A stretch of 64,000 nucleotides of DNA, taken from contig JBMNLI010000012.1 of assembly GCA_050952645.1 (NCBI GenBank), forward strand, positions 192,001 to 256,000. The letters are read 5' to 3'. The DNA comes from Bdellovibrionota bacterium. GTDB lineage: Bacteria > Bdellovibrionota_C > UBA2361 > CAKMMH01. Every line of letters starts with the position of its first letter. Position 1 is the stretch's first letter. A program made the translations under genes and the position numbers. The notes under the pieces are model-generated. The model worked only from the letters and a program-made list of their open reading frames with translations. It was not told the DNA's origin and ran no database searches. Of this stretch, positions 1 to 64,000 are shown one piece after another.

Positions 1-190
1 TAAAATTTCAAGCACTTCTGAAAAATTTACGGAGCTAGGTTACAACCCAGTTTTATTGACTACTAGTCATATAAGAGTAGGGATGTCGAACTTTGTAGAA
101 AAATTCGTCCCAGGAGTGTCTGTGATTAGTCATCAAGAGATAGCCCCTAATACTAGAGTGCAATCTCTCGGTGTAATAAATATAGAATAA
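1..190 (+). CDS. flhA: Flagellar export gate protein FlhA, 3' end only (partial at window edge)
   Basis: Manual translation from base 2: KISSTSEKFTELGYNPVLLTTSHIRVGMSNFVEKFVPGVSVISHQEIAPNTRVQSLGVINIE*. This matches the FlhA C-terminus (PVLLT..IR...V(L/I)S..EI) and lies upstream of flhG-fliA. Confidence 0.9.
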   Translation, partial: KISSTSEKFTELGYNPVLLTTSHIRVGMSNFVEKFVPGVSVISHQEIAPNTRVQSLGVINIE

Positions 191-267
191 AAATATAAAT
201 ATCGCTTAAAATTTAAGTTTTTGAAACTAAATTTTAAAATGATGAATCAAATGTTTGAGGGTATGAA

Positions 268-1140
268 ATGAAAAATATGTATTATGATAATTTAACAAAT
301 ACGCAAAATAATATTGGACTTACTAGAGTTATAAGTTTTACTAGTGGAAAAGGGGGAGTTGGGAAAAGCACTAGCCTTATAAATATCGGGGTATCTTTAG
401 TAAATGAAGGAAGAAGAGTGCTAGTGCTCGATGCAGACCTAGGGCTAGCAAACATCGATATCTTATTAGGCTTAACTCCTAAATATACCCTAGAAGATTT
501 ATTATTTAATGAGAAAAGCATAGAAGATATTATTTTAGAATCTCCTTGCGGGCTATCTGTAATTCCTGCAGGAAGCGGAGTTTTAAAACTATTAAATTTA
601 TCAGTAATGCAAAAATCACTTCTAATGAGCGAGGTTGAAAGGATAGCAAAAAATTACGATTATTTGCTAATCGACACTGGGGCTGGGATAAATGATGATG
701 TGCTTTTTTTTAACGCTGCTTCTATGGAAGTAATATGTGTGATAACTAAAGAGCCTACATCGCTTACAGATACTTATTCGTTAATAAAAGTTTTATTACA
801 AAAAGGAGAAAAGGAATTTTCGATATTAGTAAATAATGTTTCTTCAGAGTTAGAAGCTAAGAATACGTATAAAAAATTATTTATGGCAGTAGAAAAGTTT
901 TTAAGAGTAAGACTTAAGTATATTGGATATATTCCGAGTGATGAAAAAGCAAGCGAGGCTATTTTAAAGCAAAAAGCTTACGTAGAAATGTTTCCATCAT
1001 CGGAGATAAGCAGAAAGGTAGTATCGCTTACAAAAAATTTAGATTCTGAGTTTTTTGATTTTAGAGTAAAAGGGGGCATGCAGTTTTTCTTTGAACAATT
1101 ATTAGAACTAAATGATGTTAGGCAAAATGTAGTAGTTTAA
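268..1140 (+). CDS. flhG: MinD/ParA-family ATPase FlhG (FleN), flagellar number regulator
   Basis: Deviant Walker A SGKGGVGKS, DADLGLANID, DTGAG and EPTSLTD motifs; located between flhA and fliA. Confidence 0.92.
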   Translation: MKNMYYDNLTNTQNNIGLTRVISFTSGKGGVGKSTSLINIGVSLVNEGRRVLVLDADLGLANIDILLGLTPKYTLEDLLFNEKSIEDIILESPCGLSVIPAGSGVLKLLNLSVMQKSLLMSEVERIAKNYDYLLIDTGAGINDDVLFFNAASMEVICVITKEPTSLTDTYSLIKVLLQKGEKEFSILVNNVSSELEAKNTYKKLFMAVEKFLRVRLKYIGYIPSDEKASEAILKQKAYVEMFPSSEISRKVVSLTKNLDSEFFDFRVKGGMQFFFEQLLELNDVRQNVVV

Positions 1141-1152
1141 TTTTAAATTAAA

Positions 1153-1383
1153 ATGGCAAGAAATAATAAAAAGAGACAAGGACAGAAAAAAAATTTTTAT
1201 TTTGTAGATAAATATATTGCAGGACTTTCGCTTACCGCATTTATAGTGATTATCGTTGCAGGGCTTATGCATGGAGCTAGCGTTATAACGATTAGTTTAA
1301 GGGCGATAGTAGTAATATTATTTTTAGCTGTAGTTAAAGTTATGTTAGTAAAAATTTTAATGAATTATGCAGGAGATGAGTAG
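1153..1383 (+). CDS. Small two-TM membrane protein of unknown function in flagellar operon
   Basis: 76 aa with a basic N-terminus and two hydrophobic segments. Its TAG stop overlaps the GTG start of fliA. Confidence 0.7.
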   Translation: MARNNKKRQGQKKNFYFVDKYIAGLSLTAFIVIIVAGLMHGASVITISLRAIVVILFLAVVKVMLVKILMNYAGDE

Positions 1384-2132
1384 TGAATAGTAAAAATCTA
1401 AATGGTATCATGGCGTATAAGCATGTTAGTAATAATGAAAAAGATGAGATGATTCGTGCTTATCTTCCACTCGTTAAAAAAGTTGTAAATAGACTTCTAG
1501 GAAGAGTGCCAAAAGGGGTTGATGTAAAAGAAATGATCAACTCTGGAATCATCGGCTTAGTTGATGCTTTAGAAAAGTTTGACCCAGGGAAAGATACTAA
1601 TTTTGCAACTTACGCAAGGTTTAGAATTCAAGGTTCTATTTTAGATAGCTTTCGGTCTCAAGATTGGCTTCCACGCTCGCTAAGAAAAAAGACGCATGAA
1701 ATTGAAGAAGCTTATAGACAAGTAGAGGTAAAGCATGGACGCCCAGCTAGAGATGAAGAGGTTGCAAAGGTGCTTGGAATTTCTCTAGATGAGTTTAATA
1801 AACGCCTTGGGGAAATTAGCAATATAGTGATGATAAGCTTTGAAGAACTTGGCTATGGACATGGCGAAGATAGGTTTAGCAAAGATGATGTGCTAGAAAG
1901 TAAAAGCAAAGACCCTCTATTTAAGCTTTTAAGTAGTGAAAAAGTAGAGTTAGTAGCAAGGTCGCTAGATAGACTTCCTGAAAAAGAACGTTTAGTAATA
2001 AGTTTATATTTCTATGAGGAGTTAAACTTAAAAGAGATAGGGGAGATAATAGGAGTTACGGAGTCTAGGGCTTCGCAAATCCGCTCTAGAGCATTGATAA
2101 GGTTAAAAACGTATTTAAAAAATATTTCTTAA
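1383..2132 (+). CDS. fliA: RNA polymerase sigma-28 factor FliA/WhiG
   Basis: GIIGLVDALEKFDP, FATYARFRIQGSILD..R.QDWLPRS, and region 4 LNLKEIGEIIGVTESRASQI; RBS GGAG upstream. Confidence 0.95.
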   Translation: MNSKNLNGIMAYKHVSNNEKDEMIRAYLPLVKKVVNRLLGRVPKGVDVKEMINSGIIGLVDALEKFDPGKDTNFATYARFRIQGSILDSFRSQDWLPRSLRKKTHEIEEAYRQVEVKHGRPARDEEVAKVLGISLDEFNKRLGEISNIVMISFEELGYGHGEDRFSKDDVLESKSKDPLFKLLSSEKVELVARSLDRLPEKERLVISLYFYEELNLKEIGEIIGVTESRASQIRSRALIRLKTYLKNIS

Positions 2133-2144
2133 TGTATCTTAAAA

Positions 2145-3386
2145 ATGGATGCTGATGCTACGAAAGAAAAAATAATATTATTAGCTGGTGATAAAAATAG
2201 CGAACTCTTTTCATACGTAAACGAAAATTTTAAAGATTATCAAATAAAAGTAGTCTCGTCTTTTGAGGATTGTTTTAGAAAGATAGATGGAGACGATACA
2301 AAAATAATAATAGTTAATAAAAATACTGAAAACTGGGAATACGAGTATTTTATTAGTAAAGTAAAACTTACCATAAACTCTCCTAATGTAATCGTAGTTT
2401 CTAATAAGGTTAATGATGCATTGTATATAAATTCTTTATATTTAAGTGGTTTTTCTAGTTATTTAATAACGACTGAAAAAGATTGGAAAAATAATTTACA
2501 TTCTATAATTAGACATTTAATACGAAATCAAAAATTAGAAGAAATAAATAGAAAGCTTACGGCTAGACTTACAGAGGCTAATATGATGTTAGGTGAAAAA
2601 AATAAAAGGCTAGATGAGTTTTGCACTACCATAGCTCACGATATAAGAGGTCCTCTAGGCTCGCTAGTTATGAAGCTAGATTATATAAAAGATAATTATG
2701 AAATTATAAGCGAAGATAGATTAAGAGCGCTATTAAACACGAGTTTAACCGTTTGCGAAAAACTAATATCGCAAGTGCAAGCTATGTATGATTTTGCAAA
2801 GCTTGGAAAAGAAGCTACTAAAATGGAATTTTTTAATTTAAATGAGCTTATCTTATCTTTAATAGAAGAAATGGATTTTTCAAGTGTTTTAAATAATAAT
2901 TTAAATAGCTCATTAGATAACAAACTAGATAATAAGTTAGATGATAAAATAAATATTAAATTAAATATTAAATTAGACAGTGGTTCAAATGTTAAATTTA
3001 CTATCGATAATTTTCCTGATATATATGGAAGCAAAGAGCTTATAAGGAGGCTATTTTTAAATCTTTTAACTAATGCGATTAAATATAATGATAAGAAAGA
3101 AAAAATTATAAATATAAGTTTTAAAGGGATAGAAACTATGCTTGCAGGAAAGTTTGCTAAGATTTATGTAGAAGATAATGGGAATGGAATTTTAAAAGAA
3201 GATTTAACAAATATTTTTAAGTTATTTAATAGAGCAGGAGAAGCTAGGAGTAAGAAAGAGGGACTAGGAATCGGTCTTGCAGTAGTAGATAGAGTTATAG
3301 AATTGCACCTAGGAAAAATTCAAATAAAATCCCAAATTGGCAAAGGCTCGCTATTTGAGTTTACGCTACCAGTAGAGAAGATGTAA
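2145..3386 (+). CDS. Soluble histidine kinase with degenerate N-terminal receiver-like domain
   Basis: HisKA H-box AHDIRGPL; HATPase NLLTNAIKY, EDNGNGI and GLGIGL motifs. The N-terminal alpha/beta domain lacks the canonical DD/D/K residues. Confidence 0.85.
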   Translation: MDADATKEKIILLAGDKNSELFSYVNENFKDYQIKVVSSFEDCFRKIDGDDTKIIIVNKNTENWEYEYFISKVKLTINSPNVIVVSNKVNDALYINSLYLSGFSSYLITTEKDWKNNLHSIIRHLIRNQKLEEINRKLTARLTEANMMLGEKNKRLDEFCTTIAHDIRGPLGSLVMKLDYIKDNYEIISEDRLRALLNTSLTVCEKLISQVQAMYDFAKLGKEATKMEFFNLNELILSLIEEMDFSSVLNNNLNSSLDNKLDNKLDDKINIKLNIKLDSGSNVKFTIDNFPDIYGSKELIRRLFLNLLTNAIKYNDKKEKIINISFKGIETMLAGKFAKIYVEDNGNGILKEDLTNIFKLFNRAGEARSKKEGLGIGLAVVDRVIELHLGKIQIKSQIGKGSLFEFTLPVEKM

Positions 3387-3422
3387 AAATATATATTTTA
3401 AGTTTATAACTCTATAAATTTT

Positions 3423-4577
3423 CTATAACTCTACGACTTTTTCCCAAGTAAAAAAATCTCCACTAGGTTTTCTTCCGAAATGCCCACCGCTAGCGGTAGC
3501 TTTATAGATAGGCTTTAATAAATTTAAGTGCTTAATTATTCCTAGCGGTGTTAAATCGAAATTATCTTTTACTTTCCTTACTATTTTATCGTGTGAAACG
3601 TTTTGAGTCCCAAAAGTATTAACCATAACCGACACAGGCTCAGCAACTCCAATGGCATAAGCTAATTGAATTTCACACGTGCTAGCAAGATTAGAAGCAA
3701 CGATGCTTTTTGCTATGTGTCTTGCCATGTAAGCCGCCGACCTATCTACCTTACTAGGGTCTTTGCCAGAGAAAGCCCCACCGCCATGGTGAGCATAACC
3801 TCCGTAAGTATCGACTATTATTTTTCTACCAGTTATTCCGCTATCGCCAACGGGACCTCCTATCACAAACCTACCAGTAGGATTTATAAAAAACTTCGTT
3901 TCATCATCGATTAAATTTTTATCTATTTTAGAAATTGTAGGAAGAATAACTTTATTTATTATAAAGTCTTTTAATTCCTCATAAGAAACGTCTTCGCTAT
4001 GCTGAGAAGACAAAACTATTGTATCTATTTTCTTTGGAATACCGTTAGCGTATTTTAAACTAACTTGAGATTTAGCATCAGGTCTAAGAAAAGTGTTTTT
4101 ATCACTTTTTCTAACTTCAGTAAGTTCATTTATAAGCTTGTGTGCTAATGAAATTCCTAGTGGCATAAGTTCAGGAGTTTCCTTGCAAGCAAATCCAAAC
4201 ATTAAGCCTTGGTCTCCAGCTCCCATTTGTTTAAAAAGTCCTTCTCCTTCAGTGACTCCTTGGCTAATATCTGGAGATTGCTTTGCTATAAATTTTGTAA
4301 TATTACAAGTATCGGCACAAAAGCCAAGCTCTTCTTTGTCATAGCCTATGTCTCTTATGCTATCTCTAATAACTTTATCGAAATTTATATTAGCGCTAGT
4401 AGTTAGCTCCCCAGCTAAAACTACCTCGTTGTTTTTAACTAGCGTTTCAATAGCCACTCGGCTCTTAGGGTCTTCTTTTAAAGTTTCATCAAGAATGGTA
4501 TCGCTTATCTTATCACACATTTTGTCTGGGTGCCCTTCTGAAACAGACTCAGAAGAAAAAATATATTCGTTATTCAT
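3423..4577 (-). CDS. metK: S-adenosylmethionine synthetase
   Basis: [17 protein letters not shown] and [16 protein letters not shown] motifs. Start placed at ATG 4577, which follows a GGAG RBS. Confidence 0.97.
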
Positions 4578-4602
4578 AAAAAAAAACTCCATTAAACTTT
4601 AA

Positions 4603-4842
4603 GGTTCTATAACGTTTTAAAGAGATTCTTAACAAAAAAATTTATTCTAAGGCTTTAGCTTAAAAATTAATCTACTTTATTTTAGGTTAAGTTAAATAAA
4701 GATTTTTTTTGCTTATTATATTCTGTTTATTACGTTTTATTTATTTATTACGTTTATTTATATTTTTATTTATTGGCAATTTTTCTTTTAGGTTCTGCTT
4801 ATGCGTGATATACAGTTTAAATCGCCTTAAAATGTAAGAACT
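4603..4842 (+). mobile_element. Diverged long copy of ISL3-type MITE family
   Basis: Starts GGTTCTATAACGTTTT and ends CCTTAAAATGTAAGAACT. Internal TTAGCTTAAAA and CAATTTTTCTTT..GTGATA blocks align with the 37804 copy. Flanks AACTTTAA/AATTTTAA are 7/8 identical. Confidence 0.6.
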
Positions 4843-5011
4843 AATTTTAATATTTAGTAGTTTACTACATTAAATATTTTTAACAATAAATCGCATTTTG
4901 TTTTAAATATAACATTTTCTTTTTAAGTGTATTCTATAATAAAAGTTTATAATAAAAGTCTATAATAAAAATTATGATGAAGTCTTAAAATAAAAACACG
5001 TTCTATAATAA

Positions 5012-6869
5012 CCTTAACTTTGCAAAAAAGTTCACCTAAAATTTTTTTTGTAATTTTTTATTTATTTGAGCAGCTTTTAATCTTACCTTATCAGCATCTA
5101 TATCAAACGCATTTAATATAGTTTTTTGTCTTTTGCTTACTGCATAGCTCAGCTGATATAAATCCTTACTCCCTCTTACCATTTCAATTTTTTCAAGTTC
5201 TTTTAATGCGGCAGGAACATTCATATAGTTTGGCTTTTTTGTTAGCTTAGAAAGTTCTTCATTAAGTAGAATATAAATGCGATTGCGAATTATAAGTGCT
5301 ATAAACTCTATAAAAATTTTAGCAGATACTGCCTGAGATGAATGAACTCTCATACTTTTTGAGCCTAAAAAAGTCTTATCAATAGCAAAAAGTTTCTCAG
5401 TTGCGTCTCTACCCTTGTAAAGTATTATAGCTTCTTTAGCACTCATTTCTTCCGAACTAACAAGACAAAAATACCCACATAAATTAAGAGCCTTTTGAAT
5501 TTCATCTGCTCTCTCTTCTACTTTTCTTAACTTTCCTTGATTGTCATAACTTAAATCAAAAAATTGCTTATACGTTTGTCCAAACTTTGTATCTTTGCCA
5601 ATATGGTTTTTTAAAAATTGTTCAAACTCCTCTAATTTAATTTCTAGTTGCTCCCTCTCAAATGCTTGCTTTTCCGCACTAAAATAAACATGAAAATAAC
5701 GCTCCTTACTATCATCATCATATAATTTTGATTTCACTGTAGTGCCATATACCTTGTATAAGCGAATACTACAGTCTCTTTTAGACTCAAATGTATTCCT
5801 GTTTTCTTCTACTAATTTAGAAACTAAAGCCTTACACCCTTTTACCATCAATAAAAAAGAAAAACCACTATTATCCATATATTGAATATTATATTTACTA
5901 AAATAACCACGGTCTAAAATAAATCCTATCTTTTTATATCCATACTCTATAACCTTATCTGCCATATGAGTAAATTGAGAAACGTCTGTAATAGAACCAG
6001 GATACTCTTCGTAAAATAACGGAACTCTATTCGTTTGATCAAAGGCAATGGATAAATTAAATACTGGGAATCCTTTTTCGTCTTTCGCTTTACCAAACTC
6101 TACTAATTCAACATCACCTGCTTGACAGTTCTTATTAGTCGAATCATATGAAACGTAAACCATTTGATTGCGATCTTTTCCCTTGTTCCAATCGTCAAGA
6201 AAGTTAATTATCTGCTCTTTGCTAACAGAAGAAAGAAAACGACTTATGGTAGAATCACTATAGATGCGCATACCTTTTGTAAAGAGTGGATGAGAAAAGG
6301 CGTAGTCTGGATAATACTGACTGACATTCTCTTCATTTACAATAAAATAACTCGCTAAATCAAGTATAAGTTCACTACGTTCACCAAAATGTTTTTTTAG
6401 TAAAAAAGGCAAATTAAATTCATTTGCTACTTTTTCAATCACCAAGTGGGGACCTATACGAAGACAACAACTGCGTGAAGCGTCTGAAAATTTCTCGGGC
6501 ATAGGGGCATCTGGAAAATAATTACTATAATTGTCATTAGGGTACATAATATCATCTCTACCATCAACTAATTTTCCAATAACGCTACGCTTTGGATTAG
6601 TATACTGTTTCTCTTTATTATAAGTGCGATCGTATTCAAAAAGCACATATTTTGCTTCCCCTTTTTCTCTTATAATTATTTTATTTCTTTGCTCTGGTAA
6701 TGGAACTGTTCGATTGTAATTCATAAAACCTCCTTTAGGTTAACGGTTGCACTAAAAGTATAGCATAGTAAATACACAGATGCAAGTAAAAAAATGCATA
6801 ATTTAACGATTATTTCTTATTTATTTTAATTGATTATTTGTTTAGGTGAACTTTTTTGAAAAGTTAAGG
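5012..6869 (-). mobile_element. Complete IS1634-family (IS4-like DDE) insertion sequence
   Basis: 29-bp terminal inverted repeats at 5012-5040 and 6841-6869 with 1 mismatch (CCTTAACTTT(G/T)CAAAAAAGTTCACCTAAA). 5-bp direct repeat AATAA at 5007-5011 and 6870-6874. Confidence 0.92.
5036..6724 (-). CDS. IS1634-family transposase
   Basis: 562 aa; DDE motifs SYDST, ILDRGYFS and Y(2)R(3)E(6)K (YKGRDATEKLFAIDK). The stop codon lies inside the IR. Confidence 0.9.
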   Translation of the reverse strand: MNYNRTVPLPEQRNKIIIREKGEAKYVLFEYDRTYNKEKQYTNPKRSVIGKLVDGRDDIMYPNDNYSNYFPDAPMPEKFSDASRSCCLRIGPHLVIEKVANEFNLPFLLKKHFGERSELILDLASYFIVNEENVSQYYPDYAFSHPLFTKGMRIYSDSTISRFLSSVSKEQIINFLDDWNKGKDRNQMVYVSYDSTNKNCQAGDVELVEFGKAKDEKGFPVFNLSIAFDQTNRVPLFYEEYPGSITDVSQFTHMADKVIEYGYKKIGFILDRGYFSKYNIQYMDNSGFSFLLMVKGCKALVSKLVEENRNTFESKRDCSIRLYKVYGTTVKSKLYDDDSKERYFHVYFSAEKQAFEREQLEIKLEEFEQFLKNHIGKDTKFGQTYKQFFDLSYDNQGKLRKVEERADEIQKALNLCGYFCLVSSEEMSAKEAIILYKGRDATEKLFAIDKTFLGSKSMRVHSSQAVSAKIFIEFIALIIRNRIYILLNEELSKLTKKPNYMNVPAALKELEKIEMVRGSKDLYQLSYAVSKRQKTILNAFDIDADKVRLKAAQINKKLQKKF

Positions 6870-6905
6870 AATAATGGCTAATATTTAATATAAAAAAACA
6901 TTTAG

Positions 6906-6933
6906 TTGACATTTTATTTTATTTTTGTAGAAT
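6906..6933 (+). promoter_or_regulatory. Sigma70-type promoter of tetR/RND operon
   Basis: TTGACA-N16-TAGAAT, 38 bp upstream of ATG 6972. Confidence 0.6.
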
Positions 6934-6971
6934 ATAAAAAGTTAGGTCAGTTGATTGAATTTTTTATTTAT

Positions 6972-7616
6972 ATGAAAAAAGAAAGCACGAAAGATAAATT
7001 GTTAAAAGCAGCAGCGCAGCTGTTCTCTCAAAGCTCGTTTAGCGATCTAACTACTCGTGAAATCGCAAGCAAGGCTAAAGTTAATCTATCTGCGATAAAA
7101 TACTATTTTTCAACTAAAGAAAATCTCTTTATTGAAACTTTAAATATGCTCTTAGTGGAAATAAGAAATGAAAATGTAGAAAACTTAAATTTTGAAGACT
7201 CTATTTCACAAAAAGAAGCTATAAATAGATTTAAAAATTTCATAAGAAATTTTACAGAGCTTATGTCGCTTCCTAGAAGCGTTCATCCGTGTAAAATGAT
7301 GTTAAGAGAGTTTTTAGCATTAAATAGGAAAAATAAAAAAATGTGCGAAACGATGGTTTCTATTATAACTGAGGAGTTTGTAAGACCTTTTGAAGAGAAA
7401 GTAGTAAAATTACTTAGTCTTGTAGCTCCAGAATTTTCTAAAAAAGAGTATGCTATGGTGTTTCAACTAATATGTGCAATGTGCACTCACTGTTTACTAT
7501 CTGGGGAATATATAAAAAGAATGTATGGCATAGACTATACAAAAAGTGAGGAATTAAATAAGTTCTCAGATTACGTCGCTAATTTTTCATTAAAAGGACT
7601 AGGAGTTACGGTTTAG
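6972..7616 (+). CDS. TetR/AcrR-family regulator (CecR-like C-terminus)
   Basis: N-terminal HTH TKDKLLKAAAQLF..TTREIASKAKVNLSAIKYYF..KENL. ATG 6972 is preferred because the ORF-track TTG coincides with the -35 box. Confidence 0.9.
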   Translation: MKKESTKDKLLKAAAQLFSQSSFSDLTTREIASKAKVNLSAIKYYFSTKENLFIETLNMLLVEIRNENVENLNFEDSISQKEAINRFKNFIRNFTELMSLPRSVHPCKMMLREFLALNRKNKKMCETMVSIITEEFVRPFEEKVVKLLSLVAPEFSKKEYAMVFQLICAMCTHCLLSGEYIKRMYGIDYTKSEELNKFSDYVANFSLKGLGVTV

Positions 7617-7725
7617 GCTTTCTTGATTTTAATATTTAAATTTAAAGTTTAAAAACTAAAAGATAAAAAGTTAATATAATAGTTTAATAAAATTTTGTAA
7701 AAAAAAATATATTAAGGAATAATTT

Positions 7726-8850
7726 ATGAAATTAAAACATTTTTTAGTAGGTATTATCGCTAGCGTTATTCTAGGCGTGGTTTTATTGGTAGTAAAAGCT
7801 AACCAAATAAATAAAGAAAATATGGCTACCAAAAACAGAGTTATCCCCCCAACGGCAGTTACGTCTTATAAAGTTAAAAAAGTAGTTTGGCCAAATACGA
7901 TAAAGGCGGTAGGTGGCATAGAGGCTACGCAAGGAACTATGCTAAGCGCTGAAGCAGATGGACGTGTAGTAGATGTTTTATTTGAATCTGGAAAGGTCGT
8001 TAAAAAAGATGAGGTGTTAGTAAAGTTAGACAGTAGCGTTGAAAGAGCAGAGCTTGCAGGCGCTAAAGCTAGGCTTGAACTTGCTAGGCTGAATTTAGAA
8101 AGACAGAAAGCATTAAGAGAAAAAAATGCAAACTCAAAATTAGATTACGATAATGCAAAGTCTAATTTCAAAAATGCCGAGGCTACCGTTAAACAATTAA
8201 GAGCAGTTATAAAAAGAAAAGTGCTAACCGCTCCATTCGATGGGATAGTAGGTATTAGACTAGTAAATTTAGGGCAAATGATAACTACGGGGACTAAAAT
8301 AGTTGCACTTCACACTCTTGATCCCCTATTTGTTAATTTTAATTTACCAGAACAAGATTTAGTAAAAATAAAAATAGGAAATAAAATAAATGTTTCAGTA
8401 GATGCTTTCCCTAACAAGGTGTTTAAAGCTACTTTAACGGCGATAGATAGTTATGTAGACAATAAAACTAGAAATATTTTAGTTCAAGGAACTCTTAGTA
8501 ATCCAGATAATATTTTAAGGTCGGGAATTTACGCTAGAGTTCAAGTCGACTTAGGAGACGATAGAAACGTGCTTGCTATTCCTGTTTCTTCCGTCAATTA
8601 TTCTCCTTATGGAAATAGCGTATTCGTTATAAGCAAGAATGAAGATGAAATGAAAGCTAGAGTAGCTACTTCTAGGTTTGTAAGATTAGGTGAAAAGGTA
8701 GGAGATTTAGTCGAGGTGATAGACGGGTTAAAGTTAGGAGATGAGATTATAAGTTCAGGAACATTTAAAGTTTTAAATAATTCAAAAGTTATCGTTGATA
8801 ACAAGATACAACCATCTTCGAGGCTTTATCCAAATCCTGAGAACTCTTAA
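7726..8850 (+). CDS. RND efflux membrane fusion (periplasmic adaptor) protein
   Basis: N-terminal anchor, lipoyl/barrel motifs (LTAPFDGIVG, VDNKTRNILVQG) and a coiled-coil hairpin. Confidence 0.93.
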   Translation: MKLKHFLVGIIASVILGVVLLVVKANQINKENMATKNRVIPPTAVTSYKVKKVVWPNTIKAVGGIEATQGTMLSAEADGRVVDVLFESGKVVKKDEVLVKLDSSVERAELAGAKARLELARLNLERQKALREKNANSKLDYDNAKSNFKNAEATVKQLRAVIKRKVLTAPFDGIVGIRLVNLGQMITTGTKIVALHTLDPLFVNFNLPEQDLVKIKIGNKINVSVDAFPNKVFKATLTAIDSYVDNKTRNILVQGTLSNPDNILRSGIYARVQVDLGDDRNVLAIPVSSVNYSPYGNSVFVISKNEDEMKARVATSRFVRLGEKVGDLVEVIDGLKLGDEIISSGTFKVLNNSKVIVDNKIQPSSRLYPNPENS

Positions 8851-8940
8851 GTAAGAACTTTTAACTTTGAAACTTTTAAGTTTAATTTATGAATAGTTAA
8901 AAAGACTAAATAAAATAAAAAAATAAAAAGGTGTGTTTGA

Positions 8941-11900
8941 ATGAGATTTACAGATATATTTATTAAAAGACCAGTGCTTGCAATTTGTGTAAACTTAATA
9001 ATTTTAATTGTAGGTATTCAATCTATAAATAAATTAACGACTAGACAATACCCTCAAAGTGATTTTGCAAAAATTACGGTAAGAACCATGTATGTTGGTG
9101 CAAACGCAGATTTAGTAAGAGGTTTTATTACTACCCCATTAGAGCGTGTTATAGCGAGTGCAGATGGTATCGATTATATAGAGTCTTCAAGCACGCAAGG
9201 CTTAAGCACTATAACTGTAAATTTAAAATTAAATTACCCTGTAAATGAGGCGTTAACTCAAATCCAATCCAAGGTAAACCAAGTAAAGAGCGAGCTTCCT
9301 GCAGGTTCTGAAGAGCCTATAATCGATATGGAAAATACGAACGATAGGTTTGCATCATTATTTATAAGTTTTTACTCAGACGAGTTAGAAGCAAATGAAA
9401 TTACAGACTATCTAATAAGGGTAATACAACCAAAACTTTCCTCCGTTCCTGGGGTGCAAAAGGCTGAAATTTTAGGTGGAAGAACTTTTGCAATGCGTGT
9501 TTGGCTAAACCCAGATAAAATGGCATCGATGAATATTAGGGCAGTAGATGTTTATAGTGCATTAAGGGCTAATAACTACTTATCTGCACTAGGAAGTAGC
9601 AAAGGCAATATGGTTAAGGTCGTTTTAAATGCTAATACCGATGTGCAAGATGTTGCAGGGTTTGAAAACCTAGTGATCAAAGATACTGGTGGAACGCTTA
9701 TAAGATTAAAAGATATCGCAAAGGTAGAACTAGGCGCCGAGGATTACGATACTGATATTAGGTTTAGAGATAAATCTGCTATTTTTATAGGTATCTGGGC
9801 ACTTCCTAATGCTAATGCGTTAGATGTTGTTAGTGATATTAGAAAATTGCTTCCAGAAATAGAAAAGATTTTGCCTAGTGGTTTAAGTTTAAAGGTATGC
9901 TATGATGCTACGGATTATATTAGAAACTCCATAGCTGAGGTAAAAGGAACGCTTTATGAAACTATTATCATAGTAATGCTAGTTATCTTTTTATTTATCG
10001 GCTCCTTTCGTTCTGTGCTAGTGCCAATCGTAGTTATTCCTCTTTCTCTAATCGGAGCCTTTGGGCTGATTTTAATTTTGGGATTTTCTATAAACCTTTT
10101 AACGCTTTTAGCTATCGTGCTAGCCGTAGGGTTAGTAGTAGATGATGCCATAGTAATGCTTGAAAATATAGAGAGGCACGCCTCGGAAGGGAAAACGCCA
10201 TTTGAAGCTGCAATAATAGGTGCTAGAGAACTTATTGGTCCTATCGTTTCAATGACTATCACTTTAGCTGCAGTTTATGCTCCGATAGGTTTGCAAGGAG
10301 GTTTAACGGGGACTCTTTTTAAAGAGTTTGCTTTTACTCTTGCAGGGACGGTTCTTATTTCTGGGGTTATCGCTTTAACTCTATCTCCTATGATGGCTTC
10401 TAAGCTAATTAGCAAAAAGAAAACACCTTTAAAAGAATTAGTAGAAAAAGCATTTGAAGCAGTAAAAAATCTGTATGAAAAAATGCTTAAGGCATCTTTA
10501 AACGCTAGAGCTGGAGTCTTAGTATTCGCAGTTTTTGTAATGCTACTAATATTTCCTTTATATAAGTACTCGACTAGCGAACTTGCCCCTTCGGAGGATA
10601 ACGGAGCCGTAATGACGATTATAGAGGCTTCTGCAAACTCGACTAAAGAGCAGACCGTAGGATATATGAAGCCGATAGAAGAAATATTAACAAACGTTCC
10701 AGAAACCGATTTATTTTTTAATGTTGTGCAATTTAATACTGGGTTTTCGGTAATTACATTAAAGCCTTGGAAAGAAAGAAAAAGACATGCAGATGAGATA
10801 AGAATGAGTATATATGCGCAAGTAGCGCAAGTCCCAGGAGTAAGAACTATAGTAATGACGCCTCCTCCACTTCCTGGGGGAAGTATGTTTCCTGTAGAAT
10901 TTGTAATCACATCTACGGACGAACCGAGAATCCTTTTAGAATATGCAAATGAGCTAGTAAAAGCTGGTATGGAAAGTAAAAAGTTTATGTATATCGATAC
11001 AGATTTAAAATACGATTTGCCAGAAAGTAAACTTATACTAGACCACGAGAAAATTGGAACTATGGGGCTTAATTTAAGTGATATTGGGCAAGATGTTTCA
11101 ATCTTTTTAGGTGGTAATTACGTAAATAGATTTAATATGCAAGGAAGAAGCTATAAGGTAATTCCGCAAATAAATAGAAAAGATAGGCTAAACCCTGAGC
11201 AGATTTTAGATTTACATATAAAAAGTAATTCTGATAATTTAATAAAATTAGGAACAGTTGGAACTCTAAAGGATACAGTAGAGCCTAGAGAGCTTAAAAA
11301 ATTTAATCAGTTAAATGCGGTTAAGATAAATGGAGTGCTTCCAACTGGCGTAACTATAGATGGTGGTTTAAGAGTGCTAGAAGATAAAGCAAAGGAAATT
11401 TTACCAACAAGCTATCAAGTAGATTACGCAGGAGAGTCTAGGCAATTAAGAACCGAGGGAGACCAACTAAAAGTAACTATAGTTTTATCTTTTATTTTAA
11501 TTTACTTAGTTTTAGCTTCACAGTTTGAAAGTTTTAGAGATCCATTTATTATTTTAATGGGTTCAGTTCCTTTAGCCTTGTCTGGAGCTTTGCTATTTTC
11601 ATTTTTAGGTTTTACTACTATAAACATATATTCACAAGTAGGGTTAGTTACCTTAATAGGGTTAATTTCTAAAAATGGAATTTTAATAGTAGAGTTTGCA
11701 AATTCCTTAAGAGAAAAGGGGCTTTCTAAGCTCGATGCTATCACTCAAGCTTGCCTAATAAGATTGAGACCAGTGCTAATGACCACTGCTGCGACGATTG
11801 TAGGACATTTTCCGTTAGTTATCGCAAGAGGACCAGGGGCAGGTGCTAGAAATAGTATCGGTATTATGCTAGTAACTGGAATGTTTATAGGAACGCTGTT

Positions 11901-11982
11901 TACACTTTTTGTAGTTCCAAATATTTATATGGTAATTTCTAAAAAGAATTGGAAAAAAAGAGATATTAAAATAGATTATTAA
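8941..11982 (+). CDS. RND efflux permease (AcrB/MexW/MexI-like)
   Basis: 1013 aa; FIKRPVLA, GLVVDDAIVMLENI, KNGILIVEFAN and RLRPVLMTT motifs. Confidence 0.96.
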   Translation: MRFTDIFIKRPVLAICVNLIILIVGIQSINKLTTRQYPQSDFAKITVRTMYVGANADLVRGFITTPLERVIASADGIDYIESSSTQGLSTITVNLKLNYPVNEALTQIQSKVNQVKSELPAGSEEPIIDMENTNDRFASLFISFYSDELEANEITDYLIRVIQPKLSSVPGVQKAEILGGRTFAMRVWLNPDKMASMNIRAVDVYSALRANNYLSALGSSKGNMVKVVLNANTDVQDVAGFENLVIKDTGGTLIRLKDIAKVELGAEDYDTDIRFRDKSAIFIGIWALPNANALDVVSDIRKLLPEIEKILPSGLSLKVCYDATDYIRNSIAEVKGTLYETIIIVMLVIFLFIGSFRSVLVPIVVIPLSLIGAFGLILILGFSINLLTLLAIVLAVGLVVDDAIVMLENIERHASEGKTPFEAAIIGARELIGPIVSMTITLAAVYAPIGLQGGLTGTLFKEFAFTLAGTVLISGVIALTLSPMMASKLISKKKTPLKELVEKAFEAVKNLYEKMLKASLNARAGVLVFAVFVMLLIFPLYKYSTSELAPSEDNGAVMTIIEASANSTKEQTVGYMKPIEEILTNVPETDLFFNVVQFNTGFSVITLKPWKERKRHADEIRMSIYAQVAQVPGVRTIVMTPPPLPGGSMFPVEFVITSTDEPRILLEYANELVKAGMESKKFMYIDTDLKYDLPESKLILDHEKIGTMGLNLSDIGQDVSIFLGGNYVNRFNMQGRSYKVIPQINRKDRLNPEQILDLHIKSNSDNLIKLGTVGTLKDTVEPRELKKFNQLNAVKINGVLPTGVTIDGGLRVLEDKAKEILPTSYQVDYAGESRQLRTEGDQLKVTIVLSFILIYLVLASQFESFRDPFIILMGSVPLALSGALLFSFLGFTTINIYSQVGLVTLIGLISKNGILIVEFANSLREKGLSKLDAITQACLIRLRPVLMTTAATIVGHFPLVIARGPGAGARNSIGIMLVTGMFIGTLFTLFVVPNIYMVISKKNWKKRDIKIDY

Positions 11983-12120
11983 AAAAATGCTAATAATACT
12001 AATTTTAATATTGTATAGTAATATTTGTGATAGTTATTAGTAGTAGTTATTTAGCAATTAAGTAGTAAATAGTAAATATGAATAGATAATATAAATAATG
12101 ATATTTTAGGGTTAATTTTT

Positions 12121-13548
12121 ATGTTAAAAAATATTAAAAAAGTTTTTATAAGTTTTATATTGCTACTTTTTAGTGCTTGTGCAGTAGGCAGGGATTATAT
12201 AAAGCCGAGTATAGAAACTCCAAGTAAGTTTGATGCAGAAAGTAGTAAAGATTTTACTAAAGAAATAGTCGATACTTCTTGGTGGAAATATTTTGAAGAT
12301 AAGACGCTATCAAAATTAGTAGAAGATGCCGTAAAAGGAAATAAAGATATAGAGCAAGCTTTATCTAGAGTCAATCAATCTAGAGCATTATTAAAAGAAG
12401 CTTATGCAAAGTTTTTACCTACTACTAGCGCGGGGTTTGTAGGCCAAGATGTAAAAAATCACGCTACAGGAACTATTAGACAAATGCCTATAAGCGATAA
12501 CGATCTATTTGCCGCTTCGGCTGATGCTAGTTGGGAAATCGATATTTTTGGGAAATTAAGAAGAAATGTCGAAATGCAAAAAGCAACGCTACATGCTACG
12601 ACTGCTAGTTTATACGATGCTACTAGAATACTAGTTGCCGATGTAGCAAACGTATATTTTTCCTTAAGAAGTTATCAAGAACAGCTTGCTATCGCTAAGA
12701 AAAATATCGAAACTCAGCAAGAAACCTTAGAGATAGTAACTGCAAAATTTTTAGCAGGTCAAGTAAGCGAGTTAGATAAGGTTAGAGCTGAAACTCAGCT
12801 TGAAGCTACTAAGTCGATTACACCACCGCTAGAAACTGCTATTCAAGTTAATATGCATCGCTTAGCAGTGCTTTGCGGAAAATATCCTAATGAGTTAGAA
12901 AAAGAGCTTTCTTTATGGGAGCCTTTAAAAATATATAATGGTCCAGTTATAATCTCAGATGCTGAAAATCTTTTAAAAACTAGACCAGATATAATGATGG
13001 CTGAAAGAAATTTAGCAGCTGCTACGGCTTTAATAGGTGTTAATAAGGCAGATTATTTTCCTCGTTTTTCAATCTCAGGTTCTTTAAGTTTAAAGACCGA
13101 TGACTTATCTAAGCTTTTTCATAACGGCATGCAAAGCTCTTTTGGTCCTAGCATTACTTGGACGCCACTCGATTTTGGGCAAATTAGAGCGAGAGTAAAA
13201 GCTAGTGAGGAAAGAGTAGGCGAGGCATTATCGAAATATGAAAGCACTATCTTGCGTGCGTTTGAAGATGTTGAAAACTCATTAACTGCTTTCTCAGCAG
13301 AAAGAAGAAGATATGCGATGCTTAAAAAAACTTTTGAACTTTCAGAGAAGGCTTATCTTTTAGCAAAAGACCAATATAAAGAGGGTGTGTTAGATTTTAT
13401 ATCCGTTTTAACTGCACAAGGCGATATGTTAAATAATGAAAATAATTTATGTAAAAGTAAAGAAAGATTAAATAGTTCTATCGTTTCCATATACAAAGCG
13501 TTAGGTGGAGGCTGGGAAGCTTGGCAATTAGTCGAGGATAAAAAATAG
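12121..13548 (+). CDS. Outer membrane efflux lipoprotein (OprM/NodT family)
   Basis: Lipobox FSAC, WWKYF.D..L, ASWEIDIFG, RPDIMMAE and C-terminal YKALGGGW. Confidence 0.94.
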   Translation: MLKNIKKVFISFILLLFSACAVGRDYIKPSIETPSKFDAESSKDFTKEIVDTSWWKYFEDKTLSKLVEDAVKGNKDIEQALSRVNQSRALLKEAYAKFLPTTSAGFVGQDVKNHATGTIRQMPISDNDLFAASADASWEIDIFGKLRRNVEMQKATLHATTASLYDATRILVADVANVYFSLRSYQEQLAIAKKNIETQQETLEIVTAKFLAGQVSELDKVRAETQLEATKSITPPLETAIQVNMHRLAVLCGKYPNELEKELSLWEPLKIYNGPVIISDAENLLKTRPDIMMAERNLAAATALIGVNKADYFPRFSISGSLSLKTDDLSKLFHNGMQSSFGPSITWTPLDFGQIRARVKASEERVGEALSKYESTILRAFEDVENSLTAFSAERRRYAMLKKTFELSEKAYLLAKDQYKEGVLDFISVLTAQGDMLNNENNLCKSKERLNSSIVSIYKALGGGWEAWQLVEDKK

Positions 13549-13576
13549 AGTATCTTTTTTCTAGAGTATTTTTTTT

Positions 13577-13592
13577 TGGTATACATTTTGCT
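13577..13592 (+). promoter_or_regulatory. Putative sigma54 promoter of fliK
   Basis: TGGTATACATTTTGCT has GG-N10-GC spacing, about 40 bp upstream of the ATG. Confidence 0.6.
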
Positions 13593-13632
13593 TTTATAAG
13601 TTAAAGGTCGTTTATAAGAGTAAAAAGCGTAT

Positions 13633-15267
13633 ATGAATATAAAATCAGAAAATATATCGAATTTTAAGCAAGTTAAGGCTGACACTTCCTCTTTTTATCT
13701 AGATAATTTAAGTAATCTAAATAAAAACAAAGAGAGTGGATGGGAAGTTTTTTCCTCTATGTTAGAAAATTTTTCTAATACTGCTACGTTTAATAAAGAA
13801 GATATCAAAAGAAATACTAATATTAACAAAAACGATTTTAGAGAAAAAGATATAGAAAATAGAAGATTAGCTAGAAAAGAAGATAATTTTAAAGATAATT
13901 TTAAAGATGATAAAAAAATAGATCGAAAAGAAAGCTTAAAAGAAATTTCTAGAGAAACTAATTTTAGAGAAACTAAAAAGAGTGATAAGAAAATTTCTAA
14001 TAAAAAATCTTCTAATGAAACTAAGCAAAAAGAAGCTACTAGCGAAGAAAGCAATAAGATAAATAAAGAGCAAGCGGAAAATAAAGAAAGTAATAAAATA
14101 AATAGCGAAAAAACTAATAATATAGAACCTAGTAAAATAAGCACTGAAGATGTAAAAGAGCTTGTGCAAAAGATAATAAATATTTTAGAAGCTACAAAGA
14201 AATTTACTAACGATGAAATACTTAAAATAAAAGATGCGCTTGAAAGTGGTAGTTTCGATTTGCAAAAATTTAATTTAAAAGATTTTTTATATAATTTAAA
14301 AGAAGCGATAGAAGGCAAGAGTTTTACTAATTTAGAGTTAAATAAATTTATTAAAGATGTAAGCAAATTAGTAAACGAGCTACAAAGTAGCGGAAAGATA
14401 GATGTAGCATTTTTAGAAAGCGTTTTGCGAGAAAGCACGAAAGAAAAAGAGCAAATAAATAGCGATATTAAAGTTCGTGAAACTTCTAAAGATAAATTAA
14501 ACATAACTTCGGTATTTGAAGAAGTGCTAAAAGATATTTTAAATTCAAATTTACAAGGCGATAATAATGAAAGACTTCAAAATTTTTCGAGTCTCTATCT
14601 AAATAATAATAATTTACCAAATAAAAATACTCAAACAGATTTACTTATAGAAAAGTTTCAAACTATAACTCGTTCGCTAAGTGGTAGTTATGAAAACTCT
14701 TCGATGCTTAATGTAGAAAAGAATTTTTTAGATACTCAAAATATGGTAAATGCTTTAAATACCGATGCGAAAAATAGTATCGATTTAACAGCAAAAAAAG
14801 ACGTGTTCTTAAAAACTTTAGATGGGAATGCTCAAGCTAAAGTTTTAGAGAGAGTAGCAGACGTTCTAAAAACTATTTCTTCGTCGAAAGATGGCTCGTC
14901 TATTTCACTCAGGTTAGACCCACCTAGTCTTGGAGAGGTGAAAGTCGATATGACTTATAAAAATGGAAATTTATTTGCAAGAATTATTGCAGACAATAAA
15001 GAGGTAGAGAACCTATTAAAAAGCAAAGCCGCAGAGCTTCAGCAAATTTTAAGAAATTCTGGTATAGATGCAAATAAGATAAATGTTTTTATAGCTTCTA
15101 AAGATAATTATGAAAATAGAGAAAGTAAAAATATGAGTGAAAGCAATATAAAAAACGATATCTTAAAAATTTTAAGTCAAAGCGATGATGAAAATAGTGA
15201 TGCTCGAAGCGATGCTTTAGAAGCACTTGAAAATAAAAATGAAAGTTTATCTAGATGGATAGCTTAA
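13633..15267 (+). CDS. fliK: Flagellar hook-length control protein FliK
   Basis: Low-complexity N-terminus; C-terminal Flg_hook domain ISLRLDPPSLGEVKVDM...ELQQILRNSGI. Confidence 0.85.
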   Translation: MNIKSENISNFKQVKADTSSFYLDNLSNLNKNKESGWEVFSSMLENFSNTATFNKEDIKRNTNINKNDFREKDIENRRLARKEDNFKDNFKDDKKIDRKESLKEISRETNFRETKKSDKKISNKKSSNETKQKEATSEESNKINKEQAENKESNKINSEKTNNIEPSKISTEDVKELVQKIINILEATKKFTNDEILKIKDALESGSFDLQKFNLKDFLYNLKEAIEGKSFTNLELNKFIKDVSKLVNELQSSGKIDVAFLESVLRESTKEKEQINSDIKVRETSKDKLNITSVFEEVLKDILNSNLQGDNNERLQNFSSLYLNNNNLPNKNTQTDLLIEKFQTITRSLSGSYENSSMLNVEKNFLDTQNMVNALNTDAKNSIDLTAKKDVFLKTLDGNAQAKVLERVADVLKTISSSKDGSSISLRLDPPSLGEVKVDMTYKNGNLFARIIADNKEVENLLKSKAAELQQILRNSGIDANKINVFIASKDNYENRESKNMSESNIKNDILKILSQSDDENSDARSDALEALENKNESLSRWIA

Positions 15268-15427
15268 AAAAGATTTTTAATAATATTTGCAAAGTAAAAG
15301 ATGAAAGAAGGGTAAATAAATTTATAATTTAGAAATTTATTAAATTGTTCCTTGTCAATTTCCTATAAAGTGTATATCTTAAAATTAAGTCCTTTTATTT
15401 TTTCAATCCAAAATTAACAAATTAAAT

Positions 15428-16780
15428 ATGAAGTTTTATAGAAGTTTTACATTTTTAATATGCTGTTTTATTTTTACAAATTCTGTAATGGCAGATGAGT
15501 TTGCAAGTTTATTAAGTGCGACTAAACAAAAGGTAGGTTTTTACTTGTATGATATCGAAAATAATAGAGTATTATCTTCTTACAAAGAAACTAGACCGTT
15601 AAGACCTGCAAGCCTTTTAAAAATTCTTACTAGCTACGGAGCTTTAAGAACTTTAGGCCCCGAGCATACTTTTACTACTAAGGTGTTCGTTGAAGGACAT
15701 AGAGGTAGCCACGTAGAGCGTTTAATAGTTAAAGGTGGAGGAGACCCTAGCTTTAGCACTGAAAGCCTTTGGAAGCTAGCTAGAGAGATTAAGAAAGCTA
15801 GGATTAGTAAAATTAACACTATCGTGCTAGATGATTCGCTATACTTAAATTTAAATGAAAGGGGCGGAGAGCGTGCTTATCAAGCAAAGGCTACGGCTCT
15901 TCCTTTAAATTATAACTCTATCGAGTTTAAAGTTTGTCCTCGTAGTTGTGGAATGCAGGCGGACGTATCTTACGATCCTTTTGAGTATGGGATAAATTTC
16001 GACGGCAAAATTATAACAGATAGTAAAAAACATTTTTACCAAGTTGATGAATTAAAAACGTCTCCTAACACTTATACGCTTTCTGGAAATATAAAATGCA
16101 TGGCGCCTTGTGATACTTTTTATAGGAGCATAGATGATCCGCTTTTATATTTTACTCAAGTTTTCTATGAATTTTTAAGTTATTTAGATATAAGTGCTTC
16201 AAAAAAATTTTTAGCGAGTGTAAAAAGCGATAATGGTAAACTATTATTTTCTCAAAGTAGTTTGCCATTAAAAGAAATATTAGTAGGGCTAAACCATTAT
16301 AGTGTAAACGTAACTGCTAACCATTTAGTTTATGCTATTGGAAAGACTGACATCGGAAAAAGTTTTAATGTAGGGCTAGGCGTGTTAAATAAAGTAGCTA
16401 GGGATTTTGGTTGCACTAGTTGCAATATAGTCGATGGCTCAGGGTTAGATCATAAAAATTTACTTAGTGCTAAAGTGCTAGGAAATATATTAAATGCTAT
16501 AGCAAAATCTCCAAGCATTAGCGCAGAGTTTGAAAGCTCACTTCCTACAATGGGTAGAAGCGGCACTTTAAAGAAAGTTAATTATCTGCCGCAATCGGTA
16601 GTCTTAAGGGCAAAAACTGGAACCATAAATGGAGTAAGAGGGCTTGCTGGGTATATCTATTCTAGGAGAGGTAAGAAATATACATTTGTTATAATGCAAG
16701 ATGGAGCAGATTATGTGAGCGCCGTTAACCTTGAAAGGAAATTAGTTAATTTAATAAATAACAGAATAAATAGAAATTAA
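15428..16780 (+). CDS. dacB: D-Ala-D-Ala carboxypeptidase/endopeptidase PBP4 (peptidase S13)
   Basis: Signal peptide; PASLLK (SxxK), SVN (SxN), DGSGL and AKTGT motifs. Confidence 0.93.
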   Translation: MKFYRSFTFLICCFIFTNSVMADEFASLLSATKQKVGFYLYDIENNRVLSSYKETRPLRPASLLKILTSYGALRTLGPEHTFTTKVFVEGHRGSHVERLIVKGGGDPSFSTESLWKLAREIKKARISKINTIVLDDSLYLNLNERGGERAYQAKATALPLNYNSIEFKVCPRSCGMQADVSYDPFEYGINFDGKIITDSKKHFYQVDELKTSPNTYTLSGNIKCMAPCDTFYRSIDDPLLYFTQVFYEFLSYLDISASKKFLASVKSDNGKLLFSQSSLPLKEILVGLNHYSVNVTANHLVYAIGKTDIGKSFNVGLGVLNKVARDFGCTSCNIVDGSGLDHKNLLSAKVLGNILNAIAKSPSISAEFESSLPTMGRSGTLKKVNYLPQSVVLRAKTGTINGVRGLAGYIYSRRGKKYTFVIMQDGADYVSAVNLERKLVNLINNRINRN

Positions 16781-16809
16781 ATAAAAAGGGTAAACAGAGA
16801 GATAGACGT

Positions 16810-18936
16810 ATGAAAAATAATTTAAAAGTATTTATAAATTTTATTTTAATGTTTTTTCTTTTAGCTTCGAATGCTTTTGCTAGAAACCAAGCGTTTCTAG
16901 TTCCAAAGGCTATGCAAGGGAGAGTAAATTTTTGGGTAGATGTATTTACTAAATATGGAAGACACCACTACGTGCTTCACCATAGGGCGTATCCTCAAGT
17001 AGTTTTTAAGGTGCTAGATTTTAACGTATATGCAAATAGTTTTAGTAAGGCGAGACTTGAAAAGTATAAAGAGCAAGTAAAAAGACAAGAAGTAAATAGA
17101 ATTCTTAATATGGCAAAAGCGTTTAGTTTAGGAAGAAATCCTACTAATAGCTACGAAAAAGAAATTTGGAATAAGCTTATAAATCTTCCTGGAGGTAAGG
17201 CAAATTTTGCGAAACTTTATAAAGAGGATTTAGTAAGAGCGCAAGCAGGTATAAAAGAAGAGTATGGAGAAGCCATAAAACGCTCTGGGCGTTATATAGG
17301 GATCATGGAAAAGATTTTTGTTAATGAGTATAAGCTTCCAATAGAACTTACTAGGCTTCCATTCGTGGAGTCATCCTTTAATTATAAAGCTTATAGCAGC
17401 ATTGGAGCTGCTGGCATTTGGCAATTTATGCGCCGAACTGGTGCATCTATGGGAATGATTATAAATAATGCTGTCGATGAAAGAAAAGACCCAGTAGTGG
17501 CAACTAGAGCGGCTGCAAAGTATTTACGAGCAAATTATAACAAGCTAGGTTCTTGGGGATTAGCGATAACGGCCTACAATCACGGAGCTGCTGGAGTAGC
17601 TAGAAAGGTTAAAGAGTATGGGTCTAGCAATATTTCATATATAGTAGAGCATCCTACAAAAAGGTTATTTGGTTTTGCATCGAACAATTTTTATGCTGAA
17701 TTTTTAGCTGCTCTTGAAGTTTATGAAAATAAGGCAAAGTATTTTCCTAATATAAGACAAGAACCAGCACTCCAATTTCTTCAATATCCTTTAAAATATC
17801 CTATAAAAGTTTCTGAGGTTTCAAGAAGATTAAATGTAAGCGTAGATTTAATACAAAAGTATAATTACGCATTAACTAATAAAACTTTAGCAGGTTATTA
17901 TTTGATTCCTAAGGGCTATAAGATAAAGCTACCTAGTGAGTACGCAAATAGGATAGCGCTTTTAGATGCACCAGATAAATCTGCTAGATATGCTAAAGTG
18001 GCTCCAGCTTGGGAAACTGGGAAACGTTATTACACTGTTAAAAAAGGAGATTCACTAGGGTCTATATCTGCTCGTTTTAATGTTAGAGTATCAACTTTAA
18101 AAAGTTTAAATAATTTAAAATCTGATAAAATTTTTATAGGTCAAAATTTATGTATTAGTAGCGGACACGCTACATCTTTAGGAGATGGAAGACCTACTAG
18201 CCGTGTTAGCTATGTAGTTAAAAAGGGAGATACGTTAAGTGGTATAGCTAAAAAGTTTAAAACTTCTGTTGATAACTTAAAAAGATATAATGGTTTAAAA
18301 AATAGTGTAGTTTACGTAGGGCAAAAGCTTACCGTTTCAGTAGGTTCGCTTAGTGGTAGCTCTTCTAGTAGTTCTTCTAGCATATACGTAGTTAAAAAGG
18401 GAGATACGTTAAGTGGTATAGCTAAAAAGTTTAAAACCTCTGTAGATAACTTAAAAAGATATAATGGTTTAAAAAATAGTGTAGTTTACGTAGGGCAAAA
18501 GCTTAACGTTTCAGTAGGTTCGCTTAGTGGTGGATCTCCTAGTAGCTCTTCTAGTGGAGGAAATGTAGTTAGTGCTTCCTCTAGCGTATACGTAGTTAAG
18601 AAAGGAGATACGTTATTAAGTATCGCTTTAAAATATAAAACGAATGTTCGCTATTTAAAAAGTATAAATAATCTTAGAAGCGATGTGTTAAGTATCGGGC
18701 AGAAATTAAAAGTCCCTACTAACTTAGCTCAAAATGGAGTTAGTAATACTAATAATAACGCTTTAAGAGCGCCTGCAAATAAGCCTTTAAATAAGCCTGT
18801 AAGCTATAAAGTTAAAAAAGGCGATACTCTTTGGGGAATAGCTAAGAGGTATGGGGTATCGGTAGAGAGTATAAAAAAAGCTAATAAAATCGCATCAAGT
18901 GGTATAAAGGTAGGGCAAACGCTAATAGTTAAGTAG
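16810..18936 (+). CDS. mltD: Membrane-bound lytic murein transglycosylase D-like protein with five LysM domains
   Basis: SLT motifs VESSFN, GAAGIWQFM and AYNHG; five Y.VKKGD(S/T)L LysM repeats. Confidence 0.88.
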   Translation: MKNNLKVFINFILMFFLLASNAFARNQAFLVPKAMQGRVNFWVDVFTKYGRHHYVLHHRAYPQVVFKVLDFNVYANSFSKARLEKYKEQVKRQEVNRILNMAKAFSLGRNPTNSYEKEIWNKLINLPGGKANFAKLYKEDLVRAQAGIKEEYGEAIKRSGRYIGIMEKIFVNEYKLPIELTRLPFVESSFNYKAYSSIGAAGIWQFMRRTGASMGMIINNAVDERKDPVVATRAAAKYLRANYNKLGSWGLAITAYNHGAAGVARKVKEYGSSNISYIVEHPTKRLFGFASNNFYAEFLAALEVYENKAKYFPNIRQEPALQFLQYPLKYPIKVSEVSRRLNVSVDLIQKYNYALTNKTLAGYYLIPKGYKIKLPSEYANRIALLDAPDKSARYAKVAPAWETGKRYYTVKKGDSLGSISARFNVRVSTLKSLNNLKSDKIFIGQNLCISSGHATSLGDGRPTSRVSYVVKKGDTLSGIAKKFKTSVDNLKRYNGLKNSVVYVGQKLTVSVGSLSGSSSSSSSSIYVVKKGDTLSGIAKKFKTSVDNLKRYNGLKNSVVYVGQKLNVSVGSLSGGSPSSSSSGGNVVSASSSVYVVKKGDTLLSIALKYKTNVRYLKSINNLRSDVLSIGQKLKVPTNLAQNGVSNTNNNALRAPANKPLNKPVSYKVKKGDTLWGIAKRYGVSVESIKKANKIASSGIKVGQTLIVK
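18211..18531 (+). repeat. Near-identical intragenic tandem duplication of a LysM domain (174-bp period)
   Basis: 18211-18357 versus 18385-18531 differ at only a few bases. Confidence 0.9.
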
Positions 18937-19055
18937 TTCTAAATAATATTTTTGATTAAGAATTAAACGTATATTAGACTTTTATTGTTTTGGCTATTTT
19001 ATCGAAATAATTATTTATCGCAATAATTAAAGTTTAATAGGAGATTCTTATCAAA

Positions 19056-19940
19056 ATGCAAAAAGCAATAGCACCAAAATGCAGGCAAGCACCTGCACCA
19101 TCACTAAAAAAAATATTAGATACCGTAATAGGAGGAGATGCTACAAGTAAGGCGATAGAAAGAGAGCGGGTTAAAACCGTTTTGAAAGTTACGGCATTAG
19201 TTAGCGAAGCACTTGAAAAAGAAAAAACGATTTATATAGAAGATTTGTTTAAAGATATTTTAAATTTTTTAACGAATGAAGATTTAGCTTATTTAAAAGA
19301 AAGCGATGATTTAATAAAAGATTTAGAAAAAAGTTTCTTAAAATTATTAACAAATGATATAAAAAATAATTTTGCGATGGACGCCTCAAAAATCGCAGGT
19401 TTTATGTTTGATAAACTTTCATTTCCTAGAGAGTTTTTTAAAGATGAGTATGTAAAAACCAATATGTTAAGTCTTGCAAGGGAGATAATCAAAAAAAGTT
19501 TAAAAGGCGAAGAGGTAGCAACTGGTGCTTTGTATGTAGTAAATTTTTTACAAAAATGCTTGTCGTATAATAAAGAAGATATTTTCCCTAAAAATTTACG
19601 ATATGAGTATAATAAGTATGGGATTAAGGCTTTAGAAACATCTTTAAAATTAGGTTGCATAGAAGAAGCACAAATAACTATTTCTTTTATGGAAGAATAT
19701 TTAGCTTTTGATAAGGCTGAACTAGAAGAGCCTTATAAGAATGAACTTTTACATAATGCATTATTAAAAGGTTATAGAGAAGCTTTAAGTTGTGAGGTTT
19801 GGAAAGGATGGGTGCCAAAATTTAATAGAAAAGAATACTTTAGAGGTTTTAAATCTTTTGGCAAGGACTATTTAGGTCTTTCAGAAAATCGAATAACAGA
19901 AGAATTAAAAGAAATAGAAAAAGAAATTTTTACTAAATAA
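19056..19940 (+). CDS. Hypothetical helical protein
   Basis: 294-aa ORF with a GGAG RBS; no recognised motif. Confidence 0.75.
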   Translation: MQKAIAPKCRQAPAPSLKKILDTVIGGDATSKAIERERVKTVLKVTALVSEALEKEKTIYIEDLFKDILNFLTNEDLAYLKESDDLIKDLEKSFLKLLTNDIKNNFAMDASKIAGFMFDKLSFPREFFKDEYVKTNMLSLAREIIKKSLKGEEVATGALYVVNFLQKCLSYNKEDIFPKNLRYEYNKYGIKALETSLKLGCIEEAQITISFMEEYLAFDKAELEEPYKNELLHNALLKGYREALSCEVWKGWVPKFNRKEYFRGFKSFGKDYLGLSENRITEELKEIEKEIFTK

Positions 19941-19947
19941 ACTTTTC

Positions 19948-21330
19948 CTACAAATAGCCTAGACTCTCTAAATCTTTTAACTCTTTTTTATTAAATTTTA
20001 TATCTTTGTTGTTTTTATTTTTATTTTCGCCTTTATTTTCATTTTCATTTTTATTTGATACTTTATTTTCAAAAGATGATATTTCTTTTTTTAATGTTGC
20101 TATAATTTCTTGGTATTTGCTATCATTTATTAAATTGTTTTTTTCATCTATATCATCTTTCAAATTATAAAACTCGTAAGAATTATCTTCCCTATTTAAA
20201 ATAAGTTTATTTAAACCATTTATAACGGCAATCTTATTAGCATCTTTTACGTGCCTGCTAGAGGTAAACGTTACTTCCGAAAAAAGCATCCTGTTTTTAT
20301 TTATAGCTTTCGTTAAATTAACGCCCTGTAAAGAAGCATTTGCAGTATCCGATTTTATATTTAACAATTCTAAAATAGTAGGAAGAATATCTATTTGTGA
20401 AACGCTAGCGGTAATTTCCTTAGGTTTTAAATCTTTAGCACTTATTATTAAAGGAACTCTTATAATCTCATTATATAGCGTCTTTGTGTGTCCTATCCAG
20501 CCTCTTTCTAAAAGCTCCTCGCCGTGGTCTGCAACGAATACGATTATAGTGCTACCTAGTAATTTGCTGTTTTTTAAATAATCGTATAGTCTATTTAGCG
20601 CTCTGTCTGTGTAGGTTATCTCTTCATGGTAAAGATTAACTAGTTGTTTTTTATCTTCATCATTAAATTTTAAATCTCTAAGCTTTATAATATGAAGCCC
20701 AGAGGTAACTTTTCCTTTATAATTTGGGTCTGTGTAATTTACACTTTTATGATCTTGATAGTTATAATGAGGGTCAAAATAGTGAGCAAACATAAAAAAA
20801 GGCTTACTTTTATCTCTATTACTTAATTTTTCAATCACGTTGTTCGTAACAGTATTAGCCACTATAGCTGCGTGAGGATTAGTGGGGTTTACATTTTTTA
20901 CAAAATCAAAATCCTTTAATATATTAGATTTTTTATTTAATATTGTATGAGATACAATCGCAAAATTTTGGTAATCGTGTTCTCTTAAATAACTAGGAAT
21001 AGTTTTTATTTCATTAGGCAAGCTACTGGCAAGAATTTTAACTCCATGATCTTTAGGATATAAGCCTGAAAGTATCGAACTTATACTAGGTTTAGTCCAA
21101 GAAGATGCTGCATAAGCATTTTGAAAAGTTAAGCCGTTATCTGATAATTTTTTTATAAAATTACTCTCTATTTCTATTTTATCGTTAAAAGTTGGAAGTT
21201 GCTTTGCAGCTAACGTATCGACTACTATCAGTAGCACATTAGGTTTCGATTTAGTTTGATAACTACTAACAGCATAGAAGCTAGCACTCCCTAAAAGAAC
21301 TAAAAAAAACAGCGATAAATATTTTTTCAT
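19948..21330 (-). CDS. Exported sulfatase-like protein (alkaline phosphatase superfamily)
   Basis: Signal/anchor; PNVLLIVVDTL, SWTKPS, HYFDPH, ADHGE and GH motifs. Confidence 0.88.
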   Translation of the reverse strand: MKKYLSLFFLVLLGSASFYAVSSYQTKSKPNVLLIVVDTLAAKQLPTFNDKIEIESNFIKKLSDNGLTFQNAYAASSWTKPSISSILSGLYPKDHGVKILASSLPNEIKTIPSYLREHDYQNFAIVSHTILNKKSNILKDFDFVKNVNPTNPHAAIVANTVTNNVIEKLSNRDKSKPFFMFAHYFDPHYNYQDHKSVNYTDPNYKGKVTSGLHIIKLRDLKFNDEDKKQLVNLYHEEITYTDRALNRLYDYLKNSKLLGSTIIVFVADHGEELLERGWIGHTKTLYNEIIRVPLIISAKDLKPKEITASVSQIDILPTILELLNIKSDTANASLQGVNLTKAINKNRMLFSEVTFTSSRHVKDANKIAVINGLNKLILNREDNSYEFYNLKDDIDEKNNLINDSKYQEIIATLKKEISSFENKVSNKNENENKGENKNKNNKDIKFNKKELKDLESLGYL

Positions 21331-21519
21331 AAAAAGCCTTTATAACAAAAATGATTTCTTTTAATATTAAGAGAAATGTTATATCATTTTTCTATTAAAA
21401 TCAAAGGACAAACTTAAAAGGCTTTTTAAAAAAACTAATTAAAAATTCTTTATTAAAGAGTCTTTTCGTTAAAGTTATTCAAACTAAAATAAATTTTTAA
21501 ATTCAAGGGTTTTATTTTA

Positions 21520-22335
21520 ATGAGTTATTTTTTTGATAACAATAATTATCTTATAGCTAGAAATATTATAGATCTACTCTTAGTGACGTTTATCATTTAT
21601 AGAGTGCTTCTTCTTTTAAAGGGAACTAGAGCCGCAGCGATGCTTATAGGTTTATTTATAGTAGTTGCTACGTATTTTATCGCAAGCTTTTTAGAATTAA
21701 AAACTCTTTCTTGGATATTATATCAATTCTTAAGTTCGATTATTATAATCTTGATAGTAATTTTTCAAGATGAAATAAAAAGAGGCCTAACAAAAGTAGG
21801 AATAAAATCTTTTTTTAAATTGCAACGCCAAACGGACGTAGAAACGGATAAAATTATCGATGAGTTGACGCTTGCTACGATTAGGCTTTCTCAAGATAAA
21901 ACTGGTGCTCTTATCGTAATAAAGGGAGATGTGGGATTAGATGATTTTTTAGAAGATGCGACGATTCTTGATGCTGTAATAAATAGGAAATTAATTCTTG
22001 CAGTTTTCGATAAAAATTCTGCTCTTCACGATGGGGCAATGATTATTGAGGGTGGGAGAATTAAAGCCGTAGGGTGCATGCTTCCTCTTAGCTACGACCC
22101 GAATATAGACCCAATCTTAGGCACTAGGCATAGAGCGGCACTAGGTATCTCAGAAAGAAGCGATGCGATAATTATCGTAGTATCTGAAGAAACTGGGGGG
22201 ATTACGATTTGTAGAGATAGAAAACTACATAGGAATTTAGACCCTGTAATGCTTAGAGAGTTTTTGCAAAATTTTTTATCTTTACAAAATAATAATAAAA
22301 ATAATAATTCAAATAAAAGTGAGGAAATTAAGTGA
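21520..22335 (+). CDS. cdaA: Diadenylate cyclase CdaA (DacA)
   Basis: Three N-terminal TM helices; DAC motifs LHDGA and GTRHRAA. Confidence 0.95.
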   Translation: MSYFFDNNNYLIARNIIDLLLVTFIIYRVLLLLKGTRAAAMLIGLFIVVATYFIASFLELKTLSWILYQFLSSIIIILIVIFQDEIKRGLTKVGIKSFFKLQRQTDVETDKIIDELTLATIRLSQDKTGALIVIKGDVGLDDFLEDATILDAVINRKLILAVFDKNSALHDGAMIIEGGRIKAVGCMLPLSYDPNIDPILGTRHRAALGISERSDAIIIVVSEETGGITICRDRKLHRNLDPVMLREFLQNFLSLQNNNKNNNSNKSEEIK

Positions 22336-23225
22336 AAAATTTTGGACTTCTTATAATCTCATTTATTATCGCTATTTGTTTAATGTTTATAGTTAATGAT
22401 AGGTCTGGGACATCTAGCACAAACTTAGTAGTGCCAGTAGTTACCTCAAATTTACCTACCGATAAAATAGTCGTGTCAACCTCAAAATCTCAAGTGCAAG
22501 TAACTATAAAAGGTCCATCTTACTTATTAAATAATATTAGCAGAACTGGTGTTAATCTTAATATAAAATTTCCAGACAATGTTTCTAATGCTTATAGCAG
22601 AATGCTCTCTCCTAGCGATTTACACTTGCCAACAGGAGTGGAGGTTTTGAATATAGAACCTCATGAACTAAGCTTCACGATAGATAATTTGGTATCTAAG
22701 CGAGTTCCCGTAGTAGTGCCTAGAATAGGCTCGTTAGATAATGCTTATAGACTAGTAGAGTTTAAAGTAGAGCCTGAAGCCGTTGAACTTGTAGGTTCTG
22801 AAATAGAGTTAAGGGGGATAAAAAGAGTTCAAACTGAGTCTGTAGATTTAAGAAATATAACTAGTAGCACGGTGCAAGATGTTAAACTTAGACAAGTTGG
22901 TTCTTTTGTTAAAGCAAATAGCGAAATGGTTAAAGTTAATATCATAATAAGAGACGTGCAAGATACAAAAGAGATAAAGGGACTTAATATTGAAATTAGA
23001 AATGAGGTTAATAAACAGTTTGACGTTAATTATAAAACTGTAGATGTTATGGTTAAGGGAGCTAAAAAAGATATAAAAGTGTTAAATGCAAATAAGGTAA
23101 GGCCTTTTATAAAAATAGATGAGGAAGCTAGTAAAAATAAGCAAGCAAATTTAGAGTTTGAGCTTCCAGATGGGATTTCACTATTCAGTAGCAATCCTAA
23201 AAATGTTTCGTTAAAGGAAAAATAG
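22332..23225 (+). CDS. cdaR: CdaA regulator CdaR (YbbR domains)
   Basis: N-terminal TM and beta-rich YbbR-like repeats; GTGA overlap with cdaA; conserved cdaA-cdaR-glmM order. Confidence 0.85.
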   Translation: MKNFGLLIISFIIAICLMFIVNDRSGTSSTNLVVPVVTSNLPTDKIVVSTSKSQVQVTIKGPSYLLNNISRTGVNLNIKFPDNVSNAYSRMLSPSDLHLPTGVEVLNIEPHELSFTIDNLVSKRVPVVVPRIGSLDNAYRLVEFKVEPEAVELVGSEIELRGIKRVQTESVDLRNITSSTVQDVKLRQVGSFVKANSEMVKVNIIIRDVQDTKEIKGLNIEIRNEVNKQFDVNYKTVDVMVKGAKKDIKVLNANKVRPFIKIDEEASKNKQANLEFELPDGISLFSSNPKNVSLKEK

Positions 23226-23317
23226 AAAACAATTAAGATAAGTTTTTTAAAAAAAACAAAAAAGAAAAAACAAAAAAACAAAGCTATATAATTTTAGTTA
23301 AATTTAAAGGAGATATT

Positions 23318-24676
23318 ATGACGGTTGTATTTTCAAAAACGGGAATTAGAGGGGAAGCTGGAAAGTATCCATTAGAGCCTATATCTTTAGTAAGATTAGG
23401 AATGATTATAGCAAAGGTATTTAGAGAAAATAATAACTCTCCCTTATCATTCGTAATAGGACGAGATACTAGAGTTTCTAGTTATATGATAACGAACGCT
23501 TTAACCTCAGGGCTATTAGCAGGGGGAGCAAATGTAGTGCTAGTAGGCGTTGAGCCTACGCCAGCTATAGTGTATTTCGGAAAGAGTTTTAGAGCGTGTG
23601 CTAGCATTGCAGTTACTGCCTCTCACAATCCGTATCAAGACAACGGGTTAAAGCTTTTTTTATCCGATGGGAATAGGATTTCAGACGATATGCAAAAGAA
23701 GATAGATGAGCTTTTACAAAGTGATGCTAAATTTGAGGTGGCAAGAGAGTTAGGAAAAATTATAAAAATAGAAGACGCAGATGGAAGGTATATTGAATAC
23801 TTAAAAAGTTTTTTTCCAAATGATTTTAATTTAAGAGATTTTAAAATTGGGTTAGATGTTGCAAATGGTGCCTGTTATAAAGTAGCTGAAAAATTATTTA
23901 CAGAACTTGGTGCTAATATAGAGATTAGAGGAAATAAACCTAATGGAAAAAATATAAATGCAGGTTTTGGGAGTGTTTACCCGGAGGTTGTAGCTAAATT
24001 AGTAGTCGATAATAGTTTAGATTTAGGAATAGCCGTTGATGGTGATGGCGATAGAGTGGTAATGGTAACTAGCGATGGAAAAATACTAGATGGCGATGCA
24101 TTATTAGCGATAATCGGTTCTACTTTAAAAGAAATGGGAAAATTAAATAGTAATATAAATACTAACGTAATAGTCGCTAATGTTATGTCTAATTTAGGTC
24201 TCGATCTTTTTTTAAAAAACCATGGAGTTGCAGTCAAGCGTTCAAACGTTGGTGAGGTGCCAGTGTTAAATGAGATGAAAAAAAATGATGCTAGTGTTGG
24301 AGGTGAACAATCTGGGCATATCATATTTAAAGATGGTGGAAACTCAGGAGATGCGCTACTAGCTTCCCTAAAGATACTAGAAATTATGAAGACGACGAAC
24401 AAATCTTTAAAAGAATTAAAAAGAGATTACAAAGGTTTCCCTCAATGCCTTAAAAATTTAAGTGTTGCTTCAAAGCCTGAGATAGAAGAAATTAAAGGGT
24501 ATGCTAAGTTAAAAGAAGATATAGAAAACGAGTTTAAGGAAGATGGCCGAATTTTAATAAGGTATTCTGAAACTGAAAATAAGATAAGAATTATGGTAGA
24601 ACATAAAGATGAGAGCGTTTGCAAAAAGGCTCTAGAAAAATTAGTAATATTTTTTGAAGAAAAAATTGGTATATAG
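23318..24676 (+). CDS. glmM: Phosphoglucosamine mutase
   Basis: TASHNP, DGDGDR and GGEQSGH motifs; operon context. Confidence 0.9.
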   Translation: MTVVFSKTGIRGEAGKYPLEPISLVRLGMIIAKVFRENNNSPLSFVIGRDTRVSSYMITNALTSGLLAGGANVVLVGVEPTPAIVYFGKSFRACASIAVTASHNPYQDNGLKLFLSDGNRISDDMQKKIDELLQSDAKFEVARELGKIIKIEDADGRYIEYLKSFFPNDFNLRDFKIGLDVANGACYKVAEKLFTELGANIEIRGNKPNGKNINAGFGSVYPEVVAKLVVDNSLDLGIAVDGDGDRVVMVTSDGKILDGDALLAIIGSTLKEMGKLNSNINTNVIVANVMSNLGLDLFLKNHGVAVKRSNVGEVPVLNEMKKNDASVGGEQSGHIIFKDGGNSGDALLASLKILEIMKTTNKSLKELKRDYKGFPQCLKNLSVASKPEIEEIKGYAKLKEDIENEFKEDGRILIRYSETENKIRIMVEHKDESVCKKALEKLVIFFEEKIGI

Positions 24677-24701
24677 TAGTTTTTTTTAAGTTTAAATAAA
24701 A

Positions 24702-25118
24702 ATGGATAATTTTAAAAACAAAGAATTTTTAATATCTTTAGAAGATGATTTAAAAAAATTTGCTTACGATTTTGCAAAAGTTTTAAAACCCTCAAAAATA
24801 GTTTCTTTAGTAGGAGAGCTAGGAGCTGGAAAGACTACTTTTGTTAAGTATTTAGTTAAGGCTTTAAATATCGATGCTTCCGTATCTTCTCCCTCTTATG
24901 TATTAGAAAATATTTATGAGGGGAGAGATTTTTTTGTAAGCCACTGGGATTTGTATAGATTAAGCGATTGTCCTATGGAGCTTTTAAATGAAGATTTTAA
25001 AAATGCTATAGTTCTTATCGAATGGGGAGATAAATTTAATGAAATTGAAAGCATAGTGGATATTACCATAAGCTTTGAGATTTTAGAAAATGAAAAAAGA
25101 CGGCTAAGGGTTTTTTAG
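24702..25118 (+). CDS. tsaE: tRNA threonylcarbamoyladenosine biosynthesis ATPase TsaE
   Basis: GELGAGKTT, SPSY, H.DLYRL and LIEWG motifs. Confidence 0.95.
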   Translation: MDNFKNKEFLISLEDDLKKFAYDFAKVLKPSKIVSLVGELGAGKTTFVKYLVKALNIDASVSSPSYVLENIYEGRDFFVSHWDLYRLSDCPMELLNEDFKNAIVLIEWGDKFNEIESIVDITISFEILENEKRRLRVF

Positions 25119-25126
25119 CCGTCTTT
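25096..25126. terminator. Hairpin, likely bidirectional terminator overlapping the tsaE 3' end
   Basis: AAAGACGGCTAA-loop-TTAGCCGTCTTT, between convergent genes. Confidence 0.65.
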
Positions 25127-25191
25127 CTATAATCGATATACTATATCAATATACTATATCAATATTCTATATCAATATGTTATCAAAATCT

Positions 25192-27879
25192 TTATTTTTT
25201 TTCTAAGCAAGTAGCTCTGCTAGTTATATCTTGCGAGTTGAAAATGTCTAAATTGCTTAAGATTTTTTCTGCATCTTTGTCCATGTTATTTTTTATAACA
25301 TTATATTCGGTGTCAACATAACCACGATCGCAACCAAAGCGCTCTTTATTTAAACGGTTTTGCTCGTTGTTTAGATAAGGATTGTTTTTACAGCCTTCAT
25401 TTGCTTTCGATAATACATCTATAGCTTGCTTATGCAGTTTTTTAAATTCTTCTTTTAGTAATTTCGTATTGTAAGACACATTGTAGTTATTACAAATCGA
25501 TGATTTACATTCGATAGCATTTTCATCTAGAACTTCTTTTTCAATAGTATTTAAATAATCATCTAATGATTTTTTAAAACGTGTCATAAATACGCTTAAA
25601 TATGCATTTTCTCTTAGAATTATTTTCTTATAAGTCCTAACTAATGAGCGGTCGTAATCTTCTATTTGTAATTTTAGTGCATTTTTTATTAAACGAAGAT
25701 TAGTTAAATATTGGCATTCATATTCGTCTAATATTTTATTATTTCCCTGTTTATCTTTAGTAGATGCTGTAATAAAATTATTATTGTTTTTATCTGGCAA
25801 TTGCCAAGAATAAATAGAATCGTAATCTAATGGTAGAAAAACGATTTTTTCTAGAGGGCTTACACTATTTTCAAAAAAGAGTTCAGGTTGTCCTAAGCCT
25901 TCCTTTATTTCTTCTTTTTGACCATCTTTGCTCGTTTTAATAATTAAATTATTAACTCCTTTAGGGTAATAAATAGGAAATTCATTTTTATTATCGTAGC
26001 TAAATATAGCTATTTTGCTTTTAAATAAATCTTGCACAAACCCTTCAAACTTAGGAATTACGTTTTCGCATTTTGTAGAGTTTTTATTTGCTACTACTGT
26101 TTCGATGTCTTCATTAGTATTTCTTAAACTCCAAGAAACGCTAGAGTTTTCATTAAACACTACTTGAGTAGTTCCCTTATGGACGCCAGGCAAGAATTTA
26201 GTCATTTGCCAAGTTGGCGTTTTAGGTGCATCATCATTAGTAGAAACGGTTATCATACTTTTATAACTGCCACTATAAAGGTTTGTCTCATTGCTTCTAT
26301 TTCCTACATTGATTTCAATTGGCTTTTCAAGCTTATTTTCATAACCAAAATATGCAGTAAGAGTTTTATCTCCATTGTCGGTAATACATTCTAGCCTTGG
26401 CGTTAAGTTTTTAACTACCACTTTAGGTGTACGAGTAGGAGTAGGCGTTCTCTTTACTACTCTTTTAGAAGGCTCAGTTGATGTAGTAGGAGCTGGTGTA
26501 TCGCAACCGTTTTTTACCGATGTCTTAATTTTTATAGGGTTCCTGTATGAAATCGATCTTAAAGGGCAAGAATAAGTATACTGTTTGCCATCTATACATT
26601 CATCTGTTTTTTGAAAGTTTTCTCCGGTTTGTGGAATATAGTTCTTTAAAATCATAACGGTTCCATCTTTTTTAATGCAAGAATAGCGATCCGCACATTT
26701 AAAAGCATAACAAGTTTGCCCCTCTTTGCATTTGCTTAAATCTGCCCCGTAGCACTCAACACATTTTTTTAATGAAGGATTATATACCTGAGTTTCAGGA
26801 CATCGAGAGTCTTTCGTATCTGGTGTTTTTAGTTCTTCTTGCTTTGTAGCATCGCTAGGGATATCATTTTTGATATCGTTTTCTTTCGGGCAATTTGCTT
26901 TAGTCTTTGTTTCATCTATTATAAAATTACGAACGGTTGGTCCTTCATCTCTACAAGTAAAAGTGTGCTGAATATTGTCTTTGCAATAATCAGTTTTTCT
27001 ATTATCACGCCCAAGCGGAGAGCCGTTTTTATACTTTTGAACCGTTCCGTCTTTCTTTTCGCAAGTATATGCATCTTTACATTGATTATTTAAACACATT
27101 TGTCCTTTTTTACATTTTGATGTATCACTTTCAGTGCATTGCACGCATTGCTGTAAAAATGAAGAATACACTTGAGTCGATAGGCAAGCGTAGCATTTAG
27201 AATTTTTGCATACAGGTTTATCTTTCGGGCATCGAATACCGCTATATCCTGCATCATAGCTAGCATTACATTCGGGGTTGCAAGATAAAGTAGCTCCATT
27301 ACAGCCATATTTACATGGCTCAGCTTTTGTAGCTATTTGATTATTTTTGCAATACGCTATATTGATAAATCTATTGCCAAGAATGCAGCTAGTCGTTTTT
27401 TCAGTTCCGTACATATACGCTCCATTTTTAGTTCTAATTGCTCCTCTAGGTGTTAGTGCGCAACCATAAACATCTTTTTTAGGGTCTATTAATTTTTTTC
27501 CTTTACAAGTAAGACTAGTTACGTACAAAGTGCCTAAATCTCTATCCGTAATTTCTCTGCAAGTCGATGATTGAGACCCTGTGCATAAATAATATTTATA
27601 GTGTTTTGAATTTGTTTCAGTTGCACCAATACTTTTTATATTAGAGCCAACGTTAAAAGAATTATAATTCTGAGATAGGCAAAATAGCGCAGCTGGTGTA
27701 TTACCTTTAGGCGATAACTCATGTTTTAATAAATACCTATTATCGAGTCCGTGTCTAGAAGAAATGGTTCTCCCGATATTAAATTCTGAGAATATTTTTT
27801 CATCACTCGCTCCATAGCTAATATTAGAAAACCCTAAAAATGAAAGTGTAATTAAAACTAAATATATATATTTTTTCAT
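25192..27879 (-). CDS. Large secreted cysteine-rich repeat protein of unknown function
   Basis: Signal peptide, many Cys, a duplicated ~80-aa Cys module, a Pro/Thr linker and two P..E..A.F.Y.N beta modules. Confidence 0.85.
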   Translation of the reverse strand: MKKYIYLVLITLSFLGFSNISYGASDEKIFSEFNIGRTISSRHGLDNRYLLKHELSPKGNTPAALFCLSQNYNSFNVGSNIKSIGATETNSKHYKYYLCTGSQSSTCREITDRDLGTLYVTSLTCKGKKLIDPKKDVYGCALTPRGAIRTKNGAYMYGTEKTTSCILGNRFINIAYCKNNQIATKAEPCKYGCNGATLSCNPECNASYDAGYSGIRCPKDKPVCKNSKCYACLSTQVYSSFLQQCVQCTESDTSKCKKGQMCLNNQCKDAYTCEKKDGTVQKYKNGSPLGRDNRKTDYCKDNIQHTFTCRDEGPTVRNFIIDETKTKANCPKENDIKNDIPSDATKQEELKTPDTKDSRCPETQVYNPSLKKCVECYGADLSKCKEGQTCYAFKCADRYSCIKKDGTVMILKNYIPQTGENFQKTDECIDGKQYTYSCPLRSISYRNPIKIKTSVKNGCDTPAPTTSTEPSKRVVKRTPTPTRTPKVVVKNLTPRLECITDNGDKTLTAYFGYENKLEKPIEINVGNRSNETNLYSGSYKSMITVSTNDDAPKTPTWQMTKFLPGVHKGTTQVVFNENSSVSWSLRNTNEDIETVVANKNSTKCENVIPKFEGFVQDLFKSKIAIFSYDNKNEFPIYYPKGVNNLIIKTSKDGQKEEIKEGLGQPELFFENSVSPLEKIVFLPLDYDSIYSWQLPDKNNNNFITASTKDKQGNNKILDEYECQYLTNLRLIKNALKLQIEDYDRSLVRTYKKIILRENAYLSVFMTRFKKSLDDYLNTIEKEVLDENAIECKSSICNNYNVSYNTKLLKEEFKKLHKQAIDVLSKANEGCKNNPYLNNEQNRLNKERFGCDRGYVDTEYNVIKNNMDKDAEKILSNLDIFNSQDITSRATCLEKK

Positions 27880-28187
27880 ATGAACCCATAAATTTATTAA
27901 ATTTTTTTTAATTAGTTTATTTGGTTAAAAACGTTTGCTAAAAGCCTTAATATTAAGCATCGGGAGTTTTTTTGTAGAAACTTTAGAAATAAATAAAGAA
28001 AAAATAGCTTTGTTGTATGTATAAAGCGGCGTTATATAATTTATTATATAATTTCAATAATATAATTATAGTTTAAAGAAGCTTTTAAATTAGTTCTTTA
28101 AATAATTTTCTAAAAAACCTTATTTAAAATATATTTTAACTATGTAAAATAGTCCTTGCTAGCAAAAAAAAAATGGTAGAAATTTTA

Positions 28188-28299
28188 AGTTCTTCACGTT
28201 TAAAGGAGGTTTTAAGCTAATTTAAAAAAAAAGGAAAAGTTTCTTTTAATGAAGATGAAGTTTTTGAAATTTCTTTAGAGCTTTAAACGCTAAAGAACA
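28188..28299 (-). mobile_element. Diverged short copy of ISL3-type MITE, reverse orientation
   Basis: AGTTCTTCACGTTTAAAGGAGGTTTTAAG closely matches the reverse complement of the family right end; the other end is AAACGCTAAAGAAC. Confidence 0.6.
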
Positions 28300-28332
28300 A
28301 AAATTTAAATAAAAACAAGGAAAATAGAATAA

Positions 28333-29349
28333 ATGGTTAAAGAATGCAAAAATAATAAAAAGTACTCTTTTTGTGCTATAGGTAATGCGTTAGTAGATGT
28401 TAATGTAAATGTAAGCTTTTTTGATTTAGCAACTCTTAGGCTTAACGCTGATGCAGGTTGTTGTCCTATAGATACCGAAAAAAAAGAACAAATAGAAAAG
28501 TTTATTAAGGATAGAAATCCAACGATTTCCTCTGGAGGTTCTATAGCAAATTCGCTTTACACGCTATCGCTGTTTTCTAATGATTGTGCTTTTATAGGAA
28601 CATTAGGACGAGATGATTTTGGTAGAAGCTTTTTTGATGATTTTAAAAAGAATAATATTAAATTATTAGATAGCATTTTTAAGGATAATGTTTCTACTGG
28701 AGTTTGCTTCGTATTCGTGATGCCAAATGCTGAAAGAACTATGGCTGGCTGTTTAGGAGATAGTGCAAATATTACTTTATGCGAAGATGCAAAAGATCTT
28801 ATTAGAAACTCTAGTAATTTACTTATAGAGATGTATACCGCAACGAATGATGAAGCTTATAAATCGATGATAGAAGCTACTAAAATAGCAAAAGAAAATG
28901 GAACGAAAATTATTATGAGTTTTTCAGACAAGTCGGTTTTAGATGCTTATCCTAGTAGAGTAAAAGAGTTTGTAAAGGTAAGTGATATAGTTTTTTGTAA
29001 TGAAGCGGAAGCTAAGGCTTATTCTAATGAAAAAACGGTTCTTTCGATGATACAGTTTTTTAAAGATAAAAAAGATGATATAGAGTACGTTATAACGCTA
29101 GGTAAAAATGGAGCGGTAGCAATAAAAAAAGGAGAAGTTATTCAAACTAAAGCTTTCGTAGTAAATCCTGTCGATTTAACTGGAGCAGGGGATATGTTTT
29201 TAGCAGCATATCTAAACGGCACTATGCTTTCGTTAGAAAAAGAACTAGTTTTAAAAAAAGCTTGTTATATGTCTAGCAAAATCATTTGCCAAGTTGGTGC
29301 TAGATTTAATGGAGATATAAAAAGAGCATGGAATGAGAGCATTAAATGA
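28333..29349 (+). CDS. PfkB-family (adenosine/nucleoside kinase-like) kinase
   Basis: IGNALVD, SGGSIANS, NEAEA and DLTGAGDMF motifs. Confidence 0.9.
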   Translation: MVKECKNNKKYSFCAIGNALVDVNVNVSFFDLATLRLNADAGCCPIDTEKKEQIEKFIKDRNPTISSGGSIANSLYTLSLFSNDCAFIGTLGRDDFGRSFFDDFKKNNIKLLDSIFKDNVSTGVCFVFVMPNAERTMAGCLGDSANITLCEDAKDLIRNSSNLLIEMYTATNDEAYKSMIEATKIAKENGTKIIMSFSDKSVLDAYPSRVKEFVKVSDIVFCNEAEAKAYSNEKTVLSMIQFFKDKKDDIEYVITLGKNGAVAIKKGEVIQTKAFVVNPVDLTGAGDMFLAAYLNGTMLSLEKELVLKKACYMSSKIICQVGARFNGDIKRAWNESIK

Positions 29350-29373
29350 GATTATTGAGATTTAAGTAAAAAA

Positions 29374-29410
29374 AGGCTCTGCAATATAAAATATATAAAA
29401 TGCAAAGCCT
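29374..29410 (+). terminator. Putative hairpin after the PfkB kinase gene
   Basis: AGGCTCTGCA...TGCAAAGCCT inverted repeat with a long loop. Confidence 0.4.
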
Positions 29411-29744
29411 AGTGTGTAAATTAGTTAGAAAAAGTATTTATTCGGGAGTATCAACAAAACTCTGTAAAAGTGAAAATTCTAAGTTAATAAATCTATAGTA
29501 CTTGTTAAAACATAATTTATTAGAAATACTTCTGAAATAATTCCTAATAAACAAAATAAATTTATAAATATATTTATATTAATTTAATATTTTTATGCAA
29601 ATTATAAAAATTAAAGATTTTTTCTTAAAAAAATACCTTTATATTTCCGCTTTTAGTTTTAATTTTTAACTTCTTATGGTAAAATAACGCTCATTTGATG
29701 ATTTTATCGTTTAATTATTAAAAAAATTAAAAAGGAAAAATTTT

Positions 29745-31040
29745 ATGAACGTTTGCCTAAAATCTTTCGAGAATAAAAAAATTCTAATAGTCGATGATGA
29801 AGAAAGCATTAGAAAAATTTTACAAAGCATATTTGAAGATGCAGGTTTCAAAGTTTTCTTAGCAAAAGATGGTGATGAAGCTATAAAACAAGTAGAGGAT
29901 AATAACCCAGATTTAGTATTTTTAGATATATGGATGCCAGGGAAAGATGGGCTTGAAGTTATGGAAATTTTAAAAGAAAAGAGAAAAGATCTTCCTATAA
30001 TTATGATTAGTGGACACGCTACTATCGCTACCGCCGTTAAGGCAACTCAAGAAGGAGCCTTTGATTTTATAGAAAAACCTTTAGATTTAGACTTGATATT
30101 AAACACTGTCGAAAAGGCTTTAAACTCAAAAGGAGATCTCTCTAGAAATGATGCGAAGCTAGAAAATAGAAAAATAAACAATATCGTTTTTCAAAATCAA
30201 GCGATGAAAGGTAAAAAAATCCCACAAAGAACTTTAAAAACGAGTGCAGTTTTATACGGTTTAGGTTTACATTCTGGCAAAAAAACTGGAATCATCTTAG
30301 AGCCACTTCCAGCAAACTCTGGAATCCATTTTGAAGGTATCACAGAAGAGGCTGTAATTCCAGCGCATATAGATTTTGTATCTTCGACAGGATTTGCTAC
30401 AACATTAAAATTAGGAGATAAACAAGTAGCTACCATAGAACATATGATGTCGTCTTTAAGTGCTTATAGAATTTCAAACCTTTTAATAAAATGCAATGGT
30501 GAAGTTCCCGTAATGGACGGCTCATCGATAGAATTTTGCAAACTTATAGAAAATGTAGGTATCGTAGAGCAAGAGGGAGATTGGTATGAAATAAAAATTG
30601 ATGAGACGCTTAAAATAGAAGATGGGCAGAAATCGATAACCGTAGAAAAGGCTGATATACCAAGTATAAAATATATTCTTGAATATCCAGAACCGCTAGG
30701 AAGACAAGAAGTCGAGTTTGTTATGAATGATGTAGAGGTTTATAAAAAAGAAATAGCAACCGCTAGAACGTTTGGTTTTGTAAAGGATATAAATATGCTC
30801 CAAGATAAGGGGCTTGCACAAGGTGGGCAATTTAATAATTTTGTATTATATGGTGGTGAAGGCCCTATAAATTCTGAATTACACTTTAAAGATGAGGCTG
30901 CAAGACATAAAGTTTTAGATGCTATGGGTGATTTGTATTTATTAGGACGCCCAATTTGTGGTAAAATCACGGCCGTAATGACTGGGCATTCGGATAATAT
31001 AAAATTAGTAAAATTATTAAAAGAAAAAATGGAGTGTTAA
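29745..31040 (+). CDS. lpxC: Response-regulator receiver domain fused to UDP-3-O-acyl-GlcNAc deacetylase LpxC
   Basis: Residues ~10-126 form a REC domain (ILIVDDE, FLDIWMP, MISGH, FIEKP). From ~160 on it is LpxC (QRTL...GLHSG, TIEH, EVPVMDGS, ARTFGF, RHKVLDAMGDL, GH). Confidence 0.93.
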   Translation: MNVCLKSFENKKILIVDDEESIRKILQSIFEDAGFKVFLAKDGDEAIKQVEDNNPDLVFLDIWMPGKDGLEVMEILKEKRKDLPIIMISGHATIATAVKATQEGAFDFIEKPLDLDLILNTVEKALNSKGDLSRNDAKLENRKINNIVFQNQAMKGKKIPQRTLKTSAVLYGLGLHSGKKTGIILEPLPANSGIHFEGITEEAVIPAHIDFVSSTGFATTLKLGDKQVATIEHMMSSLSAYRISNLLIKCNGEVPVMDGSSIEFCKLIENVGIVEQEGDWYEIKIDETLKIEDGQKSITVEKADIPSIKYILEYPEPLGRQEVEFVMNDVEVYKKEIATARTFGFVKDINMLQDKGLAQGGQFNNFVLYGGEGPINSELHFKDEAARHKVLDAMGDLYLLGRPICGKITAVMTGHSDNIKLVKLLKEKMEC

Positions 31041-31112
31041 TTTTCTTTCGGGCTTCGTGTGAAGAACTATTAATTTTTAGAATTTAAAATCACCTTAAAA
31101 CGTCAAAGAATT
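31036..31112 (+). mobile_element. Right-end fragment of ISL3-type MITE
   Basis: GTTAATTTTCTTTCGGGCTTCGT...CACCTTAAAACGTCAAAGAATT matches the right part (about 41033-41109) of the 40887 copy. Confidence 0.75.
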
Positions 31113-31168
31113 ATTAAAGTTTTTTAAATTAAAAGTTTAAGTATAAAAATCAAAAGGAAGTAGTAGTA

Positions 31169-32185
31169 ATGTTTAGATTATTTTCACCTAATTTAGCTAT
31201 CGATTTAGGAACGGCTAATACGCTTTTTTACGAAAGTGGAACTGGAGTCGTTTTAAATGAACCATCAATGGTTGCGCTTTCCTATTTTGAAGGCAAACAA
31301 GAGATCGTCGCTATTGGTGCAGAGGCTAAACAGATGCTTGGTAGAACTCCCGAAGGGGTAGATGTTATAAGACCTATAAGAACTGGAGTTATAGCAGATT
31401 TTGATGTAGCAAGTAGAATGATAAAATATTTCTTAAATTCTGCTAGAAAAAAAAGAGCTTCTCTTATTAGACCATCGCATATCATTGTAGGAGTCCCTAG
31501 TGGAATTACAGAGGTTGAAAAACGTGCTATAAAAGATGCTCTCGAAGGAGAAGCAAGAGATATAAAGCTAATAGATGAGGCGATGGCGGCAGCCATTGGG
31601 TGTAATCTTCCAGTGACGGAGGCTACTGCATCTATGATAGTCGATATAGGCGGCGGGACTACAGATATTGCAGTTATAAGTCTCTCAGATATAGTCTACT
31701 CAACATCTATTAGGCAAGGGGGAGACGCTATGGACGAGGCTATAATAAATTACATCAAAAGAAAACATAGAATTTTTATAGGAGAGTCAACCGCAGAGCT
31801 TATAAAAATGACTATCGGTTCTGCGCATAAAACTTACGATAATCAACAAGTAGAGGTAAGAGGAAGAGATTTGTCAACGGGCGTCCCAGGAACAGTTGTA
31901 ATAAGTGGGATAGAGATAAGAGAGGCGATTTTTGAGGTTATCTCAAACATTATAGAAGCTATCAAGCAAGTTTTAGAAAATACTCTTCCAGAGCTTTCAG
32001 GGGATATCTTATCGTCGGGAATTTCATTTGCTGGAGGTGGCGCTTTAATTAGAGGATTAGATAAAAGAATACTAGAAACTTTAGATATAAAGGCAAATAT
32101 TGCTCCAGACCCACTTTCTATGGTAGTAAGCGGTATAGGTAAATGCTTAGAAGACCCTAAAATGTATAAAGACGTATTTTTATAA
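31169..32185 (+). CDS. mreB: Rod shape-determining actin-like protein MreB (stand-alone)
   Basis: LAIDLGTANT, VVLNEPS, IRPI..GVIADF, VDIGGGTT and GGGALIRG motifs. Confidence 0.93.
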   Translation: MFRLFSPNLAIDLGTANTLFYESGTGVVLNEPSMVALSYFEGKQEIVAIGAEAKQMLGRTPEGVDVIRPIRTGVIADFDVASRMIKYFLNSARKKRASLIRPSHIIVGVPSGITEVEKRAIKDALEGEARDIKLIDEAMAAAIGCNLPVTEATASMIVDIGGGTTDIAVISLSDIVYSTSIRQGGDAMDEAIINYIKRKHRIFIGESTAELIKMTIGSAHKTYDNQQVEVRGRDLSTGVPGTVVISGIEIREAIFEVISNIIEAIKQVLENTLPELSGDILSSGISFAGGGALIRGLDKRILETLDIKANIAPDPLSMVVSGIGKCLEDPKMYKDVFL

Positions 32186-32257
32186 GAGTTTTTTAAAAAC
32201 TATATTTCTTTAAGGTTAAAAGTTTTAAGATTAAAAGTTTAAGAATTAAAAATTTCT

Positions 32258-33718
32258 TTAAGGATTAAAAAGCGGCACTGGGGAGCCGAGAGTTTTATTT
32301 AAATCTGCATCACCATCTAATTTTATTACAGATTTTTTAGAGTTTCTTTTTATAATTTCTCTCATTGCTTGCTCTCTATCTAGTTCTTGCTCCTTTGCTT
32401 TACTAGGAGAGTTGGTTTTATCATTTAATGAGTTTAAATTATCTTTTTTAATAATTTCCTTATCGCCTATTTCTTTTTCTGTAGTAATGCTTTTAGTTTT
32501 TTTCTCATTTATTTTAATATTTATTCGTTCATTTATTTGTTCATTTATTCTTTCATTAATGATTTGCTCATTTATTTGATTGTCGATTTGCTTATTTATA
32601 TCTTCAAAAACTTTTACTTTTTCTTTTACATTATTTTTAGAAACTTTTATAAGTTCTTCGATATTAAAATTCATTCTTAAAGTAATACGCCTATTTTTAG
32701 GTGATAATGGGTCGTCTTTTATTTTTAAATCTCTATCTGCACGACCTTGAACGCTTATAATTCTACTAGGTGCAATGCCAGCATCTTCTAAAATTCTTCT
32801 AGCAGAGTTAGCTCTTTCTGAGGATAATTCCCAGTTAGAATAATTGCTTTTTCCAGAATAAGGACGGGCATCAGTGTGTCCTACAATCTCAAAATTATTA
32901 GGAAGTTCTTTTAAAGTAGATGCTATCTCGTAAAGTGCATCTTTAGACTCTTTTCTCATTTTAGAACTACCTAGTGGAAACATTGAAGTTTTTTGAGTAT
33001 CGATTATATCGATATTTATAGCAGTACCATCGACGGATATTTCTACATCTCCTAAAAAGTCCTTAAGTTGTTGAGTAGCTTTTAATTGATTGCCATTTGA
33101 AAAAGCTTCCTTTGCTAATTTCTCATCTATCTTAGTCTCTATTTGAGTTTTTAATTCGCCTAAGGCTTGAAGTTGCTGTAAACTAGAAAGCGTTTTTATA
33201 TCGATACCACTAGTGCTAGCTTCAAGAGCTACATTTCCGTCTTTATCTCCTTTTCCTTGTCCTTTTCCTTGTCCTTGTCCTTGTCCTAGCCCTTGTTCTT
33301 TTCCATCTTCTAGACCTTTATCTAAATCTTCATTTAAATCTTCGTTTAAATCTTCATAGTCTTCGAGATTCATAAAAGTATCATCCTTAGTGCCGTCCTC
33401 ATTTACCTTATTTTGAGTTTTAGTAAACTTATCTCCCGATTTAGACTTTGGTTGATACCCTTTATCTGGAAGAAGTCCACTTGCACCTAAATCGAGAGGG
33501 CTACCGTGTTTAGTTAAACTAAAAATCCCAGGGTCTTTAAAATATTCTGAAATACCTTTTTTAGTAGTTGCATTAGTAGTAGAAACTAGCCACATAACTA
33601 GAAAGAAACACATCATAGAGGTAATAAAGTCCGAGTATGCAACTTTCCATGCTCCCCCGTGATGTGCCGCATGTTTGCCCTTTTTCTTTACTATGATTAT
33701 AGGTTGTTCTTCAGACAT
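32258..33718 (-). CDS. motB: Flagellar stator protein MotB (extended)
   Basis: HHGGAWKVAYSDF with the conserved Asp; OmpA-like domain GHTDARPY, NWELSSERANSAR and NRRI. Confidence 0.93.
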   Translation of the reverse strand: MSEEQPIIIVKKKGKHAAHHGGAWKVAYSDFITSMMCFFLVMWLVSTTNATTKKGISEYFKDPGIFSLTKHGSPLDLGASGLLPDKGYQPKSKSGDKFTKTQNKVNEDGTKDDTFMNLEDYEDLNEDLNEDLDKGLEDGKEQGLGQGQGQGKGQGKGDKDGNVALEASTSGIDIKTLSSLQQLQALGELKTQIETKIDEKLAKEAFSNGNQLKATQQLKDFLGDVEISVDGTAINIDIIDTQKTSMFPLGSSKMRKESKDALYEIASTLKELPNNFEIVGHTDARPYSGKSNYSNWELSSERANSARRILEDAGIAPSRIISVQGRADRDLKIKDDPLSPKNRRITLRMNFNIEELIKVSKNNVKEKVKVFEDINKQIDNQINEQIINERINEQINERINIKINEKKTKSITTEKEIGDKEIIKKDNLNSLNDKTNSPSKAKEQELDREQAMREIIKRNSKKSVIKLDGDADLNKTLGSPVPLFNP

Positions 33719-33743
33719 TTTATTTTAAAAACCCTTTTAATAA

Positions 33744-34604
33744 TTAAACCTTTTTAGCATCTCTCATTAGCTCTTCTAGTTCTGCACTAGTAGGTCTAAA
33801 TGTAGATGGAATAGTTTTTCTTGAAAACTCTAAAGCTACAACTGGAGGGGCACCACCTGCAAACGATACGAGCCCTGCTTGCACACATTTTAAAATAGTC
33901 GTGTTATCATAAAGGATGCTCTCGAGTTTAGTTGCTATTGGTCCTACGATACCATAACTTAAAAATATACCTAACATGGTTCCTACTAGAGCGGCTGCAA
34001 CGTGATGTCCGATAACCTCAGGAGACTCAGTTAAAAATTGCATAGTAATAATAATACCTAGCACCGCTGCAACGATACCAATTCCAGGGAATGCATCGGC
34101 AAGTTTATTTATTGCACTAGGATATTGACTTTCTTCTTCATGGTGAGTTTCTATTTCAGTATCTAGTAATCTTTCTAAGTCGAATGCGTTTACTACGCCA
34201 TCTACAAATAACCTTAAAGCGCCTATTAAAGTTTCCATAACGTGATGGTTTTCTAGCACTGCTGGATATTTTGCAAACCTTGGACTAGTTTCAGGCGAAG
34301 CTATATCTTCTTCTATTCCAAGCACTCCATCTTTTCTAATAGTATCAAATAAACTTGAAAGTAGTCCTAGTAAATCCATGTAAGTTTTTTTGTTGATTCC
34401 ACTTCCTTTTATTGTAGTTAAAACTTTTGGAATAAGTTTTTTGCAAACGTGTCCTGGGTTTGCAATAATAACACTACAAATACCTATTCCAACGATAACG
34501 ATATACTCATAAGGTTGTAGCAATATTTCGATAGGTCCCCCAGGACCAGTTAAGCCTAAGAGAAGACATATAATAACACCGATAGTTCCTAATATAACAC
34601 TCAT
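33744..34604 (-). CDS. motA: Flagellar stator protein MotA
   Basis: LLQP.E, RKDGVL..E, PGIGIVAAVLG and AAALVGTMLG motifs. Confidence 0.95.
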   Translation of the reverse strand: MSVILGTIGVIICLLLGLTGPGGPIEILLQPYEYIVIVGIGICSVIIANPGHVCKKLIPKVLTTIKGSGINKKTYMDLLGLLSSLFDTIRKDGVLGIEEDIASPETSPRFAKYPAVLENHHVMETLIGALRLFVDGVVNAFDLERLLDTEIETHHEEESQYPSAINKLADAFPGIGIVAAVLGIIITMQFLTESPEVIGHHVAAALVGTMLGIFLSYGIVGPIATKLESILYDNTTILKCVQAGLVSFAGGAPPVVALEFSRKTIPSTFRPTSAELEELMRDAKKV

Positions 34605-34648
34605 TTAAGCCTCTTTATAATTTTTACTAAAAAAAATATCAAGTAAAA

Positions 34649-34675
34649 GTATCGGTAAGTTTAGAAAAGTTCTTA
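34649..34675 (-). promoter_or_regulatory. Putative sigma28 (FliA) promoter of motAB
   Basis: Minus strand TAAG-N15-ACCGATAC versus consensus TAAA-N15-GCCGATAA, 45 bp upstream of motA. Confidence 0.6.
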
Positions 34676-34858
34676 AATAGAGATTTTTAATGTAATAAAT
34701 CTTAAAATGCTGTTTTAAACTTTTAGTTTACTTAAAATAATGGTAATTTTATTATTAGCTGTTTTAGCAGTTTTTCGGTTTAAAAGAAAAATTAAAAGAA
34801 AAATTAAAAGAAAAAAATAAAAAAAACAAAAAAAAATAAAATAAGTAAGGCGAATTTT

Positions 34859-37640
34859 ATGGATAAAATTTACATTATAGACTCTTCTGGTTATATATTT
34901 AGGGCATTTTACGCTATAACTAATCTTACTACAAAATCGGGATTTCCGACTAACGCATTGTACGGCTTTTTAAAAATGTATATAAAACTATTAAAGGAAG
35001 CAGACCCAAAGTATATAGTTTCAGTGTTTGATACGGGAGAGAAGAATTTTAGACACGCCTTATATCCCGAATATAAAGCGAATAGGGCTAAATGCCCCGA
35101 TGAACTTTCGGTTCAAATGCCTTTTTTTAGAGATTTTGTTAATGCACTAGGTATAAAAGTATTAGAAAAAGTAGGCTTTGAGGCAGATGATATAATAGCA
35201 ACCGTTTCAGATAAGGCTAGTAGCCTTAATATGAGCGTTGAAATAGTATCTGCCGATAAAGACTTGATGCAGCTAGTAGGTGGCAATGTATCTATCTTTG
35301 ATACTATGAAAGATAAACATTACGATAAAGAAGAGGTAAAGGCTAAGTTTGGAATATACCCTGAAAAAATAAGAGATTATTTAGCACTAGTAGGAGATAG
35401 CTCTGATAATGTCCCTGGAATTAAAGGGCTAGGCCCTAAGACTGCTACTTTGCTTTTAGAAAATTATGAAAATATAGATAAAGTTTACTCATCACTTTCT
35501 ACGATAGAAAACGATAAAAGTATAAGAGGCGCTAAAAGTCTAGTAAAGAATTTACTAGATAATAAAGAAACTTTGCTTCTTAGCAAAAAGTTAGTATCCC
35601 TAGAGCGAAACGTTCCATTAAATTTTGATAACAAAGATTTTGAAAATTTTAATATAGAAGATTTTAAAAGCTTTTTTAAAAAAAGATAAACTAGACGATG
35701 ATGCGCTTTCTTTGTTAATAGAAAAGTTTGAGTTTCAAAGTCTATTTAAATCTTTTCTAGAAGATAAGCTATCTAGTAGCAATGTAAATATAAATACTAA
35801 AAAAGAAATTTCTAATGATTGCACTAATGATTGCTCTAATAATTACGAAGTAAAAACTATTTTTAAAGATGATATAAAAGATTTTATTTCACTTTTACAA
35901 AAGCAAAAATTTTTTGCTTTCGATGTCGAGACTACTTCGCTAGATATATTTAAAGCAAAGATAGTGGGAGTATCTTTCTGTTTTGATAATGATAAAGCAT
36001 ACTACGTGCCGCTACTTCATGAAGTTATTTTTTCTGAGAATAAACAAATCTCTGTAGAGGAGTTTATAAAACTTATAAAAGATATTTTAGAAAATGATAA
36101 TATTAAAAAAACTGGGCATAATTTAAAATTTGATATAGAGATTTTCAAAAATCATGGTGTAGACGTTTTAGGAATAGTTTTTGACTCTATGATAGCCTCT
36201 TACCTTTTAAACCCAGATGATGTTTCATTTTCACTATCACGAGTAGTAAAAAAATATCTTGGCCACGATTGTATAGAATATAAAGATGTCGTAGGAAAAA
36301 AGAAAAATTTTTCAGAGGTTGATATCGAAACTGCTTCAAAGTATTCAGCAGAAGATGCGTATTTTTCTTTTATATTGTATTTAAAATTAAACGATGAGCT
36401 AACGAAAAAAGATCTTTTAAAAGTATTTTACGAAATAGACTTGCCACTTTTAAATGTTCTTGCCACAATGGAGTTAAATGGAGTTTATATCGATACTCAG
36501 CAATTAAGAAAAAGTTCTATGTTTTTTGCAAAAGAGTTAGAAATTTTAGAACAAGAAATTTATGAGCTTGCAGGTAGCACTTTTAATATAAATTCTCCTA
36601 AACAATTAAGTTATATCTTATTTGAAAAATTAAATATTAGCACAGCTGGGCTTAAAAAAACTCAATTCGGTTTTTCAACCGATGTAAACACTCTTGAAAA
36701 ATTAAAAAACATTCACCCAATAGCTGAAAAGCTATTAAAGTATAGAGGGATTTTTAAGTTAAAGAGTACTTATTTAGATGCACTTCCAGAGTTTGTATCC
36801 TCTAAAACTAATAGGTTGCATACTAGGTATAATCAAGCAGGCACTGGCACTGGGAGGCTTTCAAGTTCAGACCCTAATTTGCAAAATATTCCTATTAAAA
36901 CTTTAGAGGGAAGAAAAATAAGGAGTGCTTTTTTAGCTCCAAGCGAAAAGGTGATAATATCCGCCGACTATTCGCAAGTTGAGCTTAGAGTGCTAGCCCA
37001 TATGAGCAAAGATAAGACGTTAATAGAGGCTTTTAATAAAGGAGAGGATATTCATACTAAAACTGCAAAATTTATATTTGAGCTAAAGGCTACGGATACG
37101 CCGACGCAAGAGCAAAGAAGATTTGCTAAAGTTATAAACTTTGGTTTAATTTATGGTATGAGTGCTTACGGGCTATCTAACGAGCTTTCTATTAGCGTTC
37201 AAACTGCTAAAAAATATATAGACGGTTTCTTTAATAAGTATTTTGGAGTTAAAGAATATTTTGATAAGCTTTTAAAAGATGTAGAGAGCTTAGGCTACGT
37301 ATCTACGATGTTTGGAAGAAAAAGGTTTGTTTCTTCTCTTTTTAGTGATAATAAAAACAAAGGATATTTAAATAGAATGGCTATTAATGCGCCTATTCAA
37401 GGCACTGCGGCGGATATAATAAAATTGGCTATGATTAGTATTCATAATGAAATAATAGATAGAAATCTAAAATTAAAAATGATATTGCAAATACACGATG
37501 AACTCGTATTTGAATGCGATGAAAGTTTTAAAGATGAGGCGATAAGTTTTATAAAAACACAAATGGAAAGTATAACTTTGCTAGACGTTCCATTAAAAGT
37601 AGATGTAGGGAGTGGGGCGTCTTGGGAAGATGCTCATTAA
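34859..37640 (+). CDS. polA: DNA polymerase I, split by one extra base in the T6A7 run at 35672-35684
   Basis: 5'-3' exonuclease ORF (34859-35689) followed by the 3'-5' exonuclease/polymerase ORF (DYSQVELR, KVINFGLIYG, QIHDEL). Removing one base gives a continuous SFFKKDKLDDDALSLLIEKFEF. Confidence 0.92.
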
Positions 37641-37766
37641 GAATAAAAATTCGCTATACGTTAAAGCTAAGAGCTACATAGTTTTTTAGATAAGCGCTGC
37701 TTAAAATCGTCTAAACGCCTTGTTAAAAATATAAAGTAATTTATAATATTTTTTTTAGTATATTTT

Positions 37767-37796
37767 GGTTCTTAACGTTTTAAGCGTTAAAGAACT
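37767..37796. repeat. Minimal MITE derivative made of two fused terminal inverted repeats
   Basis: GGTTCTTAACGTTTTAAGCGTTAAAGAACT, directly before the 37804 copy. Confidence 0.55.
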
Positions 37797-37803
37797 AATA
37801 TTT

Positions 37804-38028
37804 GGTTCTTTGACGTTTTAGGTGGGTTAGAAAAATTGTTTTTTTTAGGTTAGCTTAAAAGAAAATTGACTTTTTTATAAAACTAGTTATAGTTTCAAAA
37901 AAAAATTACAGCTATATTTAAAGTTAATTTATTTTATGCAAATTTCTTTAAAGTCAATTTTCTTTTGGGCGTGTGGGCTGAGTGATACTAATTTTAAGGT
38001 CTTTAACCCACTTAAAACGTGAAGAGCC
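37804..38028 (+). mobile_element. ISL3-type MITE, long form (225 bp)
   Basis: Ends GGTTCTTTGACGTTTTAGGTGGGTTAG and AACCCACTTAAAACGTGAAGAGCC; perfect 8-bp target duplication TAATATTT (37796-37803, 38029-38036); no ORF. Confidence 0.9.
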
Positions 38029-38064
38029 TAATATTTTAAGCTTATATTATGGAGTTGATTTACA

Positions 38065-39468
38065 ATGTTTAATTCGATAGACCAAATAGCTTCTTTTGCA
38101 AAAGATAAAGGCTTTATATATCCATCATCTGAAATATATGGGAAATTTGCTGGAGTTTACGATTATGGATATTATGGTTCGCTATTAAAAAATAATATTC
38201 AAAATGCTTGGATAAAAGAAATGGTGCAAAAAAGAAGAGATATCGTACTTATAGACTCTGCTATTTTTATGCATCCTACAACTTGGAAAGCTTCGGGGCA
38301 TATCGACTCTTTTGAAGACCCACAGATAGATTGTAAACATTGTAAAGCTAGACATCGTGCAGATATTTTGCTTGAAGCTTATGGAATAAATGCTGATAAA
38401 CTTCCAATTGAGGAAATAAATCAAATAATAGAAGATTTAAAGAAAAAGGGGACGGTCGTAAAATGTCCGATATGTGGGAGTGTCGACCTTACTCAAGCAA
38501 AAGAGTTTAGTTTAATGGTAAAAAGTAATTTAGGGGCACCAACTGATAAATTAAGTGAAGAAAATGTAGTTTATCTAAGGGCTGAAACTTGCCAGGGTAT
38601 ATATTTAAATTTTAAAAACGTTTTAAATTCGACTAGGATAGCTCCTCCATTTGGTATAGCGCAAGTAGGTAAGGCGTTTAGAAATGAGATTATTGCTAGG
38701 CAATTTGTTTTTAGAACTAGAGAGTTCGAGCAAATGGAGATGCAGTATTTTTGTCATAAAGATTTAGTAAAGGAAACGTACGAAGAGTTTAAAGATTTAA
38801 GGATGAAATGGTTTAAAGAATATGGGCTTCCTGCAAGTTCGCTTAGGTTTTCTAAGCATTTAAAATTAGCTCACTATGCTAGCGAGGCTTATGATATCGA
38901 GTATAAATTTAATTCACTAGGTGATTTTAGAGAAATTGAAGGGCTTCATGCTAGAGGAGATTGGGATTTATCTCAGCATGCTAAATTTTCGGGGGCTAAA
39001 TTAGATTACTTAGATCCTAAAACTAATGAGAGATATATTCCTCACGTAGTAGAGACGTCTTGTGGGCTAAACAGAACGCTTCTTGCTTTTATCGATAATG
39101 CTTACACGGTTGAAGCGTTAGAAGATGGAAGTAAAAGAAATGTTTTAAAGCTAGACTATAGGCTTTCCCCTATAAAGGTTGCAGTGTTTCCACTATTAAA
39201 AAATAAACCTGAGTTAGTAAATAAAGCTAGTGAGGTTTATGATATTGTAAGTAAAGATTTTATGGCAGAGTTTGATGATAATGGGAATATTGGAAAGCGT
39301 TATCGTAGGCAAGATGAGATAGGAACTCCTTTTTGTATTACGGTAGATTTTGATACTTTAGAAAGCAAAGAGTTTAAGAACACCGTAACTTTGCGAAATA
39401 GAGATACTATGAAACAAGATAGAGTAAGCATCGAAAATATAAACGAGTTTTTAAAGGATAATTTGTAA
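38065..39468 (+). CDS. glyQS: Glycine--tRNA ligase, homodimeric (alpha2) type
   Basis: YLRAETCQG, FRNEI, FRTREFEQME and IGKRYRRQDEIGTPFCITVD motifs. Confidence 0.95.
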   Translation: MFNSIDQIASFAKDKGFIYPSSEIYGKFAGVYDYGYYGSLLKNNIQNAWIKEMVQKRRDIVLIDSAIFMHPTTWKASGHIDSFEDPQIDCKHCKARHRADILLEAYGINADKLPIEEINQIIEDLKKKGTVVKCPICGSVDLTQAKEFSLMVKSNLGAPTDKLSEENVVYLRAETCQGIYLNFKNVLNSTRIAPPFGIAQVGKAFRNEIIARQFVFRTREFEQMEMQYFCHKDLVKETYEEFKDLRMKWFKEYGLPASSLRFSKHLKLAHYASEAYDIEYKFNSLGDFREIEGLHARGDWDLSQHAKFSGAKLDYLDPKTNERYIPHVVETSCGLNRTLLAFIDNAYTVEALEDGSKRNVLKLDYRLSPIKVAVFPLLKNKPELVNKASEVYDIVSKDFMAEFDDNGNIGKRYRRQDEIGTPFCITVDFDTLESKEFKNTVTLRNRDTMKQDRVSIENINEFLKDNL

Positions 39469-39503
39469 ATTTTAAGTTTTAGTAAATTGGAGTTTTTTAT
39501 AAT

Positions 39504-40859
39504 ATGAATGAGTGTTTAGAGATTCATGGTCCTTGCGTATTAAATGGAACGGTTAGAGTAAGTGGTGCTAAAAATGCAGCACTTCCTATGCTTTTAGCTT
39601 CATTTTTAACTGAAGAAGAGTGCATTTTTTCAAACGTCCCAGCTATTTCAGATATTTTAATTTTATCTAGTTTACAAAAAAGCTTTGGTGGAGAGTCGTC
39701 TTATAGTGAAAAAGATGGGATTTTTAAAGTCTGTATGAAAAATTTAAATTCAGTTTCTGCAAGTTATAGTCTTGTAAAAGCGCTAAGGGCATCTTTTTGG
39801 CTTTTAGGACCACTTTTAGCAAGAAAAAGAGAAGCTAGGATTGCACTTCCAGGGGGAGATAAGATAGGCACTAGGGCGGTAGATATGCACTTAGATGCGT
39901 TTAGAAAAATGGGAGCAACAGTTAATTTAGAGCATGGAGTAGTCCATGCTACTTGCATAGATGGTTTGAAGCCAGAAGAGATCTCTTTTTATTTTCCATC
40001 CGTTGGGGCTACTCATCAAGTGCTTATGGCAGGGGCTTTAACTGAAGGTGAGACTATAATAAATAATCCTGCTCAAGAGCCTGAGGTTGTAGCGCTAGCA
40101 GATATGCTTACACATATGGGGGCGGAAATTGAGGGAGCAGGGACTGAAAGGATAGTGATTCACGGCAAGAGCAAGCTTAGCGGAACGCATGAAGAAATTA
40201 TTGGAGATAGAATAGAGGCAGGAACTTATATTATAGCAGGCGCATTAGCTGGGGAGAAAGTTAGGGTTGAAGGATTTAAGACGAAGCATTTAGGTAATTT
40301 TTTAGATATACTAGAAGATATAGGAGTAAACTTTATAAAAGATAGCGATTTTGTGGAGGTATATAAAAGCGATAATTTAAAGCCTGCAAATATAGCTACT
40401 GCCCCTTTTCCAGGGCTTGCAACCGATCTGCACCCAGCGTTAGCGGTGCTACTTTTTACGATAAATGGAACGAGTTCGCTAAAAGAGACGGTTTACGATT
40501 CTAGGTTTGCCTATGTTTCTGAGATAGTAAGAATGGGAGGAAATGCTAGAACTACTAATAATAGCCATTGCTTAGATGGTGCTGATAAAAATAATTTAAA
40601 AAACGTGCTTTCGTATGATAATTCCGTTAGTATTACTGGGCCTTGTCATCTAATGGGAACTTCCGTTGAGGCTCACGATGTGCGATGTGGTGCAGCGCTA
40701 GTGCTTGCAGGGCTTATAGCCAAAGGGGCGACTAGAATTTATGAACCTGAACATATAAAAAGAGCCTATGTAAATATAGATAAAAAATTAAATGATATAG
40801 GCGGTAGCGTATATTTTTTAGATAGTAGCTATGAGGACTTTAACTGTATAGGGTGTTAG
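39504..40859 (+). CDS. murA: UDP-N-acetylglucosamine 1-carboxyvinyltransferase (Asp-type active site)
   Basis: SGAKNAALP, LRAS...GPLLAR, LPGGDKIGTR, SVGAT, EPEV and DRIEAGT motifs. Confidence 0.95.
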   Translation: MNECLEIHGPCVLNGTVRVSGAKNAALPMLLASFLTEEECIFSNVPAISDILILSSLQKSFGGESSYSEKDGIFKVCMKNLNSVSASYSLVKALRASFWLLGPLLARKREARIALPGGDKIGTRAVDMHLDAFRKMGATVNLEHGVVHATCIDGLKPEEISFYFPSVGATHQVLMAGALTEGETIINNPAQEPEVVALADMLTHMGAEIEGAGTERIVIHGKSKLSGTHEEIIGDRIEAGTYIIAGALAGEKVRVEGFKTKHLGNFLDILEDIGVNFIKDSDFVEVYKSDNLKPANIATAPFPGLATDLHPALAVLLFTINGTSSLKETVYDSRFAYVSEIVRMGGNARTTNNSHCLDGADKNNLKNVLSYDNSVSITGPCHLMGTSVEAHDVRCGAALVLAGLIAKGATRIYEPEHIKRAYVNIDKKLNDIGGSVYFLDSSYEDFNCIGC

Positions 40860-40886
40860 AGATTAGGGATATAGAAGTTTTTTTTT

Positions 40887-41109
40887 TGATCTTCACGTTT
40901 TAGGTGGGTTAGAAAAATTGTTTTGTGGGTTAGCTTAAAAGAAAATTTACTTTTATATAAAACTAGCTATAGTTTCAAAAAAAAATTACAGCTATATTTA
41001 AAGTCAATTTATTTTACACAAATTTTTTAAAAGTCAATTTTCTTTCGGGCTTCGTCGAGAGTGATACTAATCTTTTAGAGTTTAAAACCATCTTAAAACG
41101 TGAAGAATT
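40887..41109 (+). mobile_element. ISL3-type MITE, long form
   Basis: Colinear and highly similar to 37804-38028 along its whole length; terminal bases eroded. Confidence 0.9.
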
Positions 41110-41118
41110 AAAAAAATT

Positions 41119-41157
41119 TTTTCACGGTTTAGGTGGAGTGGAAAAATTGTTTTTTTG
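41119..41157 (+). repeat. Left-end fragment of the MITE family
   Basis: TTCACGGTTTAGGTGGAGTGGAAAAATTGTTTTT resembles TTCACGTTTTAGGTGGGTTAGAAAAATTGTTTT. Confidence 0.65.
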
Positions 41158-41424
41158 TTATGTTTTCTTTTATTTTCCGTTATCTAGTTTTCAAATAATA
41201 GTATTATAAATTATTTTGACTACATTTTTTGTCTTTAGTAGAATGTCATAGTTGTTTGTTTTAAAAAAAATTCTTCTTTAAAATAAGTATAAATTTTAAG
41301 TATTTGTAAGATTTTATAAGATTGTAATAAGGAATTCTTTAGTATTTAAATTCTTTATTATAGATATTCTTTAATATCGATAACGAGTCTCTTGTTAAAG
41401 GCTAATAATTAAGGCTAGAAAATT

Positions 41425-43653
41425 ATGGTTGCTAATAGAAATGATGATAGAAATAATAGAAATAATAGAAATGATGATAGAAAAAGTAGAAGACAAAGCG
41501 GTTCTAGGCGTAGAGGAGCAAAGGGAGGTAGTGAAAATGATAGGAAAAGAACTCCTCGTGACAATACTTCTTTAGAAAGTTTTAGTGAAAATCTAAGAGA
41601 GATGTTAAGAAATTTAACCGAGAAAGAAATAGCTAACTTAGAAAGGGCAATAGTACTAGCAAAGGCTATGCAAGGTGGCAATAACTTTGCAAAGCCTCAA
41701 GAAACTATAAGTGTTCTTTCTCAAAATAATTTGGTAAAGAAAAGAAAAGAAAGTGCAGATATAGAAACTAAACTAATTAATTTGCTAGTTGGCACTATGC
41801 AAAATTTAACTAAAGATGATATCGTCGAAAATTTTATAAAATCGCTACACTTATGTTCTAAAAAACCTGAAAACTGGGATGTAGAATGTCGTAATGTAAG
41901 TTTTAAGCTAAGAGAAATGTATCTAGGCATTATAAGTGTTATAGCTAGTGAAGATAAAACTCCGCTCTATGCTTATGCAGAACATAGAGATAATTATGCT
42001 ACCGCTCAATTTGAAGATTTTGAGCGTGAAGATCTTAGTCAAATAAATGAAGCTGGTAATTTAGTTAGGCAAAAAATAATATGCAATCTTTTATATACTC
42101 AAAAGAGTTTTAACGATTTTGAAATAGTGAAGAATTACCAATTATTTCTTAAGCGGATAACCGAAAAAATAGTATCGGTTGTAAATAAACATATTGAAGG
42201 ACGAATAGATCAGGAAAATTTACATAATATTATTAAAGCAGTTTATATTTTTGCTCGTGGTTTATGTATTCCTCCTTATCTAAGATCTACTGTCGAGAAA
42301 TTTCAATATAAAGGTGAAGTGTCAAAATTAATTGCTGCTAGAGAATTAGCAAATTTTCCTGATACGCTAACATTTAATGTTCTTTATGAGTTGTTAAAGC
42401 CAGATTTAAAAGAAAATTTAAATCAATTTAAAGAGAATTGTAATAAATTTTTTAGAGAAAATTATAAAATTTATACACTGCCACGTGAACCTGAGAATGC
42501 TGACACTATTATATCTGGAATGATAGTTTTCTTTAAAAACTTAAGAGACGAAATGGAGAATTTTATTGCTTATTTAGAAAATATTGCTAGCTATCCTTAT
42601 ATATTAAATGAACTTGAACACATTGATTCTAAATTATCAAAAGAGCGTTGTTTAAAAACAACAAAGAAAAATAGAGATAAAAGACTTGATATAAAAGGGG
42701 AGATAATGCTAACCGTTACTGATAGAGATGGCAAAGTCTTTGGCTTGTATTATGATGGAAGAAGACAAAGAAAAGGTATTTGGGTTAAAAATCCTAATAA
42801 CACTTTTTTATTAGATACGATAGATGCTAAATCACTTTCTTATAAAGCAATATTAAAAGAGAATGCAAGTGGTATTTTTATAGATGAGACTGATAATATT
42901 TGGACTTCAGAAATAGAGCAATATGTTATTAAGAGTGGTGATACAAAAGATAATCTTGTAAATATAACTAGATGTCTTTTAGAGAAAGGAAGAAATTTTT
43001 TGTCTCTAATAGAAAATAAATATGATGTGGTATTTAAAGACATACAAGATCTTTCAATAGTTATGCTTGCTCTCGACTTAAGCAAAGAGGTGTGGGGGAT
43101 AAGGTCGGATAAAGCATATTGGTTACGTGCAGAAGCCTGTTTTACCCATCCTGATAACTTTCAAGATGAGGAAGAGCGATCGTGTGTTCTAGAGAAATTT
43201 AAAGATTTTTATGATTGCCCAGAAAATAAGAGTTTAACATTTGAAGATAGTATAAATGAGTTGCTACCAGATAGAAAATTTTATAAAGATAATTCTGATA
43301 AAGATATTGTAGTAGATAAAAGTAAAGCTGAATCTAATAATAGCGAAGAGATGTCTAGCTATATGGAAAAGATAGAAAATTATTTTAAAAAAGGTGGTGG
43401 GGCTTTAAAAAAGAATATTTCAGTAGGTGATTTAAAAGAATTTCTTAAGCCATTAGGTGTTGATTATGATCCAGGTAGTGGAAAGGGATCGCATTCGGCG
43501 TTAGTACGTGGAAATTATAAATACCATTTAAGTCAAGTAATGCGAAAGGAAGGAGTTTATTTTAATAAATTAGCTGAGATTATTAAATCGCTTGGGCTTT
43601 CTTATAAAGAAGTCTATGAAAAATGTTGCGTTGAAAAAGAAGATAAGAGTTAA
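41425..43653 (+). CDS. 742-aa hypothetical protein with C-terminal HicA-like domain
   Basis: Arg/Asn/Asp low-complexity N-terminus. The C-terminus ISVGDLKEFLKPLG...GKGSH...LAEIIKSLGLS fits the HicA dsRBD-like pattern. Confidence 0.7.
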   Translation: MVANRNDDRNNRNNRNDDRKSRRQSGSRRRGAKGGSENDRKRTPRDNTSLESFSENLREMLRNLTEKEIANLERAIVLAKAMQGGNNFAKPQETISVLSQNNLVKKRKESADIETKLINLLVGTMQNLTKDDIVENFIKSLHLCSKKPENWDVECRNVSFKLREMYLGIISVIASEDKTPLYAYAEHRDNYATAQFEDFEREDLSQINEAGNLVRQKIICNLLYTQKSFNDFEIVKNYQLFLKRITEKIVSVVNKHIEGRIDQENLHNIIKAVYIFARGLCIPPYLRSTVEKFQYKGEVSKLIAARELANFPDTLTFNVLYELLKPDLKENLNQFKENCNKFFRENYKIYTLPREPENADTIISGMIVFFKNLRDEMENFIAYLENIASYPYILNELEHIDSKLSKERCLKTTKKNRDKRLDIKGEIMLTVTDRDGKVFGLYYDGRRQRKGIWVKNPNNTFLLDTIDAKSLSYKAILKENASGIFIDETDNIWTSEIEQYVIKSGDTKDNLVNITRCLLEKGRNFLSLIENKYDVVFKDIQDLSIVMLALDLSKEVWGIRSDKAYWLRAEACFTHPDNFQDEEERSCVLEKFKDFYDCPENKSLTFEDSINELLPDRKFYKDNSDKDIVVDKSKAESNNSEEMSSYMEKIENYFKKGGGALKKNISVGDLKEFLKPLGVDYDPGSGKGSHSALVRGNYKYHLSQVMRKEGVYFNKLAEIIKSLGLSYKEVYEKCCVEKEDKS

Positions 43654-43688
43654 GTTAAGGTATAATCCGAGCAATATATCCTTTTTAT

Positions 43689-43793
43689 GGTTCTTCACGT
43701 TTTAGGTGGGTTAGAAAAATTTTTCTTTTAGGGCCTCGTAGAGAGTGATACTAATTTTTTAGGATTTAAAACTACCTTTAAGCGTGAAGAACT
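43689..43793 (+). mobile_element. ISL3-type MITE, short form (105 bp)
   Basis: GGTTCTTCACGTTTTAGGTGGGTTAG...GAGTGATACTAATTTT...GCGTGAAGAACT; an internal-deletion form of the long copy. Confidence 0.88.
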
Positions 43794-43927
43794 AAAAAAT
43801 ATAATATCAAAAAAGTAATCTTGAAAAACGTAGTTAGATGTTAGACAATAATAACTCGTTATTAATTTTTTAACTTTTATATTATATTTAATAATATATT
43901 TGTTTTATATGTTCATTTTAGTTTTGC

Positions 43928-44851
43928 ATGTTTAATACTATTTGTGATTTTCTAATATATTTGATTTTTAGATTCTTAATGCTACTTTTTTACATCTTGC
44001 CTAGAAAGTGGGTAGTAAAATTTCTTACATTTTTTGGGAAAACAGTATTAAAGTATCATAAGCTTTACAGAAAAGTAACGTTAATAAATTTAGGATTTGC
44101 ATATCCAGATAAGAGCATAGAGTGGAGACTAGAGTTTATAGATGAAATAGCTAGCGAACTTGCAAGAGCCTTTTACGATATTATTAGAATTCCTTTTTTA
44201 TCTAAAGAGTGGATTAAAAAACACGTAGAATTTGAAGATAAAGAAAAGTTAAATAAAAAATATTCTAAAAAAACACCTATCATATTCGTTACGGGACATT
44301 TAGGAAGTTTTGAACTTCTTATATATTCTTGCTCTTTGTTAAAGGGAAATCATATAAGCATTGTCGTAAAAAGTTTGAAAAATAAATTTATAGATAAATA
44401 CTGGAATAGCATTCGTTCTAAATATGGAAGCAGAATAATAAAAAAAGATGGAGCATATAAGGCTTCGCTAAAAGCTATAAAGAATAATCACGATATTGGG
44501 TTTCCATTCGATCAAAATATGAAAAGATACGATTCGGTATTTGTAGATTTTTTTGGGAAAAAGGCGGCTACTTCTAAGACGTTAGCAGTTTTAGCTTTAA
44601 GACATCGTGTTCCCGTCGTTTTTGCATATATAAAACATATAGGTAATGATAAATATACCATAAGAACTAGAGAATGTTTTTATAAGGATATTTGTGATGA
44701 TAAATCATTAAACCATGAAGAAAAAATTGAGGTTTTTACCACGCGTGCTATGGGTGTCTTAGAAGAACTTATAAGAGAATGTCCTGCTGGTTGGTTCTGG
44801 ATGCATAGAAGATGGAAAACTAGACCAGAAGGTGAAGAACAGTTTTATTAA
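43928..44851 (+). CDS. lpxL: Lipid A late acyltransferase (LpxL/HtrB family)
   Basis: GHLGSFE, DQN, FVDFFG and WFWMHRRWKTRP motifs. Confidence 0.85.
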   Translation: MFNTICDFLIYLIFRFLMLLFYILPRKWVVKFLTFFGKTVLKYHKLYRKVTLINLGFAYPDKSIEWRLEFIDEIASELARAFYDIIRIPFLSKEWIKKHVEFEDKEKLNKKYSKKTPIIFVTGHLGSFELLIYSCSLLKGNHISIVVKSLKNKFIDKYWNSIRSKYGSRIIKKDGAYKASLKAIKNNHDIGFPFDQNMKRYDSVFVDFFGKKAATSKTLAVLALRHRVPVVFAYIKHIGNDKYTIRTRECFYKDICDDKSLNHEEKIEVFTTRAMGVLEELIRECPAGWFWMHRRWKTRPEGEEQFY

Positions 44852-44944
44852 AATAATTAAAATTAATTTTTTTAATTAACATACATAAAAAATAAAGACT
44901 AAATAATAAAGACTAAAAAATAAATTTATGAAGATAGAGGGCTT

Positions 44945-45415
44945 TTAAGAATTCACAGCACTAACAATTTTAAAAGTAGGTTCGCTAGTATATTTTATCC
45001 TTTTAGCAAGCCTGTTTCTAACGTAAGCTTCTCTTAGTTTCTCTACCCCCTCTTTAGCACGAGTTTTGTTTATATCTAAAATTTGCGCCTTAGGGATTTC
45101 TCTGTTTTCTATTTTCTTAAATGATTTTTCATTTAAAGTAATTATAATCTCTTGCTCTTTAAGCGATAGCTTAGAAAATGTATAACCGTCATCTAGAATT
45201 TTATTTAAGAAAATTTCAGAATAAATATAATCTGAAGACTCATAGATGACATTTTTAGCCATATTTGCTAAACTTATCCTGATGTTTGAAGCTTGCTCTA
45301 AATATTCATTAGCTATAAGCATTCCCATTATAGGTCTTCCATCACCTATAAGCTTCGATATGTGTAATAATAATACTCTGTTAAAACTAATTTTTTTGTT
45401 GCTTTTATTTTCCAT
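44945..45415 (-). CDS. Hypothetical protein downstream of a sigma54 promoter
   Basis: 156-aa ORF from ATG 45415; no recognised motif. Confidence 0.7.
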   Translation of the reverse strand: MENKSNKKISFNRVLLLHISKLIGDGRPIMGMLIANEYLEQASNIRISLANMAKNVIYESSDYIYSEIFLNKILDDGYTFSKLSLKEQEIIITLNEKSFKKIENREIPKAQILDINKTRAKEGVEKLREAYVRNRLAKRIKYTSEPTFKIVSAVNS

Positions 45416-45427
45416 ACCCAATCTATA

Positions 45428-45444
45428 TGCAAGAATCGTGCCAA
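45428..45444 (-). promoter_or_regulatory. Sigma54 -24/-12 promoter
   Basis: Minus strand TTGGCACGATTCTTGCA, an exact TGGCACG-N4-TTGCW consensus. Confidence 0.88.
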
Positions 45445-45459
45445 CTTTGTAATATTTTA

Positions 45460-45472
45460 TAACATATTGATT
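45460..45472 (-). promoter_or_regulatory. IHF binding site
   Basis: Minus strand AATCAATATGTTA equals WATCAANNNNTTR; lies between the sigma54 site and a palindrome. Confidence 0.7.
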
Positions 45473-45513
45473 TTACATTGTTTTTTGTATAAAATTAAAA
45501 TGTATCATTGGCA

Positions 45514-45535
45514 GTTGTTGCGTTTCTGCAACAGC
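45514..45535. promoter_or_regulatory. Putative enhancer (UAS) for a sigma54 activator
   Basis: TGTTGC-N6-GCAACA inverted repeat about 100-115 bp upstream of the predicted transcription start. Confidence 0.55.
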
Positions 45536-45708
45536 ACGGTGAGGATTTTTTCCACGAAGCAATTTTTTTATTTAAATATTTATAGTGTTTTTTAAAGGTT
45601 TTAATGTTGTTAAAAATATTAGCTAAAATATTTGTAATATTGTTGATATTGATTTTCGGTGGTATACTTCTAGAGTTTAATTTTTCTTCTTTTTAATGTT
45701 TTTTACTT

Positions 45709-46242
45709 ATGATACCTACAGATTTTAAATTAAAATATGATAAAAATTGTATAGATGATGCTATATCAAATGTTGCAGATAAAATGAATAAGTTTTTTAA
45801 TAAAAAAGATTTTAAAAATGATGATATCGTAGCGCTAACGATTTTAAAAGGAGCTATGTTTTTTTCAATAGATCTAATGAAAAAATTAGCTTTTAATTTT
45901 AGTGTCGATTTCTTAAAAGCTTCTTCATATCACAGCAATAAACAGTCAACGGAAATATTAATAGACGCAAAGAATGTTTTTGTAAAGGATAAGACGGTAA
46001 TTTTGTTAGATGATATATGTGATACTGGTATAACGCTTTATGAGTTATCAAACATTTTAAAAAACTATGGTGCAAAAGAAGTATACTCTGCCGTGCTTTT
46101 AAAGCGCTTAGGTACTACTTCTAAATATAAACCAAACTGGGTTGGTTTCGTTGATAAGAGTAAAGATTGGTTCGTTGGCTATGGAATGGATGATGCACAA
46201 AAATGGCGTCAACTTCCTGAAATTTATGTAAAGAAGCAATAA
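45709..46242 (+). CDS. hpt: Hypoxanthine phosphoribosyltransferase
   Basis: ILKGAMFF, SSY, VILLDDICDTGITL and FVGYGMD motifs. Confidence 0.88.
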   Translation: MIPTDFKLKYDKNCIDDAISNVADKMNKFFNKKDFKNDDIVALTILKGAMFFSIDLMKKLAFNFSVDFLKASSYHSNKQSTEILIDAKNVFVKDKTVILLDDICDTGITLYELSNILKNYGAKEVYSAVLLKRLGTTSKYKPNWVGFVDKSKDWFVGYGMDDAQKWRQLPEIYVKKQ

Positions 46243-46303
46243 TGCATTTGCGTCTTTCATGTTTTTTTAAGAGGATAATAAAAAATTATTTTAAAATATC
46301 AAA

Positions 46304-47755
46304 ATGGCTATGCAAGAAAAGGAAATCAAATATTCACTAGATATACAGAACGTAACGAAAGCCTTTAGTAAAAAAACTTTACAAAAAGGTGGATATACTA
46401 CTTTAAAATCCTTGATTCTTAATCCGCTAAAACATGAAAAAGCTAGAAACAATGATTTTATATATGCTATAAAAGATCTAACTTTGCAAATTCCTAAAGG
46501 TAAATCTGTAGGACTTATAGGACGAAATGGTGCTGGAAAATCTACTCTTTTAAAACTAATTTCAGGAATTTATCAACCTACCTCTGGAAAAATAAAAGTA
46601 AATGGCAAAATTGCAGCTCTAATAGAGTTAGGAGCAGGTTTTCACCCAGATTTTACGGGAAGAGAAAATATATATCTAGGTGGCGCTATGCATGGTATGA
46701 CTACTAAAGAGATAGATGAAGTTTACGATGATATAGTAAAGTTTTCAGAGCTAGAAGATTACATGGACGCCCCGATAAGAACGTATTCTAGCGGAATGTT
46801 TATGAGATTAGGATTTAGTTTAGCGATACATACTAGCCCAGATGTTTTAATAGTCGATGAAGTGCTTGCCGTAGGAGATGCGTCTTTTAATGCTAAGTGT
46901 AAAGATAGGTTATTTGAAATTAAGAAAAAAGGAACCACGCTTCTTTTAGTAAGCCATGACTTATCTTCTATAAAAGATTGGTGTGAAGAAGCGCTTTGGA
47001 TAGAAAAAGGTGTCGTTAAAGCTAGAGGGATTCCGGAAAAGGTAATAAATAAATATTTAAGCTATGTTAGCGCTAGAGATAATGCGAAATTAAGAGAAGC
47101 AAATAAAAGAGAATTAAACAAAAAAGAAGCTAGCGATAAAAGGAGAGATAAAAAGAGCGATAAAAAGGATGTCTTAGATGATTTGTTAGCTAACAAAAAA
47201 GTAGCAATGAATTTATTAGATGGCAATTTAGCTAGCACATTAACTAGCACATTAGACGCCACATTAGATGGCAAAACTTTATTAGAAGATAAAGAAGAAA
47301 ATAAAATAGAGATATCAGATATTAAATGTCTAAATAAAAATAAAAAAGAATGTTATGCTTATGCCGTAAACGATAGCTTAACTATAAAGTTTGATTATAA
47401 AATCAATAGTAAGATTAAAGATGTTATTTTTGAAATTAAAATTATAAGAAGAGATGGTCTTATAATTAGCGAAAGCAGTTCTAAACTTTATCAAAATCGA
47501 GTGAACGTAAACGAGAATTTAAAAAAAAATATAAAATCAAATAATGGCGCAAATAATAGCTCAAATAATGGCACTGTTTGCTATGAAATTAAAGATTTAG
47601 CTTTAACGCCTGCAAGGTATGTAGCACAAATTTTCACTAGGAATAATAATGATGAAAATCATAAGTTAAAAAATAATACTATAAATTTTCTTGTGCGTCC
47701 TAATGGCGTAAATTCAGGAGTTATTCTCCTAAAAGATGAATGGAAATTTTGTTAA
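46304..47755 (+). CDS. wzt: Polysaccharide ABC transporter ATPase with Wzt C-terminal domain
   Basis: GRNGAGKST, ELGAGFHPDFTGREN, YSSGM and DEVLAVGD motifs; C-terminal beta domain. Confidence 0.92.
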   Translation: MAMQEKEIKYSLDIQNVTKAFSKKTLQKGGYTTLKSLILNPLKHEKARNNDFIYAIKDLTLQIPKGKSVGLIGRNGAGKSTLLKLISGIYQPTSGKIKVNGKIAALIELGAGFHPDFTGRENIYLGGAMHGMTTKEIDEVYDDIVKFSELEDYMDAPIRTYSSGMFMRLGFSLAIHTSPDVLIVDEVLAVGDASFNAKCKDRLFEIKKKGTTLLLVSHDLSSIKDWCEEALWIEKGVVKARGIPEKVINKYLSYVSARDNAKLREANKRELNKKEASDKRRDKKSDKKDVLDDLLANKKVAMNLLDGNLASTLTSTLDATLDGKTLLEDKEENKIEISDIKCLNKNKKECYAYAVNDSLTIKFDYKINSKIKDVIFEIKIIRRDGLIISESSSKLYQNRVNVNENLKKNIKSNNGANNSSNNGTVCYEIKDLALTPARYVAQIFTRNNNDENHKLKNNTINFLVRPNGVNSGVILLKDEWKFC

Positions 47756-47780
47756 AATTAGTTATTGGAGTTTTTAGTTC

Positions 47781-48566
47781 ATGGGACTAGTTAGAAACTT
47801 ACAAGAGTTAAAAAAATATAAAACTTTAGTCAATGCTCTTACGCTAAGATATTTAGCGAGTAGGTATAGAGGGTCGCTGCTTGGTTTCTTTTGGACTTTT
47901 TTAAATCCTCTATGCTTAATGTTAGTTTACACGGTAGTTTTTAAATTTTATATGAGGTTTGATGATATAGATAATTACACTATATTTTTATTCGTAGGGC
48001 TTTTGCCTTGGATGTGGGCCTCGAGTGCACTTACAGAGGCATCAGTGTCGATATCATCTAGTGCACATTTTATTACTAAGTCTATGTTTCCTCCACATAT
48101 TTTACCTACCGTTGCAACGCTTACTACATTTATAAATTTTTTATTATCGCTTCCACTCTTATTTATTTTTATGTTTTTTTTCAAAGTCCCATTTTATTCT
48201 ACAATCTTGTATTTACCTCTAGTTATAATTTTACAATTTATATTGTTATACTCTCTTGGTCTTATACTCTCCGTTATGAATGTTTATTTAAGAGATACTC
48301 AACACTTGCTAGGAAATATTTTAACATTTTTGTTTTTTCTCTCTCCTATATTGTACCCTGTGGAGAAAGTTCCAGCAAAATTTAAGTGGACACTTAACTT
48401 AAACCCATTTGCATCATTTACCTCGGCATACCATAGGTTAATATTAGACGGTAAAATTCCTGAAGCTAGTTTAATATATATGATGCTAGGGTATACTATT
48501 TTTTCACTTATAATTGCGATAATGGTTTACGATAGACATAAGGAAAATATTGTGGATTTGTTATAA
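47781..48566 (+). CDS. wzm: Polysaccharide ABC transporter permease
   Basis: RYRGSLLGFFWTFLNPL, RD, SPILYP and NP motifs; multiple TM segments. Confidence 0.92.
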   Translation: MGLVRNLQELKKYKTLVNALTLRYLASRYRGSLLGFFWTFLNPLCLMLVYTVVFKFYMRFDDIDNYTIFLFVGLLPWMWASSALTEASVSISSSAHFITKSMFPPHILPTVATLTTFINFLLSLPLLFIFMFFFKVPFYSTILYLPLVIILQFILLYSLGLILSVMNVYLRDTQHLLGNILTFLFFLSPILYPVEKVPAKFKWTLNLNPFASFTSAYHRLILDGKIPEASLIYMMLGYTIFSLIIAIMVYDRHKENIVDLL

Positions 48567-48683
48567 TAAAATAAGAGGGGGTTAAGTTTTCGTGTTAGCT
48601 TGCGTTGTGTTGATAATAAAGAAATAAAGCGTAAAGAGTATAAAAAAAATATGTTTAAAATTTTTTATTAAAAGGCTTAAATA

Positions 48684-49748
48684 ATGAAAGAAAAAGTTTG
48701 CCAATTAGTTCATACTTTAAGTTATGGAGATGCGATATCTGGAGAGGTTATCGCTATGCATAGACTTTTAGAAGAAAACGGTTTTGAAAGTAATATATAT
48801 TCGATTAACACTCATCCTAAATACAAAGGATTAACTAAAAATTATAAAGAACTTCCCTTAGATACAACGGCAAAAGTCATTTTACACTATTCTTTAGGTT
48901 CCGATTTAAATAGGGTGTATGAGAACTTAAATAGTGCAAAAAGAGCATTAGTATACCACAATATTACGCCATACCATTTTTTTGAAGGAGTAAATCCTAG
49001 GATAGTTAATGATATAAAAAGTGGTATATTAGAGTTTCCAAAGCTTTGTAAAATAACAGACTTAATTATAGCCGACTCTTCTTTTAATGCGTTAGATATA
49101 GAAAAATTAGGTCTAGAAGCAAAGGTGCTTCCTCTTTTATTCGATAATAAAAAGTGGAATATCGAAGCAAACGTAGGGATTGAAAGTATTTTACAAAAAG
49201 ACAATACTATAAACATTCTGCACACTGGAAGATTAGCTCCTAATAAATGTATAGAAGATATTATAAAAAGTTTTTATTTTTTACATCATAAAATAGAAAA
49301 AAACTCTAAGTTGTATTTAATAGGCATAGATGTAGATACTGAAATATATTCTTTTATGTTAAAAGAGTTAGTAGCTGCATTAAATTTAAAAGATGCAGTG
49401 CGCTTTTGTGGTTCAGTAGCTGACAGTGAGCTAAAGGCTTTTTATAAAAACTCTTCAGTTTACTTGTCTATGAGTGAACACGAAGGGTTTTGCGTTCCTA
49501 TTTTAGAAGCGATGAATTTTTCTCTTCCAGTAGTATCGTATAAAAGCACTGCTTTAGAAGATACCGTAGGAAATGGCGGAATACTTGTAAGCGAAAAAAA
49601 ACACGAATACATTGGAGAGATTTTATATAAAGTAGCAACGGATAATAAAATAAGACAGGAGATGATTAAAGCAGGTAAAGAGCGAATTAGTGAGTTTAGC
49701 GAAAAAAATTTTTCTAAGAAATTTTTAAATTTAGTAAAATCTTTTTAA
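48684..49748 (+). CDS. GT4-family glycosyltransferase
   Basis: YHNITP, GRLAPNK and SEHEGFCVPILEAM (EX7E) motifs. Confidence 0.92.
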   Translation: MKEKVCQLVHTLSYGDAISGEVIAMHRLLEENGFESNIYSINTHPKYKGLTKNYKELPLDTTAKVILHYSLGSDLNRVYENLNSAKRALVYHNITPYHFFEGVNPRIVNDIKSGILEFPKLCKITDLIIADSSFNALDIEKLGLEAKVLPLLFDNKKWNIEANVGIESILQKDNTINILHTGRLAPNKCIEDIIKSFYFLHHKIEKNSKLYLIGIDVDTEIYSFMLKELVAALNLKDAVRFCGSVADSELKAFYKNSSVYLSMSEHEGFCVPILEAMNFSLPVVSYKSTALEDTVGNGGILVSEKKHEYIGEILYKVATDNKIRQEMIKAGKERISEFSEKNFSKKFLNLVKSF

Positions 49749-49771
49749 ATAGTTTTAAAATAAAAAATAAA

Positions 49772-50941
49772 ATGAAAAATAGTGTAGCATTAGATATAAG
49801 TGCTTTAAATCCAGCGTTTAAAGAGCATGCAAAAAGAGGCATTGGAAGATACGTAAGAGAGATATATCAATTTTTAAAAAATGATAATGAGATTTTTTCT
49901 CTTTCAACTTTTGACCAATGCACACTTCTTAATAATTATGAGAAAAAAATAATATCTAGTCTTCCATGTGGCAAACAAAGTATTAGTCAACAAATTTTTA
50001 TTCCTTATAAATTAAGAAGGCACACACGCAGTGCAGATTTTATACATTTTCCAGCACATACCGATGTGCCACTTTTAGCCCCTAGACCATATATCGTAAC
50101 TGTACTAGATTTAATATACTTACTTTTTAAAGATTTATACGACCAAGGAAATTATAGAGCTAGGTTTGCTAGAGCACTTGAAATAGCATCTATAAAAAAT
50201 GCCGATATGATTATCGCTATAAGTGAGTGCACTGCAAACGATGTTTTTAAACTTTTAAAAATACCTTATGAAAAAATTAGAGTTACGCATCTAGGTGTAG
50301 ATGAATCTTTTTTTAATTTAGTTTTAGATAGAGATTATGAGAATAATTTTAGAAAAGAATATAACTTATTAGATAGCACAAAAATTATTTTATACGTTGG
50401 CGGAATAGATCAAAGGAAAAATTATAAGACTTTACTAGAAACTGTAAAGATTTTACAAGATAAATATAAAGAAAATAAAGCTTTCGATTTTAGGCTCGTT
50501 ATGGTTGGGAGCATTCAAAACGATAGACAGTACCCAATATATAAAAACTTAATAAAAGAATATAAAATAGATGATATCGTTATAGAAGCTGGCTTTTTAG
50601 AAGATAGTAATTTAAAATCACTATATAAATTTTCTACTCTTTTATTTTTCCCGACGTTATATGAAGGTTTCGGCCTTACTCCATTAGAGGCTTTAGCTAG
50701 TGGTTTGCCAGTAGTGGCATCTAATACTCCTGCTGTTAAAGAGGTAGTAAGGGATTTTGCACTCACAGCAGATGCTAAAGACTCTAAAACCTTTGCTTCT
50801 TATATTGATAATTTATTTTTAAATATTGATTTAAGAAAAAGACTATCGGTTGAAGGGATAGAACACGCTAAAAATTTTACGTGGGAAAAAACTGGCGAGA
50901 AGACTATAGAAGTGTATGAAGAAATGTTTAAAAAAATTTAA
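49772..50941 (+). CDS. GT4-family glycosyltransferase (mannosyltransferase-like)
   Basis: RGIGRY, RKNY and YEGFGLTPLEALASG motifs. Confidence 0.92.
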   Translation: MKNSVALDISALNPAFKEHAKRGIGRYVREIYQFLKNDNEIFSLSTFDQCTLLNNYEKKIISSLPCGKQSISQQIFIPYKLRRHTRSADFIHFPAHTDVPLLAPRPYIVTVLDLIYLLFKDLYDQGNYRARFARALEIASIKNADMIIAISECTANDVFKLLKIPYEKIRVTHLGVDESFFNLVLDRDYENNFRKEYNLLDSTKIILYVGGIDQRKNYKTLLETVKILQDKYKENKAFDFRLVMVGSIQNDRQYPIYKNLIKEYKIDDIVIEAGFLEDSNLKSLYKFSTLLFFPTLYEGFGLTPLEALASGLPVVASNTPAVKEVVRDFALTADAKDSKTFASYIDNLFLNIDLRKRLSVEGIEHAKNFTWEKTGEKTIEVYEEMFKKI

Positions 50942-51000
50942 TGTTTAATATATTTAATGTTTAATATATTTAATGTTTAATATATTTGATGTTTAATATA
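50941..51000 (+). repeat. 16-bp tandem repeat (ATGTTTAATATATTTA x ~3.7)
   Basis: Read directly in the intergenic spacer. Confidence 0.9.
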
Positions 51001-51017
51001 AAAAGAAAAGAAGTTAT

Positions 51018-52995
51018 ATGGATTATATGGAAAGGAAAGATTGGATATTATTTACTTTGCTTTTGCTATTAGGTTTAGCGTTAAGATTAGATTTTTTAAT
51101 TGCTAATAATTTTACTATCGACTCTGATGAGGCGATAGTCGGGATTATGGCAAAACATATAAATGAAGGGATAGCAAGACCAGTGTTTTATTATGGGCAA
51201 CACTACTTAGGAAGTCTTGAAAGTATGATTGCCGCTTTGTTCTTTAAAATTTTTGGAATAAATGAGATTTCTCTAAAAGCAGTGCCACTTACGTTTTCCA
51301 TTATTTTTATAGCACTTATATTTTTTCTTACTAAAGAGATTTTAAATAAAAAATATGCTTTTTTTGCTATGCTTTTAGCTAGCGTAGCGCCGTCGAGTTT
51401 AATAATTTGGTCTGGAAAGGCTCGCGGAGGGTTTATTGAGGTCGTTGTACTTGGAGCTTTAGCGATGCTTCTATCGTTTAAATGGCAAAAGAGCGAAGAT
51501 AAAAATAAGCTTCTTACGTTCGTTATAGCTGGAGTTTTAGGTCTAGGCTGGTGGGTAAATAATCAGATTATATATTTTATACCAGCGATTATCATTATTT
51601 ATCTAACGAGAATCTTATGTGATAAGCGTGATTATCTAATTAAAAAAAGACTAGCCATATACGACCATTTTCTAATTGCAGTCGTAGGTTTCTTTTTAGG
51701 GAGTATATTATTTTGGATATATAATTTTAGACACAATTTTATCTCTTTTGAAATGCTACAATCAGACCCTACGAACTTTATAGAACATGCAAAGAATTTT
51801 TTTAAATACTCGCTTCCTATTATCTTAGGAGCTAAAAGGTATTGGTCTAAAGCAGATATTTTTCCATATTTAACTTTGATTTCATATTCTTTACATATAT
51901 TTTTAGTTTTAGCTTTTACATTTTATAAGAAAGAAAAAAAAGAGGTTATAGGAATTTCTTATGGTGGAAGTTTCTTAGTTGTTTTTATTTCAACATTCTT
52001 TTTTTTCTCGTATAGTAAGTTTGGAAGTCTATATTTAGCTCCGAGATATTTACTGCCTCTATACGTTATAATATTTCCAGTGTTAGGTGTAGCGATAGGA
52101 AAGCTTTACGATAAAAATAAATTTTTAGGTATAACTTTTCTAATCGCTTTGCTATCTTTATATTTAATAAGTGATTATGGAAAAAGGAGAGCTCTTTTAG
52201 GAGAACCGTTAATATTTGAGGAACAACGAGCATCTGATGATCATAGCGATGTAATTTCATGGCTTAGAAAAAATAAGATAAATGTAATAAGGACAAATTA
52301 TTGGATAGGTTATAGACTTGCGTTTGAAACTAAGGAAGATATTAAGTTTTTAGTTTCTGGTATTCCTCATACGATAAGAATAAAAAGTTATGAAAGTTTA
52401 GTCTCTGATGATAAGAGAGATTTAGTTCCTTTTTTAGCAGTCCCTAGAGAAGCTAGATATATCAGAAATGCTTTAACTTACTTAGGTTTTAGTTATAAAC
52501 AAAGAAGATTTAAAAACTACAGACTTATATATAATATTAAGAAAAACTATAACGATAGCGATTTAGTGCAAGTTAGTAAAAACTTAATTTCGATAGAGGT
52601 TTCAGATAACGAAGCGTTAAAACACGCTATAAACGACAGCAATATTGAAACTAGATGGGGTTCAGGAAGAGGACAAGCTTCTGATATGTATGTAAAATTT
52701 AGTTTTGCTATTCCTACTAAGTAGATATTATAGAATATATTTTAGGCAATTGGGAGCATGATTATCCTAGAGAGCTTGAGATAAGAGGGGTAAATAAAAA
52801 AGGTGAGGAAAAATTTTATTAACTCCAAATGATTATAAAATGTTTTCTTATTATTTAGGTTCTTCTTCCTCAAAGCCAAAGTTTAAAATACCTAGCGATA
52901 AATATAAGAGTATTACTTTCTATCAAAAAGGGACTGATTCTTTTTTTGATTGGTCGATAGCTGAGATGAATTTTTATTCGCAGAAAGATAATTAG
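51018..52995 (+). CDS. GT-C (ArnT/PMT-like) membrane glycosyltransferase with C-terminal F5/8 type C (discoidin/CBM32-like) domain; two frameshifts near the 3' end
   Basis: DSDEA..G.MA, FYYGQHYLG and PRY motifs with many TMs. After the called stop (52724) shifted frames continue VDIIEYILGNWEHDYPRELEIRG and then ...QKGTDSFFDWSIAEMNFY...* ending at 52995. Confidence 0.75.
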
Positions 52996-52997
52996 TT

Positions 52998-53087
52998 TTA
53001 ATTGAATTTTATTTTAAAAGCTACTGCGACTACTGCAAGAAAAAGTAGTAAATTAAAAATGATTAAAATAATGAATGCTTTTTTCAT
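52998..53087 (-). CDS. Possible 29-aa membrane/signal-like peptide
   Basis: MKKAFIILIIFNLLLFLAVVAVAFKIKFN*; fills the intergenic gap; no clear RBS. Confidence 0.35.
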   Translation of the reverse strand: MKKAFIILIIFNLLLFLAVVAVAFKIKFN

Positions 53088-53151
53088 AAAAATATTTTTA
53101 TCATAATTATATTAAAAATTCCATAAGTTAATTTAACTCGGAGCTTGTTTT

Positions 53152-54009
53152 ATGAATAAATATAAAGAATGTCTAATAGTCATACCTGCAAGATACGCTT
53201 CAAAACGGCTCGAAGGAAAGCCACTAATAAAAATTTTAGGAAAAGAGATGGTGCAGAGAGTTTATGAAAACGCTATGCTAGTAGCAAATAAGTTAAAAGA
53301 TGTAAGCGTTGTAGTTGCAACTGATGATAGTAGGATTTTAGAATTTTGTAATAATAATAATATAAATGCGCTATTAATCGATGCTCCTTGTAGGTCTGGA
53401 ACTCAAAGAGTGATAAACACTTTGCTTAAAATTAACGATAGCCATATTAAGTATGTAATAAATCTTCAAGGCGATAATCCTTTGTGTCCTCCTTGGTTTA
53501 TAGAAAATATAATAAATGTGTTAAAACGAGATGAAAATGCAGATATCGTAACGCCATGCGTAAATTTAACTTGGGAAAATTTAGATAACTTAAAGAAGAT
53601 AAAAGAAAGCACGCCATTTTCAGGAACGACCGTCGTATTTAACGATAACTTTAAAGCGTTATGGTTTTCAAAACAGATTATCCCTGCTATAAGAAATGAG
53701 AAAGAGTATAGAGAGCAAAGTAATTTTTCGCCAGTATATCGCCACGTAGGTTTGTATGGTTTTAAAGCAGACATTCTTTTAAATAAAATAAGCGGCTTGT
53801 CTGAAACTAAGTATGAAAGATTAGAGGGGTTAGAACAGCTCTCTTGGCTTGAAAATAATTTAAGTGTAAAAGTTATTATAGCTGACTATAAAGGAAGGAG
53901 TGAAATGTCTGGAGTTGATACTAAAGATGACCTTTTACGTGCGGAAAGTATAATAAAAAAAGAGGGAGATTTTAAAGTCGATTATTACGGTTCTTCACGT
54001 TTTAGGTGA
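53152..54009 (+). CDS. kdsB: 3-deoxy-manno-octulosonate (Kdo) cytidylyltransferase
   Basis: IPARYASKRLEGKPL, VATDD, SGT.R, NLQGD.P, HVGLY and EGLEQL motifs. Confidence 0.9.
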   Translation: MNKYKECLIVIPARYASKRLEGKPLIKILGKEMVQRVYENAMLVANKLKDVSVVVATDDSRILEFCNNNNINALLIDAPCRSGTQRVINTLLKINDSHIKYVINLQGDNPLCPPWFIENIINVLKRDENADIVTPCVNLTWENLDNLKKIKESTPFSGTTVVFNDNFKALWFSKQIIPAIRNEKEYREQSNFSPVYRHVGLYGFKADILLNKISGLSETKYERLEGLEQLSWLENNLSVKVIIADYKGRSEMSGVDTKDDLLRAESIIKKEGDFKVDYYGSSRFR

Positions 54010-54092
54010 GTTAGAAAAATTGTTTTTGGGCTTCGTGGAGGTGAGTGATACTAATTTTAAGGTCTAAAACCCACCTTAAAACGTGAAGAGCC
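53989..54092 (+). mobile_element. ISL3-type MITE, short form (104 bp)
   Basis: GGTTCTTCACGTTTTAGG...CCTTAAAACGTGAAGAGCC; flanked by the direct repeat GATTATTA (53980-53987, 54093-54100). Confidence 0.9.
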
Positions 54093-54128
54093 GATTATTA
54101 TGCATTAGATGAGGCATAAAAAACTAAT

Positions 54129-54779
54129 ATGCAAAATTTAAGAAATATTATTTTAAATATAACAAACATTGAATACAAAGATATAGGAGTGCTTTTTGAT
54201 AAGTGTGAAGTAAAAGAGCAAGTATTAGCCGAGCTTGATAGAATAAAAAACTTTTATTTAACTAAGGCAAGTGTTAGTAAGCAAAACCGTTATCTTATAA
54301 ATGTTTCAGGTATCCCTGGGGCTGGAAAGACTACTTATTGTAAAAAAATCTTGGAAACTTCTAAAGAGTTTAACTATATTTCATTCGATGAAATTATGGA
54401 GCAAATATCGCACTATAAAATTGATGCTAATGTTAATCAAAGAGAAGCCTTTTTAACGTGGGAAGCTCCTGCAAAAATTTTAGGATATGAAATTTTAATT
54501 GAGCTTTTGTTAAAAGGAAGCCCAATTTTGTTTGAACATAGTTCTGCAAACTATGAGCATTTAGAATTGTTTAAATATATAAAAGAACATTTAGGTTATA
54601 AGATAGAAATGGTTTTTATACCGATTGCTTTAAAGGATGCACTTTCTAGAATAAAAAAAAGAGAGCGTGCTACAAAAAGGTATATTCCAGAAGAAATTAT
54701 AGTAGATAGAAAATTTTTTTTACAAGAAGCAATTCCTAAGTATAAAAAAATTGTAGATGTTTATAAGGAGGCAAAATAG
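54129..54779 (+). CDS. P-loop kinase, zeta-toxin/AAA_33-like
   Basis: SGIPGAGKTT, ISFDEI and the lid ALSRIKKRERATKRYIP. Confidence 0.7.
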   Translation: MQNLRNIILNITNIEYKDIGVLFDKCEVKEQVLAELDRIKNFYLTKASVSKQNRYLINVSGIPGAGKTTYCKKILETSKEFNYISFDEIMEQISHYKIDANVNQREAFLTWEAPAKILGYEILIELLLKGSPILFEHSSANYEHLELFKYIKEHLGYKIEMVFIPIALKDALSRIKKRERATKRYIPEEIIVDRKFFLQEAIPKYKKIVDVYKEAK

Positions 54780-54784
54780 GTCAT

Positions 54785-55507
54785 ATGAGACAAGCGACAC
54801 TTATAGTAGCAAGACATGGGAACACTTTTTTAAAAGATGAAGTCCCTACTAGAGTTGGCGTTAGAACGGATTTGCCACTAGTAGAAAGTGAAAAAGGAGA
54901 GAGGATAGGAGAGTATTTAAAAAATAACGATTTAATTCCAGATGTAATTTACACATCTTATCTTTTAAGAACTATTCAAACGGCAATTTTTGCTACTAAG
55001 TCTATGGGTCTAAAGGAGGTTCCTTTTATAGTATCTAAGAAATTTAATGAGATAGATTATGGCGTCGATGAAAATAAAGCGGAGCTAGAGGTGTGTTATA
55101 GACTGGGCTTTGAAGCGCTTAATGGTAAAATTAGTGGTAAAATTAATGATAAAATTAGCGATAAAATTAACGATAAAAATTTATCTAATCAAGATTATAT
55201 AGATAAAGGAAAAGAAATAATCGATTTATGGAATAGCGATGCGATACCTCCTAAAGGCTGGCTAGTAGATACAAATAAGATTATAGACGATTGGAAAAGT
55301 TTTAGTAAGGAGATAGAAGAAAAATACCAAGGCAAAAATATTTTAGTAGTAACGAGCAATGGTATAATAAAATTTTTACCACATATTACGAGAGATTATA
55401 AAGAGTGTTATAAAAAGCATGGAACGAAATTAAAAACGGGCGGCATCGCAATATTTGAAAAAGATAAAGACGCTTCTTACTGGACTTGTAAAGCTTGGGG
55501 GGTATAG
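54785..55507 (+). CDS. Histidine phosphatase (phosphoglycerate mutase-like) family protein
   Basis: ARHGNT, S.L.RT.QTA, NEIDYG and VTSNG motifs. Confidence 0.88.
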   Translation: MRQATLIVARHGNTFLKDEVPTRVGVRTDLPLVESEKGERIGEYLKNNDLIPDVIYTSYLLRTIQTAIFATKSMGLKEVPFIVSKKFNEIDYGVDENKAELEVCYRLGFEALNGKISGKINDKISDKINDKNLSNQDYIDKGKEIIDLWNSDAIPPKGWLVDTNKIIDDWKSFSKEIEEKYQGKNILVVTSNGIIKFLPHITRDYKECYKKHGTKLKTGGIAIFEKDKDASYWTCKAWGV

Positions 55508-55621
55508 TTTTCTTTAGGGAGTATAGTTTTAAAGAGAAGAAATGATTTTTAATTTAAATTTAAGTGTTAATAAAAGTGTTAGTTTTATCAAAAGTGTTAA
55601 TTTTATCAAAAGTGTTATAGT

Positions 55622-56074
55622 ATGAATTTTTGTTTTAAAGAAAAGGAAGATAACATTTTAAAAGTAGTTTGGAATAAACTTAATAGGCAATATTTTCCTG
55701 ACTACGATTTATACGATTACAAAGTTGTGTGGAGTAATAGAAGACAAAAGCGCACGCTTGCTTCGTGTAATGTTAAAAAAAGAATAGTTCGTGTAGCAGG
55801 AGAGCTTAACTATAATGAGCATTACAAGTGGCTCGCTCCACTTTTACACCATGAGATGTGCCATGCGGTTATGGCAGAAGGAGCGATAGATTCAAATGGA
55901 AAATTTAAACGTAAGATAAGGTGGCATGGAAAAGATTTTAAAAAACTTGAAAGGTCCCATCCTTTATATAATGATTTTCAATTTTGGATTAAATCTGGCG
56001 GTTGGCAAAGAGCAATAAGGAGTGCTAGGACTAAAGAGTGGTGGAAAAAGGTTAAAAATGTTTTTAAAATATAA
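55622..56074 (+). CDS. SprT-like zinc metalloprotease domain protein
   Basis: LN..YF, HEMCH and HGKDFK motifs. Confidence 0.82.
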   Translation: MNFCFKEKEDNILKVVWNKLNRQYFPDYDLYDYKVVWSNRRQKRTLASCNVKKRIVRVAGELNYNEHYKWLAPLLHHEMCHAVMAEGAIDSNGKFKRKIRWHGKDFKKLERSHPLYNDFQFWIKSGGWQRAIRSARTKEWWKKVKNVFKI

Positions 56075-56966
56075 AAGATTTTATCTTATTTTTTTTATAG
56101 TGCTATTAGTATCTTTAGTATGCTTATTTTATAAAATGCATATAGATACTTTTAACCTTAAAGTAAATAAAGTAGAACTAGCTTACGATAATCTCCCTAC
56201 ACCTTTAAACGGATATAAAATCGGTTTTGTTTCAGATATCCATTTAGGACCATCTAGTAGCATCGATTTTTTAAATTTAATAATTAAAGAACTTAACTCT
56301 CTTAATTTAGACTTATTATTATTAGGAGGAGATTATATTTGGATTAGAAAACATCGAGTGTTTTCTTTTAAAAGAAATAATTTATATAGCAATACAAATA
56401 ATAAAATTAATATTAGAAATATTTATAAAGATATTATAGATAATTTTTCAAAAGTAGAAACTAAAGATGGCATTATAGCAATTTATGGAAATCATGATAA
56501 TTGGCTATACCCAAAAATATTAAAAAAATTTGCAGATAATAGTAAGATACGTCTTGGAAAGGGAGAAGTGTTTAATATTAAAAAAGGTGATGCTTTAATT
56601 TCAGTTCAAACTTTTGATGACTTTTGGAAGACGCTTCCTAGTAAAAAAGATGTTTATAAGAAATTAGGTAAAAATGAGTTTAGAATTTTGCTTGCTCATA
56701 ATCCAGATACTATAAGTTTCCTAGACCGTTATTTTCCTACTAAGTATAATTTATCACTCTCTGGGCATACGCACGGAGGACAGATTAAGCTTCCACTAAT
56801 TCAAAGAATGTCAAATACGTATTACAACGAAAATATTAAAAAATTAAGCGTGCTAAAAGAAGATAGCACTTATCACTATACATCGACTGGGCTAGGATTT
56901 ACCTCAGTGCCTTTTAGGCTTAATGTGCCACCTGAAATTGCTGTGTTTACATTAAAAAAGAAATAA
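56058..56966 (+). CDS. Membrane-anchored metallophosphoesterase (YkuE/YaeI-like)
   Basis: SDIH, GGD, GNHD, HNPD and GHTHGGQ motifs; start placed at ATG 56058. Confidence 0.9.
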   Translation: MFLKYKRFYLIFFIVLLVSLVCLFYKMHIDTFNLKVNKVELAYDNLPTPLNGYKIGFVSDIHLGPSSSIDFLNLIIKELNSLNLDLLLLGGDYIWIRKHRVFSFKRNNLYSNTNNKINIRNIYKDIIDNFSKVETKDGIIAIYGNHDNWLYPKILKKFADNSKIRLGKGEVFNIKKGDALISVQTFDDFWKTLPSKKDVYKKLGKNEFRILLAHNPDTISFLDRYFPTKYNLSLSGHTHGGQIKLPLIQRMSNTYYNENIKKLSVLKEDSTYHYTSTGLGFTSVPFRLNVPPEIAVFTLKKK

Positions 56967-57096
56967 GTAAAATATAATTTAGTCTTTGTGATTTATTGGC
57001 TTTTGTGATTTATTGGCTTTTATGATTTATAGGAGCAAAGATTTACATCTTGCTTATGCAAAGTAGTATTTAAATTATTAAGCTAAATGGTTAATT

Positions 57097-58329
57097 ATGG
57101 ATAAAAAAAAGTTTATTAAATTTTTTTCTTGCTTGCTACTAATTATATTTACACTTTTTAGTATAAAAATAATTTACAATACTAATCTTGCAATGGATGC
57201 AAATTGGTTTTTATCTTGGGTAAAGGAATATGCAAATAAAGGATATAGTTTCACAGAGCCAGATTATCCTCCGTTATATTTACACTATTTATACTTATTG
57301 TCCCTAATTGATAATTTTGCTAATCGCACTATTTTAGTAAAGTTCTTATTACAACTTCCTAATTTTATAACACAATTTTTATTTATCGTAGTTTCTACAA
57401 AAATAATATTATCGCAAAATTTAAATAAATTTTTTTCGTCTTTACTTTTAATGCTTATAGCATTCAACCTAGCTATTATTTACAATTCATACGTTTGGGG
57501 GCAAGTAGATATAGTTCCAACATTTTTCGTAGTTTTAAGCATTCTTATGCTTATCGATAATAAATATAGCTTTTTATCTATTCCTTTTTTCTTATTAGGA
57601 ATATTAACTAAATTTCAAATGATAGCTTTTTTCCCTTTATATTTTGGATTACTACTTAATAGAAAATATAGAAAAAATTTAAAGGAGCATCTTTTATTAT
57701 CTTTCTTGATATCGATAAATGTAATATTGCTAGCTTTTCTTCCTTTTATATTAGAGGGTACTTTTAAGGACGTCGTTTATAATGGCTATATAAATGCTAG
57801 CAATAGATATAATGGTCTTTCACTTTCTGCATCATCTATTTGGGTATTTGCATCGGAAAAAATAGGAGATCACAACACTCCACTATTTCAAAATCTTTCT
57901 TTATCGTATCCTGTATTTCGATTTATCACGTATAAAACGTTTGGAATGTTTGTTTTTTCAGTTTGTAATTTTTTTATATTTTTAAAGGCTTATAATATAA
58001 GGTTTAAAAGAGATGTTTTTACTCTTTTAACGCTTTCTGGGTTAATTTTTTATTTGCCACTTACCGCTATGCATGAGCGATATTTAATTTATACTATACC
58101 GATGGTTTTAATAGCGACCATTTATAACAAAAGGTTGTTTATAATATCTATTTTACTAACTATGATTTCGTTTGTTAATATGTATATATGGATGTGCCCA
58201 ACTTCGCACAATAGGCTAATCCTTAAAGTAAACTGTATCTTACTAATTTTAATTACTTTTTGGATTCTTTTTTACGTTTTAAAAGGTAAAAAACTTTACT
58301 TTTTTAAGAAAAGTATTCATAATAATTAA
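57097..58329 (+). CDS. GT-C fold membrane glycosyltransferase (ALG6/mannosyltransferase-like)
   Basis: DYPP, WGQVD, K.Q and MHERY motifs in a polytopic protein. Confidence 0.78.
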   Translation: MDKKKFIKFFSCLLLIIFTLFSIKIIYNTNLAMDANWFLSWVKEYANKGYSFTEPDYPPLYLHYLYLLSLIDNFANRTILVKFLLQLPNFITQFLFIVVSTKIILSQNLNKFFSSLLLMLIAFNLAIIYNSYVWGQVDIVPTFFVVLSILMLIDNKYSFLSIPFFLLGILTKFQMIAFFPLYFGLLLNRKYRKNLKEHLLLSFLISINVILLAFLPFILEGTFKDVVYNGYINASNRYNGLSLSASSIWVFASEKIGDHNTPLFQNLSLSYPVFRFITYKTFGMFVFSVCNFFIFLKAYNIRFKRDVFTLLTLSGLIFYLPLTAMHERYLIYTIPMVLIATIYNKRLFIISILLTMISFVNMYIWMCPTSHNRLILKVNCILLILITFWILFYVLKGKKLYFFKKSIHNN

Positions 58330-58433
58330 GATTTTAAAGAATTTTTAAATTTTTATCAGTTTTTTAAGTTTAAGCGATTGATATAAATATATTTAAAAAA
58401 AATACATAGATCTAAAAAGGAGGTGAAAAAATA

Positions 58434-58727
58434 ATGACAGAGGATACGAGTAAAAATTTAAAGCAGGCTCCCTGGGGAAGTGGCGTTCCACCAGTAAGTG
58501 ATAATAAAAACGAAGCCGCTCTAGAGGTTGTAGTAGAGCATGGGATGGATAAGGCGATGAAAATCTTAAAAAGAAAGCTTATAAAAGAGGGATTATTTAA
58601 AGAGTTAAAAGCGCGTCGTTATTTTGAAAAACCTTGTGAAAAAAGAAAGAGAAAACGTAAAGAATCTGAAAAGAAAGCAAGAAAAGAAAATGCAAGGCAA
58701 AAGAGAGGTCAATCGTTGTTTTCTTAA
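58434..58727 (+). CDS. rpsU: 30S ribosomal protein S21 with N-terminal extension
   Basis: DKAMKILKRKL..EG...ELK.RRYFEKP..KRKRK; strong AGGAGGT RBS before ATG 58434. Confidence 0.9.
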   Translation: MTEDTSKNLKQAPWGSGVPPVSDNKNEAALEVVVEHGMDKAMKILKRKLIKEGLFKELKARRYFEKPCEKRKRKRKESEKKARKENARQKRGQSLFS

Positions 58728-58743
58728 AGTTTTCTAATTATTT

Positions 58744-58794
58744 AAAAAGAGTGGAAGTTTTTTTAATTATTATAAAGAGCTTTCACTCTTTTTT
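58744..58794 (+). terminator. Rho-independent terminator-like hairpin after rpsU
   Basis: AAAAAGAGTGGAAGTT...AGCTTTCACTCTTTTTT. Confidence 0.6.
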
Positions 58795-58943
58795 AATATG
58801 AACTCCTTTTTAATATAAGCCGATTTAAGATTTAGCATAATTTATAAGGTAAACTAATTTATAGAGCAAGCTAATTTATAGAGTAAACTATATAGTTTTT
58901 TAGTAAATATAGTTTTTAAAAGTTTTTTAATATTATTTAGTTA

Positions 58944-60260
58944 ATGAAACTATTAAATAAGTATATATTCAAAGAGATTTTATCGTATTTTAGTATCACT
59001 TTACTCTCCTTAACTGCAGTGCTACTTACCGTGAAGCTTATACAGCTTACCTCCCTTATCGTTAATAAAGGTTTAATATTTTCTCAAATAGCTACAATTT
59101 TTATAGCCATAGTTCCTACGTTTTTAGAAATTGCTATTCCGATGTCTGTGCTTCTAGGTGTGATGCTAGCTTTTGCAAGGCTTTCTGGAGATTCTGAAAT
59201 TATAGTTATGCGAGCTAGTGGGCTATCTTTAATTACTCTTAGCAAGGCAGTTTTTATGTTTGGATTTTTTATTTCCATTATTGCTTTAGGAATTTCGCTT
59301 TATTTAACTCCTTGGGGGGATAGAACTTTAAATACGGTGCTTTATGAGATAGCACGTTCTAAAAGCACTGCTGGGCTTGATGCTGGCTTGTTTAATAAAC
59401 TTGGAAAATTAACTGTATATTCAGAAAGTATAAATCATGCTAGTGGGGATTTAAAAAATGTGCTTATACAAGACGATAGAGCCGATTTAGAAAGGCTTAT
59501 AGTTTCTTTAAGTGGGAAGATTCTATCTGATGATAAACATCAAAGAATCATAATAAGATTACAAAATGGTGATATACACGAAGAAGACCAGAAAAGGTAT
59601 GTGATAACTCATTTTGATACTAATCAAATTATCATCAATGCGGATGAAATATACGATCCTGATGCTAATATTTCTGGGAAAATAAGTAAAAAAATGTCCC
59701 TCAAGCAGCTTAAAAATGAAAAACAAGAGTATCAAAAATCATTTAAACTTTTTAAAGATGCAATGAATTTAGAAAACAATGATTTAAAAGACAAAAAGAT
59801 AGAAAAAAATACTTTCATACCCCTCCTTCCAACTATAACATCACCAGAAAGAGAAATTACTTATAAAGACTATTTAAAACGCACAGCAAATTTAGATCTT
59901 GAAGCTGGGAAAAGGTTTTCAATTCCATTTGCTTGTTTAATTTTAGCAATAGTTGCTATGCCTCTTGGCATTCAGCCTCCAAGGGCGCAAAAAGCTTGGG
60001 GTGCAGGGCTTTCATCGACTATCGGGCTGTGCGTATTTATAACGTATTTTGGAATAATGTCGGTAGCGATGGCATTAGCTGAAAAGGGGAGTTTAAATCC
60101 TTATATAGCTTTATGGATTCCAAATGTAATTATAGCTATTTTGGCAGGAGTTTTATTACAAAAAATGAATTCTGAAAAATGGCAATCAACGGCGCATTTT
60201 GTTGATTTGATTTATAAATTTTTTATTAAGTTTAAAAGAAATAAAAATGATATTAAGTAA
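58944..60260 (+). CDS. lptF: LPS export ABC transporter permease LptF
   Basis: KYIFKEI, RLSGDSEIIVMRASGLSL and ALWIPN motifs; first of a YjgP/Q pair. Confidence 0.88.
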   Translation: MKLLNKYIFKEILSYFSITLLSLTAVLLTVKLIQLTSLIVNKGLIFSQIATIFIAIVPTFLEIAIPMSVLLGVMLAFARLSGDSEIIVMRASGLSLITLSKAVFMFGFFISIIALGISLYLTPWGDRTLNTVLYEIARSKSTAGLDAGLFNKLGKLTVYSESINHASGDLKNVLIQDDRADLERLIVSLSGKILSDDKHQRIIIRLQNGDIHEEDQKRYVITHFDTNQIIINADEIYDPDANISGKISKKMSLKQLKNEKQEYQKSFKLFKDAMNLENNDLKDKKIEKNTFIPLLPTITSPEREITYKDYLKRTANLDLEAGKRFSIPFACLILAIVAMPLGIQPPRAQKAWGAGLSSTIGLCVFITYFGIMSVAMALAEKGSLNPYIALWIPNVIIAILAGVLLQKMNSEKWQSTAHFVDLIYKFFIKFKRNKNDIK

Positions 60261-60321
60261 AATATTTTGACTTATAAGAATATATAATTATAAGAAAATA
60301 TAAAAAGATAAAAATTAAAAA

Positions 60322-61428
60322 ATGAAGATTATACACAAATATTTATTAAAACAATTTTTAAAAACATTAAGTATTTCTCTTGTAGGACTGACGGCGCTTT
60401 TTTTATTATTTGATTTTTTTGAAAAGATAGATAAATTTTCCGCCGCAAATGAGCCTCTTATCTCAACATTTTCATATTTGTTTTATAAAATTCCTTATCT
60501 TTTTAGCATTATGATTCCTTTAGCAATCTTGTTTTCTGCCATGATCTCTATCGGGCTTCTTTCAAAGAACTCTGAGATTACTGCTATGCGTGCTAGTGGC
60601 TTAAAGCTATCTTGGCTAATGAAGCCTATTTTGATAACTAGTTTTATACTTTCCTTTTTTTCACTTTTTATAAATGAAACTATAGTGCCTTATGCTACAT
60701 CACGCTCTAGAGATATTTATAATATTGATATTAGAAGAAAGGATCAAACGGGTGGTTATAGTCAAAAAAATTTATGGTGGCGAGATAAGAATGAAATATA
60801 TTCAGCTGAGTTTTTCGACTCGAGAACTAAAACTTTATTTAATGTTTCTGAGTATGTTTTAAAAGGTGGCACGTTTAAAATATATAAGCGAATAGATGCT
60901 AAAAAGGCAGAATGGATAAATCCTTCATTAAAATGGTCTATGCATGGTGTGAAAGAATACTTATTTTTAAGCAATGAACGTGGAACTTATGATTTTAAAA
61001 TGACGAAATATAAATCTCTTCCTATGCTTATCAATGAGACTCCAGAAGATTTTTATAAAGCTAAAAAAGATCCATTTTCAATGAGTTATTTTGAGCTAAA
61101 AGATTTTATGAAAAACCAAGAAAAAACTGGTTTATCTGTAAAGGGGTATGAAGCAGATTTGTATGCAAAAATTTCGTTTCCGTTCGTATGTTTAGTAATT
61201 TGTGCGATAGCTATTCCTTTTGCGTTAAAGCCAGCACGTTCGGGGAGTCTTGCAAATAGTGTTATTGCAGGTTTTACAATCGGATTTTCATATTTTGCAA
61301 TTCATTCACTAAGCGTTGCGATGGGACGAGCGGAGTTATTTCCGCCATTTATTTCAGCTTGGGTTGCAAATATTTTAATGGGATTGATAGCCATTATTTT
61401 AAATATTGGAGCTGAGGATCCGTCTTAA
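60322..61428 (+). CDS. lptG: LPS export ABC transporter permease LptG
   Basis: LSKNSEITAMRASG, MSYFEL, KISFPF and SAWVAN motifs. Confidence 0.88.
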   Translation: MKIIHKYLLKQFLKTLSISLVGLTALFLLFDFFEKIDKFSAANEPLISTFSYLFYKIPYLFSIMIPLAILFSAMISIGLLSKNSEITAMRASGLKLSWLMKPILITSFILSFFSLFINETIVPYATSRSRDIYNIDIRRKDQTGGYSQKNLWWRDKNEIYSAEFFDSRTKTLFNVSEYVLKGGTFKIYKRIDAKKAEWINPSLKWSMHGVKEYLFLSNERGTYDFKMTKYKSLPMLINETPEDFYKAKKDPFSMSYFELKDFMKNQEKTGLSVKGYEADLYAKISFPFVCLVICAIAIPFALKPARSGSLANSVIAGFTIGFSYFAIHSLSVAMGRAELFPPFISAWVANILMGLIAIILNIGAEDPS

Positions 61429-61647
61429 AACGCTTAAGTGGCTTTTTTAAATTATTTTATATTTAATTTTAATATGATAATTTATTTAATATGATAATTT
61501 ATAAGGAGCGTTTACTGATACGTTTAATATTTAAAGGTGCAGAAAATAGTACAGCGTACAGGAAATAGTTAAGCGTGAAAAAAATTTTATTTAATGAAAT
61601 TAGTAATAAAAATAAAATAAAAATATAAGTAAAAGGAAATTTTTTAT

Positions 61648-63042
61648 ATGTTATTTATTAAAGATCTACATAAATCAAAGGATATAGAGTTAAAAGAGTA
61701 TGTGTTTAAGGGGTGGGTTAAAACTCACAGGGAATCGAAGAATGTTTCGTTTATAGAGCTTACTGATGGAAGTAGTGTTAAGGGGCTTCAGTTAGTAATA
61801 AACCCTGAATTAAGTTCTTATAAGGAGATTGCAGAAAAGATTGGCACGGGGGCTTCTATAGAGGTAAGGGGGGATTTAAAAGAGTCTCCTTCAAAGGGGC
61901 AAAATTACGAGTTAGAGGTAAAAGAGATAACTTTAATAGGGCAAGCTTGCAAAGCTACTTATCCTCTTCAGAAAAAGGGGCATACGTTAGAATTTTTAAG
62001 AGAGATACAGCATTTAAGGGCTAGGTCTAATACGTTAGGTGCAGTGTTTAGAGTGCGTTCAAAGGCTAGTGTGGCGATACATACTTTTTTTTCTGAGCGT
62101 GATTTTTATTATATACATACGCCAATTATTACCTCATCTGACTGTGAGGGTGCTGGGGAGGTGTTTAGCGTAACTACTCTAAACTTAGATGATTTGCCTA
62201 AAGATGATAAGGGCAAGGTTGATTATACGAAAGATTTTTTTAAAAAGCATGTAGGGCTTACAGTTTCTGGGCAACTTCAAGCTGAGGCTATGGCTACGGC
62301 TCTTGGTCGTGTGTATACTTTTGGCCCAACATTTAGGGCTGAAAATTCTAATACTGTAAGGCATCTATCTGAGTTTTGGATGGTTGAGCCTGAGATGGCT
62401 TTTTGCACGTTAGAAGACAATATAAAAGTTGCACAGGAGTTTATAAAATATATTATTAAGTATTTGCTTGATAATTCTCTTGAAGATTTAGAGTTTTTAC
62501 ATTCACTTTCTTGGGCGCCTAAGGGGCTTATGGATACGTTAAAGCACGTAGTAAATTCTAAGAGTGAGGTTATGACTTATACTAAAGCCATTGAAATTTT
62601 AGAAAAGTCGAGTAAAAAGTTTGAGTATCCAGTTCATTGGGGGATAGATCTTCAATCTGAGCATGAGAGATATTTAACTGAGGAGCATTTAAAGTGCCCA
62701 GTGTTTTTAATAGATTATCCAAAGGAGATAAAGGCTTTTTATATGAAGCTTAATAAGGATAATAAAACTGTAAAGGCTATGGATTTATTAGTTCCTGGGT
62801 TAGGAGAGATCGTAGGTGGTTCTGAGAGAGAAGAAAACTACGATGTATTGCTAGGAAGGATTAATGAGTTAGGCTTACGTAAGGAAGATTACAGTTGGTA
62901 TTTAGATTTAAGAAAGTACGGCAGCGTCCCACATTCAGGTTTTGGCTTAGGACTTGAAAGATTTATAATGTATATAACAGGCATACAAAACATCCGCGAC
63001 GTTATCCTATTTCCTAGAGCGCCAGGGCAGATTTTTGGGTAA
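61648..63042 (+). CDS. asnS: Asparagine--tRNA ligase
   Basis: YPLQKK, LTVSGQL, FRAENSNT.RHL.EFWM.EPE, DLQSEHERYL and PHSGFGLGLER motifs. Confidence 0.97.
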   Translation: MLFIKDLHKSKDIELKEYVFKGWVKTHRESKNVSFIELTDGSSVKGLQLVINPELSSYKEIAEKIGTGASIEVRGDLKESPSKGQNYELEVKEITLIGQACKATYPLQKKGHTLEFLREIQHLRARSNTLGAVFRVRSKASVAIHTFFSERDFYYIHTPIITSSDCEGAGEVFSVTTLNLDDLPKDDKGKVDYTKDFFKKHVGLTVSGQLQAEAMATALGRVYTFGPTFRAENSNTVRHLSEFWMVEPEMAFCTLEDNIKVAQEFIKYIIKYLLDNSLEDLEFLHSLSWAPKGLMDTLKHVVNSKSEVMTYTKAIEILEKSSKKFEYPVHWGIDLQSEHERYLTEEHLKCPVFLIDYPKEIKAFYMKLNKDNKTVKAMDLLVPGLGEIVGGSEREENYDVLLGRINELGLRKEDYSWYLDLRKYGSVPHSGFGLGLERFIMYITGIQNIRDVILFPRAPGQIFG

Positions 63043-63044
63043 GG

Positions 63045-63995
63045 TATACCTTTTTAGTTTTTTTGGTAGTTGTTCTTGTGCAAATGACCTTGCACGTAAA
63101 GGTTATAGCTTTCAGAAAATTAGGGAGGAGCAAATGAATCTTCTTATGGCTTATGATGTAAATACTCATATACCACTTTTTTCTCGCATTTACGAAGGTG
63201 GCTCTCTAGATAAGTCGAGTGTTAAAGATCTCTTAGAGCAAGTTGTGCTTAAGGATATTCTTTTTATTGTTGATTGCGGTTTTTATAGCAATGAAAACTT
63301 ACAACTTTTTCAAAATGATGGTTGTTCCTACATTATCCCACTTTCTAGGAATCTAAAGAACAGTAAAAAAGCTGTTTCTAGTTTAGAAATGAATGGACGT
63401 TTTATGTGCCAACAAGGTAGAAAAGCAACGGTTATATAATATAAAGATGAACTAATAGATGGACAACGTGTTATTTGTTTTCGTGATCTAAATGAAGCTG
63501 CAGCTGAACAAGCAAACTATTTACGTTATATTAAACAAGGGAATAAACGTTACACAGAGGAGAGATTTTTAGAAATAAAAGATTTTCTAGGTCTTTATGT
63601 TTTACAGACTAGTCTTTTAGAAACACCAGCGGAAGAAATATTTAGGCTTTACAAGATGCGCTGGGCACTTGATTTTAATTATTTTAAGAACACTGCCGAT
63701 TGTCGTTCTCTTTATCAGCAAGATTATTATAAGGTGCAAGGTTTAAGTGTTATTATGATTGTAAATGGATTAATTCATCAAGAGTTTTCTAAAGCGTGTG
63801 AGAATTTAAAGGAAAAAAGTGTCAAAGACTGCCTTTTAGAAGCAAGAATGGTGAAAATTAATAAAAAAAGAGGAATTTGGACTGTTGCTAATTGTCGTAA
63901 AAAACAATTAGATTTATTTAAAGCTCTTAATACAACGTTTCAAATTTAAAAAAATTAGCCTGCATACCTAAAAAACTAAATAGGTATGATTAAGG
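63045..63995 (+). pseudogene. Decayed IS1634/IS4-like element with truncated transposase
   Basis: Imperfect IRs at 63045-63068 and 63965-63988. The N-terminus is absent, there is an in-frame TAA at 63437-63439 joining the two ORF-track pieces, the second Asp is in VDCGFYS, and the catalytic Glu is missing (YKMRWALDFNYFK). Confidence 0.82.
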
Positions 63996-64000
63996 AGGTT

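Follow-up and report, generated by a model that had tools for sequence, protein, structure and literature searches.

Within the window, by which we mean the whole 64,000-nucleotide stretch analysed here, positions 29745..31040 of the + strand form a gene for a 431-aa protein, read in one frame without an internal stop, that joins a response-regulator receiver domain (REC) to LpxC. Pfam assigned aa 13-122 to Response_reg with 115.5 bits (cut-off 30.2) and aa 161-425 to LpxC (PF03331) with 265.8 bits (cut-off 27; profile positions 1-266 of 268), and gave nothing else. With 224.5 bits the protein also exceeds the TIGR00325 lpxC cut-off of 187.25; NtrX was the best NCBIfam match for its receiver part. 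A sequence-only reading of this DNA had described one uninterrupted frame in which a linker of ~35 aa connects a receiver to a full LpxC; this description holds, with the linker measured at ~33 aa.

The NtrX-type receiver domain occupies 29781..30125 (+), the Pfam match being followed by a last helix that reaches aa 127. It contains the acidic pocket D17-D18 (29793..29798, +), the predicted phosphoacceptor D61 in an NtrX-type D-x-W motif (FLDIWMP; 29925..29927, +), the switch residue S89 of the SGH signature (in ISGH; 30009..30011, +) and the conserved K111 in EKP (30075..30077, +), a complete DD, D, S/T and K pentad on a (beta/alpha)5 fold. The role of D61 is one that we assume from receiver-domain biochemistry. 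After the linker (aa 128-160; 30126..30224, +), the LpxC deacetylase domain (aa 161-425) extends over 30225..31019 (+); only six residues follow it, so that there is no long C-terminal tail. Its conserved motifs are E232-H233 (30438..30443, +), the Zn-binding motif H388-K389-x-L-D392 (30906..30920, +) and H415 in the GH at aa 414-415 (30987..30989, +). We take E232-H233 to be the catalytic Glu and a Zn ligand, after E. coli E78/H79, and H415 to be the catalytic His, after E. coli H265. E232, H233, H388, K389, D392 and H415 are invariant in the homologue alignments, and every receiver and LpxC motif named in the earlier reading was recovered.

An AlphaFold2 model of the fusion protein (mean pLDDT 86.9, pTM 0.72) was confident for both domains; its weak stretch, aa 131-138, lies within the linker. 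All Foldseek matches listed for the LpxC part were LpxC structures, at best with an rmsd of 1.4 and a target TM of 0.95, and the best PDB sequence matches of the receiver were 4d6x and 5m7n, presumably both Brucella NtrX. When the receiver (aa 9-132) and the linker plus LpxC (aa 140-431) were predicted as a complex, the score was 0.00 in two runs, which we count neither for nor against an interface.

No LpxC match other than the fusion was obtained in the assembly (1.95 Mb, 93.75% complete), in which we also found lpxA, lpxB, lpxK and an lpxI-like gene, together with a FabZ-like gene that is separate from the fusion and, read by eye, lies beside lpxA. From the sole-copy status and the presence of lpxA, lpxB, lpxK and the lpxI-like gene we infer that the protein probably acts as a deacetylase on UDP-3-O-acyl-GlcNAc. 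The LapB zinc ribbon and the YejM domain DUF3413 were searched for in the assembly and not found. The neighbours of the fused gene are a PfkB kinase gene and mreB (31169..32185, +), in agreement with the earlier statement that no cognate kinase gene is adjacent; mreB is the downstream neighbour in the host's family, and part of the order has it close by, which we treat as genomic context and not as a sign of a functional link. The junction between the two domains was supported by independent run X2, in which one contig covers 30015-30496 with 0 differences. X2 was the one run of four to bridge the junction fully, and X3, X5 and X6 cover the gene piecewise and not the whole linker. Elsewhere in the neighbourhood, polA is frameshifted at a T/A run and is intact in 3/3 relatives, which indicates at least one probable indel in the assembly.

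The fusion is lineage-wide. Both domains are present in each of the best 119 non-self homologue clusters listed (52-83% identity), and 35 of the 40 relatives compared have them in one frame, four others being cut by contig ends and one lacking an LpxC match. In the host phylum, LpxC was found in 95/96 genomes, in 89 of the 96 in a frame of at least 430 aa, and the remaining six LpxC genes lie at or near contig ends. In other orders of the host class, 19 of the 20 loci read had a receiver; the remaining one lies on a 2-kb contig that is truncated upstream. The nearest relatives are labelled Bdellovibrionota or uncultured Bdellovibrionales and others Deferrimicrobiaceae or Deltaproteobacteria; a divergent member bears the label Spirochaetota. 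We also sampled 121 genomes of a second phylum, to which a Deferrimicrobiaceae genome belongs; 119 gave an LpxC match, which in 28 lay in a long frame. All 26 long-frame loci fetched from this phylum contain a receiver, 20 as REC-LpxC and six as REC-AAA-LpxC. The class of genome G137 has the full-length fusion in 59/61 genomes, and one genome (G133) holds a stand-alone and a fused LpxC together. LpxC-FabZ proteins were ruled out as the source of the long frames in 19/20 class-level and 26/26 second-phylum loci. No clear case of a full-length member of the fused clade without a receiver was seen in the genomes examined. A search among proteins of 756-2155 aa, which is weak evidence, gave no kinase-fused form and a single protein, REC-AAA-HTH-LpxC. 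All carriers found are metagenome-assembled.

The receiver of the fusion has conserved the residues expected of a phosphorylatable domain. D17, D18, D61 and K111 are invariant in 126/126 distinct fused receivers and in 120/120 homologues, and position 89 is S or T throughout (S in 121 and T in five of the 126). The phospho-Asp is lost in two divergent representatives, P0145 (D to N) and P0148 (D to S), both with the Zn motif of LpxC retained. Fused receivers and NtrX have in common the D-x-W, SGH, EKP and D32 signatures, which they do not share with the other sigma54 regulators. In a quick tree of 113 receivers and 118 columns, with only five NtrX rows and many forks open, 71 fused receivers and the five NtrX rows stood on one side of a branch (SH-aLRT 99) and 37 other receivers on the opposite side. 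The protein scored 135.8 with the NtrX profile NF051870, below the cut-off of 600, and contains no NtrX-type AAA+ or HTH output domain. By its sequence it is an LpxC and receiver protein that derives from NtrX and is not itself an NtrX.

A tree of 96 LpxC domains placed all 57 fused sequences on one side of a long branch (support 100) and the 39 stand-alone sequences on the other. The fused clade has a long stem and 17 family-specific conserved positions, and 13 positions are changed from the stand-alone consensus. A single origin of the fusion is the simplest reading of this tree, which is unrooted. The Deferrimicrobiaceae sequences nest within the host order, which suggests transfer of the fusion.

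Living relatives provide a graded series of forms between separate genes and the arrangement in the host. First, separate genes in the order lpxC-ntrY-ntrX occur at L233, L236 and L244, and ntrY follows lpxC in several further loci. Second, at L206 and L229, ntrY is followed by a gene for a REC-AAA-HTH-like-LpxC protein, a type of which some members are labelled 'NtrX' by IMG. GAFTGA, the sigma54-contact motif, has been lost from the AAA+ part in 6/6 REC-AAA-LpxC proteins and is kept by 5/5 NtrX; protein P0140 retains the HTH only. Third, ntrY is followed by REC-LpxC at L218, L221 and L230; in the class of G137, 29/30 loci have ntrY immediately before the fused gene (the exception has 98 bp of upstream DNA). 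Fourth, the fusion is unlinked from ntrY, as across the host phylum. Over the 26 long-frame loci of the second phylum, with REC-LpxC and REC-AAA-LpxC taken together, ntrY is the gene directly upstream in five. The linker of the short forms has the position at which the longer relatives carry a degenerate AAA+ domain and an HTH remnant; LpxC starts 40-88 aa after the receiver Lys in two-domain forms and 307-364 aa after it in long forms. These stages are living forms and not ancestors, and we infer their order.

Full-length NtrX was sought with the whole protein as query, for which orthologues score 476-812 bits. It was present in 14/14 genomes with stand-alone LpxC (55-81% identity), ten of which had been chosen for ntrY near lpxC. 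It was found in 0/78 genomes of the host phylum (best match 47%, 383 bits, with no more than 20 candidates scored in each genome) and in 0/5 further fusion genomes. G133, with both kinds of LpxC, gave no NtrX match. Two of the six fusion-only genomes in that test (G100 and G101) hold the fusion plus a full NtrX beside ntrY, so that fusion and NtrX are not mutually exclusive.

The promoter regions followed a similar pattern. Using a -24/-12 consensus that we take to represent sigma54 promoters, a motif with at most one mismatch was present within 300 nt upstream of 20/39 stand-alone lpxC genes, compared with 0.1 expected from shuffles; this gene set is biased to top Pfam scorers. The same scan upstream of fused genes gave 0/49 and 0/25, counts that are weakened because many fused genes are operon-internal and because only 300 nt were covered. 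Relatives in these counts are kin and not independent. In the host, the AT-rich intergenic region of 395 bp at 29350..29744 (+) contains no sigma54 -24/-12 motif. A sigma70 promoter and terminator scan performed at chance (nine found, 9.4 expected), with sites no commoner than in shuffles.

Which kinase could act on the fused receiver? The host genome contains ten receiver matches and six histidine kinases. One of the kinases, an orphan at G000:C12:124811-127108 (766 aa), lies 95 kb upstream on the same contig, outside the window, and has the domains NtrY_N (24 bits; cut-off 23.2), HAMP, PAS, HisKA and HATPase and the NtrY H-box HEIKNPLTPIxLSAQR. Kinases encoded beside NtrX or beside the fusion have a specificity helix that matches its own, TPIKLSAQR; the helices of the host's other five kinases differ from it. 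A kinase tree grouped 33/33 NtrY-like rows with a support of 97 and set six others apart. An NtrY-like kinase was matched once in 92/96 host-phylum genomes and in 20/20 other fusion genomes; four of the 96 gave no NtrY match at 1e-60. No regulator gene lies beside the host's kinase, and the position directly after ntrY that is usual for NtrX is not that of the fused gene. In the host genome and in 28/30 loci of its order ntrY follows ruvB, and no receiver gene was seen within 1.5 kb of ntrY in the 30 loci read. The gene order ruvB-ntrY-REC-lpxC at L218 and L230 ties this orphan ruvB-linked kinase to the fusion-adjacent kinases. The kinase at G000:C12:124811-127108 is the likely partner of REC-LpxC, and its specificity residues and synteny suggest that it would transfer phosphate to the NtrX-type receiver.

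Among the gene clusters listed for 80 named loci and read by eye, no kinase recurred beside the fusion. In relatives, a small gene before ntrY matched DUF4390 at E<0.01 in five of six tested, two of them over the cut-off; such a DUF4390 partner is usual in the host order, and we looked for it in the host genome and did not find it. PlrP, a Bordetella protein of the DUF4390 family, holds in check the phosphatase activity of the NtrY-type kinase there (PMC13001219). The host genome also has an OmpR-type regulator (C17:186345) that is likewise without an obvious cognate kinase.

We consider it probable that transcriptional control of lpxC has been converted to direct phospho-control, with the NtrY-like kinase phosphorylating D61 and thereby setting enzyme output. 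In the ancestor, an NtrY-NtrX pair would have had the activation of lpxC at a sigma54 promoter as its dedicated task, like the Desulfovibrio system discussed below. NtrX would then have been fused in frame to lpxC, after which its AAA+ and DNA-binding parts would have decayed and been deleted, and in the host phylum the fused gene would later have moved away from ntrY. In the present arrangement NtrY would both phosphorylate and dephosphorylate D61, and its kinase/phosphatase balance would set the phosphorylated share of REC-LpxC and, through it, lipid A flux. The proposal of the sequence-only reading, a response regulator with LpxC as output, has gained from the invariant phospho-site residues, the NtrX ancestry and the adjacency of ntrY in relatives; what stands firmly is the receiver on the enzyme, and control of its output keeps the grade just given.

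If phospho-control operates, a change in catalytic activity, by relief of inhibition or by receiver-driven dimerisation, is the version towards which we lean, and a change in turnover or membrane localisation has somewhat less than an even chance. The variable linker fits poorly with one fixed allosteric interface and better with dimerisation or tethering; the 17 family-specific LpxC positions could provide a contact surface, for which G182, K249, C265, Y314, G319 and R402 are candidate residues. As to direction, the balance tips mildly towards the phosphorylated form being the active one, because the activator motif is kept in the NtrX of these lineages. When NtrYX was lost in R. sphaeroides, lpxC mRNA rose 8.8-fold and LPS doubled through an indirect effect (PMC7240162). 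Alphaproteobacterial NtrYX lowers lpxC expression, which makes the direction of phospho-control uncertain. The likeliest signal for NtrY is an envelope cue. For the broadest form of the proposal the chances appear even: that whole uncultured lineages would have turned a sigma54 circuit into a direct phospho-switch on LpxC, with the intermediates still alive, and that NtrY, in many cases together with a periplasmic DUF4390 partner, would be an envelope sensor with LpxC activity as its sole output.

Two alternatives would leave flux outside phospho-control, and we regard both as unlikely. According to the first, the receiver has no effect on LpxC, which is constitutive, and is either a remnant of the ntrX-lpxC fusion or a sink for phosphate from NtrY. 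The variable linker length and the two representatives without a phospho-Asp are compatible with this, and the persistence of a decayed AAA+ domain in some lineages demonstrates that useless parts can linger. The AAA+ and HTH parts, however, were decayed and deleted while the receiver active site stayed invariant in 126/126 sequences, NtrY was kept as a single copy in 92/96 genomes that gave no NtrX, and a clear full-length member of the clade that had dropped its receiver was absent from the genomes examined.

According to the second, whose probability we place equally low, the receiver mainly docks LpxC on the membrane kinase or lets the state of LpxC act back on NtrY, and the level of phosphorylation does not set flux. 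There is a precedent in Neisseria, where Ght recruits LpxC to the membrane (PMC12444477). The linker is free to vary in length, and no second NtrY target was found in the host genome, which leaves no transcriptional output to explain. Docking alone, however, would not need the full set of phospho-chemistry residues, and contacts between kinases and receivers are usually transient. Signalling in the reverse direction lacks an evident downstream reader, as NtrX is absent.

Phospho-control of flux by NtrY must also be weighed against control by another donor, be it the window kinase at 2145..3386 (+), a hybrid kinase or acetyl phosphate, for which we see very little chance. The host's ntrY is 95 kb away and unlinked to the fusion across the phylum, and PlrR, the homologue of NtrX in Bordetella, can receive phosphate from an unknown donor (PMC13001219). 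Against this, the remaining five kinases differ in the specificity helix, the four of them that entered the tree all fell outside the NtrY group, and adjacency in relatives is to ntrY. The kinase at 2145..3386, which had been put forward earlier as a candidate, we reject as the likely partner: it is without NtrY_N, HAMP and PAS domains, has the helix GSLVMKLD in place of TPIxLSAQR, stands outside the NtrY group in the tree and sits behind a FlhG/MinD-like gene and fliA. A small-molecule donor with NtrY acting as phosphatase would still amount to the circuit proposed above. An assembly artefact or chance read-through of two genes has, despite the probable polA indel, a negligible probability, given the X2 contig across the junction and the single open frame in 35/40 relatives, the others being four contig-end cuts and one without an LpxC match.

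LpxC catalyses the committed step of outer-membrane lipid A synthesis and is the main control point of LPS as well as an antibiotic target. Both domains, two-component control of lpxC transcription and receiver-enzyme fusions as a class are already known. A receiver-LpxC fusion was not described in the literature searched, a scope outside which lie the output-domain catalogues (Galperin 2006, 2010), InterPro and subscription journals; the sequence-only reading had likewise known of no experimental description. A 2025 review lists control of LpxC by proteolysis, partner binding and transcription and states that little is known outside Proteobacteria, and it does not contain the words 'fusion', 'fused' and 'receiver' (PMC12444477). 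If our reading is correct, a receiver on LpxC would add a new mode to the proteolysis and partner binding by which LPS homeostasis is maintained, and would represent a rare, well-sampled conversion of a transcription factor into a regulatory domain of an enzyme. It would also provide a one-enzyme read-out for the signal sensed by NtrY, and since two proteins with an enzymatic read-out suffice, the question of that signal would become testable in vitro.

The closest transcriptional counterpart is in Desulfovibrio, where a kinase and a sigma54 regulator (DVU2931/DVU2934 and Dde_3000/Dde_3003) have lpxC as sole known target, lpxC has a sigma54 promoter and its expression rises in the kinase mutant (PMC3333781 and PMC4045070). 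The same sigma54 motif precedes the 20/39 stand-alone lpxC genes described above, a likeness for which orthology of DVU2934 and Dde_3003 to NtrX-like proteins is not assumed. That system acts on transcription through a separate REC-AAA-HTH protein, whereas the fusion carries the receiver on the enzyme and has no AAA+ domain, HTH or sigma54 motif. With the NtrY/NtrX systems of Rhodobacter, Caulobacter and Brucella, and with Bordetella PlrSR and PlrP, our system shares a receiver that groups with NtrX, a kinase of the NtrY_N-HAMP-PAS-HisKA type and, in relatives, a DUF4390-like gene. NtrYX, however, affects lpxC and LPS transcriptionally and indirectly (PMC7240162), and the output of the fusion is an enzyme and not DNA binding.

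Compared with stand-alone LpxC under proteolytic or partner control, as in E. coli with FtsH, LapB and YejM (PMC12444477 gives further cases), the fusion protein has the same fold, catalytic residues and TIGR00325 membership. It differs from E. coli LpxC in its N-terminal receiver and in the missing long C-terminal tail, and the LapB zinc ribbon and YejM were not found in the host assembly. LpxC-FabZ (PRK13188) is likewise an LpxC with an added domain and of comparable overall length, but its partner is a C-terminal dehydratase; the fusion reached 198.5 of a cut-off of 465 with PRK13188, through the LpxC part only, and has no C-terminal FabZ domain. Receivers placed N-terminal to an enzyme, with presumed control by Asp phosphorylation, are familiar from CheB, PleD/WspR and RpfG, the outputs of which are mostly signalling enzymes. 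Unlike these, the output of the REC-LpxC fusion is a committed, normally essential step of core biosynthesis, present in the host as its sole copy.

The fused gene (window 29745-31040, plus strand), which joins an NtrX-type receiver to LpxC (REC-LpxC), has longer and more degenerate counterparts in the comparison genomes. Proteins of 680-770 aa (loci L206, L229, L216, L217, L219 and L225; P0125 and similar representatives) carry an AAA+ part between receiver and LpxC (REC-AAA-LpxC). GAFTGA is gone from this AAA+ part, the AAA lid is retained, and a Walker A-like motif persists in most of these proteins; the AAA+ part may still be capable of nucleotide binding or oligomerisation. In P0145 and P0148, the phospho-Asp of the receiver is replaced by N or S while the Zn motif of LpxC is intact, and we regard these two as possible pseudo-receiver forms.

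Several genomes have a mixed lpxC or NtrX content. In G133 (L228, L231), ntrY and an lpxK-like gene adjoin a stand-alone lpxC that has a sigma54 motif upstream, a divergent REC-LpxC is found at a second site, and NtrX gave no match in this genome. An ntrY-ntrX pair and REC-LpxC coexist in G100 (L067/L171) and G101 (L071/L172). The REC-LpxC of both nests among sequences of the source genome's order, and horizontal transfer of the fusion is possible in these cases. One class relative has a second, highly divergent LpxC-like frame (G054:C104:910-1719, 41.8 bits).

Through much of the order, purA lies before the fused gene, and a 3-hydroxybutyryl-CoA dehydrogenase-like gene and mreB come after it (L006-L031; gene names assigned by eye). 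Of these neighbours, the source genome has kept only mreB beside the fused gene. Upstream in the window, cdaA (diadenylate cyclase), a YbbR/CdaR-like gene and glmM lie next to one another (21520-24676, plus strand), here in a bacterium that makes lipid A. The 895-aa protein encoded at 25192-27879 (minus strand) has Cys-rich repeats, a Pro/Thr-rich linker and a likely signal peptide; under the thresholds applied, it matched neither a Pfam nor an NCBIfam family. An IS1634-family transposase gene is located at 5036-6724 (minus strand). Close to the end of the window, a short ORF (63035-63439, plus strand) resembles a transposase fragment by eye.

Downstream of the fused gene, polA (34859-37640, plus strand) is interrupted near 35674-35686, where a frameshift at a T6-A7 run puts the 5'-3' exonuclease and the polymerase in separate frames. 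Because polA is unbroken in all three of the family relatives read, the frameshift is probably an assembly indel.

A soluble histidine kinase is encoded after fliA and the gene of an FlhG/MinD-like ATPase (268-3386, plus strand), and this group of genes possibly serves flagellar regulation. The N-terminus of this kinase resembles a degenerate receiver by eye; Pfam returned no receiver hit in it. An OmpR-family regulator on another contig (G000:C17:186345-187031; L114) has no obvious cognate among the six kinases found in the source genome.

The ntrY gene, whose product is the likely partner of REC-LpxC, directly follows ruvB in the source genome's family (G000:C12:123670-127108, read as L112 and L120; also L121 and L122). 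Across most of the order, a DUF4390 gene sits between the two. It is absent from this position in the three family loci read, and a profile search with PF14334 gave no match in the source genome. DUF4390 is the family of PlrP, the periplasmic partner of an NtrY-type kinase in Bordetella, and the source genome's family offers a natural test case of NtrY without such a partner.
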